DNA of 64,000 nucleotides from Gammaproteobacteria bacterium (GCA_965222155.1 CBDCTH010000012.1:2688001-2752000); one strand, 5' to 3'. Shown: positions 1 to 64,000, counted from the first letter of the stretch. Numbers and translations are program-made. The notes: a model not told the origin generated them from the sequence alone.

Positions 1-718
1 GTGAATGCACGTCCGCGCCACCCAGTTCTTCCGCACTGACCACCTCGCCTGTTGCCGCCTTGACCAGGGGCGGGCCAGCGAGAAATATCGTTCCCTGATT
101 CCTGACTATGATGCTTTCATCAGACATGGCCGGCACATAAGCGCCGCCTGCTGTACAGGAACCCATGACCACGGCAAGTTGCGGTATACCCCTGGCCGAC
201 ATACTGGCCTGGTTGTAAAAAATGCGGCCGAAGTGGTCCCTGTCCGGAAAGACTTCATCCTGTTTCGGTAGAAATGCACCGCCCGAATCCACCAGGTAGA
301 TACAGGGCAGGTGGTTCATCCCGGCGATTTCCTGGGCGCGCAGGTGTTTTTTCACTGTCAGCGGGTAGTAGGTTCCGCCTTTGACCGTAGCGTCGTTAGC
401 CACGATCATACATTCACGGCCGGCTACGCGACCGACGCCGGTAATAATACCGGCGGCCGGCACGTCATCATCGTAAATACCCCAGGCGGCAAGTTGTGAC
501 AGTTCCAGGAATGGCGTTCCCGGGTCACACAGTTGTTTGATTCGATCCCGGGGTAGCAGTTTTCCACGAGAGAGATGCTTCTCCCGGGCATTTTCGCCAC
601 CACCCCGTGCAATAATACTGACCTTGTCATTCAGGTCGTTGACCAGGGACTGCATAGCCGCGGCGTTGATTTTGAACTCGCCGGATTCGGGATTAATCGA
701 TGTTTTTATAATAGTCAT
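1..718 (-). CDS. liuB: 3-methylcrotonyl-CoA carboxylase beta (carboxyltransferase) subunit, runs off window edge
   Basis: Not in ORF track. Manual translation from ATG at 718: [29 protein letters not shown]...[14 protein letters not shown]...[27 protein letters not shown]; follows liuA. Confidence 0.9.
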
Positions 719-730
719 AAATTATTTTTC

Positions 731-878
731 AGCCACAGAGAACACAGAGAAAAATCAAATCAGTCACATAGAGTCAGGGCAATTTTAAACTCGTCGCCAC
801 ATTCCAAATGCCTCAGTCTTCATTCTGATTTTCAATGTGTTAAAAATTAATATAACTCTGTGTTCTCTGTGCCCTCTG
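731..878. repeat. ACAGAG-type intergenic inverted repeat
   Basis: agccacagagaacacagag (731-749) pairs with ctctgtgttctctgtg (856-871); similar pair at 47079-47200. Confidence 0.7.
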
Positions 879-891
879 ATGCCAATTTAAA

Positions 892-2064
892 TCAAGCCGA
901 TTCTTCAAAGAGTTCCCGGCCGATGAGCATGCGCCTGATCTCACTGGTGCCGGCGCCAATTTCATACAGTTTTGCATCGCGCAGAAATCGGCCGGCAGGG
1001 AACTCGTTGATGTAGCCGTTACCACCCAGGGCGCTGATTGCTTCCAGGGCCATCCAGGTGGCTTTTTCGCTCGCGTAAAGAATAGCGCCGGCGGCGTCTT
1101 TGCGGGTGGTCTCGTTGCGGTCACAAGCCCTGGCAACGGCGTAGACGTAGGCGCGACAGGCGTTCATGGTGGTATACATATCCGCGATTTTCCCCTGCAT
1201 GAGTTGAAATTCACCGATTGGCCGATTGAATTGTTTGCGTTCGTGAATATAGGGGATAACCACGTCCATACAGGCCTGCATAATGCCCAGAGAGCCGCCC
1301 GCCAGTACCGTCCTTTCGTAATCAAGACCGCTCATCAGCACCTTGACACCCTCGTTGACTTTGCCCAGCACGTTTTCTTGCGGGACTTCACAATCCTCGA
1401 ATACCAGTTCACAGGTATTGGAACCTCGCATCCCCAACTTATCCAGCTTCTGTGCCGTGGAATAACCCTTAAAGCCGTTTTCGACGATAAACGCGGTGAT
1501 GCCCCGCGGCCCCGCCTTGATATCCGTCTTTGCATAAACAACCAGTGTTCGTGCTTCAGGCCCGTTGGTGATCCACATCTTGTTGCCGTTTAGAACGTAC
1601 CTGTCACCTTTCTTATCCGCCCGTAACTTCATGCCGACCACGTCAGAACCGGCGCCAACCTCGGACATGGCCAGCGCCCCGGCATGTTCACCACTGATTA
1701 GTCCGGGCAGGTATTTCCGTTTTTGTTGGTCATTGCCTTTGCGTCTTATCTGGTTGACACAAAGATTGGAATGGGCGCCGTAAGACAACCCGACAGATGC
1801 TGAGGCCCGGCTGATTTCTTCCATGGCTACCACGTGTTCCAGGTAACCCATGCCGGCGCCGCCGTATTCTTCTTCAACGGTGATACCCAGCAATCCCATA
1901 TCGCCCAACTTTCGCCACATCTCCGGAGGAAATTCGTTGGTCTTGTCTATTTCGGCTGCCAGAGGGGCGATTTCCGTTTGGGCAAAGTCGTACACGGCCT
2001 CACGCAACAGGTCCGCGGTTTCACCCAGCTCAAAATTCAGACAAGGGTAGGAAGCATAACTCAT
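892..2064 (-). CDS. liuA: isovaleryl-CoA dehydrogenase
   Basis: Acyl-CoA dehydrogenase motifs [41 protein letters not shown]; liu context. Confidence 0.95.
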
Positions 2065-2080
2065 AACAACACTCTAAATA

Positions 2081-2094
2081 TTACGTTAACGTTA
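2081..2094. promoter_or_regulatory. LiuR-type operator upstream of liuA
   Basis: TTACGTTAACGTTA matches the LiuR palindrome TTACGT-N2-ACGTAA. Confidence 0.7.
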
Positions 2095-2111
2095 CTATCA
2101 GCAGGGTTAGC

Positions 2112-2498
2112 TCAGGCCTGGGCCACATTTTTCAACAGTTTGTCCAGGCAATTCCGCTCCACTTCATCCATCAGCTTCAGGGTAGCTTCCATATCCTCCA
2201 TTTTTTCCAGCAAAGCGCTCCTGTGCTCGATTATCTTTTGACATAAACTCAGCAGTTGATGGCTGTCATTCGATTGTGAAGGATCATACATCTCTATGAT
2301 TTCTTTGCATTCCTCCAGAGAAAACCCCAGTCTCTTGCCGCGTAAGGTCAGTAATAACCGGGTTTTGTCCCGTTCCGAATAGATGCGGGTCTGACCCCGC
2401 CTGATCGGCGACAACAGGCCCTTATCCTCGTAGAACCGCAGCGCTCTGGCAGTAATGCCAAATTGTTCCGCAAGGTTTTTTATGGAATATTCGAGCAT
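2112..2498 (-). CDS. liuR: MerR-family regulator LiuR
   Basis: YSIKNLAEQFGITARALRFYEDKGLLSP.R.GQTRIYS...RGKRLGFSL; upstream of liuA; ATG at 2498. Confidence 0.85.
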   Translation of the reverse strand: MLEYSIKNLAEQFGITARALRFYEDKGLLSPIRRGQTRIYSERDKTRLLLTLRGKRLGFSLEECKEIIEMYDPSQSNDSHQLLSLCQKIIEHRSALLEKMEDMEATLKLMDEVERNCLDKLLKNVAQA

Positions 2499-2510
2499 CA
2501 ATCAATCCTG

Positions 2511-2540
2511 ACTATAGTTGACGTTAACGTAAACTATAGT
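2511..2540. promoter_or_regulatory. LiuR-type operator in an extended 30-bp palindrome upstream of liuR
   Basis: ACTATAGT-TGACGTTAACGTAA-ACTATAGT. Confidence 0.8.
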
Positions 2541-2588
2541 CATATAATTTAAAAAGATCAAGCCGCGTCTCTGTGAATGCCGAGTAGT

Positions 2589-2631
2589 GGCACATAGCCT
2601 GCCCCTGCATGCTGTAAGCAGGGGATGTGCC
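2589..2631. repeat. REP-like hairpin (AGCCTGCCCCTGC...AAGCAGGGG family)
   Basis: ggcacat-agcctgcccctgcatgctgtaagcagggg-atgtgcc; related copy at 15512-15553. Confidence 0.6.
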
Positions 2632-2758
2632 GATAACGGACCAAAGGATGGAACTCCAGTCAACAAACTTTCCGTATTAGTAATGAGCAATATATCTGAC
2701 TGGATTACAGACCCCTGCTAACGACATGCAGGGCATGCTTCGCCGGAATGAAATCGGG

Positions 2759-2968
2759 GCGTTCACCGGCGCATTTTTTGACCTTGACATTGAAGTATAC
2801 ATGGTGAAGGTGAGTTTTCAGCAAAAACCCTATCGCCGCGCTTTCATGGAAAGTTTCGGGGGCAGCAATTTTGCCGGTATTGCGTTTCCCTTTCTCGGCG
2901 AGAAATTGCGAGGCGGACAGGACGTGGACATCATCGCGGTTGAGCCGGCCAATTGTCCGACCCTGTCC
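2759..2968 (+). pseudogene. internal fragment of TrpB2 (TrpB-like PLP enzyme), itself internally deleted
   Basis: [34 protein letters not shown] joined directly to [13 protein letters not shown]...[12 protein letters not shown]; these blocks are normally far apart. Confidence 0.8.
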
Positions 2969-3034
2969 GGTTTACCCCCTGTTGCAACCGTGGGTTGAGA
3001 TATAGCAGTTCCCGGTTGAGATACGTCGTTACTT

Positions 3035-3592
3035 CTACTTTTCGGTAGCGACACCTAGGATAATCGCTGTCGTGCAGTGGTAAATCGTGCTGTTTTCCGT
3101 GCCGACACACCAGTTGATATCATTATTGGAAAAAGCGCGGTAAGGGGGGACATCCCCCAGGTTGTTGTTGCACAGGCAGCGACTGCAACTGGTTTTACCA
3201 CAGCAATCGTTATAGGAGATGATGTAGTTCAGATCATCCGCGGGATTTTTGCAGGTGCCAATCCAGGTCATGGCGGACATCGCCGTACCCGGAGGACAGG
3301 ATACGTGGGTACCGCCGCAGCAGCTACAGAGAAAACCGTCAACCGCGCAGTAGCGCCAATAATCGCAGGAAGCCGGATCGCCGGGATCCGCGGCGGAGTT
3401 GCCGCTGGTCTGTGGGGCTACTCCGTGATAACCACTGCCGCCGCCGTCGCCTGCAGCCCGGGCTACCGGCAGTAACGGCACTGCGGCGCCACCGGCCAGC
3501 GCCAGCCCTATCTTCTTTAACAGATGACGGCGTGACGTGTTCTTCGCCACCCGTCGGGAAAACCGTTCAGTGATTTTATCCAGCCAAATCAT
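3035..3592 (-). CDS. TTQ amine dehydrogenase small subunit (MauA/AauA family)
   Basis: Tat signal SRRHLLK; Cys-rich; CDYWRYCAVDGFLCSCCGG, SYNDCCGK and NDINWC (the two TTQ Trp positions). Confidence 0.93.
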   Translation of the reverse strand: MIWLDKITERFSRRVAKNTSRRHLLKKIGLALAGGAAVPLLPVARAAGDGGGSGYHGVAPQTSGNSAADPGDPASCDYWRYCAVDGFLCSCCGGTHVSCPPGTAMSAMTWIGTCKNPADDLNYIISYNDCCGKTSCSRCLCNNNLGDVPPYRAFSNNDINWCVGTENSTIYHCTTAIILGVATEK

Positions 3593-3644
3593 TTAACTTG
3601 CTCCTTCTTGAAACTGAATGCCGGTATACGGACCGTGTCTATAA

Positions 3645-4793
3645 TTATCTTGACGCATGAATAATCATCGGCATCTCGAAGGCCCGGCCGCCAATGAGGC
3701 GAAGCCATTCGCCACTGTCCGCGGAATAAACGTCCAGCTCCATATTACCGTTAGTCACGACCAGATAAGGTTGTTCGCCTTGAGTCACTTCTACCGAAAC
3801 ACCCCATTCTTTCAGAATTATACGGTTAAGGCGTTGCCTTGATTCGACGTCGTAGACCCAGACCTCACTACCGCCGCCCTTATGGGAGCCATCCGTCCCA
3901 TCGGGGTGCATAAGCACGAAAAGCCTGTGACTTGACGCATGGGCGGTAGCAATTTGCCAACCACCCGGGCGCCAGTTTTCCATCTTGTCCTGCTCCTGCA
4001 GCAGGGACCAGCTTGCTGGTATCTCAGGACTTGCTGCGGTCATATCAACCGGTTGTACCATGCCCTTGAATGAAGGAAAATAGTACACCCCGGCAATGAC
4101 CGCCGGCTTGGCAAAAATCGGGTCGGCGTCTGTGTCAAAAAAGGCCCCGGTGCGTTCCTGTTTGTTAACCTGACCATTCTCGTCCAGGTAGGAGACCAGC
4201 ATGGTATTATCTCCACACAGGCTACCGAAGCTATGTTGTTTTGATGGGTAGATCATGGTGCAACCGGCTATTGAGACTTCCGCCAGGACTTCGCGTTTCT
4301 CAATACCGATAACGCTGACGGAAGCGGCCGGGGTAAAATTGTACAGCAGCAAGAATTTTTCGTTATCCAGAAACTGTAGCGTGTTTTTGTGGGTAACGAT
4401 CATCCCGCGCTTGGCGCCGGGTAAAACTATCTCATCGATGGGGGCAAGACTGGTCTTGTCGTAGATGGTGATCAAATCCGTTCTCTCGCCCCGCAGACGT
4501 CTGGAGTGAATTGATTCCGCCACGTACAGTTGCGCCCGGCTTGACGCGGCAAGAAAGGATGGAAAATGGGACGAGGGAATGGAACCCTTGTAATTACGGT
4601 TTTCTGCCGCCACGTCCACCACGATCACCTTGGCGTCGTTAAGCGCGTAAAAGTTGGTGTCGTGGGCATACACCCAGGTATCGGGGTAGCTTGCCGGCAG
4701 GGTTTCTACATTGGGAATCGTATCCACCGGCAATTCAGCCAATGACGTCATGCAGCTTAAAATGAGTACCAGGCCGAATACGGCGCGTTTCAT
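3645..4793 (-). CDS. amine dehydrogenase large subunit (MauB/AauB family beta-propeller)
   Basis: Signal peptide MKRAVFGLVL; LYVAES..SR..RGERTD, YNFTPAASVSV, WRPGGWQ, DGSHK...SEVWVYD; adjacent to the light chain. Confidence 0.9.
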   Translation of the reverse strand: MKRAVFGLVLILSCMTSLAELPVDTIPNVETLPASYPDTWVYAHDTNFYALNDAKVIVVDVAAENRNYKGSIPSSHFPSFLAASSRAQLYVAESIHSRRLRGERTDLITIYDKTSLAPIDEIVLPGAKRGMIVTHKNTLQFLDNEKFLLLYNFTPAASVSVIGIEKREVLAEVSIAGCTMIYPSKQHSFGSLCGDNTMLVSYLDENGQVNKQERTGAFFDTDADPIFAKPAVIAGVYYFPSFKGMVQPVDMTAASPEIPASWSLLQEQDKMENWRPGGWQIATAHASSHRLFVLMHPDGTDGSHKGGGSEVWVYDVESRQRLNRIILKEWGVSVEVTQGEQPYLVVTNGNMELDVYSADSGEWLRLIGGRAFEMPMIIHASR

Positions 4794-4904
4794 CTCAGTC
4801 TCCGATTTAATCCGAATTTTACAACTCCATACATATCCCTGCAACTGGAGTCATTCCATGACAACGACAGCCGTTATACCGGCATGCGCCGGAATGGCGA
4901 TCCC

Positions 4905-7136
4905 TTAGAAATGATAGGATACACTACCGCCGACCCAACGCGGACGGCCGTAATATTCCTCGATCCACCCCAGCAAGGCGGCAATATCGAAAGACTGAAC
5001 GACGTATTCTTCGTCAGTGATATTCTCGGCAAATACGGCAACCTCCCACTTATCGTCTGCAGTGGACCAGGAAAGTCGGGCATTGGCTATATGATAGCCG
5101 TTTTCACTAACGGCATCCGCGAGTGTCAGGGCATGGTAATGCTTGGATCGATAATGAATATCACCTTGTATAGCCATGACGCCGTTCTGGACCGGCCATT
5201 CATAGCGGATCAGACCATTCAGGTTCCATTTTGGGGATTGAATAGACGTGGTTTTTGTACCGTCCGCCAGGGTTACATCAATATCGTTATAGGAAACACC
5301 GAAGGCCAGGTCCAGACCGTCCGAGGGAGTAACAAATAACTCTGCCTCAAACCCCATACTCTCAGCATCCGGGGCGCTGACGACGTTGGTAGCAAGACCA
5401 ACGATGGTGAATGCCTGAAAGTCCTTATAATCATTGTAATAGGCAGAGACATTAAGACGCGCCTGGCCGTCAAGCAGGGAGGACTTGAAGCCGATCTCAA
5501 AGGCATTCAGTTCTTCTTCATTGAACTGGAATTGCGCATCGTACTCAGGCGTGCCGGGGTCGGCTACCAGGTAGGCTTCCAGCGGCGCATTGAAACCGCC
5601 ACCTTTTACTCCCCTGTTCCAACTGGCATAAACCAGCCAGTCATCATTGGGTTGCCAGTCAAGCTCGACTTTTGCCGACCAGAGACCTTCATTATACTCG
5701 CCGCTGAATCCACCCAGAGAATCCAGGATATTCGGATTGCCGTTACGTTCCACGCTGCCGTTATTCAAAAACGCAACAAAATTGTTTTCATAGCCGTAAT
5801 CAACCTGCTCATCAATCCAGCGAAAACCGCCAATCACGGTAAACTGGTCACCGAGTTGGTATTCAAGCTGTCCGAACAGTGACCATGAGTCTTTCTCCTG
5901 TGTATACGGACTGTCAAGGCCGGCATAGTTACCCAGGCCATCCGTGCCGGATGCGCCTGACGGGTCCACGCCAAGCAGGGGGATCTCCGCGCCGTTGGCA
6001 TCGGCAATATCAATGTTCAGGTAATAAAAACCGGCAACCCAGCGCAGTGCATCGGTCTCTCCGTTCAGACGGATTTCATTGGACCACTGTTCGGCGTCCG
6101 TACTCAGAAAGAAGTTGAAGTCTGCCAGCGGGCTGGCATCGGAATCCTCGATGTAATCGCGTTCAACACTCTGGCGGTCCATGATGACAGTCAGCAGCTT
6201 GTCACCCAGGTTCCACTTGAGGGTGCCGGTAAATCCAGAGGTCTCCAGGTCATTATGCCCCAGCTTGTCATAATCGCCGGCATAGTTATCGCGGTCGGCA
6301 TCACAATACCCGTTGAAGTTGGTGAACTCGCCACAACGATTCTTTTCCTTGACGCCGTTACCGTCAGCACCGACCGAGCCGGCTACGTTTTCAAAAAACC
6401 CGGTGCGAATCTCCTGCAGTGAATAACGGCCGTTCAGCAGCAGTGAGAAATCTTCGCTGGGTTCGAACAGGAACTGCGCCCTGGCAGCATAGTCGTTGGC
6501 ATTATTCAGGTCGTTATCCGGGTCAACGCGGTTTTCCACGTAACCACTGTTGTGGTGTGTGGAAACTGACAGACGGGCAGACAGCCCCTCCGTCAACGCG
6601 CCGTTGACGGCGCCCTGGAATTTCACCTGGTCGTACTCACCGACGGTGACCTGGCCGTAACCGCCGAATTCCTGCTCGGGTTTATTGGTTACGAAGTGGG
6701 CCAGACCTCCGGTGGCGTTTCGGCCGTACAAAGTGCCCTGCGGCCCGCGCAGGATCTCCACCCGCTCCATGTCGAACAGCATGAAGCCGGCGCCGGACAT
6801 CTGTGAGATATACACTTCGTCCACGTAGAGGGAAACGGGACTTTCCTGGTTGGCGACGAAGTCACTGTTGGCAGCGCCGCGGATTGCCAGGGCGTAGTTG
6901 GCTTCGCCGTTGGGTTGGACGGTATGTACTCCGGGCGCCAGCGCGGTGATCTGCTGGGCGTTGGTGTAACCCAGTTGACGCATTTGCTCACCGGAAAACG
7001 CGGTAATGGCGATGCCGACGTCCTGGATGTTCTGTTCACGCTTCTGCGCGGTGACGATGATCTCTTCCAGAACCTGGGCATTGACCAGACCGGTAATAGC
7101 GAAACTCATCAGGACAATTACGATTTTCTTTGCCAT
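4905..7136 (-). CDS. TonB-dependent receptor
   Basis: LEEIIVTAQKREQ, DMERVEILRGPQGTLYGRNATGG, C-terminal ...GGSVSYHF; likely start MAKKIV at 7136. Confidence 0.95.
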   Translation of the reverse strand: MAKKIVIVLMSFAITGLVNAQVLEEIIVTAQKREQNIQDVGIAITAFSGEQMRQLGYTNAQQITALAPGVHTVQPNGEANYALAIRGAANSDFVANQESPVSLYVDEVYISQMSGAGFMLFDMERVEILRGPQGTLYGRNATGGLAHFVTNKPEQEFGGYGQVTVGEYDQVKFQGAVNGALTEGLSARLSVSTHHNSGYVENRVDPDNDLNNANDYAARAQFLFEPSEDFSLLLNGRYSLQEIRTGFFENVAGSVGADGNGVKEKNRCGEFTNFNGYCDADRDNYAGDYDKLGHNDLETSGFTGTLKWNLGDKLLTVIMDRQSVERDYIEDSDASPLADFNFFLSTDAEQWSNEIRLNGETDALRWVAGFYYLNIDIADANGAEIPLLGVDPSGASGTDGLGNYAGLDSPYTQEKDSWSLFGQLEYQLGDQFTVIGGFRWIDEQVDYGYENNFVAFLNNGSVERNGNPNILDSLGGFSGEYNEGLWSAKVELDWQPNDDWLVYASWNRGVKGGGFNAPLEAYLVADPGTPEYDAQFQFNEEELNAFEIGFKSSLLDGQARLNVSAYYNDYKDFQAFTIVGLATNVVSAPDAESMGFEAELFVTPSDGLDLAFGVSYNDIDVTLADGTKTTSIQSPKWNLNGLIRYEWPVQNGVMAIQGDIHYRSKHYHALTLADAVSENGYHIANARLSWSTADDKWEVAVFAENITDEEYVVQSFDIAALLGWIEEYYGRPRWVGGSVSYHF

Positions 7137-7203
7137 TGGACACCCCCTGGGATGTTGATTCGATAATAAAACCTGCATGTATCCATGCACACAAAGCTAA
7201 TTT

Positions 7204-7236
7204 TAGGACAATCGTCTTAATAGGTCAATAGTCCTA
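7204..7236. promoter_or_regulatory. two tandem palindromic operators (TAGGAC-N4-GTCCTA), probably bound by the TetR
   Basis: TAGGACAATCGTCTTA (7204-7219) and TAGGTCAATAGTCCTA (7221-7236) between the divergent receptor and tetR genes. Confidence 0.65.
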
Positions 7237-7279
7237 AAATAAAAAATTATAAAATTTATCCTCTGGCTTATGCAATAAT

Positions 7280-7999
7280 TTGCAAAGTTGCAGCAAATCC
7301 AAATCGCCGACATTCATGTTGATCCGACAACGCAAGGCCCTTAACCGATCCGGAACGGCTACCCACGAGAAAGGGATAACCCGATTAATCAGTATCCTGG
7401 ATGCGGCCAGGGAGGTGCTCATGGAAGCCGGTTACGGCGGCTTCACCATGCGCAAAGTCGCAGCACGCGCCGGTATCACTATCGGTAATCTCAACTATTA
7501 TTACCGGACCAAAGAAGATTTATTACGGGATTTGTTGGAATACGTCATCAACCATTACCTGGAAGAATTTGAACGCCGCCGGCAAATCGCCGGACATTCT
7601 CCCGAGAAACAACTGCTGGCCGTCCTCAAATTCTGGATTGAAGACCTGAATACCCTGGAAACCACCATTTTCTTCCCGGAACTCTGGGCATTGGGCAACC
7701 ATGATCCCTATATCGCCGAGTTGATCGATGACCTGTACGCAAAGGCCAGGTTACCGTTGAACGAACTGATCCCGCAAATCAACCCCACACTGACCAGGAA
7801 AGAGGCTGAACGGATGGCGCTGTATATGTGCGCGGCAATGGAAGGCCTGACAATTTTCGTGGGAAAAGACAAGTCCTGGTCCAACCAGATCGAGGAAATA
7901 AAACGGATAACCATCAGAAACTTCATGACAATGATCAAGAACACAACAGGCAAGCGTAAGCAAAGTAAGCGGGATGACGCGGCTGTACAACCGTTATGA
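7280..7999 (+). CDS. TetR-family regulator (start may be ATG 7316)
   Basis: ILDAAREVLMEAGYGGFTMRKVAARAGITIGNLNYYYRTKEDLL HTH. Confidence 0.9.
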   Translation: MQSCSKSKSPTFMLIRQRKALNRSGTATHEKGITRLISILDAAREVLMEAGYGGFTMRKVAARAGITIGNLNYYYRTKEDLLRDLLEYVINHYLEEFERRRQIAGHSPEKQLLAVLKFWIEDLNTLETTIFFPELWALGNHDPYIAELIDDLYAKARLPLNELIPQINPTLTRKEAERMALYMCAAMEGLTIFVGKDKSWSNQIEEIKRITIRNFMTMIKNTTGKRKQSKRDDAAVQPL

Positions 8000-8066
8000 C
8001 TTGCCTTCTCAACCACCTGTGACACACTACGCACCTTTTATAATGGCTACGTAAGGAATACAGAAC

Positions 8067-8594
8067 ATGAGCGACATGATCAAATATCTGTTACAGGAAG
8101 CCGACATTCCCACAGTCTGGTATAACATCGCCGCGGATTTACCCGAACCGCCGCCGCCGGTACTGCATCCCGGGACGGGTCAGCCCATCACACCGGCTGA
8201 TCTCGCCCCGCTGTTTCCGATGGCCGTAATCGAACAGGAAGTCAGCAGCGAACGTTATATCGATATACCTCACCCGGTAAGGGATATTCTCAAGCAATGG
8301 CGGCCATCACCTCTGTACAGGGCGCGCCGGCTGGAACAGGCCCTGGATACGCCAGCGCGGATTTATTACAAGTACGAGGGTGTGAGTCCGGCAGGGTCCC
8401 ATAAGCCCAATACCGCCGTGGCCCAGGCGTTTTATTCGAAGCAGGAAGGCGTGAAGCGCATCACCACGGAAACGGGCGCGGGCCAGTGGGGATCGGCGCT
8501 GGCATTTGCCGGCAAGCTGTACGGCCAGGACTATTCCGAGGAAGAACTCGCTATGGCCCTGTCCGGCCTGCCCTCGGTGGCTGTCGCCGCCTGA
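8067..8594 (+). pseudogene. TrpB2 with large in-frame internal deletion (N-terminus fused to C-terminal tail)
   Basis: [27 protein letters not shown] (PLP Lys), [17 protein letters not shown] then directly [16 protein letters not shown]; 175 aa versus ~450 expected. Confidence 0.85.
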
Positions 8595-8595
8595 G

Positions 8596-9918
8596 ATGAA
8601 CTCGAAATCTTCTGTCGCACGACAATCCGGACACGATATTGTCATTGTCGGCGGCGGGGTTGCCGGCATCCATCTGGCAACAAAACTGGGACGGGCTGTT
8701 CGTTCCAGGCCGGATGTTTCGGTCAAGCTCGTCGATGCTACGTTGACCCACGTCTGGAAACCGTCACTACATGAATTTGCGGCAGGCTCCCGCGGCATCG
8801 GAGATGATGAGGTCAGTTTTCTGTCGCACTCGATGAGGAATAACTACGAATTCCAGCTCGGATACTTCGCCGGGGTAGACACTGAAAAACAGGTTGTCAC
8901 TCTCGACCCCGTCACTGATGACGTTGGAAAACCCATCGCGCCAAGACGCACTTTGTCTTACGACACATTCGTCCTGGCTATCGGCAGCGTCTGCTCTGAT
9001 CTTGGCGTGCCAGGCGTCACTGAAAATTGCCTGTTCCTGGACAATCGAAAGCAGGCGCAAAGCCTGCACCGCGAATTCCTGAACCTTTGTTTGCGGTATG
9101 ACAGCGGCGCGTTGCCGGACGGCGCTAATTCAATCGACATCGCCATCGTCGGCGGTGGCGCTACTGGCGTGGAGTTGGCGGCTGAACTACGCGAAGCAAC
9201 GCATAACGGCCTCGACACTCTCATACCCCCCGAGCGCGTCCGCATCAGCGTTATCGAAGCAAGCGACCGGCTTGTGCCGGGGTTGCCGGAACGCCTGTCG
9301 CGCGCGGTCCGGCGCGAGCTTGAGAAGCTCGATATCAACGTATTTTTGAACAGCCGCGTGACCCGCTTGACTCAGCACAGCATCATTCTGAATGATGACC
9401 AGACCGTTGATGCGCATTTGAAGATCTGGGCCGCCGGCATTTCCGCGCCTGAGGAACTCAAGTCGCTCAGCCAATTTGAGCACGACCGGGTTGGGCGTAT
9501 CAAGGTCGACAGAACCTTGCGGGCTGCCGGGTTCGATGATATCTTCGTGCTTGGCGACAGCGCCTGTTGTCCCTGGACTGACGCAAATACGCCGGTACCC
9601 CCGCGCGCCCAGGCCGCAACGCAGCAGGCCGCCTTTATGGTCGGACAGGTGCAGCGCCGTCTGGCCGATCAGCCGCTTCTGCAATTCAACTACAGAGACC
9701 GGGGTTCTCTGGTGTCGATCGCCGACCACTCTGCGGTCGGCACATTGATGGGAAAAGCCCTGGGCATCATAACGTTTGAGGGGCGCCTGGCGCGCTGGGC
9801 TTACTTGTCGCTCTACCAGATGCACCTGTTGTCGGTACATGGTGTAACGAAAACGATATATCTCAGCATCGCAAGATTCTTTGCGTCACGTACGCGACCA
9901 CGACTGAAACTTCATTGA
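8596..9918 (+). CDS. ndh: type II NADH dehydrogenase-like FAD oxidoreductase
   Basis: IVIVGGGVAG, HVWKPSLHE, IAIVGGGATGVELAAEL, VPPRAQAATQQA, C-terminal RPRLKLH. Confidence 0.88.
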   Translation: MNSKSSVARQSGHDIVIVGGGVAGIHLATKLGRAVRSRPDVSVKLVDATLTHVWKPSLHEFAAGSRGIGDDEVSFLSHSMRNNYEFQLGYFAGVDTEKQVVTLDPVTDDVGKPIAPRRTLSYDTFVLAIGSVCSDLGVPGVTENCLFLDNRKQAQSLHREFLNLCLRYDSGALPDGANSIDIAIVGGGATGVELAAELREATHNGLDTLIPPERVRISVIEASDRLVPGLPERLSRAVRRELEKLDINVFLNSRVTRLTQHSIILNDDQTVDAHLKIWAAGISAPEELKSLSQFEHDRVGRIKVDRTLRAAGFDDIFVLGDSACCPWTDANTPVPPRAQAATQQAAFMVGQVQRRLADQPLLQFNYRDRGSLVSIADHSAVGTLMGKALGIITFEGRLARWAYLSLYQMHLLSVHGVTKTIYLSIARFFASRTRPRLKLH

Positions 9919-10254
9919 AGCGGTAAAGCTGTCACTCAGCAGCGTACAGTTCGAGATAGTAATATCCGTTTACCGGAAAAACGTGTTGCTATATCGCGTT
10001 TTTCCGGCAAATTCGGCAATTACATGCACATAATTACCGAGTGTTTTTTCAGAATCATGATCGGCAGGCTTTAAAAAATTCGCTGCTGTGCTGTACTTTC
10101 TCCAATACTTATTTCTTGCTGCCTGACTCATTAGTTATCTGAATATCTCCAAATTCTGTTGTTTCCTTTATTATTGGTAAGCGGATGGCCACGCGCAGTT
10201 GTTGTTCGGCGGCCACTAACTTGAGCACATAGACCTTTCCGAATATTTCATTCA

Positions 10255-10933
10255 TTATTTGAGGAATTTACTTTTATGATTCACCAGAAATATATCATCA
10301 GAAAACCATTGCGGTTTGAGATAGATGAAATTATTGACAGCCTTTTTTAACTCATATCCGCTGGCGGGAGTAGCGGCAAAAACCTTCTTGCCTGTCTCCC
10401 TGACTGCCTTAACTGCCGGGATAAAATCGCCATCAGCAGATATGAGATAAGCCACATCAAACACTCCTTTCATTGCTGTTGAGACCATATCAACTGCAAC
10501 ATTTACATCCACTCTTTTCTCTGTATAAGAAATCATATGTCTCCTGATGTGTGAGTTTTTTCAGCTTATTCAAAACAACTGAATGCTTTATTAAATGCCC
10601 GTGGGAAGACAGAAGTTCCCCTAGCTCTTTCTGGAGTTGATTATTTTCAGGTCGAACCCGTCTTTTTTCCACGCGACCCAAAATAACCTTTACACCCTGC
10701 TTTTTGATCGCGCTTATAAAAACTGCCTGACTCCTGGAAAGATTTAAATCTCCTGATATCCTGCCGATGTAATATCTTATTTCAACGACTTTGCGGTGTT
10801 CCTGGGAGAGTTTTCGAGCAAATTTACGATAGTCTATCGCGGAAATGTTAATTCTGATCTTCTTCGCGGCATGATACCAGTTATTTCCATCTATGAAGAA
10901 AACAGCCCTGTCTTGTCGATTGTCCATAATCAT
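10255..10933 (-). pseudogene. NYN (LabA/DUF88) domain nuclease split by a frameshift near 10500-10540
   Basis: VFFIDGNNWYH in the 5' ORF; EKRVDVNVAVDM and LISADGDFIPAV...GKKV in the 3' ORF; AT-rich. Confidence 0.85.
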
Positions 10934-10946
10934 CTGTAATGAAGTG

Positions 10947-11031
10947 CCCCCGGGGAGCCGTAAACGGCATAGTCCCGGGGGGGGTTAGATGCTACTGATA
11001 GAGAATACTAACTGATACATCATTCTGTCAA
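10947..11031 (-). promoter_or_regulatory. sigma70-like promoter and GC-rich 5' leader hairpin of the NYN gene
   Basis: TTGACA (11031-11026), 18-nt spacer, TATTCT (11007-11002); leader hairpin CCCCCGGGA-CTAT-GCCGT-TT-ACGGC-TCCCCGGGGG. Confidence 0.6.
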
Positions 11032-11118
11032 ACGTTATATTAGTGAGCCATTGCGGTACTGGAGCTACATGTGAACTTATCAATGCGTCATTCGAGGCGT
11101 ATATGGCGAAAATATGGG

Positions 11119-11673
11119 TCAAGGAAACAAGCCCCAGGTAACCAGATAATCGGGGCTGGTTGCAGGTCTGCTTATTTCCTGTGTGATTACCTGCTTTTTC
11201 GCCGGCGTCGCGGGACATAGCTCCGTATCAATCGCTGATGCCATTTCCCTGCTCCAGTTGTTTGTGAGATTAATTATCTGTGTACTTGCATCCTGTAACA
11301 GGAGAGAGTGTTCAACTTTGTCTCCCGGCAGGTAACGATGCTCGCCGAACATCAGCAGTTTGCCACCCTGCCCCCGCGCCAGTTCTCCCAATACGTAAGC
11401 GGCCGCGCCTTTAGTGCAACCGAGTATGGTCGTATCTGCGTCCCACGGGCCGGATAGTTCGCGGAAAGTTTCTGCCGGGTCCTGTTTCAGGACATGAATG
11501 GCGGACGCCCGGGACTTCAATGCATCCTTGAATGCGATGCTTTCCGTTATGCTGTTTTCAAAGACAACCTTGACCGGCGCCTGCGGCAAAATTTTCGCAA
11601 CGACTGGGGCAGGCAAAGCCGAACCGATAATGGACAGTGCGGCAGTCTGTAATATTCTTCTTCTTGTAACCAT
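11119..11673 (-). CDS. Tat-exported hypothetical protein, accessory gene of the flavocytochrome operon
   Basis: MVTRRRILQTAALSIIG twin-arginine signal; directly follows the cytochrome c gene. Confidence 0.65.
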   Translation of the reverse strand: MVTRRRILQTAALSIIGSALPAPVVAKILPQAPVKVVFENSITESIAFKDALKSRASAIHVLKQDPAETFRELSGPWDADTTILGCTKGAAAYVLGELARGQGGKLLMFGEHRYLPGDKVEHSLLLQDASTQIINLTNNWSREMASAIDTELCPATPAKKQVITQEISRPATSPDYLVTWGLFP

Positions 11674-11680
11674 GACTGAT

Positions 11681-11998
11681 TTACCGGCCCAGGAAATCCG
11701 CCAGGGCATTCATTTCCGCTTCGCTGATCTCAGTGATGCGGAATGAGGGCATTTCATCCAGACCGCGGCGCACTATTAACCTGATGTATTCCGGGTCCAG
11801 ATCGTCCCGTTCAGTCAGCAACGATTTCTCTTTGCCCTTGTCCCAAGTCAGGCGCAGGGTGCCCGGACCGCTGTTGTCTTCACCGTGACAATGGACACAC
11901 CACTGTTGGAATACCCTCTCTCCAGTTGTAACTTCCGCCGCCTGGAGTGGATGGTGCACCATGGTCAGGGTGATCATGATGGCTGTGAGCTGTTTCAT
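11681..11998 (-). CDS. cytochrome c subunit, PchC-like
   Basis: Signal peptide; GERVFQQWCVHCH; PGT..L; VRRGLDEMPSFRITEIS; ATGA overlap with the flavoprotein 3' end. Confidence 0.88.
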   Translation of the reverse strand: MKQLTAIMITLTMVHHPLQAAEVTTGERVFQQWCVHCHGEDNSGPGTLRLTWDKGKEKSLLTERDDLDPEYIRLIVRRGLDEMPSFRITEISEAEMNALADFLGR

Positions 11999-12601
11999 TG
12001 TTTCTCGCGCAGGTATTTCGGCCAGATCCCCTGCTTGCCAGGCGCCAGTATGCCGTTCGGGTCCAGCGCGTCCTTGAGCTTGTTGTTCAGGCGCGCCAGG
12101 GAGTTGTCGTTCCAGTTGTAGGTGGCGGCTATCTGGTCCATGAAGGCAATGTGCGTTCGGTATTCGCCGTAGCCGGCCTCAGCGGCTTCCCGGACCAGGA
12201 TTTCAAATAATTGATAGGCGCGCTGTTTCTTTTCCGGGTCATTCTTATCAAATACCAGGGTATAGATATGGTGCATCTCTCGCCAGCCGACGATGAACAC
12301 GCCCATGTAATCGAAACCGTGTTCGTGCGCCCGCTGCTTCACCATGTTGAATTGTTTGATGGCATCCGCACCGGTTGTCGGGGAAACCGGGGAGAAATCA
12401 ATATGGCCACCGCCGCCCACCCAGTTTACCAGGCCGAATTCGGTCAGGGTCGGGATCCCGGCCATGGTTTTGGCGCGCTGATGCAGGACGTCGTTTTTGT
12501 TTTTTCGATCTTCGGGAAAATAAAATTTTGCAGCGGTGATTGATGCAAAAGCATCCCGGATGATCTCCCAGTGAGCGTCCATGATTTTCGGCGGGCCGTA
12601 G
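11995..12601 (-). pseudogene. 3' part of a VAO/PCMH-family flavoprotein (5'-truncated)
   Basis: YGPPKIMDAHW...GYGEYRTHIAFMDQ...KLKDALDPNGILAPGKQGIWP; homology stops at ~12601 next to REP/MITE remnants. Confidence 0.9.
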
Positions 12602-12775
12602 AGGAGGAATATTGAAATCATGTTACTCTGACCCCAAATATCCACAGCAAACAAATAGCCGATGACGACAAGCGAACTGGTAAGAAATACGGGCTAACCC
12701 ACTCCCTGGCTGTCAGGACGCTTGTCCTATACTTATACTTGACCTCTGATGTACAGTTGACTAACATCACGCATC

Positions 12776-13012
12776 ATGCGTACTACCATCAACATTGCAA
12801 CGCCGATTCTCGAGGAACTGAAGAAGATCCAGAGTAAAGAGGGCGGTTCTCTGGGTGAGCTTGTTTCCAGGTTGCTGGCCGGGGCACTTAAGACACGCCC
12901 GTCGCGCGGAATTGATCCCGAGCTCGAATGGGTCAGCAAACCTATGCGTGTGCGCGTAGACCTTGTTGACAAGGAGGCCGTTTACGCGCTGCTTGATGAA
13001 GATTCCCTTTGA
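12776..13012 (+). CDS. vapB: VapB-like antitoxin
   Basis: MRTTINI RHH-type start; overlaps the PIN toxin gene. Confidence 0.8.
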   Translation: MRTTINIATPILEELKKIQSKEGGSLGELVSRLLAGALKTRPSRGIDPELEWVSKPMRVRVDLVDKEAVYALLDEDSL

Positions 13013-13443
13013 GCTACACGATAGACGTCAATATTCTGCTCTATGCCTCAGATCGGACCTCACCGTTCCATGCGGCAGCGGCTGACTTTCTGCGTAATCG
13101 TTCGAAGGACCCGGAGATCTTATGCCTGACGTGGCCGACCATCATGAGCTATGTCCGACTGGCGACTCATCCGAGGGTGTTCGATGACCCCATGAGTCCG
13201 CAGGAGGCAATCGACAATATTGCCCACTTGATGCAAATGTCGCGGTGCCGAGTCGTGGTGGAAAATGAGGATTTTCTGACCAGTTTCCGTGAAATCGTTG
13301 CAGGGGTTACTGTACGCGGCAATCTCGTGCCTGACGCGCACCTTGCCGCTATGATGCATATCCACGACATTCGTACCATTTATACACACGACCGGGATTT
13401 TCTGAAGTTCACTTTCTTGAAGGTCATTGACCCGGTCGCTTGA
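13009..13443 (+). CDS. vapC: VapC PIN-domain toxin
   Basis: [28 protein letters not shown]. Confidence 0.9.
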
Positions 13444-13453
13444 TTACCGCCAG

Positions 13454-15145
13454 ATGAATACAGGGCTCAGCTTTGTCAACGGCACCGGCAACAAACCGCT
13501 GATCTACCAGACCATCGGCAATGCCTTGCAATCTGCTGCGGAGACGTTTCCGCAGCGGGAGGCCCTGGTTGTGCGTCACCAGGATATTCGTTGGACCTAC
13601 ACGGAGTTGCTGCGGCGCGTGGATGATCTGGCGGCCGGGTTAATTGCCCTGGGGTTTGCTCCCGGTGACCGGATCGGAATCTGGGCGCCCAACTGCGCCG
13701 AATGGGTGCTCACCCAGTTTGCCACGGCCAGGGCCGGCCTTATCCTGGTGAACATCAATCCGGCATACCGCAGTCATGAACTCGAGTTTGCTTTGAACAA
13801 AGTTTCCTGTAAGGGGCTGGTAACCGCCTCCAGGTTCAAGAGCAGTGATTACTTTGCCATGCTGGCAGAGCTGGCGCCTGAGTTGAATTCAACCGGTCCG
13901 GGACGATTGTCTTCCAGCAGGTTGCCCCACCTGAAAACAGTCATCCGGCTGGGGGAGGAAGAAACACCCGGCTGTTATAACTTCAATGCACTACCCGCAA
14001 TGGGCGGCACTGCCGAAAAACAGAAGCTGAAGGAACTGTTCTCCCTGCTGCAACCTGACGACGCCATCAATATCCAGTTCACCAGTGGCACGACCGGGTC
14101 GCCCAAGGGCGCCACTCTGACCCATTTCAATATACTCAATAACGGCTATTTTGTAGGCCAAGCCATGAAGTTCACCGAATGGGACAGGCTGTGTATCCCG
14201 GTGCCGTTTTATCACTGTTTCGGCATGGTGATGGGCAACCTCAACTGTACCATTCACGGCGCCACCATGGTCATACCGAATGACGGTTTTGACCCTGCAC
14301 TGACCCTGGCAGCGGTAAGCGAGGAAAGGTGTACTGCCTTGTACGGTGTTCCTACCATGTTTATCGCCGAACTGGACCTGCCGGACTTTCCGGATTATGA
14401 CCTCTCCAGCCTGCGTACCGGTATTATGGCCGGGTCGTCCTGCCCCATCGAAGTCATGAAACGGGTCGTCGCCGAGATGAACATGAGCGAGATCACCATC
14501 GCTTACGGTATGACGGAGACCAGCCCGGTCAGTTTCCAAAGCAGCACCGACGATCCGCTGGAACGCCGGGTATCCACCGTAGGCCGTATTCACCCCCACG
14601 TGCAGGTGAAGATCATCGACCAGGCAGGACGCACGGTACCCATAGGTGAGAAAGGAGAACTGTGTACCCGGGGCTATAACGTCATGTCAGGTTACTGGGA
14701 TGACCCGGACAAGACCGGGGAAGCCGTTGACACAGTCGGCTGGATGCATACCGGCGACCTGGCCACCCTCGATGCGGAAGGTTATTGCAATATTGTCGGG
14801 CGCGTGAAAGACATGGTGATACGCGGAGGGGAGAATATCTACCCCCGCGAAGTCGAGGAATTCCTGTATGGCCACGACAAGATACAGGACGTATCCGTAT
14901 TCGGCGTTCCGGACGATAAGTACGGTGAGCAACTCTGCGCCTGGATAAAGCTGAAGCAGGGACAGGAGGCCGGCGAGGCAGAGATCAAGGCGTTCTGCAA
15001 AGATAAGATCGCCTACAACAAGGTGCCGTATTATGTCCGATTTGTCGAGGAGTTCCCCATGACGGTCACCGGCAAGGCACAGAAGTTCATCATGCGCGAC
15101 AGGATGATCGAGGAGTTGGGCCTGACGCTCCGGGAGACTGCATAA
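13454..15145 (+). CDS. AMP-binding acyl-CoA synthetase (ACSF2-like)
   Basis: [50 protein letters not shown]. Confidence 0.93.
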
Positions 15146-15259
15146 TTGGCTTTAACCCGGTGCAACAATCCCACACTCAACAGTATTAAAATCGTATTGT
15201 CACGTTAGCGGGGACTGCTGTCTGTGCAGTGTCCAGGTGTTGTCGACGGATATAGGTTT

Positions 15260-15348
15260 GGATATTTGGGGTCAGCGTAAAAATACTCAACAACAAGCCA
15301 CTATCACTTGCCAAACTGACTGTATTTTTACGCTGACCCCAAATATCC
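15260..15348. repeat. perfect 27-bp inverted repeat (REP-like GGGGTCAG family)
   Basis: ggatatttggggtcagcgtaaaaatac / gtatttttacgctgaccccaaatatcc with a 35-nt loop; lone arm at 12623-12643. Confidence 0.8.
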
Positions 15349-15751
15349 TAATGTGTTCATCATCCAGCCATAACAGACTGCGCTTGATGCGTTCATTGCG
15401 CACATCCATGTACGCAACCCTGCGGGCGGCTGTTGCCGTGCAAATCGGCTATCCTGCCGATTTGTCTTGCTTGTCTTTTTGCTGCGCTCCATCCCCCTGC
15501 TCAACTCCATACAGAGCCTGCCCCTGCGGTTGTAAGCAGGGGGGCAGGCTCTGGAGCGCCCCCTTCGGGCAATCTTCGAGTGTCCAAATCCATTCCAGAT
15601 GGATTTGTTGCGCCAGCAGGCAGGTCGGTAATTCATAGTCCATAGGGGGTGAGTTGCGATTATGCCCGGGGCAGATTATCATTCCGTATCAACACAAGCA
15701 CCCCAGGGGGCGAACCCAGCTACCATTGAGCACTGAACCAGGAGGCAATCT

Positions 15752-18700
15752 ATGAAGATAATCCCTGACCCCGGTCCGACAGGCCCGGAACACGCACAAT
15801 CCTGTTGCTGCAGCAGCTGTTCGGCAGTGAACCTGGAACAGCGAGTATCCCAATCTCAAGGCTCTCAAGGCTTTCAAGGTTCTCAAGACTCTCAAAACGC
15901 CCCGGCCGCTGCGGAGAAGCTGCCCCAATGGGGCGTACTGGCCTCGGACTCCTATGATTGGATCGCCGACTATATCAATGTTTCGGACAGGTACTTTCCG
16001 ATTGAGCCCGGCGGCGAGATCACGGTGAACCTCACCGGTCTGACCGCTGCGGGCCAGCAACTCGCCCGGTGGGCCTTCGAGGCCTGGGAGTCGGTGGCGA
16101 ACCTGACCTTTCGGGAAGTGGAAAAGGACGCTAAAATCACCTTCGACGATGAGTCCCCGGGTGGCCGGGCGAACCTCGTTAAGGCGGGGGGCGGCGGGTT
16201 CCTCTCGGTCAAGGTAAATGTGGGGCAGACGATGCTCCGCTTGTATGGTGACGGTCTCGGCAGCGAGACGTTCAATACCTACCTCCACGAGATTGGCCAT
16301 GCGCTGGGCTTGGGCCATACCGGTTACTACGATGGCGATGCTACGTACGGGGTTGACAACCTGTATAAGGCTGACTCCTACCAGACGTCGGTCATGTCGT
16401 ACTTCGACCAAAACGGGAATACCGACATCGATGCAAGCTACGCCTATCCGGTCACGCCGATGATGGCCGACATCCTGGCGATTCAGAAGAAGTATGGCGT
16501 CCCCGAGACCAACCCCGGGGACACGGTGTACGGCTACCAGTCCAACGTCGGCGGCTACCTGGGGCAGGTCTTCGCGGCACTCACCGGGCAAGCGAGTAAG
16601 CTCGATCATCCGGTGACACTGACGCTGTTCGACAGCGGCGGGAAAGACCAGCTGGACCTGCGCACGGACGAGGCGGACCAGCGGGTGGACCTGCGTCCGG
16701 AGGGCGTCTCGGACGTGTACGGGATGAAGGGCAACTGGCTGATAGCGCGGGGCACGGTGATTGAGAACCTGGTGGCCGGTCAGGGCGATGACCAGGTGAT
16801 TGCGAATGCGGCGGTGAACGAGTTGGACGGTGGCCCGGGCAGTGACACGGTATCCTATGTGGGCTCGGATGCCGGGGTGCGGGTGGACCTGGAGGCGGGG
16901 ACAGGTGCCGGCGGTCATGCTCAGGGCGACACGCTCAGAAACTTTGAGCACGTGGTGGGCTCGGCACACGCTGATGAGTTGCGCGGTGACGGCAGCGCCA
17001 ACCGGTTGTCGGGTGGCGCCGGGGACGATGCGTTGTACGGCAACGCGGGCGCGGACACGCTGGACGGGGGCGCGGGTAACGACCGGCTGTACGGTCACGA
17101 GGGCGCGGACCGGTTGCGCGGAGGGCGCGGCGCGGACACCCTGGACGGAGGCGCCGGGGCGGACACGCTGGAGGGCGGCAGTGGGGAGAACAGTGCGGCC
17201 TACCGGGGCTCGGACATCGGGGTGGAGGTGAACCTGGACAGCGGGGTGGTGTCAGGCGGTCATGCTGCGGGCGACACGCTCATCAGCATCAAGCACCTTA
17301 TCGGCTCGGCCTATGCCGACACGCTGACGGGGGATGCGGACGCCAACCAGCTGGGCGGCGGCGGCGGCAACGACCGGCTGGCCGGCGGCGGCGGCAACGA
17401 TGTGTTGGCTGGCGGGGCCGGGGATGACATGCTGGCCGGCGGGGCCGGCAACGATGTGCTGGCGGGTGGGGCCGGCGCCGATACGCTGGGCGGCGGGGCC
17501 GGAGCGGACACGGCATCCTACGCTGACTCCGATGCGAGAGTGCAGGTGAACTTGCGTAGCGGGGCGGTGTCGGGGGGTGATGCCGAGGGCGACACGCTCA
17601 CCGGCATCGAGCACCTCATCGGTTCGGCACATGACGACAAGCTGACCGGGGATACCGGCGCCAACCAGCTGGCGGGCGGGGCCGGGGACGATGAGTTGTA
17701 CGGCAAAGCGGGCGCTGACACGCTGGACGGGGGCGAGGGTAACGACCGGCTGTACGGTCACGCGGGTGACGACGTGCTGGTGGGCGGGGCTGGCGCCGAC
17801 ACGCTGGGCGGCGGGGCCGGGGCCGACACGGCGTCTTACAGCGGCTCTGCGGTGGGGGTGCAGATTGACCTGGAAGCGGGCACGTTCCAGGGAGGCGATG
17901 CAGTGGGCGACCGCCTCAACTCGATTGAGCGGCTTGAAGGCTCGCGCCATGCCGACCACCTGGCCGGCAGTGCGGCGGGGGATTGGTTGGCCGGCGCGGA
18001 CGGGGACGACCGGTTGGTGGGGCGGTTGGGCCATGACCGGCTGGCCGGCGATGCGGGCGATGACCAGTTGGAGGGTGGCGACGGTGATGACCGGCTGGTC
18101 GGTGGCGACGGCGATGACCAGTTGGAGGGTGGCGACGGTGATGACCGGCTGGCTGGCGATGTGGGCGATGACGTGCTGGAGGGCGGCGCCGGCGCGGACC
18201 GGCTCAAGGGCGGCGCCGGGTATGATACTGCCTCGTATGCGGGCTCCCCGGTCGGGGTACGGATTGACCTGGCGGCACAGACATTCCAGGGGGGCGATGC
18301 CGCCGGGGATGCGCTCACTGATATTGAGCGGATTGTCGGCTCGGGGCAGGGCGATGTGCTGCGGGGGAGTGACGAGACAGACCACCTGGTCGGGGCCGGT
18401 GGGGATGATGAGCTGGCCGGGCGGGCGGGGGACGATACGCTGGCGGGCGGTGCCGGCGCGGACGTACTGGACGGCGGCGCCGGGGGCGACACCGTCTCGT
18501 ATGCCGACTCGGGTGCTGGGGTGCAGGTGAACCTGGACACCGGCGCGCGCTCAGGGGGCGATGCGGCGGGCGACAGGCTCAGCAGCATCGAGAGTATCAT
18601 CGGCTCGGCGCATAACGACGGTTTGACGGGCGATGGCAAGGCCAATCGGCTGGCAGGCGGCACGGGGGACGACACGCTGCGCGGCGGCGCCGGGGACGAT

Positions 18701-21700
18701 GTGCTGGAAGGGGGCGCCGGCGCGGACGTGCTGGACGGTGAAGGCGGTACCGATACGCTGTCCTATGCCGGCTCTGCGTCAGGGGTAGTGGTCATTCTGG
18801 GTAACGGTACGGTGTCGGGGGGTGATGCTCAGGGTGACACGTTTGCCAACGTTGAGAATGTGGTCGGCTCTGCGCGGACTGATTCGCTGTACGGGGACGA
18901 CAGCGCCAACCGGCTGGACGGGGGCGCCGGTGATGACAGGATGGCGGGTTGGTATGGTGCTGACGAGCTGTATGGTGAGGAGGGCGCTGACCGCCTGTAC
19001 GGCAACGCGGGTAACGACGTACTGGACGGCGGGGTTGGTAATGACTTCCTGAGCGGCGGCCCCGGGGCGGACACCCTGAGCGGGGGCGGGGGCGCCGACA
19101 GCCTGGATGGGGATACCGGGGCGGACACCTTCCGATACAGTGCCGCGGCGGACTCGACCGTAACCAACCCGGACCGCATCCTGGACTTCTCAGGGAACGG
19201 CGGGGACGGCGATAAGCTGGACCTGTCCGGCCTGGGCAACGACCTGACGTTTATTGGCACAACGGCCTTCTCCAACAGTGCGGGCGAGGTGCGCTATGTG
19301 CAGCGCGGGACGGACACGGGCAACACCGGCGATGATTACACCGACGTACTGGTTGATGTGGACGGGGACGGCACGGCGAATGTCAAAGTGACTCTGGTCG
19401 GATTACACAGCCTGACACTGGATGACCTGCCGGGCGTACAGGCGCCGCCGGCCCCGGTGGTCAAGCCCCGGGACCTCGACGGCACGCCGGGGGATGATAC
19501 GTTGGTGGGCGATGACCAGGCCAACGTCCTGCGCGGCCTGGCCGGCAACGACACCCTTGAAGGCAAGGCCGGGGCCGACACCCTGGACGGGGGCAGCGGG
19601 GCGGACACCGCGGCCTACACCGACTCGGACGCCGCGGTGCAGGTGGACTTGGACGTCGGGACGGCCACGGGCGGTCATGCCCAGGGCGACACCCTGACAG
19701 GTATTGAGCACCTGCGCGGCTCGGCGCACGCGGATGTGCTACGCGGGGACAACAGTGCCAACCGCCTGTGGGGCGGCGCCGGGGCGGACAAGCTGGTGGG
19801 GCTGTCAGGTAATGACCGCTTGTATGGCGAGGCGGGCGCTGACCGCCTGTATGGCAGCTGGGGAGACGACGTACTGGCCGGTGGCGCCGGCGCAGACGTG
19901 CTGGACGGTGAAGGCGGTACCGACACGCTGTCCTATGCCGGCTCTGCGTCAGGGGTAACGGTCAACCTGGCTACCGGTGCGGTATCGGGCGGGGATGCCC
20001 AGGGTGACACGATTGCCAGTATTGAGAACGTGGTCGGCTCCACGCAGGCCGATGTGCTGGTCGGGGACGGCAGTGCCAACCGGCTGGACGGCGGTGCCGG
20101 GGATGATACCTTACGCGGGGCCGGCGGCGCCGACACCCTGACAGGCGGGGCCGGGGCGGACACCGCGTCCTACACCGACTCCAATGCGGCGGTGCAGGTG
20201 GACCTGGGGAGCGGCACGGCGAGCGGCGGCCATGCCCAGGGTGACACGCTCACCGGCATCGAGCACCTCAGCGGCTCGGCCCATAACGATACACTGCGCG
20301 GCGCGGCCGGCGCCAACACACTGCGCGGGCACGGCGGTGACGACGGGCTGGCGGGCCAGGCCGGCGCGGACCGCCTGGAGGGGGGCGCCGGGGATGACAC
20401 GCTGGACGGCGGCGCGGGATCAGACACCCTGGCCGGGGGGAGCGGGGATGACACCGCGTCCTACACCGACTCCACTGCGGCGGTGCAGGTGGACCTGGAC
20501 ACGGGCACTGCCACAGGCGGCCATGCCCAGGGTGACACGCTCACCGGCATCGAGCACCTCAGCGGCTCGGCCCATAACGATACACTGCGCGGCGCGCCCG
20601 GCGCCAACACGCTGCGCGGGCACGGCGGTGACGACGGGCTGGCGGGCCAGGCCGGCGCGGACCGCCTGGAGGGGGGTCCCGGCGCGGACACGCTGGACGG
20701 CGGCGCCGGGTCAGACACCCTGGACGGGGGCAGCGGGGCGGACACCTTCCACTACAAGGCGGCGGCGGACTCGACCGTAACCAACCCGGACCGCATCCTG
20801 GACTTCTCAGGGAGTAGCGGCGACGGCGACCAACTGGACTTATCCGACTTGGGCAACGACCTGACGTTTATTGGCACAACGGCCTTCTCCAACAGTGCGG
20901 GCGAGGTGCGCTATGTGCAGCGCGGGACGGACACGGGCAACACCGGCGATGATTACACCGACGTACTGGTGGACCTGAACGGCAACGGTACAGCGAATGT
21001 CAAAGTGACCCTGGTCGGATTACACAGCCTGACACTGGATGACCTGCCGGGCGTACAGGCGCCACCGGCCCCGGTGGTCAAGCCCCGGGACCTCGACGGC
21101 ACGCCGGGGGATGATACGTTGGTGGGCGATGCCCGGGACAACGTCCTGCGCGGCCTGGCCGGGGACGACGTCCTGGACGGCAGGGCCGGGGCCGACACCC
21201 TGGACGGGGGGAGCGGGGCGGACACGGCGGCCTACACCGACTCGGACGCCGCGGTGCAGGTGGACTTGGACGTCGGGACGGCCACGGGCGGTCATGCCCA
21301 GGGCGACACCCTGACGAGTATTGAGAACCTGCGCGGCTCGGCGCACGCGGATGTGCTACGCGGGGACAACAGTGCCAACCGCCTGTGGGGCGGCGCCGGG
21401 GCGGACAAGCTGGTGGGGCTGTCAGGTAATGACCGCTTGTATGGCGAGGCGGGCGCTGACCGCCTGTACGGCAGCTGGGGGGACGACGTACTGGCCGGCG
21501 GCGCCGGCGCGGACCACCTGGACGGTGAAGGCGGTACCGACACGCTGTCCTATGCCGGCTCGGCGTCAGGGGTGGCGGTCAACCTGGCCAGCGGTACGGT
21601 ATCGGGGGGGGATGCCCAGGGTGACACGATTGCCAGCGTTGAGAACGTGCTCGGCTCGGCGCAGGACGATGTGCTGGTCGGGAACGGCAGTGCCAACCGG

Positions 21701-24280
21701 CTGGACGGCGGTGCCGGGGATGATACCTTACGCGGGGGCGGCGGCGCCGACACCCTGGGCGGGGGGAGCGGCGCGGACACCTTCCACTACAGTGCCGCGG
21801 CGGACTCGACCGTAACCAACCCGGACCGCATCCTGGACTTCTCAGGGAGTGACGGGGACGGCGACCGGCTGGACTTGTCCGGCCTGGGCAACGACCTGAC
21901 GTTTATCGGGACAACGGCCTTCTCCAACAGTGCGGGCGAGGTGCGCTCTGTGCAGCGCGGCGCGGGCACAAGCAGTGACAGCAGTGATGATTACACCGAC
22001 GTACTGGTGGACCTGAACGGCAACGGCACGGCGAACGTCAAAGTGACTCTGGTCGGATTACACAGCCTGACACTGGATGACCTGCCGGGCGTCCAGGCGC
22101 CGCCGGCCCCGGTGGTCACGCCCCGGGACCTCGACGGCACACCGGGGGATGATACGTTGATGGGCGATGCCCAGGACAACACACTGCGCGGCCTGGCCGG
22201 CAACGACGTCCTTGAAGGCAAGGCCGGGGCCGACACCCTGGACGGGGGCAGCGGGGCGGACACCGCGTCGTATGCCGACTCGGACGCCGCGGTGCAGGTG
22301 GACTTGGACGCCGGGACGGCCAGTGGCGGTCATGCCCAGGGCGACACCCTGACGGGTATTGAGCACCTGCGCGGCTCGGCGCACGCGGATGTGCTGCGCG
22401 GGGACAACAGCGCCAACCGCCTGTGGGGCGGCGCCGGGGCGGACAAGCTGGTGGGGCTGTCAGGTAATGACCGCTTGTATGGCGAGGCGGGCGCTGACCG
22501 CCTGTTCGGCAGCTGGGGGAACGACGTACTGGCCGGTGGCGCCGGCGCGGACCACCTGGACGGTGAAGGCGGTACCGACACGCTGTCCTATGCCGGCTCG
22601 GCGTCAGGGGTGGCGGTCAACCTGGCTGCCGGTACGGTATCGGGGGGGGATGCCCAGGGTGACACGATTGCCAGCGTTGAGAACGTGCTCGGCTCGGCGC
22701 AGGACGATGTGCTGGTCGGGAACGGCAGTGCCAACCGGCTGGACGGCGGTGCCGGGGATGATACCTTACGCGGGGGCGGCGGCGCCGACACCCTGACAGG
22801 CGGGGCCGGGGCGGACACCTTTCAATACAAGGCGGCGGCGGACTCGACCGTGGCCAACCCGGACCGCATCCTGGACTTCTCAGGCAACGGCGGGGACGGT
22901 GACCACCTGGACTTATCCGGCCTGGGCAACAACCTGACGTTTATCGGCACAACGGCCTTCTCCAACAGTGCGGGCGAGGTACGCTACGTGCAGCGCGGCG
23001 CGGCCACAAGCAGCGACACCAGTGATGATTACACCGACGTACTGGTGGACCTGAACGGCAACGGCACAGCGAACGTCAAGCTCACCCTGGTCGGATTACA
23101 CAGCCTGACACTGGATGACCTGCGGGGGGTGCGCGCCGCGCCCCCTGAGCCGGCCGACCCCCCTGCGCCCCCGCCTGAGCCGAGTGGGCCGGCGCCTATT
23201 GTCGGGACAGCGGGTAACGATGCCTTGCACGGGGATGCCCAGGCCAACGTGCTGCGCGGCCTGGCCGGCCAGGACGTACTGGCCGGTCAGGGCGGCGCCG
23301 ACACCCTGGACGGGGGCAGCGGGGAGGACACCGCGACCTACACCGACTCGGACGCCGGGGTGCGGGTGGACCTGGGCCGCGGCACGGCGAGCGGCGGCCA
23401 TGCCGACGGTGACACGTTCATCAGCATCGAGCATGTCATCGGCTCGGCCTATGGCGATACGCTGCGCGGCGACGGCAACGCCAACACGCTGCGCGGGCGG
23501 GCCGGCGACGACACCCTGGCCGGCAACGGCGGGCGCGACGTGCTGGACGGCGGCGCCGGCAATGACACGCTGGCCGGCGGCGCCGGGGCGGACCGCCTCT
23601 ACGGCAGTGGCGGCGCCGACGTGCTGGATGGCGGGACCCATCACGACCTGGTGTCGTATGCGCACTCACCCGCCGGGGTGCGGGTGGACGTGCAGCTCGG
23701 CACCGGCGCCGGCGGGGATGCCGAGGGCGACACGCTCACCAGCATCGAGAGCGTCATCGGCTCGGCGCACGATGACGAGCTCCGGGGCGACTACGGCAAC
23801 AACCTGCTGTCCGGCCTGGCCGGTAACGACCGGTTGGTGGGGCAGGGCGGGCGCGACATGCTGTATGGCGGGGGCGGTGATGACACGCTGGACGGCGGCG
23901 CCGGGGACGACAGGCTGAAGGGCGATGGCGGCAGCGACCGGCTCAGCGGCGGGTCGGGGGCGGACATTTTCTGGTTTATCAGCGCGCCCGACTCGACCCC
24001 GGCGACCCCGGACCGGGTGCTGGATTTCTCAGGCGAGGGGGATGACGGCGACCGGCTGGACCTGTCCGACCTGGGCAACGACCTGGCCTTCATCGGCACG
24101 GCGGCCTTTACCGACACACCGGGGCAGGTGCGCTATAGCCAGCGCGGCGCCGGCACGGGCGGCAACACCGACGATGACTACACCGACGTGTTGGCCGATC
24201 TGAACGGCGACGGCGCGGCCGACTTCATGCTGATCCTGGTTGGGCTGCACAGCCTGACCGACAACGACTTCATCGTGTGA
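15752..24280 (+). CDS. giant serralysin-like (M10) zinc metalloprotease with RTX repeats, 2842 aa (RTX1)
   Basis: [11 protein letters not shown] zinc motif, Met-turn SVMSY, dozens of GGxGxDxLx nonapeptides, serralysin-type C-terminus ending DNDFIV. Confidence 0.93.
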   Translation: MKIIPDPGPTGPEHAQSCCCSSCSAVNLEQRVSQSQGSQGFQGSQDSQNAPAAAEKLPQWGVLASDSYDWIADYINVSDRYFPIEPGGEITVNLTGLTAAGQQLARWAFEAWESVANLTFREVEKDAKITFDDESPGGRANLVKAGGGGFLSVKVNVGQTMLRLYGDGLGSETFNTYLHEIGHALGLGHTGYYDGDATYGVDNLYKADSYQTSVMSYFDQNGNTDIDASYAYPVTPMMADILAIQKKYGVPETNPGDTVYGYQSNVGGYLGQVFAALTGQASKLDHPVTLTLFDSGGKDQLDLRTDEADQRVDLRPEGVSDVYGMKGNWLIARGTVIENLVAGQGDDQVIANAAVNELDGGPGSDTVSYVGSDAGVRVDLEAGTGAGGHAQGDTLRNFEHVVGSAHADELRGDGSANRLSGGAGDDALYGNAGADTLDGGAGNDRLYGHEGADRLRGGRGADTLDGGAGADTLEGGSGENSAAYRGSDIGVEVNLDSGVVSGGHAAGDTLISIKHLIGSAYADTLTGDADANQLGGGGGNDRLAGGGGNDVLAGGAGDDMLAGGAGNDVLAGGAGADTLGGGAGADTASYADSDARVQVNLRSGAVSGGDAEGDTLTGIEHLIGSAHDDKLTGDTGANQLAGGAGDDELYGKAGADTLDGGEGNDRLYGHAGDDVLVGGAGADTLGGGAGADTASYSGSAVGVQIDLEAGTFQGGDAVGDRLNSIERLEGSRHADHLAGSAAGDWLAGADGDDRLVGRLGHDRLAGDAGDDQLEGGDGDDRLVGGDGDDQLEGGDGDDRLAGDVGDDVLEGGAGADRLKGGAGYDTASYAGSPVGVRIDLAAQTFQGGDAAGDALTDIERIVGSGQGDVLRGSDETDHLVGAGGDDELAGRAGDDTLAGGAGADVLDGGAGGDTVSYADSGAGVQVNLDTGARSGGDAAGDRLSSIESIIGSAHNDGLTGDGKANRLAGGTGDDTLRGGAGDDVLEGGAGADVLDGEGGTDTLSYAGSASGVVVILGNGTVSGGDAQGDTFANVENVVGSARTDSLYGDDSANRLDGGAGDDRMAGWYGADELYGEEGADRLYGNAGNDVLDGGVGNDFLSGGPGADTLSGGGGADSLDGDTGADTFRYSAAADSTVTNPDRILDFSGNGGDGDKLDLSGLGNDLTFIGTTAFSNSAGEVRYVQRGTDTGNTGDDYTDVLVDVDGDGTANVKVTLVGLHSLTLDDLPGVQAPPAPVVKPRDLDGTPGDDTLVGDDQANVLRGLAGNDTLEGKAGADTLDGGSGADTAAYTDSDAAVQVDLDVGTATGGHAQGDTLTGIEHLRGSAHADVLRGDNSANRLWGGAGADKLVGLSGNDRLYGEAGADRLYGSWGDDVLAGGAGADVLDGEGGTDTLSYAGSASGVTVNLATGAVSGGDAQGDTIASIENVVGSTQADVLVGDGSANRLDGGAGDDTLRGAGGADTLTGGAGADTASYTDSNAAVQVDLGSGTASGGHAQGDTLTGIEHLSGSAHNDTLRGAAGANTLRGHGGDDGLAGQAGADRLEGGAGDDTLDGGAGSDTLAGGSGDDTASYTDSTAAVQVDLDTGTATGGHAQGDTLTGIEHLSGSAHNDTLRGAPGANTLRGHGGDDGLAGQAGADRLEGGPGADTLDGGAGSDTLDGGSGADTFHYKAAADSTVTNPDRILDFSGSSGDGDQLDLSDLGNDLTFIGTTAFSNSAGEVRYVQRGTDTGNTGDDYTDVLVDLNGNGTANVKVTLVGLHSLTLDDLPGVQAPPAPVVKPRDLDGTPGDDTLVGDARDNVLRGLAGDDVLDGRAGADTLDGGSGADTAAYTDSDAAVQVDLDVGTATGGHAQGDTLTSIENLRGSAHADVLRGDNSANRLWGGAGADKLVGLSGNDRLYGEAGADRLYGSWGDDVLAGGAGADHLDGEGGTDTLSYAGSASGVAVNLASGTVSGGDAQGDTIASVENVLGSAQDDVLVGNGSANRLDGGAGDDTLRGGGGADTLGGGSGADTFHYSAAADSTVTNPDRILDFSGSDGDGDRLDLSGLGNDLTFIGTTAFSNSAGEVRSVQRGAGTSSDSSDDYTDVLVDLNGNGTANVKVTLVGLHSLTLDDLPGVQAPPAPVVTPRDLDGTPGDDTLMGDAQDNTLRGLAGNDVLEGKAGADTLDGGSGADTASYADSDAAVQVDLDAGTASGGHAQGDTLTGIEHLRGSAHADVLRGDNSANRLWGGAGADKLVGLSGNDRLYGEAGADRLFGSWGNDVLAGGAGADHLDGEGGTDTLSYAGSASGVAVNLAAGTVSGGDAQGDTIASVENVLGSAQDDVLVGNGSANRLDGGAGDDTLRGGGGADTLTGGAGADTFQYKAAADSTVANPDRILDFSGNGGDGDHLDLSGLGNNLTFIGTTAFSNSAGEVRYVQRGAATSSDTSDDYTDVLVDLNGNGTANVKLTLVGLHSLTLDDLRGVRAAPPEPADPPAPPPEPSGPAPIVGTAGNDALHGDAQANVLRGLAGQDVLAGQGGADTLDGGSGEDTATYTDSDAGVRVDLGRGTASGGHADGDTFISIEHVIGSAYGDTLRGDGNANTLRGRAGDDTLAGNGGRDVLDGGAGNDTLAGGAGADRLYGSGGADVLDGGTHHDLVSYAHSPAGVRVDVQLGTGAGGDAEGDTLTSIESVIGSAHDDELRGDYGNNLLSGLAGNDRLVGQGGRDMLYGGGGDDTLDGGAGDDRLKGDGGSDRLSGGSGADIFWFISAPDSTPATPDRVLDFSGEGDDGDRLDLSDLGNDLAFIGTAAFTDTPGQVRYSQRGAGTGGNTDDDYTDVLADLNGDGAADFMLILVGLHSLTDNDFIV

Positions 24281-24374
24281 GCCGGGTCCGGCAGCCGTCA
24301 ACGTGACCCGCGCTGCGGTCGTGGTCCGCTTCAGCCCATTGGAGCTGTGAAAAAACGACCGGGGCAATCCGGTT

Positions 24375-24503
24375 CATTTCCTCAGCAGCGGTGCCGAGAC
24401 TCACCCTGATTTCAAGGGCCTTGGGGCCATGACGTTTTTCCCCGGCCCATGATGAAGATGCACACAACAAGATGATTAGTAGCAGTAATCTATGAATATT
24501 CAT
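24375..24503 (-). pseudogene. 5' fragment of a secreted protein (possibly cupredoxin-like), cut at the RTX1 downstream boundary
   Basis: Signal peptide MNIHRLLLLIILLCASSSWA then EIRVSLGTAAEEM, running into sequence shared with the RTX2 tail. Confidence 0.5.
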
Positions 24504-24585
24504 CAGCTTTCCTCCACGCTCAACGGTCATGATTACAGGTAAAAGATAATCGTGATCTCGTTTACGTTCAACAGTTGGCGGTTTT

Positions 24586-25918
24586 CACTAGTGTCCCAAC
24601 GTTTGAGGCCTGGGTAGTTGTAACTTATTGATATAGCTTAATAAACAAATCATTTTTGCCTGTCATCGACTTGAATTCGGCGGCGCCTGCCTGTCCTGCG
24701 CTCACTCCTATTCATTACCAGGGAGTTTTGCCCCATGTATACCGGCAACGTCATCGTCTCTCAAGTCATGGCCCATCTGCCCAGGCATACCTTCCGACGC
24801 TGTGTGCAGCGTTATCGCGGCCACCACAAAGTCAAACGCGTCACCTGCCTCGACCAATTCCTATGTCTGGCCTTCGCTCAACTCACCTACCGGGAGAGCC
24901 GGCGGGATAGCGAAGCCGGCCTGCGCGCACAGCGCCACACGTTGTACCACAGGGGCTTGCGCGGCACCGTCTCACGCAACACCTTGGCCCATGCCAACCC
25001 GACCCGCGACGGGCGCATCTACGCCGACGTCGCCCACGCCTTAATCCACAGCGCCCGACAACTGTCTCTCGACGAGGACGTCGGCCTCGCACTCACACAC
25101 ACCGTCTATGCCCTTGATGCCACCCCCATCGACCTGTGCTTGTCCGTCTTTCCCTGGGCCCGCGTCCGTACCACCAAAGGCGCCGTCAAAGTGCATACGC
25201 TACTCGACCTGCGGGGCAGTATTCCCACGTTTATCCACCTCTCTGACGGCAAACTGCACGCTGTCAAGGGCCTCGACCTGCTACTGCCCGACGCCGGCGC
25301 CCGCTACATCATGGAGCGCGGCCACCTGGACTGCCGCCGCCGCTACACCTTGCAGCAGGCCGCCGCCTGCTTCATCGTCCGGGCCAAGGCCCACTGGCGT
25401 TAGCGCCGCCGCTATGCCCACCCCGTCGATAAACACACCGGCCTCCAGTGCCACCAGACCGTCGTCCTCACCGGCTTCTACGCGGCCAAACACTACCCGG
25501 ATAAACTCCGCAGAGTCAAAGTGACCGACCCGGCAACTGGCCGACAACTGGTCTTCCTCACTAACCACTTCACCTTGCCTGCACACACGATTACCCAACT
25601 GTATCGCTGCCGTTGGCAGGTTGAACTGTTCTTCAAATGGATGAAGCAGCCTCTACGTATCAACGCCTTCTACGGCACCGCCGAGCACGCGGTCAAAACC
25701 CAAATCTGGACCGCCGTGACGGTCTATGTCCTGGTCGCCATTATCAAAAAACGCCTCAATATCCCCCTTAGTCTCTACACACTATTACAGATTTTGAGCG
25801 TGTCCGTCTTTGAGAAAATGCCGCTGGATCATATACTTACCAAAACTGATTACAATATGAAACAACCCGATACACCTAACCAGTTGATTTTATTCGATTA
25901 ATCGTTGGGACACTAATG
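24586..25918 (+). mobile_element. IS4-family element, degenerate transposase (24735-25901, internal TAG at 25401)
   Basis: TIR CACTAGTGTCCCAACG / CGTTGGGACACTAATG; 9-bp TSD GGCGGTTTT (24577-24585, 25919-25927); YALDAT.IDLCL and LYRCRWQVELFFKW motifs. Confidence 0.93.
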
Positions 25919-26005
25919 GGCGGTTTTATAGTTTCATTATCTGATAATAAACCGCAAGTCCCAATACTGCAAAATCAACAGATTATATCGGTCCGACCCA
26001 GAAGC

Positions 26006-27448
26006 TCAGGCGATGTGTGTGCGGTATTCGCCGTAGCCGGCTGCCGCTGCCTCACGGATCAGGATATCGAACAACTGATGGGCGCGCTGTTTCTTTTCCG
26101 GGTCATTCTTATCAAATACCAGGGTATAGATATGGTGCACCTCTCGCCAGCCGACGATGAACACGCCCATGTAATCGAAACCGTGTTCATGCGCTCGCTG
26201 CTTCACCATGTTGAATTGTTTGATGGCATCCGCACCGGTTGTCGGGGAAACCGGCGAGAAGTCAATATGACCACCGCCACCCACCCAGTTCACCAGGCCG
26301 AATTTGGTCAGGGTCGGGATTCCGGCCATGGTTTTGGCACGCTGATGCAGGACGTCGTTTTTGTTTTTTCGATCTTCGGGAAAATAAAATTTTGCGCCGG
26401 GGATTGATGCAAAAGCATCCCGGATGATTTCCCAGTGGGCATCCATGATTTTCGGTGGGCCGTAGCGCGCGGCATAAAAGTTCCATGCGCCTATGTCCTG
26501 GTCGGTCATGATCTTTTTACGGATGCTGTCCGGGACGGGGCCGTCATAATATTCCGTCCTGCTGGTATTCAGTGATGCGACCAGGTGCAGGTCGCGTATG
26601 GTCGCGGCATTCTGTATCACCAGGTTGACTTTGAGCGGTCGGATGACCTCCACTGCCTGTTCAATATCCTCATCCCGCTGAAAAGTAATCAGGTAAGGAC
26701 GATAGCCGGGGGGTTCCGGCATCAACCAGACCCCCAGCTTGGTGACTATGCCGTAGTTGGACTGTGTGAATATGCCGTCATGATACGGGCCAAAGCCGTA
26801 TTTGAACAGTTGCCAGGTGTTATTACCCGGCATGGAACCCATGCCCGTGCGGACTACGTCGCCGTCGGCAAGCACTACCTCCATGCCGCATTGGCGCATG
26901 AAGTGGTCGCCGTAAGGCGTGTAACCGGCGCCCCGTTCCAGGGTCGTTCCGAGCACGCTGCCCCAACCGGGATCCGGTACGTCCAGCCAAAGCTTGAGGC
27001 CGCGCGCCTGTATGTAATTGTACAGGTCAAAAAAACTGACCCCGGGTTCAACCAGTGCGTAGCCGAACTGCTCATTGACCTCAAGCACCCGGTTCATGCG
27101 TTTGAGATCAAGCACGACGCTCCCCGGCAGACGCGGCGCGGCGCCGCCGTAGGCCAGGTTTTTCCCGCAGGAAACCGGCCACAGAGGAATGTTGAAGTCA
27201 TCAGCGATCTTCAGGACAGCCTGAATCTCCTGCACACCGTCCGGCGCAATGGAGGCTGAAGGGCGAAAATGGGCTTCATCAACTATCGCGTAGGGGTCGC
27301 GATAACTAATCAGTTCAGCAGTTTCATCGGCGAACACCCAGTTATCGCCTACCACTTCACGAAAAGCAGCCAGGGCCTGGGCAAATTGTTTTCCGGTGAC
27401 GTCCGGAGGGAGTAATTTTTTCACAGTTCCCCTTCCATTTTCTTCCAA
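26006..27448 (-). pseudogene. VAO/PCMH-family (4-alkylphenol oxidising) flavoprotein lacking the last ~49 aa
   Basis: PLWPVSCGKNLAYGGAAP, LVEPGVSFFDLY, CGMEVVLADG, FTQSNYGIVTK; stops right after GYGEYRTHIA. Confidence 0.9.
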
Positions 27449-27497
27449 TCATATCGCAATTTATAACATCATGCCGATCAGATTTCCCCCGGCATCT

Positions 27498-27673
27498 CAG
27501 CAGTTCCCGCTAACTCCCGGGATCGAGAGCATCCTGCCCTCGTGGAGGGCGAGACGCCCTCGCTCCCAGGGGAAAATGCCCGTGACTCCTGGGGGACAGA
27601 TTTAAATCTGTCCCCGCTGTCTTCGAATCCGGCAAGAATCACTGTATTGACTTCGAGTTAGCGGGAACACCTG
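27498..27673. mobile_element. MITE family A (176 bp) with internal REP-like hairpins
   Basis: TIR CAGcaGTTCCCGCTAACTC / GAGTTAGCGGGAACacCTG; perfect 9-bp TSD CCGGCATCT (27489-27497, 27674-27682). Confidence 0.85.
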
Positions 27674-27859
27674 CCGGCATCTTAGCCCGTATATCTCAGT
27701 TCGCTTGTTGTCATCGGATAGTTGTTTGCTGTCAATACGTTATGATAATCTGCTCACTATATTGTCATAACAGGACGCGCTTGATACGCCCTCGCTTGTC
27801 TTTTTGCCGCCAGCCTTTGGTAATAAACGGTCAGCCGAGAAATTTATCCGCTGCCGAGG

Positions 27860-28050
27860 TGAGCGCATCCAGTTGTTCCAGGGGCGGTGCGTGACCGCCA
27901 ACTGCTGCGCCTGCCTGCCAAGCAGGCGTTGACCGGTGTTGCGATGCAAGTCCCGTCTGACCGTGATGCACGCCCGACCCGTGTCCCGGACAATGGCCAT
28001 GTTGGAATAACCCTGTTTCTTCATGTGATATGGTCTCGTTCAGCTTCAAC
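27860..28050 (-). pseudogene. IS30-family transposase N-terminal HTH remnant
   Basis: ER.HI / MKKQGYSNMAIVRDTGRA..TVRRDLHRNTGQR...QAQQLA resembles the IS30 HTH start. Confidence 0.6.
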
Positions 28051-28058
28051 CAGTGGTG

Positions 28059-28212
28059 CAACAGTTCCCGCTAACTCCCGGGCTCGAGGGCATCCTGCCC
28101 TCGTGGAGGGCGAGACGCCCTCCCTCCCAAGGAAACATGCTCCTTTATGGTCAGAGTATGCCCGAATCCGGCAATAATCACTGTATTGACCTCGATTTAG
28201 CGGGAGCACCTG
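28059..28212. mobile_element. MITE family A, second copy (154 bp)
   Basis: Same ends and internal sequence as 27498-27673; degenerate TSD ccagtggtg/tcagcgatg. Confidence 0.8.
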
Positions 28213-28293
28213 TCAGCGATGTGTATTGCTTGCTCATGGTAATTACTTCCTGCTATACTATTTATGCTCACTGAACCCGTAGGAAGGTAATCC

Positions 28294-31200
28294 ATGAAGA
28301 TGACTCCTGACCAACGAGTATTCCAATCTCAAGACTCTCAAAACGCCCCGGCCGTTGCGGAGAAGCTGCTCCAATGGGGCGTGCTCGCCTCGAACACCTA
28401 TAACGAGATCGCCGACTACATCAATGCTACGGACACGTACTTTTCGATTGAGCCCGGCGGTGAGATCACGGTGGACATCACCGATCTGACCGACGCGGGT
28501 CAGCAACTCGCCCGCTGGGCCCTGGCGGCCTGGGAGTCGGTGGCGAACCTGACCTTCCGGGAAGTGGAAGACGGCGCCAACATCAAATTTGACGATGAAG
28601 GGCAGAGAGGCTGGACGACTTACGCCTTTTCAAGCGACGGGCTCACCTCAGCCCTGGTGAACGTGCCGAAGACTTGGATAGACAAGTATGGTGACGGGTT
28701 CGGCAGCTGGGCGTTCATGACCTATCTCCATGAGATTGGCCATGCGCTGGGTTTGAACCATGCCTTTAACTACCAGGGCTCTGCTACGTATGATCTGTAT
28801 GAGGTTGACTCCTACCAGACGTCGATCATGTCGTATCTCGATGAACGCAAGGTCGTGCCGATCACGCCAATGATGGCGGACATCCTGGCGATTCAGAAGA
28901 AGTACGGCGCCCCCGAGACCAACCCCGGGGACACCGTGTATGGCTACCAGTCCAACGTCGACGGCTACCTGGGGCAGGTCTTCGCGGCAATCGCCGAGCA
29001 AGACGGTGAGCTTGTGCCGGTGACACTGACGTTGTTCGACAGCGGCGGGGAGGACCGGCTGGACCTGCGCACGGACAAGGCGGACCAGCGGGTGGACTTG
29101 CGTCCGGAAGGCATCTCGGACGTGTACGGACTGAAGAGCAACTGGCGGATAGCGCGGGACACGGTGATTGAGAATCTGATTGCGGGTCAGGGCGATGATC
29201 AGGTGATTGCGAATGCGGTGGCGAACGAGTTGGACGGTGGGCCGGGCAGTGACACGGTGTTGTATGTGGGCTCGGATGCTGGGGTGCAGGTGGACTTGCG
29301 CGCCGGGACTGCCACGGGCGGTCATGCGCAGGGCGACACCCTGAAGAATATCGAGAATCTGCGCGGCTCGGCGCACGGCGATGCGTTACGCGGCGATGCC
29401 GGCGACAACACGCTGCGCGGGCTGGCCGGCGACGACACCCTGGCCGGCAACGGCGGGCGCGACGTGCTGGACGGCGGCGCCGGCAATGACACGCTGGCCG
29501 GCGGCGGCGGGGCGGACCTCCTCTACGGCAGTGGCGGCGCCGACGTGCTGGATGGCGGGACCCATTACGACCTGGTGTCGTATGCGCACTCCCCCGCCGG
29601 AGTGCGGGTGGACGTGCAGCTCGGCACCGGCGCCGGCGGGGATGCCGAGGGCGACACACTCACCAACATCGAGAGCGTCACCGGCTCGGCGCACGACGAC
29701 GAGCTCCGAGGCGACTACGGCACCAACCAGCTGAACGGCCTGGCCGGTAACGACCGGTTGGTAGGGGGCGCCGGGCGCGACGTGCTCTACGGCGGCGCCG
29801 GCAGCGACCGGCTCAGCGGCGGGTCGGGGGCGGACATTTTCTGGTTTATCAGCGCGGCCGACTCGACCCCGGCGACCCCGGACCGGGTGCTGGATTTCTC
29901 AGGCGAGGGGGGTGACGGCGACCGGCTGGACCTGTCCGGCCTGGGCAACGACCTGACGTTTATTGGGACAACGGCCTTTTCCAACAGTGCGGGCGAGGTG
30001 CGCTCTGTGCAGCGCGGCGCGGCCACAAGCAGCGACACCAGTGATGATTACACCGACGTGCTGGTGGACCTGGACGGTAACGGTACAGCGAACGTCAAAG
30101 TGACCCTGGTCGGGCTGCATAGCCTGACACTGGCGGACCTGCCGGGCGTCCAGGCGCCGCCGGCCCCGGTGGTCAAGCCCCGGGACCTCGACGGCACGGC
30201 CGGCGATGATACGTTGGTGGGCGATGCCCAGGACAACACACTGCGCGGCCTGGACGGCAATGACGTACTGGACGGCAGAGCCGGGGCCGACACCCTGGAC
30301 GGGGGCAGCGGGGCGGACACCGCGTCCTACACCGACTCGGACGCCGCGGTGCAGGTGGACTTGGACGCCGGGACGGCCACGGGCGGCCATGCCCAGGGTG
30401 ACACGCTCACCGGCATCGAGCACCTCAGCGGCTCGGCCCATAACGATACACTGCGCGGCGCGGCCGGCGCCAACACGCTGCGCGGGCACGGCGGTGACGA
30501 CGGGCTGGCGGGCCAGGCCGGCGCGGACCGCCTGGAGGGGGGTACGGGCGCGGACACGCTGGACGGCGGCGCCGGGTCAGACACCCTGGCCGGGGGCGCC
30601 GGGGCGGACACCTTCCACTACAAGGCCGCGGCGGACTCGACCGTGGCCAATCCGGACCGGATTGTGGACTTCTCAGGTAGTGACGGGGACGGTGACCAAC
30701 TGGACTTGTCCGGCCTGGGCAACGACCTGACGTTTATCGGGACAACGGCCTTCTCCAACAGTGCGGGCGAGGTGCGCTACGTGCAGCGCGGCGCGGACAC
30801 AAGCAGCAACACCGGCGATGATTACACCGACGTACTGGTTGATGTGGACGGCAACGGCACGGCGAACGTCAAAGTGACTCTGGTCGGATTACACAGCCTG
30901 ACACTGGATGACCTGCCGGGCGTACAGGCGCCGCCGGCCCCGGTGGTCAAGCCCCGGGACATCGACGGCACACCGGGCGATGATACGTTGGTGGGCGATG
31001 ACCAGGCCAACGTCCTGCGCGGCCTGGCCGGCAACGACGTCCTGGACGGCAGGGCCGGGGCGGACACCCTGGACGGGGGCAGCGGGGCGGACACGGCGGC
31101 CTACACCGACTCGGACGCCGCGGTGCAGGTGGACTTGCGCGCCGGGACTGCCAGTGGCGGTCATGCACAAGGCGACACCCTGACGAGCATTGAGCACCTG

Positions 31201-34200
31201 CGCGGCTCGGCGCACGCGGATGTGCTGCGCGGGGACGACAGTGCCAACCGGCTGTGGGGGGGCGCCGGGGCTGACAAGCTGGTGGGGCTGGGTGGTCATG
31301 ACCGCTTGTATGGCGAGGCGGGCGCTGACCGCCTGTTCGGCAGCTGGGGGGACGACGTACTGGAGGGCGGCGCCGGCGCAGACGTGCTGGACGGTGAAGG
31401 CGGTACCGACACGCTGTCCTATGCCGGCTCTGCGTCAGGGGTGGCGGTCAACCTGGCCAGCGGCGCCGTGTCGGGCGGGGATGCCCAGGGTGACACGATT
31501 GCCAGCGTTGAGAACGTGCTCGGCTCCGCGCAGGCCGATGTGCTGCGCGGGAACAGCAGCGCCAACCGGCTGGACGGCGGGGCCGGGGATGATACCTTAC
31601 GCGGGGCCGGCGGCGCCGACACCCTGGCCGGCGGGGCCGGGGCCGACACCGCGTCCTACACCGACTCCACGGCGGCGGTGCAGGTGGACCTGGGGACTGA
31701 CACGGCGAGCGGCGGCCATGCCCAGGGTGACACGCTCACCGGCATCGAGCACCTCAGCGGCTCGGCCCATAACGATACACTGCGCGGCGCGGCCGGCGCC
31801 AACACGCTGCGCGGGCACGGCGGTGACGACGGGCTGGCGGGCCAGGCCGGCGCGGACCGCCTGGAGGGGGGTCCCGGCGCGGACACGCTGGACGGCGGTG
31901 CCGGGTCAGACACCCTGGCCGGGGGGAGTGGGGCAGACACTTTCCGATACAGTGCGACAGCGGACTCGACCGTGGCCAACCCGGACCGCATCCTGGACTT
32001 CTCAGGCAACGGCGGCGACGGCGACCGGCTGGACTTATCCGGCCTGGGCAACGACCTGACCTTCATCGGCACAACGGCCTTCTCCAACAGTGCGGGCGAG
32101 GTGCGCTCTGTGCAGCGCGGCGCGGCCACAAGCAGCGACACCAGTGATGATTACACCGACGTACTGGTGGATGTGGACGGCAACGGCACGGCGAACGTCA
32201 AGCTCACCCTGGTCGGATTGCACAGCCTGACACTGGATGACCTGCCGGGCGTCCAGGCGCCGCCGGCCCCGGTGGTCAAGCCCCGGGACCTCGACGGCAC
32301 ACCGGGGGATGATACGTTGGTGGGCGATGACCAGGACAACGTCCTGCGCGGCCTGGCCGGGGCCGACACCCTTGAAGGCAAGGCCGGGGCCGACACCCTG
32401 GACGGGGGTACTGGCCAGGACACGGCGGCCTACACCGACTCGGACGCCGCGGTGCAGGTGGACTTACGCGCCGGGACGGCCACGGGCGGTCATGCCCAGG
32501 GCGACACCCTGACGAGCATTGAGCACCTGCGCGGCTCGGCGCACGCGGATGTGCTGCGCGGGGACGACAGTGCCAACCGGCTGTGGGGGGGCGCCGGGGA
32601 TGACAAGCTGGTGGGGCTGGGTGGTCATGACCGCTTGTATGGCGAGGCGGGTGCTGACCGCCTGTACGGCAGCTGGGGGGACGACGTACTGGAGGGTGGC
32701 GCCGGCGCAGACGTACTGGACGGTGAAGGCGGTACCGATACGCTGTCCTATGCCGGCTCGGCGTCAGGGGTGGCGGTCAACCTGGCCAGCGGTACGGTAT
32801 CGGGCGGGGATGCCCAGGGTGACACGATTGCCAGTGTTGAGAACGTGCTCGGCTCGGCGCAGGACGATGTGCTGGTCGGGAACGGCAGTGCCAACCGGCT
32901 GGATGGCGGGGCCGGGGCGGATACCTTACGCGGGGCCGGCGGCGCCGACACCCTGGCCGGGGGCGCCGGGGCCGACACCGCGTCCTACACCGACTCCACG
33001 GCGGCGGTGCAGGTGGACCTGGGGACTGACACGGCGAGCGGCGGCCATGCCCAGGGTGACACGCTCACCGGCATCGAGCACCTCAGCGGCTCGGCCCATA
33101 ACGATACACTGCGCGGCGCGCCCGGCGCCAACACGCTGCGCGGGCACGGCGGTGACGACGGGCTGGCGGGCCAGGCCGGCGCGGACCGCCTGGAGGGGGG
33201 GAGCGGCGCGGACACGCTGGACGGCGGCGCCGGGTCAGACACCCTGGCCGGGGGCAGCGGGGCGGACACCTTCCACTACAGCAACGCGGCGGACTCGACC
33301 GTAACCAACCCGGACCGGATTGTGGACTTCTCAGGCAGTAGCGGGGACGGTGACCACCTGGACTTATCCGGCCTGGGCAACGACCTGACCTTCATCGGCA
33401 CAACGGCCTTCTCCAACAGTGCGGGCGAGGTACGCTCTGTGCAGCGCGGGACGGACACGGGCAACACCGGCGATGATTACACCGACGTACTGGTGGACCT
33501 GAACGGCAACGGCACGGCGAACGTCAAAGTGACCCTGGCCGGGCTGCACAGCCTGACACTGGATGACCTGCCGGGCGTCCAGGCGCCGCCGGCCCCGGTG
33601 GTCAAGCCCCGGGACCTCGACGGCACACCGGGGGATGATACGTTGGTGGGCGATGACCAGGACAACATACTGCGCGGCCTGGCCGGCAACGACGTCCTTG
33701 AAGGCAAGGCCGGGGCCGACACCCTGGACGGGGGCAGCGGGGCGGACACGGCGGCCTACACCGACTCAGACGCCGCGGTGCAGGTGGACTTGGACGTCGG
33801 GACGGCCACGGGCGGTCATGCCCAGGGCGACACCCTGACGAGCATTGAGCACCTGCGCGGCTCGGCGCACGCGGACGAGTTACGCGGGGACGACGGCGCC
33901 AACCGGTTGTGGGGCGGCGCCGGGGCGGACAAGCTGGTGGGGCTGTCAGGTAATGACCGCTTGTATGGCGAGGCGGGCGCTGACCGCCTGTATGGCAGCT
34001 GGGGAGACGACGTACTGGCCGGTGGCGCCGGCGCAGACGTGCTGGACGGTGAAGGCGGTACCGACACGCTGTCCTATGCCGGCTCTGCGTCAGGAGTGGC
34101 AGTCAACCTGGCTACCGGTGCGGTATCGGGGGGTGATGCCCAAGGTGACACGATTGCCAGTGTTGAGAACGTGCTCGGCTCGGCGCAGGCCGATGTGCTG

Positions 34201-37040
34201 GTCGGGAACGGCAGCGCCAACCGGCTGGACGGCGGGGCCGGGGCGGATACCTTACGCGGGGGCGGCGGCGCCGACACCCTGGCCGGCGGGGCCGGGGCCG
34301 ACACCGCGTCCTACACCGACTCCACGGCGGCGGTGCAGGTGGACCTGGGAACTGACACGGCGAGCGGCGGCCATGCCCAGGGTGACACGCTCACCGGCAT
34401 CGAGCACCTCAGCGGCTCGGCCCATAACGATACACTGCGCGGCGCGGGCGGCGCCAACACGCTGCGCGGGCACGGCGGTGACGACGTACTGGCGGGCCAG
34501 GCCGGTGCGGACCGCTTGGAGGGGGGTCCCGGGGCGGACACGCTGGACGGCGGCGCCGGGTCAGACACCCTGACCGGGGGCAGCGGGGCGGACACCTTCC
34601 AATACAGTGCCGCGACGGACTCGACCGTAACCAACCCGGACCGGATTGTGGACTTCTCAGGCAGTGGCGGGGACGGTGACCACCTGGACCTGTCCGGCCT
34701 GGGCAACGACCTGACGTTTATCGGGACAACGGCCTTCTCCAACAGTGCGGGCGAGGTACGCTCTGTGCAGCGCGGCGCGGACACAAGCAGTAACACCAGC
34801 GATGATTACACCGACGTGCTGGTTGATGTGGACGGCGACGGTACGGCGAACGTCAAGCTCACCCTGGTCGGATTACACAGCCTGACACTGGATGACCTGC
34901 CGGGCGTCCAGGCGCCGCCGGCCCCGGTGGTCAAGCCCCGGGACATCGACGGCACACCGGGGATGATACGTTGGTGGGCGATGACCAGGCCAACGTCCTG
35001 CGCGGCCTGGCCGGGAACGACGTGCTAGACGGCCAGGCCGGGGCCGACACCCTGGACGGGGGCAGCGGGGCGGACACCGCGGCCTACACCGACTCGGACG
35101 CCGCGGTGCAGGTGGACTTGGACGTCGGGACGGCCACGGGCGGCCATGCCCAGGGCGACACCCTGACGAGCATTGAGCACCTGCGCGGCTCCGCGCACGC
35201 GGATGTGCTGCGCGGGGACGACAGTGCCAACCGGCTGTGGGGCGGCGCCGGGGATGACAAGCTGGTGGGACTGGGTGGTAGTGACTGGCTGTATGGCGAG
35301 GCGGGCGCTGACCGCCTGTACGGCAGCTGGGGGGACGACGTGCTGGCCGGCGGCGCCGGCGCGGACGTCCTGGACGGTGAAGGCGGTACCGACACGCTGT
35401 CCTATGCCGGCTCGGCGTCAGGGGTGGCGGTCAACCTGGCTACCGGCACGGTATCGGGCGGGGATGCCCAGGGTGACACGATTGCCAGCGTTGAGAACGT
35501 GCTCGGCTCGGCGCAGGCCGATGTGCTGGTCGGGAACGGCAGCGCCAACCGGCTGGACGGCGGTGCCGGGGATGATACCTTACGCGGGGCCGGCGGCGCC
35601 GACACCCTGACAGGCGGGGCCGGGGCGGACACCTTTCAATACAAGGCGGCGGCGGACTCGACCGTGGCCAACCCGGACCGCATCCTGGACTTCTCAGGCA
35701 ACGGCGGGGACGGTGACCAACTGGACCTGTCCGGCCTGGGCAACAACCTGACGTTTATCGGCACAACGGCCTTCTCCAACAGTGCGGGCGAGGTGCGCTA
35801 CGTGCAGCGCGGCGCGGGCACAAGCAGCGACACCAGTGATGATTACACCGACGTACTGGTGGACCTGGACGGCAACGGTACAGCGAACGTCAAGCTCACC
35901 CTGGTCGGATTACACAGCCTGACACTGGATGACCTGCGGGGGGTGCGCGCCGCGCCCCCTGCACCGGCCGACCCCCCTGCGCCCCCGCCCGAGCCGAGTG
36001 GGCCGGCGCCTATTGTCGGGACAGCGGGTAACGATGCCTTGCACGGGGATGCCCAGGACAACGTGCTGCGCGGCCTGGCCGGCAAGGACGTCCTGGCCGG
36101 TCAGGGCGGCGCCGACACCCTGGACGGGGGCAGCGGGGAGGACACCGCGGCCTACACCGACTCGGACGCCGGGGTGCGGGTGGACCTGGGCCGCGGCACG
36201 GCGAGCGGCGGCCATGCCGACGGTGACACGTTCATCAGCATCGAGCATGTCATCGGCTCGGCCCATGGCGATACGCTGCGCGGCGATGCCGGCGACAACA
36301 CGCTGCGCGGGCGGGCCGGCGACGATACCCTGGCCGGCAACGGCGGGCGCGACGTGCTGGACGGCGGCGCCGGCAATGACACGCTGGCCGGCGGCGCCGG
36401 GGCGGACCTCATCTACGGCAGTGGCGGCGCCGACGTGCTGGACGGCGGGACCCATCACGACCTGGTGTCGTATGCGCACTCACCCGCCGGGGTGCGGGTG
36501 GACGTGCAGCTCGGCACCGGCGCCGGCGGGGATGCCGAGGGCGACACGCTCACCGGCATCGAGAGCGTCATCGGCTCGGCGCACGACGACGAGCTCCGAG
36601 GCGACTACGGCACCAACCAGCTGAACGGCCTGGCCGGTAACGACCGGTTGGTAGGGGGCGCCGGGCGCGACGTGCTCTACGGCGGCGCCGGCAGCGACCG
36701 GCTCAGCGGCGGGTCGGGGGCGGACATTTTCTGGTTTATCAGCGCGGCCGACTCGACCCCGGCGACCCCGGACCAGGTGCTGGATTTCTCAGGCGAGGGG
36801 GGTGACGGCGACCGGCTGTACCTGGCCCGCCTGGGCAACGACCTGGCCTTCATCGGCACGGCGGCCTTTACCGACACACCGGGGCAGGTGCGCTATAGCC
36901 AGCGCGGCGCCGGCACGGACGGCAACACCGGCGCTGACTACACCGACGTGTTGGCCGATCTGAACGGCGACGGCGCGGCCGACTTCAGGGTGATCCTGGT
37001 TGGGCTGCACAGCCTGACCGACAACGACTTTATCGTGTGA
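28294..37040 (+). CDS. second giant serralysin-like RTX protease (~2915 aa if corrected), single-base frameshift at ~34960 (RTX2)
   Basis: [16 protein letters not shown]; ORFs 28294-35028 and 34971-37040 are colinear; ccggggatgat here versus ccgggggatgat/ccgggcgatgat in sister repeats. Confidence 0.9.
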
Positions 37041-37134
37041 GCCGGGTCCGGCAGCCGTTAACCTGACTTGCACTGCAGTCGTGGTCCGCTTCAGCCCATT
37101 GGAACCGTGAAAAAACGACCGGGGCAACCCGGTT

Positions 37135-37255
37135 CATTTCCTTATGGGGAATACCGATAATATCAATCTCATTGTCACGAATGAGATAAAACACACGATG
37201 GGAGCCTTGTGGGAAACAATAATACCCCTCAAATATCAGGGCGATGTTTGCCCAT
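37135..37255 (-). pseudogene. ParE/RelE-family toxin 3' fragment
   Basis: GKHRPDI (frameshift) EGYYCFPQGSHRVFYLIRDNEIDIIGIPHKEM resembles a ParE C-terminal half. Confidence 0.7.
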
Positions 37256-37339
37256 ACATCGTTATCGGCGCCATTACCGACCCGGCCATTCCGGCAATGC
37301 AATATACCGCCGAAGCCGGGTGGCAGAGATCTCTGCGGT

Positions 37340-38782
37340 TTACGATAGTCGCTCCGACAGCAGTTGGTTGACCTGTTTCGGGTTGGCCTTGCCTTTGGAT
37401 TTTTTCATTACCTGCCCCACGAAGTAGCCGATCATTTTCTCCCGTTTATCCGCTGCGGCGTTGTGGTATTGTTGCACTTGAGCGCTGTTTTCGGCGATGA
37501 CCGCATCCACCAGCAATCCTATTTCAGCGCTGTCGGTAAGCTGTTTCAGCCCCTGTTTTTCAATGATGTCATCGACATTGCCCTCTCCCTGCCATAGGGC
37601 TTCAAACACCTGTTTTGCGATTTTGTTTGAGATGGTGCCGTCGGCAATGCGCTTTATCAGTCCAGCCAGCCTTGCCGCACTGACCTTGCTGGCATTGATG
37701 CCGATATTTTCCCGATTCAAGGCGGCGCCCAACTCGCCCATAATCCAGTTTGCAACCAGCTTGGCTTCACCCTGAGTGGTGGTTACGGCAGCCTCAAAAT
37801 AATCGGCAGTGTCCTTGTTCGCGACCAGATAGCCGCTGTCATATTCCGACAAGCCGAAATCTACCACGAACCGCTGTTGTTTTTGTTCCGGCAACTCCGG
37901 CAGTTGCTGCCTGACAGCTTCGATGTAGTCATTATCAATCACTACAGGGGGCAGATCCGGGTCGGGGAAGTAGCGGTAATCGTTCGCTTCTTCCTTGCCC
38001 CGCATCGAACGGGTTTCATTTTTACCCGAGTCGAACAAGCGGGTTTCCTGCACCACCTCATTACCGGATTCGACAAGGTTGATTTGCCTGCTGATTTCAT
38101 AATTTATTGCCTGCTCAACAAAGCGGAAGGAATTGATATTCTTTATTTCTGCGCGGGTTCCCAACCTGGTTTCACCTTCGGGCCTGATCGAAATGTTCGC
38201 ATCACAGCGGAATGAGCCCTCCTGCATGTTCCCGTCGGAGATCTCCAGGTAACGAACCAGGGAATGGATTTTTTTCATCAGCACGACCGCCTCCGCGGCG
38301 GACCGCAACTCCGGTTCGGATACGATCTCGATCAGTGGCGCACCGGCCCGATTCAGGTCAATCGCGGTAAAACCGGCAAAACCCTCATGGATGGATTTAC
38401 CGGCGTCTTCTTCCAGGTGCGCCCGGGTGATACCGATTTCCCTGGTTGTGCCGTCATACTGAATTTGTATTTTACCCGAGCTTACGATCGGCAATTCATA
38501 CTGGCTGATCTGGTAGCCTTTGGGCAGGTCCGGGTAAAAATAATTTTTTCTTGCAAAGACGGACCGTTTTGCAATAACAGCATCGATCGCGAGGCCGAAT
38601 TTGACCGCCATCCGTATCACTTCCTTGTTGATGACCGGCAACACGCCGGGAAGTCCCAGGTCAACGGCACATGCCAGGGTGTTCGCGGTTGCTCCAAACC
38701 GATTGGCTGCACCCGAGAATATTTTACTCCGGGTGGCCAGCTGCACGTGCATTTCAAGGCCGATGACGGATTCCCATTGCAT
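37340..38782 (-). CDS. gatB: Asp/Glu-tRNA amidotransferase subunit B
   Basis: [41 protein letters not shown]. Confidence 0.98.
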
Positions 38783-38784
38783 GA

Positions 38785-40239
38785 TTATTGCAGGCGCTCG
38801 GGTATCTGTTTATGCCAGTCAGTCATTCGCTGATACTGATGAGCGATGTTCAACAGCCTGGCTTCATGGAAATAATTTCCGATAATCTGCATGCCTATCG
38901 GCAGGCCATTACTGAACCCGGCCGGGATTGAAATGGCCGGCAATCCGGCAAGATTGACGGATACGGTATATATATCGGACAGGTACATGGATACCGGATC
39001 ATCGATTCGGGAACCCAGGGGAAACGCGGTTGACGGTGTCGTCGGCGTTATGATGACGTCAACCCGATCCAGCGCGGCGCGGAATTCATCACGCAGCAAA
39101 CGTCTCAACCGTTGCGCTTTAAGATAATAAGCATCGTAATACCCCGCTGACAACACATAAGTCCCGATCATTATCCTGCGCTTGACCTCATTGCCGAAAC
39201 CTTCGCCGCGGGTGCGGGAAAACAGGTCGTTGATATCCTCAGGATCAGCGCAACGATGGCCGAAGCGCACGCCGTCATAACGGGACAGGTTTGACGAACA
39301 TTCAGCCGAGGCTATCACGTAGTAGACCGGGATGGACAATTCGGTGTGGGGTAATTCGATATCGATAATCGATGCGCCCGCCTGTTCAAGTAAATTCAAC
39401 GCGGCAGTGAGCGCGTCCGTAACAGGCTGTTCCAGTTGGTGGGAAAAGTATTCCCTGGGCAGACCGATTTTCAGCCCCTTGATTTCATTGTTCAGCACAT
39501 CCAGGTAATTATCGACCTGGACATTGGCGCTGGTTGCGTCCTTCGGGTCAAACCCGGACATGGCAGCCAGCAACAAGGCCGCATCCTGTGCAGTTTGAGT
39601 GATAGGGCCGCCCTGGTCGAGGCTGGAAGCATACGCTATCATGCCATAACGGGATACACGTCCATAAGTGGGTTTCAATCCTGTCACGCCGCATAATGCC
39701 GCAGGTTGCCTGATCGAACCTCCCGTATCCGTTGCAGTTGCCGCCGGCACGACTCTGGCGCTGACCGCACAGGCAGACCCCCCTGAAGAACCGCCCGGAA
39801 CCCGGTTCATATCCCACGGATTTCTGACGGGGCCGTAAAAACTGGTTTCACTGGATGATCCCATGGCAAATTCATCCATATTGGTCTTTCCCATCATGAT
39901 GCTTCCGGCCGAGTTGAGTCTATAGGTGGCGCTGGCATCGTAGGGGGCAACGAAGTTGTCCAGCATTTTTGATGCACAACTGGTTTTGAAACCCGCAGTA
40001 CAAAAAATATCTTTGTGGGCAATGGGCAGACCTGTCAGCGGCCCTGCCCCGCCGGCGGTGATTAACCTGTCCGCTGCTCTCGCCTGCTCCAGCGCATATT
40101 CGGGAAACAGTGAAATGAAACAGTTCAGGTCGTTATTAAATTTTTCAGCCCGCTCCAAACAGGCTCCGACAAGCTCTGTACTGCTGATTTCCCGCCTGTG
40201 CAACAAGCGGGATAATTCCGCCAGCGTATATCCAAACAT
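38785..40239 (-). CDS. gatA: amidotransferase subunit A
   Basis: [34 protein letters not shown]. Confidence 0.98.
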
Positions 40240-40267
40240 GTTAAAAACTATCTCCTTGATGGATACG

Positions 40268-40555
40268 CTATTCTATGAATTTGGGAACAATGTAATAACC
40301 GTCCTCTGTCAGGGGGGCGATTTTCTGAAAATTATCTCGCCGGTCTTCCTCATTTACCACGTCAGGCCGGAACTGAGTATCGATTTCCAGCGGATGCGCC
40401 AGCGGTTCAATAGCAGATGTGTCGACTGCCAGCATTTGTTCGACCAGAGCAAGGATATCAGCCAGATCTTTTGTATAATCGGCTATAGCCTGATCTTCTA
40501 TGGTTAACCTTGCGAGCCAGGCAATATTTCGTATCTCTTTTTTATAAAGCGGCAT
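40268..40555 (-). CDS. gatC: amidotransferase subunit C
   Basis: IAWLARL...EPLAHPL...[16 protein letters not shown]; operon position. Confidence 0.95.
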
Positions 40556-40659
40556 AAAAATTCTGATTTTGTTGGACTAGTGGCAATCTACCATATTTCT
40601 CGGCTTGCCCAAAATACACGCCACTGTTAAAGTTATGTTTTTTATATGAGTCGGCAGGA

Positions 40660-41709
40660 ATGTTAAACAGGTTAAGAGGATTTTTCTCAAGCGATTTGTC
40701 TATTGATCTGGGTACCGCCAATACCCTGATTTATGTGCGTGGTAAAGGTATCGTTTTAAACCAGCCTTCGGTGGTTGCCGTGGGGAAGACCGAACATGGC
40801 GCAATCAATATGAAGGCGCTCCGGGCCGTCGGCAGCGCGGCCAAGAACATGCTGGGACGTACTCCTGAGCATATCAAGGCAATCAGGCCGTTGAAGGACG
40901 GTGTGATCGCTGATTTCACCCTGACCGAAAAAATGCTGCAGTATTTTATACATTCCGTCCATGGCGACACTTTTTTCAAACCCAGTCCCAGGGTATTGAT
41001 TTGCGTACCCTGCGGCTCAACCCAGGTGGAGAAGAGGGCAATTCGCGAATCCGCCCTGGGCGCGGGCGCCAGAAAGGTGTACCTGATAGAAGAACCCATG
41101 GCTGCGGCTATGGGTGCAGGTATGCCGGTAGGTGATGCGAGCGGTTCAATGATTCTGGATATCGGCGGTGGCACAACTGAGGTTGCCGTCATTTCCCTGA
41201 ACGGCATTGTTTATTCTGCTTCGGTAAGAATCGGAGGCGATAAATTCGACGAAGCCATCATAAATTACATACGGCGAAATTACGGCACCCTGATTGGCGA
41301 AGCTACCGCCGAAAATATTAAGCAGAAGATAGGTTGCGCTTTTCCTCCGGATGAGGTCAGCGAAATGGAGATCAGGGGACGCAACCTGGCCGAGGGCATA
41401 CCCCGCGGTTTTACAATAAGCAGCAATGAAATACTGGAAGCATTGCAGGAACCGTTGTCAGGTATAGTCGATGCGGTCAAGGACGCCCTGGAAAAAACAC
41501 CCCCCGAATTAGGCTCCGATGTGGTCGAACGAGGTATTGTATTGACCGGCGGTGGCGCCTTGTTACGGGACCTCGACCAACTGTTGATGAAGGAAATTGG
41601 ATTATCTGTTATTGTTGCCGAAGATCCTTTGACCTGCGTTGTGCGCGGCGGCGGTCTTTTCCTTGAACAGCTTGACGAATTTGGTGACGAGCTCCTGGTT
41701 TTTGAATAA
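40660..41709 (+). CDS. mreB: rod shape protein MreB
   Basis: [36 protein letters not shown]. Confidence 0.98.
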
Positions 41710-41732
41710 TCTCCAACGAGGAGTAGTGGTCT

Positions 41733-42587
41733 ATTAACACATTATTTGTAAAAAGCCTCTCTTCGCATGTCAAGATTATAATCTTTGTAGTGGCATCGAT
41801 AGTCTTGATGGTGGTCGATCATAAGCAAGCCCATCTCGAAATTGTTCGGAACTCCATATCGAGTGTTGTATATCCACTCCAATACGCAGCAAGTTTTACT
41901 GCTGACCTGCCCCGGCATATTTCATTACTGGTGGTAACCAGAAAAACGTTACAGGATGAGAATGAAAAGCTGCGTCGGGAACAACTACGCTTGTATTCCA
42001 AGCTGCAGCGGGTAGCAACGTTAGAGGATGAAAACCGACGCCTGAGGGCATTGCTCGAGTCATCAGTCGAGTTTTATGATCGGGTATTGGTGGCGGAACT
42101 GGTCGGTGTTGAACTGGAACCTTTCCGCCAACAGATAATAATCAATAAGGGGCTGACACACGGGGTATTCAACGGCCAGCCCGTGGTCGATTCAGGCGGT
42201 ATCATGGGCCAGACAATCCACATATCTCCGTATTCGAGCACCGTGCTGTTAATCACCGACCCGACCCATTCAATACCGGTACTGATAAATCGTAACGGTC
42301 TGCGCGCCGTCGCGGTCGGTCTTGGTCAGGACAGCGTCCTGTCATTGGAACACATCCCGATTAATGCCGACATCAAGGAGGGAGATTTAATCGTCTCATC
42401 CGGTCTTGGCAGAATATTCCCCAGTGGTTACCCGGTAGGAACCATTTCAAGCATCTCCCGTATTCCGGGGGAACTTTTTTCCAACGTGCTCGTAACACCC
42501 AGCGCAAAGTTCGGTGAGAGCAGGGAGGCATTATTACTCTGGCCGGACCAGTCAAGTAATGCAACTCCTGACGTGGCAATGAATTAA
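41733..42587 (+). CDS. mreC: rod shape protein MreC (probable ATT start)
   Basis: LEDENRRLRALL, IIINKG...GV..GQPV, SSGLG..FP.GYPVG; GAGGAG 9 nt before in-frame ATT. Confidence 0.93.
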   Translation: MNTLFVKSLSSHVKIIIFVVASIVLMVVDHKQAHLEIVRNSISSVVYPLQYAASFTADLPRHISLLVVTRKTLQDENEKLRREQLRLYSKLQRVATLEDENRRLRALLESSVEFYDRVLVAELVGVELEPFRQQIIINKGLTHGVFNGQPVVDSGGIMGQTIHISPYSSTVLLITDPTHSIPVLINRNGLRAVAVGLGQDSVLSLEHIPINADIKEGDLIVSSGLGRIFPSGYPVGTISSISRIPGELFSNVLVTPSAKFGESREALLLWPDQSSNATPDVAMN

Positions 42588-43075
42588 TGCCTTTAGTCAA
42601 ACACAACGGCGGGTGGGTAATAGTCGCCAGTTTCATTATCGCGCTGTTGCTGACTACCATTCCGCTGCCCGGATGGTTGAATGACTGGCGGCCGGCATGG
42701 GTTGCCATGATGTTGATTTACTGGTGTATCGTTTTGCCGGAACGGGTCGGTATCGGTATTGCCTGGCTACTCGGGCTTATGCTGGACGTGCATACCGGGG
42801 CACTATTGGGTCAAAACGCCCTTGGACTGTCCGTAATTGCATATCTCACACTGCGATTGCACAAGCAAATCAGGATATTTCCACCGCTGCAACAGTCCAT
42901 GCTAATCTGTTTTTACCTGTTATTGTTCCAGTTTCTTACTTTGTGGATACGCGGGATTATCGGTGTCCCCCCGCAGCATTGGACATTCTGGGCGCCGGTT
43001 GTAAGCAGTATGTTATTGTGGCCGATATTTTTCATTATCATGCGCGCTACGCGGCGCAAATATAATGTTTTTTGA
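42587..43075 (+). CDS. mreD: rod shape protein MreD
   Basis: Hydrophobic; RPAWV...YW...PERVGIG.AW. Confidence 0.95.
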   Translation: MPLVKHNGGWVIVASFIIALLLTTIPLPGWLNDWRPAWVAMMLIYWCIVLPERVGIGIAWLLGLMLDVHTGALLGQNALGLSVIAYLTLRLHKQIRIFPPLQQSMLICFYLLLFQFLTLWIRGIIGVPPQHWTFWAPVVSSMLLWPIFFIIMRATRRKYNVF

Positions 43076-43109
43076 ATGGTAACAGAGAACCTCGAATTCA
43101 CGCAGTTTA

Positions 43110-44975
43110 ATGGCGCCACAAACCACGAACAAAGGCCTGGATTGGAAAATAAATCTGGTCCATAGACGGATCTATTTCACAGCAGCGCTTGTGCTGATTT
43201 CTACTGTGCTGATCCTGTTACAGATTATCAATTTACAAGTCGTCCAGCACGATCATTTCATTACCTTATCAAAGAGTAATCACATAAAAATCCTACCGGT
43301 TGTACCGTCCCGCGGGCTGATATTCAGTAGCGACGGTATCTTACTGGCCGACAATCGCCCCTCGTTCACTATGGAGATAGTGCCTGAGCGGGTTGCAGAT
43401 GTGGATTCTATAATCGACCAGTTAAGCATGCTTATTACAATTACCCCTGATGATATTCAGCGTTTCAGGGAATTAAAGAAACGAACCCGCAGGTTTGAAG
43501 GTATTCCCCTCAGGTTAAACCTGGATGACGAGGAAGTCGCTCTGATTTCAGTGAATCGACACCTGCTCCCGGGAGTAGACGTCGTTGCCAATTTAAGCCG
43601 TTATTACCCCCTGGCCAACAGCCTGTCACACACGGTCGGTTACGTGGGAATGATAGATGAAGATGAGTTTGAGAAACTGAATAAATCGAACTACAGGGGC
43701 ACAAGCTATATCGGTAAATCAGGAATCGAGAAGACTTACGAGGACCTGCTGCATGGTTACGTCGGTTACCAGCAGGTAGAGGTAAATGCCCAGGGAAGGA
43801 AAATCCGCGAAATATACAAGGAGCCTCCTGAACCGAGTAAAGATTTGTATCTGACCATCGATGCTTCCCTGCAAATCCTTGCCGTTCAGGCTCTTAACGG
43901 CAGGCGGGGCGCAATTGCCGCGATAGACACCAATACCGGTGCGGTTCTGGTTTCCGCTAGTTCCCCCGGTTATGACCCCAACCTGTTTGTTGACGGTATC
44001 GACAGAAAAATCTATGCCAGCCTGCTGCGGTCCAAAGACACTCCTTTGTTAAACAGGACGTTACAGGGCAAATATCCACCCGGCTCGACAATTAAACCGA
44101 TGCTGGCTCTGGGAGGGTTGAATTTGGGCCTGCGCGAGCCCGAAATTGAAACCTGGTGTCCGGGCTGGTATTCGTTGAGAGGCAGCAGTCGCCGCTATCG
44201 GGACTGGAAAAAGCAGGGTCATGGTCATATGGATATGGTAAATGCCATCTCTCAATCCTGTGACGTGTATTTTTACGCTCTTGCCCGGGACATGGGTATT
44301 GACTTGATCCATCAGACGCTGACGGATTTCGGTTTTGGCAAACCGACCGGTATTGACATTGGCGGCGAGGCAGCGGGCTTGGTCCCTTCAACGCAATGGA
44401 AACGCGAGGCGTTGGGACAACCCTGGTATCCCGGTGAGACCCTGATTGCCGGGATAGGCCAGGGAGCTACCCTGGCAACGCCCATCCAACTGGCTGTGGC
44501 AACAGCAGTCATAGCAAACCGGGGCAAACTGGTGCGCCCCTACCTGTTATCGGAAGTGAAGGATTCTGCAACAGGCCGGCAAGTGATCAGAGCGTCTGCC
44601 CAGGAAGGCAAACAGGTGATATCCGTCGGCGTTGAGGATTGGGACGTGATTATTCATTCGATGCAGGAAGTCGTACACGGTGAAAGGGGGACTGCGCGTG
44701 GTTCCGGCGCGGGTACGGAATATCAATTTGCCGGGAAGACCGGCACGGCACAGGTAATAAATATCGGACAGGACGAAGAATACAATGAAGATGAAATACC
44801 TGAAGAATTTCGGGATCATGCTTTATTTATTGCATTCGCGCCGGTTGAAGAACCCGAGATAGCACTGGCTGTGATCGTTGAGAATGGCGGTAGCGGTTCA
44901 AAGACCGCGGCGCCGATAGCGAGGGAGTTGCTGGATCATTATTTTCGCAGGCACGAAAGGTTTGGTGCGGGATGA
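43110..44975 (+). CDS. mrdA: penicillin-binding protein 2
   Basis: YPPGSTIKP, SCD, AGKTGTAQV. Confidence 0.97.
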   Translation: MAPQTTNKGLDWKINLVHRRIYFTAALVLISTVLILLQIINLQVVQHDHFITLSKSNHIKILPVVPSRGLIFSSDGILLADNRPSFTMEIVPERVADVDSIIDQLSMLITITPDDIQRFRELKKRTRRFEGIPLRLNLDDEEVALISVNRHLLPGVDVVANLSRYYPLANSLSHTVGYVGMIDEDEFEKLNKSNYRGTSYIGKSGIEKTYEDLLHGYVGYQQVEVNAQGRKIREIYKEPPEPSKDLYLTIDASLQILAVQALNGRRGAIAAIDTNTGAVLVSASSPGYDPNLFVDGIDRKIYASLLRSKDTPLLNRTLQGKYPPGSTIKPMLALGGLNLGLREPEIETWCPGWYSLRGSSRRYRDWKKQGHGHMDMVNAISQSCDVYFYALARDMGIDLIHQTLTDFGFGKPTGIDIGGEAAGLVPSTQWKREALGQPWYPGETLIAGIGQGATLATPIQLAVATAVIANRGKLVRPYLLSEVKDSATGRQVIRASAQEGKQVISVGVEDWDVIIHSMQEVVHGERGTARGSGAGTEYQFAGKTGTAQVINIGQDEEYNEDEIPEEFRDHALFIAFAPVEEPEIALAVIVENGGSGSKTAAPIARELLDHYFRRHERFGAG

Positions 44976-46063
44976 AAGAGGTCGGCTTAGCGCAAAAATT
45001 GCATATTGACGTACCACTGTTGTTCGGGATTGTGGTGTTAAGCCTGATCGGATACGCAGTGTTGTATAGTGCCAGCGACCAGGATGTGAATTTGATTTTT
45101 CGTCGTTCGATTCACCTGGCAGCAGCCCTGGTGGTGATGTTCGCTATAGCCCAGGTTCCCCCCGCCCGGTTATCCGGCGTCTCTCGGTGGTTCTACCTTA
45201 TCAGTCTCGGCCTGTTAATCCTGGTTTTATTTTTTGGCGAGACGGGTAAAGGCGCCCAGAGATGGCTGGGTTTTGGCCCGTTTCGCTTTCAACCGTCAGA
45301 ACTGATGAAACTGGCCCTACCCATGGTGATTGCCTGGTATCTCAGCAAAGAATCGCCACCGCCTACTATCAAGATGGTATTTACGGCATTGATCTTTATC
45401 ATCGTGCCCGTATTGCTGGTAGCGAAGCAACCGGATCTGGGCACGGCAATGCTGATCGCGGTCAGCGGATTTGCAGTCTTGTTCATTGCCGGCATAAGTT
45501 GGAAATTACTGGCGGGTTTTGCGGTGGTTGCCCTATCGTCAGCGCCTGTGATATGGAACCTGATGCATGATTACCAGCAAAAACGGGTACTGACATTTTT
45601 GAACCCGGAACAGGACCCGCTAGGTTCCGGGTATCACATTATACAATCCAAAATAGCTATCGGCTCAGGTGGGTTATACGGAAAAGGCTGGTTAAACGGG
45701 ACTCAATCACACCTGGAATTTTTACCCGAGAGGTCTACGGATTTTATTTTCGCAGTTTTTTGTGAAGAATTTGGACTGATTGGGGTATTAGTCCTGGTCA
45801 GCATATACCTGTTCATCATCGCCAGGTGTCTGTATATTTCCATGCAATCACAACACCTGTATGGAAAGTTGCTCGGTGTGGGTGTCGTAACAGGTTTTTT
45901 TGTCTATATAGCCGTCAATATGGGCATGGTATCAGGGCAATTGCCTGTCGTGGGTATACCCTTGCCGCTGATTAGCCACGGTGGTACATCCATGATGACG
46001 ATCATGGCGGGCTTCGGTATCCTCATGGCAATCCAGACCCATAGAAGACTGCTGTCAAATTAA
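44972..46063 (+). CDS. rodA: SEDS glycosyltransferase RodA
   Basis: GAQRW, FQPSELMK, QPDLGT, FLPERSTDFIF. Confidence 0.97.
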   Translation: MKEVGLAQKLHIDVPLLFGIVVLSLIGYAVLYSASDQDVNLIFRRSIHLAAALVVMFAIAQVPPARLSGVSRWFYLISLGLLILVLFFGETGKGAQRWLGFGPFRFQPSELMKLALPMVIAWYLSKESPPPTIKMVFTALIFIIVPVLLVAKQPDLGTAMLIAVSGFAVLFIAGISWKLLAGFAVVALSSAPVIWNLMHDYQQKRVLTFLNPEQDPLGSGYHIIQSKIAIGSGGLYGKGWLNGTQSHLEFLPERSTDFIFAVFCEEFGLIGVLVLVSIYLFIIARCLYISMQSQHLYGKLLGVGVVTGFFVYIAVNMGMVSGQLPVVGIPLPLISHGGTSMMTIMAGFGILMAIQTHRRLLSN

Positions 46064-46064
46064 T

Positions 46065-47045
46065 ATGAAATTCAAAACAGTTATTATCGGATTGGTTATA
46101 TTGTTTCTTGGTCCGGTCAGGGCGGACCTGCTGCAGCGCGCTGAGGTTACCTCTTTTATCCGGGATATGGTTGCAGAATATAATTACGATGCGGATGAAT
46201 TGAATGACGTTCTCGGCAGGGTGCAGCTTTCGGAAAAAGTGATTGCCGCCATTTCAAGACCCGCGGAAGCCCTGCCATGGTACCGCTACAGGCCAATATT
46301 TATGAAACCCGGCCGTATTAAGGGTGGAGTTGAATTCTGGCGCCGGAATAAAACGCAACTTGAACGCGCCACCGAAGAATACGGCATCCCGGCAGAAATC
46401 ATGGTCGCCATCATAGGAGTTGAGACAAAATATGGCCGCATCAAGGGTAGTTTCAAGGTTATCAATTCGCTATCGACCCTGGCGTTTGATTACCCGAAAC
46501 GCAGCGAGTTCTTCAGCCGGGAATTGAAGCATTATCTACTGCTTACCCGGGAGCAATCCTTTGACCCGCATATGTTGAAAGGTTCTTATGCCGGGGCTAT
46601 GGGTATCCCGCAATTCATACCCAGCAGTTATCGCGCGTATGCCGTTGATTTCGACGAGGACGGCCTGACTGATATCTGGGAAAACCCGACCGATGCAATC
46701 GGCAGTGTCGGAAATTATTTCAAACAGCATGGATGGAGAGAAGGCGCAGAGATCATCACTCCCGCAAGCATTCCCGACGGGGATATTTCGGCATTGCTTA
46801 CAAAAGGACTTGAACCGAAACTGACCATGGCGGATGTGACGGCAAGCGGTGTTACTACAGAGGAACAGATCAATGCTGTGGAAAAAGTCAAATTACTCCG
46901 GCTTGAAAATAAGGATGGTTATGAGTACTGGGTGGCGCTGCATAATTTTTATGTGATTACAAGGTATAACCACAGCGCGCTGTATGCAATGGCGGTTTAT
47001 CAGTTGGCAGATGCAATAAAGACACGATACCAATCCGGACCGTAA
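46065..47045 (+). CDS. mltB: lytic murein transglycosylase B
   Basis: AIIGVET.YG, GSYAGAMG.PQF.PSSY, ITRYNHS..YAMAV. Confidence 0.95.
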   Translation: MKFKTVIIGLVILFLGPVRADLLQRAEVTSFIRDMVAEYNYDADELNDVLGRVQLSEKVIAAISRPAEALPWYRYRPIFMKPGRIKGGVEFWRRNKTQLERATEEYGIPAEIMVAIIGVETKYGRIKGSFKVINSLSTLAFDYPKRSEFFSRELKHYLLLTREQSFDPHMLKGSYAGAMGIPQFIPSSYRAYAVDFDEDGLTDIWENPTDAIGSVGNYFKQHGWREGAEIITPASIPDGDISALLTKGLEPKLTMADVTASGVTTEEQINAVEKVKLLRLENKDGYEYWVALHNFYVITRYNHSALYAMAVYQLADAIKTRYQSGP

Positions 47046-47135
47046 GGTCAGATGGTTTTTTCATTCACTGTATCGATAAGCCACAGAGCAAACAGAGGTA
47101 AAACAACGTAAATAACGGGTAAGATAACGATATAC

Positions 47136-48002
47136 ATGCGGTTTCCCCAAGCATTGAAAAGATTCTGGATTCACTCTGTGATCTCAGTGTCCTGTGTGGC
47201 ATTCCCCAAATGGTTTTTAGTAGTATTACTTCTTTCAGGGATAACAGCCTGTTCCACCGCCCCACAGAAATACGCTACCCCAAGTCGTTCGCAGGCAGAC
47301 CTGGCGAAAATACCTGACGCCGTGCCTGAAGTTGAACCAAGAAGCAAGCTTGGCAACATGAGAACCTACGAGGTATTTGGAAAAAGGTACTACGTTCTGG
47401 ATAGCAGCGACGGATTTACACAAAAAGGCATTGCTTCCTGGTATGGGCCAAAATTTCATGGGAAAAAGACCTCTAACGGCGAAATTTATGATATGTATGC
47501 CATGACCGCGGCGCACAAAACATTGCCATTGCCCTCGTACCTGGAAGTGAAAAACCTCGAAAACGGCAGAAAAATCATCGTCCGGGTCAATGATCGCGGA
47601 CCATTTCACGACAACCGGGTCGTTGATTTATCTTACACGGCCGCCATCAAGCTGGGGATGATTGCGGAGGGAACGGCCCTGGTGGAGATTCGCGCGATTA
47701 ATCCCAGAACCCACAGGGGAGGAGGCAGTCCGGTCAAGACCCGACCTGGAAAACCGGGGAAAAGCAGAGTGTTGGATTTTTATATCCAGGTAGGCGTCTT
47801 TTCTGAATTCAACAATGCGGAAAAACTGAAAGATAAACTTCGGGAGTTAAAAACACCAATCACCGTAGAGGCAACCATGTTGAACGATGGGGTCGCTTTT
47901 CGGGTTAAAATAGGTCCGTTGAATAATATTGGGATCGCGGATGAAATTATCAGCCGTCTTGGGTTGTATGATATCCACGATCATCGAATCCTCCTGGAGT
48001 AA
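47136..48002 (+). CDS. rlpA: septal ring lytic transglycosylase RlpA (true start probably further downstream)
   Basis: Lipobox ITAC; GIASWYG, MTAAHKTLPLP, VNDRGPF; C-terminal SPOR domain. Confidence 0.93.
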   Translation: MRFPQALKRFWIHSVISVSCVAFPKWFLVVLLLSGITACSTAPQKYATPSRSQADLAKIPDAVPEVEPRSKLGNMRTYEVFGKRYYVLDSSDGFTQKGIASWYGPKFHGKKTSNGEIYDMYAMTAAHKTLPLPSYLEVKNLENGRKIIVRVNDRGPFHDNRVVDLSYTAAIKLGMIAEGTALVEIRAINPRTHRGGGSPVKTRPGKPGKSRVLDFYIQVGVFSEFNNAEKLKDKLRELKTPITVEATMLNDGVAFRVKIGPLNNIGIADEIISRLGLYDIHDHRILLE

Positions 48003-48040
48003 ATCACGTGTATCAATTTCCATCTGTAAAATACAAAATT

Positions 48041-49189
48041 ATGAAACACCCGATAGTTAAACTGCTGGTTCTTCTTGCCGGAATCAGTCTGAATCTTGCT
48101 GCCCCGGCCGTCACGGTTGTGCCGCCGCCTGAAATAAACGCCGCTTCATACTTGATCATGGATGCCGATAGCGGATTTCATCTGGTGGAGAAAAATATAG
48201 ACCAGAGAGTGGAACCGGCCAGCCTGACCAAGATGATGACCGCTTACGTGGCTGCCAGTCAGATCGCCGGGGGTCATATCGCCATGACCGATGAGGTGGT
48301 CGTCAGCGAGAAGGCATGGCGCATGGGTGGCTCGCGTATGTTCATTGAAGTAGGGAAAAAAGTCAGTGTCGAAGACCTGTTGAAAGGCGTGATAATCCAG
48401 TCAGGCAATGATGCGAGCGTGGCCCTGGCTGAACACGTCTCCGGCACTGAAGAGGCATTTGCCGAGCTCATGAATCACTATGCTGCTGAACTCGGGATGA
48501 ACGGCACGCATTTTATGAACAGTTCGGGATGGCCCGATGAGAACCACTTTACGACGGCCAGGGATTTGGCGACCCTGGCGCGCGCTATGATCCGGGATCA
48601 CCCGGAAATTTACGCGCTGCACTCCATCCGGGAATTTACCTACAACGACATAAAACAGTCCAATCGAAACCGCCTGTTGTGGAAAGATTCAAGCGTGGAT
48701 GGGATTAAAACGGGGCATACCGAAAGCGCCGGGTATTGCCTCGTGGCTTCATCGGTACGGGACGGGATACGCTTGATCTCGGTAGTTATGGGAACAGGTG
48801 GAACCCAGGCCAGGACCGATGCCACGCAGGCATTATTGAATTATTCATACAGAGTTTATGAGACGAGAAAACTGTATGCTGCCAGTGAGGCGGTAACCAC
48901 CGTCAGGGTATGGAAAGGGGAGCGTGACAGTCTCGACCTCGCCGTTGAAAATGATCTTGTGTTGACCCTGCCGAGAGGACAATACGAACAGATTCAGACA
49001 TTGATGACAGTTGAAGAAGAACTGAGCGCGCCCATTACATCGGGCCAGAAACTGGGGCAGGTTGAATTGTTGCTGGATGATGAGGTCATCGCAAGCCGCG
49101 CGCTGGTCGCATCCGAAGCCGTGGCGGCCGGCAGTTTTTTTGTCCGCCTCAGGGATCATATCAAACTTTACTGGAAGTCGCTGCAATGA
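48041..49189 (+). CDS. D-alanyl-D-alanine carboxypeptidase (DacA/DacC family)
   Basis: PASLTKMMT, SGN, GIKTGHT motifs. Confidence 0.95.
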   Translation: MKHPIVKLLVLLAGISLNLAAPAVTVVPPPEINAASYLIMDADSGFHLVEKNIDQRVEPASLTKMMTAYVAASQIAGGHIAMTDEVVVSEKAWRMGGSRMFIEVGKKVSVEDLLKGVIIQSGNDASVALAEHVSGTEEAFAELMNHYAAELGMNGTHFMNSSGWPDENHFTTARDLATLARAMIRDHPEIYALHSIREFTYNDIKQSNRNRLLWKDSSVDGIKTGHTESAGYCLVASSVRDGIRLISVVMGTGGTQARTDATQALLNYSYRVYETRKLYAASEAVTTVRVWKGERDSLDLAVENDLVLTLPRGQYEQIQTLMTVEEELSAPITSGQKLGQVELLLDDEVIASRALVASEAVAAGSFFVRLRDHIKLYWKSLQ

Positions 49190-49199
49190 CAGGCCCCCA

Positions 49200-49305
49200 G
49201 CCATCACACCGGCGAACGTCCTCTACCGTCAAACCGGCCAATACCCCTTATCCGTCATGCCGGCGCAGGCCCCCGCCGTCATGCCGGCGCAGGCCAGAAT
49301 CCAGT
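49200..49305. repeat. cluster of REP-like units (CCGTCATGCCGGCG...GCCAGAATCCAG)
   Basis: ccgtcatgccggcgcaggcc twice plus degenerate copies; family also at 52786-52874/54140-54157 and ~4870-4900. Confidence 0.6.
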
Positions 49306-49383
49306 TTGACTACATGTTGTCCGAAGCGACACATTTTTTGGGGTCGGAAAAAACAAAACCTCTGCTGACCCGGGAACAGCCAA

Positions 49384-50265
49384 ATGTCGACGGTCTACCT
49401 GAACGGCAACTTTATCCCGCTGGAAAAAGCGCAAGTTTCGGTATTGGACCGGGGTTTCACTTTTGCCGACGGCGTCTATGAGATTATCCCGGTATTTTCA
49501 GGACAACCATTCAGGTTGACCGAACACCTGAACAGGTTGCGGCACAGTCTGGACGGGATTTCGCTGGAACTGGATTATGACGGGGGAAAATGGCAGTCAT
49601 TGATAGATGAATTGCTCAGCCTGAACCGGATCAAGGAAGATTCTTCCATCTACATCCAGGTTACCCGGGGGGTGGATGAGAGAAACCATTTCTACCAGGC
49701 CGATTTTACGCCCACCGTCTTCATCTTTTGCAAACCATTGCAACAGATGGATGTAAGCCGGGGCGTCAGCGCGATATTACATGAGGACATCAGGTGGCAA
49801 TACTGTCATATAAAAGCGGTGGCACTATTGCCGAACGTACTATTGAAACAACTCGCCAGGGATAAAGATGGCTCCCATGAAGCGATTTTATACCGGGACG
49901 GGCATATCACCGAAGGCGCCGCGAGCAACGTTTTTATCGTGAGTGATAATACGGTCAGGACGCCGCCCAAAAGTAACCGGCTGCTGCCTGGAATTACCCG
50001 CGATCTGGTCGTGGAATTAATCCGGGAATCCGATTATCAATGCCTGGAAATCCCCGTCACTAAATCAGAACTGTTGCAGGCCGGTGAAATATGGCTAACC
50101 AGTTCCACGCTGGGCATTGCCCCGCTGGTCAGGCTTGACGGCCGACCGCTAGGCGACGGCAAACCCGGCCCGGTCTGGCAGGATGTTAATGCGATTTATC
50201 AGGCGTCCAAAAGGAATCAATCGCCCCCCCTTGAGTCAATCCTGACTCCAAATATCCTACAATGA
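49384..50265 (+). CDS. dat: D-amino acid aminotransferase (class IV PLP)
   Basis: DRGFTFADGVYE, IKAVALLPNVL, TEGAASNVF, LLPGITR. Confidence 0.88.
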   Translation: MSTVYLNGNFIPLEKAQVSVLDRGFTFADGVYEIIPVFSGQPFRLTEHLNRLRHSLDGISLELDYDGGKWQSLIDELLSLNRIKEDSSIYIQVTRGVDERNHFYQADFTPTVFIFCKPLQQMDVSRGVSAILHEDIRWQYCHIKAVALLPNVLLKQLARDKDGSHEAILYRDGHITEGAASNVFIVSDNTVRTPPKSNRLLPGITRDLVVELIRESDYQCLEIPVTKSELLQAGEIWLTSSTLGIAPLVRLDGRPLGDGKPGPVWQDVNAIYQASKRNQSPPLESILTPNILQ

Positions 50266-51168
50266 ACCCATCAGGGACATCACCCAGCGGAAATAAAACG
50301 GGCCAAGAGCCAGAAGCAAAAAAGTCATCGTAACCATCAGGGCACCGATCTTTATAACAATTTTATCTTGAAGCGTTGCCATCTCCTGGCGCAATGATTG
50401 TTCCAGCGCCCCGAATCTGATATCCACTTTCTCAAACCTGCTGACTACTGATTGCTCAAATATTTTCAGCTCGGTTTTCATATCTGATCTCAGCGCTTCA
50501 GTATCGGCTTTCATCTCTGATCTCAGTGCTTCAGTACCGGCTTTCATCTCTGATCTCAGCGCTTCAGTATCGGCTTTTATATCCGATTTCAGCGCTTCAG
50601 TATCGGCTTTTATATCCGATTTCAGCGCTTCAGTACCGGCTTTCATCTCTGATCTCAGCGCTTCAGTATCGGCTTTCATCTCTGATCTCAGCGCTTCAGT
50701 ATCGGCTTTTATATCCGATTTCAGCGCTTCAGTACCGGCTTTCATCTCTGATCTCAGCGCTTCAGTATCGGCTTTCATCTCTGATCTCAGCGCTTCAGTA
50801 TCGGCTTTTATATCCGATTTCAGCGCTTCAGTATCGGCTTTCATCTCTACCTTGAAAGAATCCATATCGGACTTTGTCGCGACTCTCAACGCTTGTATAT
50901 CGGACTTTGTCGTGGCGCCCAGCGCTTGTATATTGGACTTTGTCGCAGCACTCAACGCTTGTATATCAGACTTTGTCGTGGCGCCCAGTAATTCTATATC
51001 CGCTTTTGTAGCTACGGTTTCGCTCATTGCTTTGCTGATAGTCGTTACGATGGCTTCGGCTTGCCGGCCTTCCAATCCGGTTTCTTTCAACTCCCTCGCT
51101 GCGGTCAGTGTGTCGAATGTAACCGCTGCCGGGTTATCGGTAGATATCGCTTCATTAGCTGCTTTCAT
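50257..51168 (-). CDS. DUF1640/CCDC90-like membrane-anchored coiled-coil protein with 11-aa repeats
   Basis: FDTL..ARELKETG...QAEAIV head, ATKADI neck, KADTEAL(K/R)S(DI/EM) x11, C-terminal TM helix. Confidence 0.85.
   Translation of the reverse strand: MKAANEAISTDNPAAVTFDTLTAARELKETGLEGRQAEAIVTTISKAMSETVATKADIELLGATTKSDIQALSAATKSNIQALGATTKSDIQALRVATKSDMDSFKVEMKADTEALKSDIKADTEALRSEMKADTEALRSEMKAGTEALKSDIKADTEALRSEMKADTEALRSEMKAGTEALKSDIKADTEALKSDIKADTEALRSEMKAGTEALRSEMKADTEALRSDMKTELKIFEQSVVSRFEKVDIRFGALEQSLRQEMATLQDKIVIKIGALMVTMTFLLLALGPFYFRWVMSLMGSL
50480..50845 (-). repeat. 33-bp coding tandem repeat, ~11 units
   Basis: Units aaagccgatactgaagcgctg(agatcagagatg/aaatcggatata). Confidence 0.95.
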
Positions 51169-51398
51169 TAGCTTTCTCCTTTAACTCATGGCAGGAGGCC
51201 GTGCCGCTGAAGCGACCTGGTTTCCCGCCCAGGTACTGATAATTAACAGTACTGATAATTAAGGCCGTGCGCTTGGGCTATATCGACCTGATGGAGTTTT
51301 ACCCTAGCACAATCCCGTCATCCTTTCAATGGCGATACAGTTACTTTCAAGCCAAGTATCCGAACCATCCGGATATGTGTGTGTGATGCTTCCTCTAC

Positions 51399-52769
51399 TC
51401 AGCCCAGAACCCGCCCCGGATTCAGTATGCTCTTCGGGTCCACAGCTTGTTTCAACAATTTCATCAAGGCTATCTCTTCATCGCTCCTGGATAGATGTAA
51501 ATAAGCGCGTTTTTGTATTCCGATGCCGTGTTCGGCGGAAATTGAGCCGTTATAGGCGCTGACGTGTTTGTACACCACGTCATAGACCGTTTTTTTATCT
51601 TCTTTTGTGTTTACTGTGAATACCAGGTGCAGGTTGCCGTCACCGATATGCCCGAATACCAGCAGCAAGGTGTCCGGCAGGAGTGTTTTGATTTCTGCTT
51701 CAAGCTGTTCCAGAAAACCGGCCATGGTATTAATGGGCACGCTCACGTCAAAATTGGCATTGTCCCGTATCACGGCCATGGCATCGCCCACGCCGTCCCG
51801 TATAGCCCAGACGGCCTGCCTCTCACGTTCGGACTTGCAGATCACGGCATCCAGCATTCGCCCTGCCTCCAACTCACTCACCAGGGCATTTTCCAGTCCG
51901 GTTTGACCGGATTTATCACTGATTTCAGTTAACACATATATGGGATATCGGTCATCGAAAGGGCTGCTGACAGTGGGTACATGTTCAATGATGTAGTCAT
52001 AGTAATTATCCCACATGACTTCAAATGAACTGAGCGATCCGCTGAATTCCCGGCTCATGAAATGCAGGAACGGTATTACACTGTCAAATGACTCCAACGC
52101 AACCAGCGCGGTACTCCGGCTTTCCGGCATGACAAACAACCGCAATACGGCACGCGTGACGATCCCCAGAGTCCCTTCGGTGCCGATGAACAGGTGTTTC
52201 AAGTCGTAACCGGCGTTATTTTTCAGCATCTTGTTCAATGAGGAAATGACTGTGCCGTCAGCCAGCACGACTTCGAGACCCAGTACCAGGTTGCGGGTCA
52301 TGCCGAACCGGATCACCTCATTGCCGCCGGCATTGGTCGCAATATTACCGCCGATATTGCAGGACCCGCGGGCGCCCAGGTCAAGCGGAAACAGGAACCC
52401 TGCCTGTTCCGCGGCATCCTGGATGGCCTGCAGCGGCGTACCGGCGAGCACGGTCATGGTCATGGATTCCCGATCCAGTTCCTCGATGCCGGTCAGACGC
52501 TCAAGGGACAACGCAATTTCCTCCTCCCGTGGAGTAGCGCCGCCGCATAATCCGGTGAGCCCGCCCTGCACGACTATTTTCTGGTTGCTGGATGAGCAGA
52601 TGCGCAGGATGTCGGAAACCTGTTCGGTCGACGCGGGCCGGGCAACGGCGACAGGCGCATGAGCTGTACCTCCGGAACTGTCGGCGTGGTATTTTTCCGA
52701 AATCTCAGGGCCGGTTAAAATAACGCCCAAACCTAATTCTTCTTTTAATTGTCTGATTGTATCGTTCAT
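51399..52769 (-). CDS. FAD-binding oxidoreductase (D-2-hydroxyacid dehydrogenase/GlcD-like)
   Basis: QGGLTGLCGGA, IGGNIATNAGG, KNNAGYDLK, GHIGDGNLH, SISAEHGIG. Confidence 0.92.
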   Translation of the reverse strand: MNDTIRQLKEELGLGVILTGPEISEKYHADSSGGTAHAPVAVARPASTEQVSDILRICSSSNQKIVVQGGLTGLCGGATPREEEIALSLERLTGIEELDRESMTMTVLAGTPLQAIQDAAEQAGFLFPLDLGARGSCNIGGNIATNAGGNEVIRFGMTRNLVLGLEVVLADGTVISSLNKMLKNNAGYDLKHLFIGTEGTLGIVTRAVLRLFVMPESRSTALVALESFDSVIPFLHFMSREFSGSLSSFEVMWDNYYDYIIEHVPTVSSPFDDRYPIYVLTEISDKSGQTGLENALVSELEAGRMLDAVICKSERERQAVWAIRDGVGDAMAVIRDNANFDVSVPINTMAGFLEQLEAEIKTLLPDTLLLVFGHIGDGNLHLVFTVNTKEDKKTVYDVVYKHVSAYNGSISAEHGIGIQKRAYLHLSRSDEEIALMKLLKQAVDPKSILNPGRVLG

Positions 52770-52874
52770 TTAAGTTGCTTACATGCCGTCATTCCGGTGA
52801 ATGCCGGAATCCAGTATGATAACGTGCCGCCGAAGGCGGCGCATTATTTTTCACTGGATTCCGGCATTCGCCGG

Positions 52875-54139
52875 CAGGGCAACCGCATACTTTTATATAT
52901 ATATCATGCGGCCACTCCAAACAGGATCTCCGCCCGTCTCGTATCGCTCCACCCGGCCTGCTTGAGTTTCCCTCGCATACTGTTCTTCTTCGGATAGAGC
53001 CGCGCCAGGTTCAGACAGAAGCGCCGGATAATCGCCACGTTCTCCGCCCCATCCCCTTTCCGTATCCGACAATCATCTTCCTTGAACGCCACGTCCAAGA
53101 CCCAATGCGCCTTGTTCTCCACCTCCCAATGCCGGCGTATCCCCTGCGCCACCCGGACCGCGTCCAATGGCAGGGAACTGATATAGTACTGCGTCTCTGT
53201 CTCCACCTCTTTCCCCGGCAGGTGCCGCTCCCGTTCCATCTCAATCACCGTTTGCAGCCCCGGCCACTGGGCCGCCCCACTCACCCAGTCGGTCACCCGC
53301 AGTTGCCGGCAGCTGCGCTTCTCCACCCGGCCATGACCTCCATCGACCTCTTCATACACCGCTATCCGGTCCGGCTCATCGCGCGTAACCTTATGAAAGT
53401 ATGCCTTTATTTCCTCACGCAGAGTCTTGTGATTGTCCTTCAGCGACAACGTGTAATCGCCGCCTTTCGCGTGTATCTTCCGGGCTATCTTCTTCTGTGT
53501 GCTCATTGCATCCGCCGTGATATGCGCGCCGTTCACCTGCAACAGTTCCAGCATCTCCATCACCGAGGCCTGCTCGTTCTTCTTCCCCGATGACTTCATC
53601 TGTGCCAAGACCAGCCCGCACGCATGGCCCCAGGCCGTGATGCTGTGCAAGGCGGTTTGCTTATCCCCATCATGAGACCGTCTTAAGGTCTTCCCGTCCA
53701 GGGCAATCTGCTCCTGCCCCAGCTCCCGCCGCACCTCATTCACCCAGCTCAGAAACGCCCGGTTGAACTGCGCCGGGTCTATCGCACGCACTACCCGCGC
53801 GATCGTGTCATCCACCGGTATGCCGTTCGCAAACGGCCGGTATCGGCGTAACCAGTCCTGCTTCTCATCACCGAATTCCTTGATGTCCTTCCACCCCTCG
53901 GCCCCCGACAATACACCACTCACCGTCAAAAACAGGATGTCCAATAACGCATGTTTCTTATTAATATCACGTCGCGGGTCGTCAATCGTCGCTAATTGTG
54001 CCAGTAAACTCATCGTTTTCTCCTCGTTTTGGGGGTAATACTGCTGTGATCCCCGCCAAATCGATAAGTTCACCGCTTGGCTATAACTTATTGGAATAAA
54101 AAACCATCTGCTTATGAAAAAAAGTATGATCTTGCCCTG
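52875..54139 (-). mobile_element. ISAs1-family IS with apparently intact transposase (52904-~54013)
   Basis: TIR CAGGGCAACCGCATACTTTT / AAAAGTATGATCTTGCCCTG; 10-bp TSD CATTCGCCGG; IALDGKTLR and RRHWEVEN..HW.LDV.F.ED motifs. Confidence 0.95.

Positions 54140-64000: not shown

Follow-up and report, generated by a model that had tools for sequence, protein, structure and literature searches.

Genes divided by an insert of several kb are known from the skin element in sigK, the nifD element and SPbeta in spsM, where removal of the insert restores the gene and where the element brings its own site-specific recombinase and short attachment cores (16-bp cores in SPbeta and the element-encoded recombinase SpoIVCA in skin, according to the available sections of PMC4191935). 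Complementary truncated copies also flank the insert in Campbell-type insertion of a foreign replicon via an internal gene fragment. In homology-facilitated illegitimate recombination (HFIR), to which strings of truncated genes have been attributed, as in the orphan Rhs C-terminal regions and orphan T6SS immunity arrays, a diverged version of a locus comes to lie beside the resident one, leaving tandem truncated remnants and one illegitimate junction (PMC3240628 and PMC5361080, as far as the accessible text of each describes it).

The locus described here lies in a window of 64,000 nucleotides, by which we mean the whole stretch of DNA that was analysed. As with skin, nifD and SPbeta, a gene is divided by an insert of several kb whose removal would restore it, but no site-specific recombinase was detected among the scanned ORFs, short attachment cores are lacking, and one of the genes inside the insert is a housekeeping-type ancestral neighbour. 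The complementary truncated copies are arranged identically to those of a Campbell-type insertion, whereas the insert is not a foreign replicon and contains the locus's own acyl-CoA synthetase gene (acs) and one of two RTX paralogs, and the repeats have diverged as functional genes (dN/dS 0.08). The tandem truncated remnants and the illegitimate junction recall the orphan Rhs and T6SS arrays; those arrays, however, are toxin or immunity modules, whereas the remnants here are halves of a metabolic enzyme gene.

Blastn identified a direct repeat of 458 bp (12144-12601 and 26008-26465; offset 13,864, 92.8% identity, 0 gaps, 33 differences), confirming the claim of the initial annotation that a direct repeat lies in complementary halves of one flavoprotein gene. 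The homology stops abruptly at each end, the longest identical runs are 59, 59 and 56 bp, and the changes are mostly synonymous, as had been noted, with 26 of the 33 differences at third codon positions and residue changes at 8 of 152. Repeat copy A belongs to fragment A (11995..12601, minus strand), the C-terminal ~201 codons of the gene at the ancestral position; in ORF 11995-12654(-) the flavoprotein-like sequence runs from (L)YGPPK onward to a C-terminus conserved in relatives, aligns with the last ~200 residues of the orthologs including the stop, and matches Pfam FAD-oxidase_C only, the FAD-binding domain being absent. Repeat copy B belongs to fragment B (26006..27424, minus strand), which comprises codons 1-472 from a conserved GTG start within ORF 26006-27448(-), matches FAD_binding_4 (2.7e-28) and part of FAD-oxidase_C, and ends in ...GYGEYRTHIA-stop at junction B (26005/26006), without the last 49 codons and without a cytochrome c gene downstream. 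Both the ORFs and the ortholog alignment agree with the earlier description of an N-terminal half stopping after GYGEYRTHIA and a C-terminal half starting at YGPPK. The fragments jointly span the 521-residue ortholog length, and both carry replacements at positions invariant in eight orthologs. The two copies share order and reading frame, so that an open frame would result wherever in the repeat a crossover took place; it would have 521 codons from the conserved GTG, or 529, the length envisaged earlier, from the TTG chosen in that annotation.

The split gene is predicted to encode a PCMH/VAO-type, 4-phenol-oxidising flavoprotein. Like the p-cresol methylhydroxylase and eugenol-vanillyl alcohol oxidase group, it combines FAD_binding_4 with FAD-oxidase_C and shows full-length similarity to solved members, the best matches of fragment B being 8s7p_A (2e-212), eugenol oxidase 5fxd_A (6.8e-165) and PCMH 1dii_A (1.9e-133); here, neither fragment alone can give a working enzyme. 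A directly downstream cytochrome c gene is expected for a flavocytochrome dehydrogenase, and fragment A is followed, as previously claimed, by an intact cytochrome c subunit gene (11681..11998, minus strand; Pfam Cytochrome_CBB3, 1.5e-15), the product of which has a CVHCH haem motif and a signal-like N-terminus and the counterpart of which adjoins the flavoprotein gene in relatives. The last gene of the ancestral flavocytochrome cluster (11119..11709, minus strand) encodes a conserved 196-aa protein with a twin-arginine-like signal (N-terminus RRRILQTAAL), which had no match in Pfam or NCBIfam; homologous DNA lies beside the cytochrome c gene in relatives, with a tblastn match at that place in G007.

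In all seven relatives with enough sequence context (G016, G022, G020, G007, G008, G003 and L030), the order gatA-gatB-acs-flavoprotein-cytochrome c was found with one intact flavoprotein gene, and matches to the RTX N-terminal region and to vapC at this locus were found in none of the seven. The acs-gatB gap measured ~20-110 bp in G016, G020, G008, G022, G007 and L030, and gatB adjoins acs in G003. A close flavoprotein ortholog occupied one place per genome in eight genomes. With acs beside the flavoprotein gene in 7/7 relatives, acs is the ancestral, divergently oriented neighbour and not the cargo that had initially been proposed. The search for the intact locus in relatives was thus borne out for the gene itself but not for its flanks, acs lying inside the supposed insert and gatB 22 kb beyond acs. 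By comparison with these genomes, a 22-kb block comprising RTX1, a small ORF, an IS4 element, fragment B, MITEs and RTX2 is inserted between acs and gatB.

The gene content reported between the halves (vapBC, acyl-CoA synthetase, RTX1 and IS4) was confirmed. Junction A is followed by a spacer (12602..12775) of truncated MITE pieces, namely 22 bp matching one arm of the hairpin element at 15257-15351 and then 54 bp from the end of a longer dispersed element. The 54-bp piece has ~30 copies in the genome, and the left portion by which those copies are longer is absent here. A vapB-like gene (12776-13012, plus strand; 78-aa ORF without a family match) overlaps by 4 bp the vapC toxin gene (13009-13443, plus strand; PIN 6.6e-11; TIGR00028 118 bits vs a cutoff of 73.6), and this pair, single-copy in the genome, has the makeup of a putative type II VapBC system, with a PIN toxin above the family cutoff and a small overlapping antitoxin gene ahead of it. 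The pair ends 10 bp before acs (13454..15145, plus strand), which is intact (AMP-binding 3.7e-98; NF009233 892 bits vs a cutoff of 832) and is the sole tblastn match in its own genome at E<=1e-5. The following spacer (15146..15751; 213 genome matches) consists of dispersed short repeats and then ~100 bp common to the upstream region of another RTX paralog (15652-15751 vs C12:1529823-1529922, 89%). RTX1 (15752..24280, plus strand; 2842 aa), a metalloprotease-like RTX repeat protein with HemolysinCabind in 41 stretches and Peptidase_M10_C, is one of six close paralogs in the genome. Convergent with it is a small ORF (24270..24497, minus strand) with a hydrophobic signal-like N-terminus and no family match, partial copies of which were located by tblastn downstream of other RTX paralogs (C12:2725033-2725158, behind RTX2; 2764845-2764991; 3297617-3297763). 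The IS4-family element (24584..25918, plus strand; DUF4372 and DDE_Tnp_1) is degenerate, with an in-frame TAG at 25401, an 11-bp tandem duplication at 25534-25544 and NF033592 below cutoff in both pieces; it is a simple insertion with the target duplication GGCGGTT(TT), and the genome has another copy with 98.8% identity at C12:1402552-1403871. Among the ORFs scanned in 12602-26005 no element-encoded site-specific recombinase was detected, in keeping with the initial annotation, this broken transposase being the only DNA-rearranging match.

Beyond fragment B, a spacer (27449..28293; 553 genome matches) begins with ~49 bp upstream of the fragment B start, for which no other genome copy was present among the matches listed, and continues with a 177-bp MITE present twice and the element found at junction A, here once in inverted orientation (repeat families D14, D15 and I1). 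RTX2 (28294..37040, plus strand), a paralog of RTX1 in two overlapping frames (28294-35028 and 34971-37040), resembles RTX1 in its 5' DNA (81% over 923 bp), its last 300 aa (91%) and its downstream 102 bp (91%), and gatB (37340..38782, minus strand; GatB_N 1e-119) stands at the far edge of the 22-kb insertion.

Within the repeat, the identity between A and B (92.8%) exceeds that to G020 (88-89%, <=89.1%) and to the other orthologs (81-84%), by which measure the copies are placed as each other's closest relatives. The repeat gave a dS of 0.30 and a dN of 0.023, and outgroup-polarised changes (synonymous/non-synonymous) numbered 8/6 in the A lineage and 7/3 in the B lineage, with 8/1 ambiguous, against a neutral expectation of ~1 : 3.5. 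Judged by substitution pattern, this shows that both copies were under purifying selection, as working genes, for most of the time since their split. Copy B was therefore not born truncated, and a candidate origin of the fragments in a single integration event at the time of divergence was excluded by the same dN/dS of 0.08. The earlier caveat that two decayed copies might be involved was well placed, the pattern being that of two long-functional genes.

As in a segmental duplication, collinear blocks recur at offsets of 13,864 (flavoprotein), 12,446-12,474 (RTX 5') and 12,760 (RTX downstream), the flavoprotein gene is single-copy in relatives with A and B as sisters, and the synonymous divergences are alike, the dS of 0.36 between RTX1 and RTX2 (N-terminal 400 codons) being similar to the flavoprotein value of 0.30. 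The RTX N-terminal domain does not show this sister relation, RTX1 being nearer three other paralogs (dS 0.18-0.29) than RTX2, and the RTX history is accordingly more complex than a single event.

Both truncation junctions are illegitimate, junction A abutting truncated MITE pieces and junction B abutting unique sequence; the IS4 element retains its own target duplication ~87 bp away, and the truncation at junction B was thus not made by it. These features suggest that the split locus may be the scar of a locus duplication, through merger of a diverged allele or in tandem, followed by reciprocal truncation. Anatomy, ancestral gene order and pattern of divergence are shown directly; from them we infer a route and an order of events, to which we assign a probability of roughly 0.45, whereby a sister-strain allele, flavoprotein-RTX2-gatB, was added beside the resident allele and both of the once-complete copies were truncated. 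Copy A would be the resident gene, which has kept both its link to the cytochrome c gene and its place on the side of acs. A deletion would have removed ~320 codons from its start along with all of the intergenic DNA up to acs, the other end of this deletion probably lying in the MITE debris beside the inserted vapBC pair; this truncation may have come before or after the allele addition. The diverged allele would have been inserted by homologous recombination at the RTX/gatB end and by illegitimate joining at the other end, in an HFIR-like manner, and an illegitimate junction would have cost copy B the final 49 codons.

The divergence between A and B is consistent with the sister-strain donor that HFIR calls for. 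No donor allele was found in which RTX2 comes directly after an intact B-type gene, the closest other sequences being 88-89% identical in the repeat; among metagenome loci only one exceeded 64% protein identity, at 92%. A homologous anchor on the right of the added block was not located, and, the IS excluded, junction B is separated by ~290 bp of other sequence from the homology downstream of RTX1. The description of HFIR as orders of magnitude rarer than ordinary recombination, in the accessible part of PMC5361080, also counts against the merger route.

An old in-genome tandem duplication of flavoprotein-acs-RTX, after RTX entry between acs and gatB, is possible but on balance unlikely. Both copies would have stayed complete for long, before separate deletions shortened copy 1 at the 5' side and copy 2 at the 3' side, the latter together with its acs. 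The same collinear blocks, their similar dS (0.30 vs 0.36), the sister relation of A and B and the confirmed abundance of dispersed repeats in the genome would all accommodate it. Yet an initially identical 12-14 kb duplicate must have escaped recombinational collapse until dS reached 0.3, at least three later deletions are needed, and in the N-terminal domain RTX1 does not pair with RTX2 as a sister paralog; the low dN/dS moreover requires a complete copy 2, which means that the duplication was not joined at junction B.

A circle carrying an internal 458-bp fragment with vapBC, acs, RTX1 and IS4, integrated by one crossover into an intact gene, is improbable. The Campbell-type geometry pointed out initially is exact, an internal-fragment direct repeat with the left copy lacking the 5' end and the right copy the 3' end, but any pair of 5'-truncated and 3'-truncated copies gives this geometry, which therefore does not discriminate. 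Moreover, the ancestral neighbour acs must have been part of the insert, RTX2 must have independently taken the place of the resident acs, and no replication, transfer or integration genes were seen among the scanned ORFs of the interval.

Stitching of two co-occurring strain haplotypes in series by the assembly is rated a little lower still. The genome bin has a contamination of 7.28%, and the depths of the segment contigs differ, in opposite directions in two runs; against this, junction B with its B-specific variants recurs in run X2, which belongs to a different study, on a contig spanning 24293-26110 (0 mismatches, one gap of 11 bp within the IS), the sequence joined at both junctions is unique and non-repeated, which is unusual for mis-joins, and the window lies within a contig of >3.5 Mb. 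None of the listed contig pieces contained junction A, and on unique stretches outside repeats the raw reads had a depth of <=5. Joints between ~12.3 kb and ~26.2 kb numbered 0 in the best 15 of 64, the contigs breaking inside the repeat and thus being unable to show excision. In run X3, contig depth was 29.6 for fragment B, 129 for the A side and 93 for vapBC-acs, and an acs contig 90.5% alike was present at depth 3; the depths and this second acs contig fit co-occurring related genotypes, and the public-run contigs hint at structural polymorphism at the locus. As a separate observation, the end of the A-side contig and the start of the B-side contig share an identical 56-bp stretch in the X3 graph, which, with depths of 129 vs 93 + 30, is compatible with an intact hybrid gene.

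Nothing points to a dedicated excision system. The sole exit route could be RecA-dependent recombination between the 458-bp repeats, which would rebuild a 521-codon hybrid gene but delete vapBC and the genome's only acs. That VapBC stabilises the interval is a reasonable supposition, and a similarly slim chance as for the assembly artefact is given to a slow, RecA-dependent toggle at the population level via the diverged repeats, in which vapBC would kill most cells that lose the interval, so that intact-gene and split-gene genotypes would coexist.

The initial view, which likened the locus to skin or nifD as an excisable element interrupting a gene or as a reversible switch, was not supported: the ancestral acs, the diverged repeat, the position of copy B in the acs-gatB block and the lack of a recombinase among the scanned ORFs all count against it, and the ends are not short cores as in skin, nifD and SPbeta but a 92.8%-identical coding duplication. 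A functional switch, in which regulated excision would restore phenol oxidation and discard the RTX1 cargo while VapBC holds that cargo, is the least probable reading, for although a crossover would bring back an uninterrupted frame of 521 codons beside the intact cytochrome c gene, although vapBC lies inside the interval and although TA loci are cited, in the accessible part of the literature, as limiting large genome reductions, the scanned ORFs include no recombinase, the repeats are 7% diverged coding sequence with no att core, excision would delete the sole acs, both fragments carry the replacements at invariant positions, and a circle once lost cannot return, so that excision would not be reversible. 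A full-length paralog of the flavoprotein, 56% identical, is kept elsewhere in the genome.

As the initial annotation had described, the two flavoprotein fragments were complementary parts of one gene, which is of the PCMH/VAO type. The ORF of the N-terminal fragment B (26006-27448, minus strand) encodes FAD_binding_4 together with the greater part of FAD-oxidase_C and ends in ...GYGEYRTHIA, while the ORF of the C-terminal fragment A (11995-12654, minus strand) encodes only the C-terminal part of FAD-oxidase_C, its flavoprotein-like portion beginning at (L)YGPPK, and continues into a cytochrome c gene that is intact and has a CVHCH motif. The direct repeat reported around the insert was also present, and blastn delimited it as 458 bp (12144-12601 versus 26008-26465) with 92.8% identity, the offset in the repeat search of the window being 13,864. 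Pairwise alignment revealed 33 differences and zero gaps between the repeat copies, and the similarity of the two flavoprotein copies was cut off abruptly at either repeat end. When aligned to orthologs, fragments A and B jointly accounted for the full length of the protein with the frame unbroken, and thus a single crossover within the repeat would restore an open frame as proposed; counted from the conserved GTG, this frame would have 521 codons instead of approximately 529 amino acids. The best solved relatives of the flavoprotein were 8s7p_A (2e-212), which its depositors titled "Oxidoreductase", p-cresol methylhydroxylase (1dii_A, 1.9e-133), and the oxidases of eugenol and vanillyl alcohol; a literature search on 8S7P yielded unrelated chemistry papers only. 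Fragment B also carried an in-frame two-codon deletion (approximately 26500-26600) in the YYDGDGP motif, which is conserved in the three orthologs aligned.

Within the repeat, A and B were mutual closest relatives, their identity of 92.8% comparing with 88-89% to the orthologs of genomes G020 and G011 and 81-84% to the other orthologs, and neither genome nor metagenome searches found a relative closer than 88-89% in this region. Third codon positions held 26 of the 33 differences, and the Nei-Gojobori estimates were 0.30 for dS and 0.023 for dN. Polarization of the changes with eight orthologs assigned eight synonymous and six non-synonymous changes to the A lineage and seven and three, respectively, to the B lineage, with nine being ambiguous. 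Neutral decay is expected to give approximately 3.5 non-synonymous changes per synonymous change, and the counts therefore showed that both copies had stayed functional during most of the time since they separated and were truncated late. Each lineage also had a small number of replacements where all eight orthologs are invariant, as expected once constraint had been lost.

A search of 41 genomes, including that under study, identified close orthologs (89-94% protein identity) in eight genomes of the genus, one in each, and a metagenome scan yielded 13 loci, of which only one (L030, 92% protein identity) was close, in the ancestral order. Gene context was compared for six of the eight genomes and the L030 contig. 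All seven relatives shared the order gatA, gatB, acs (the acyl-CoA synthetase gene), flavoprotein, and cytochrome c, and neither the RTX1 N-terminal domain nor vapC had a match in the stretch fetched from any of them. The acs-gatB gap was approximately 20-110 bp (six of the seven, where both coordinates are known), and the flavoprotein-acs gap was 54-217 bp except in G020, in which an ISAs1-like element lies between the two genes, indicating that this intergenic spot was hit independently. The window itself contains an ISAs1-like element (52875-54140) that is 84% identical to the one in G020 (15361-16615 of the joined L021+L022 stretch). The acs gene (13454-15145) was the sole tblastn match of its kind in its own genome. 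Judged from this shared order, acs is the ancestral neighbor of the flavoprotein gene and not cargo, as the initial annotation had regarded it, fragment A is the resident copy, and the 22-kb block at 15146-37339, which comprises both RTX genes, the IS4 copy, fragment B, MITEs, and a small ORF convergent with RTX1, is inserted between acs and gatB. The intact locus anticipated in relatives was found insofar as they carry a single intact gene, but with acs adjoining it and gatB directly beyond.

At junction A (12601/12602), the repeat gives way to 21 bp that could not be assigned, after which come 22 bp matching an arm of the hairpin element at 15257-15351 and then the 54-bp end of a longer dispersed element, whose longer left part is absent here and retained in about 30 other copies. 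This junction looks like a deletion endpoint within repeat debris. The toxin-antitoxin pair vapBC (12776-13443) ends 10 bp before the start of acs, indicating that the ancestral intergenic region is gone. At junction B (26005/26006), codon 472 is joined to unique sequence. The IS4-family element (24584-25918), which is degenerate with an in-frame TAG, lies approximately 87 bp from this junction and has kept a 7-9 bp target duplication, and is thus a later simple insertion; this duplication and the distance ruled out the element as the cause of the fragment-B truncation. Neither the element's second copy in the genome (C12:1402552-1403871) nor the contigs of two public sequencing runs, X2 and X3, contained an 11-bp tandem duplication that lies inside the element (25534-25544), and this duplication is either specific to this assembly or erroneous. 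Dispersed repeats make up most of the spacers 12602-12775, 15146-15751, and 27449-28293, for which the genome gave 32, 213, and 553 hits, respectively. MITE-like short dispersed repeats of at least four families, having tens to hundreds of genome copies with 85-98% identity, occupy the spacers between the genes around the rearrangement (27498-27673; 28059-28212; 15260-15349; 15483-15570; 12644-12697/27682-27814/57081-57216).

RTX1 and RTX2, which encode RTX repeat proteins, each follow a flavoprotein fragment in the same orientation, and exhibited 81% identity over 923 bp of their 5' DNA, 91% over the last 300 residues, and 91% over a 102-bp downstream stretch. Their N-terminal dS of 0.36 was near that of the flavoprotein repeat, and the flavoprotein-RTX unit as a whole is therefore present twice. 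The RTX1 N-terminal domain was nearer to three other paralogs (dS 0.18-0.29) than to RTX2, which ruled out a simple sister pair for this domain; as the N-termini are not sisters and yet the C-terminal ends are so alike, the genes are mosaic. The giant RTX metalloprotease-like gene has six members with 73-80% N-terminal identity to RTX1 in its own genome (15752-24280 and 28294-37040 in the window; C12:2758406, 2304076-2305329 on the minus strand, 1529923, and 3105268), while the other 22 genomes of the genus gave an RTX1 match of 57% at best. By these comparisons, the family is a lineage-specific expansion, still expanding and mosaic. Conserved sequence was also observed just upstream of several RTX copies (RTX1 and the 1.53-Mb copy) or downstream, the latter including pieces of the small convergent ORF with a signal-like N-terminus. 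RTX2 lies in two overlapping frames (28294-35028 and 34971-37040; overlap 34971-35028), owing to either a frameshift or an assembly error.

We read the locus as the scar of two once-complete copies of one locus that stood in series and were then reciprocally truncated. Our preferred route, to which we assign a probability of roughly 0.45, is that a diverged sister-strain allele (flavoprotein-RTX2-gatB) would have been added through one homologous join and one illegitimate join, since, with B having stayed functional until late, it calls for the smallest number of events. PMC3240628 and PMC5361080 describe homology-facilitated illegitimate recombination, to which rows of displaced gene remnants are attributed. 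The second route that fits is a tandem duplication that arose long ago within this genome and was followed by deletions, and it is somewhat less likely. Campbell integration of a circle fits the geometry but leaves acs on the wrong side, and is improbable.

Four public runs were mapped on 10500-28400, three as contigs and one as raw Hi-C reads. An X2 contig spans 24293-26110 with no mismatch besides the 11-bp gap in the IS, and its continuity across 26005/26006 indicated that junction B is real DNA; this contig and the location of both junctions at unique sequence argue against an assembly chimera, which is improbable. Junction A was absent among the contig pieces listed, the contigs stopping at 12246 or 12531 and restarting at 12646. 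A joint between approximately 12.3 kb and 26.2 kb was not among the 15 joints listed out of 64; contigs necessarily break within the repeat because of its identical runs (at least 31 bp; runs of 56-59 bp), and the Hi-C reads, at a depth of at most 5 on unique stretches, were too shallow. The depths on the A side, vapBC-acs, and fragment B were 129, 93, and 30 in X3 and, in the opposite order, 12.7, 24, and 35 in X2, so that in neither run were both flanks deeper than the cargo. This pattern, which we flag as unexplained, is at odds with simple excision, under which the two flanks would both be deeper than the cargo. The uneven depths suggest co-occurring genotypes with other arrangements, such as one without fragment B, perhaps the recipient type or else the result of a deletion between RTX1 and RTX2. 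In X3, the dominant contig of the IS continues into sequence off the mapped stretch. A second acs allele, approximately 90.5% alike, was also observed at depth 3 in X3 (contig record 12, window 14686-15129), indicating that this run also contains a sister lineage about as diverged as A and B are.

The locus serves mainly as a caution, since complementary gene halves around a multi-kb insert resemble a programmed interrupting element. The excisable switch put forward in the initial annotation is not supported and is the least probable explanation of all, as no recombinase was found among the ORFs scanned in the interval, diverged coding sequence of 458 bp forms the ends, and acs, an ancestral neighbor inside the supposed insert, would be deleted on excision. 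By contrast, skin encodes SpoIVCA and SPbeta has 16-bp cores, as stated in PMC4191935. Gene order in relatives and the distribution of synonymous changes show an ordinary rearrangement in several steps, in a genome where MITEs and IS copies abound and RTX genes are expanding. For so repeat-rich a genome, the structure is an ordinary scar, if an instructive one. It offers a clean example of a conserved catabolic gene that was lost while both halves persisted. RecA-dependent collapse between the repeat copies is physically possible, and vapBC and acs within the interval would presumably select against it; a toxin-antitoxin pair and an essential-looking neighbor gene may thus lock such a structure. 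If polymorphic among co-occurring strains, the locus would be usable as a recombination marker for this uncultured lineage. Elsewhere in the window, an NYN-domain gene (10255-10933, minus strand) consists of two overlapping ORFs (10490-10933 and 10255-10536) and is probably a frameshifted pseudogene.
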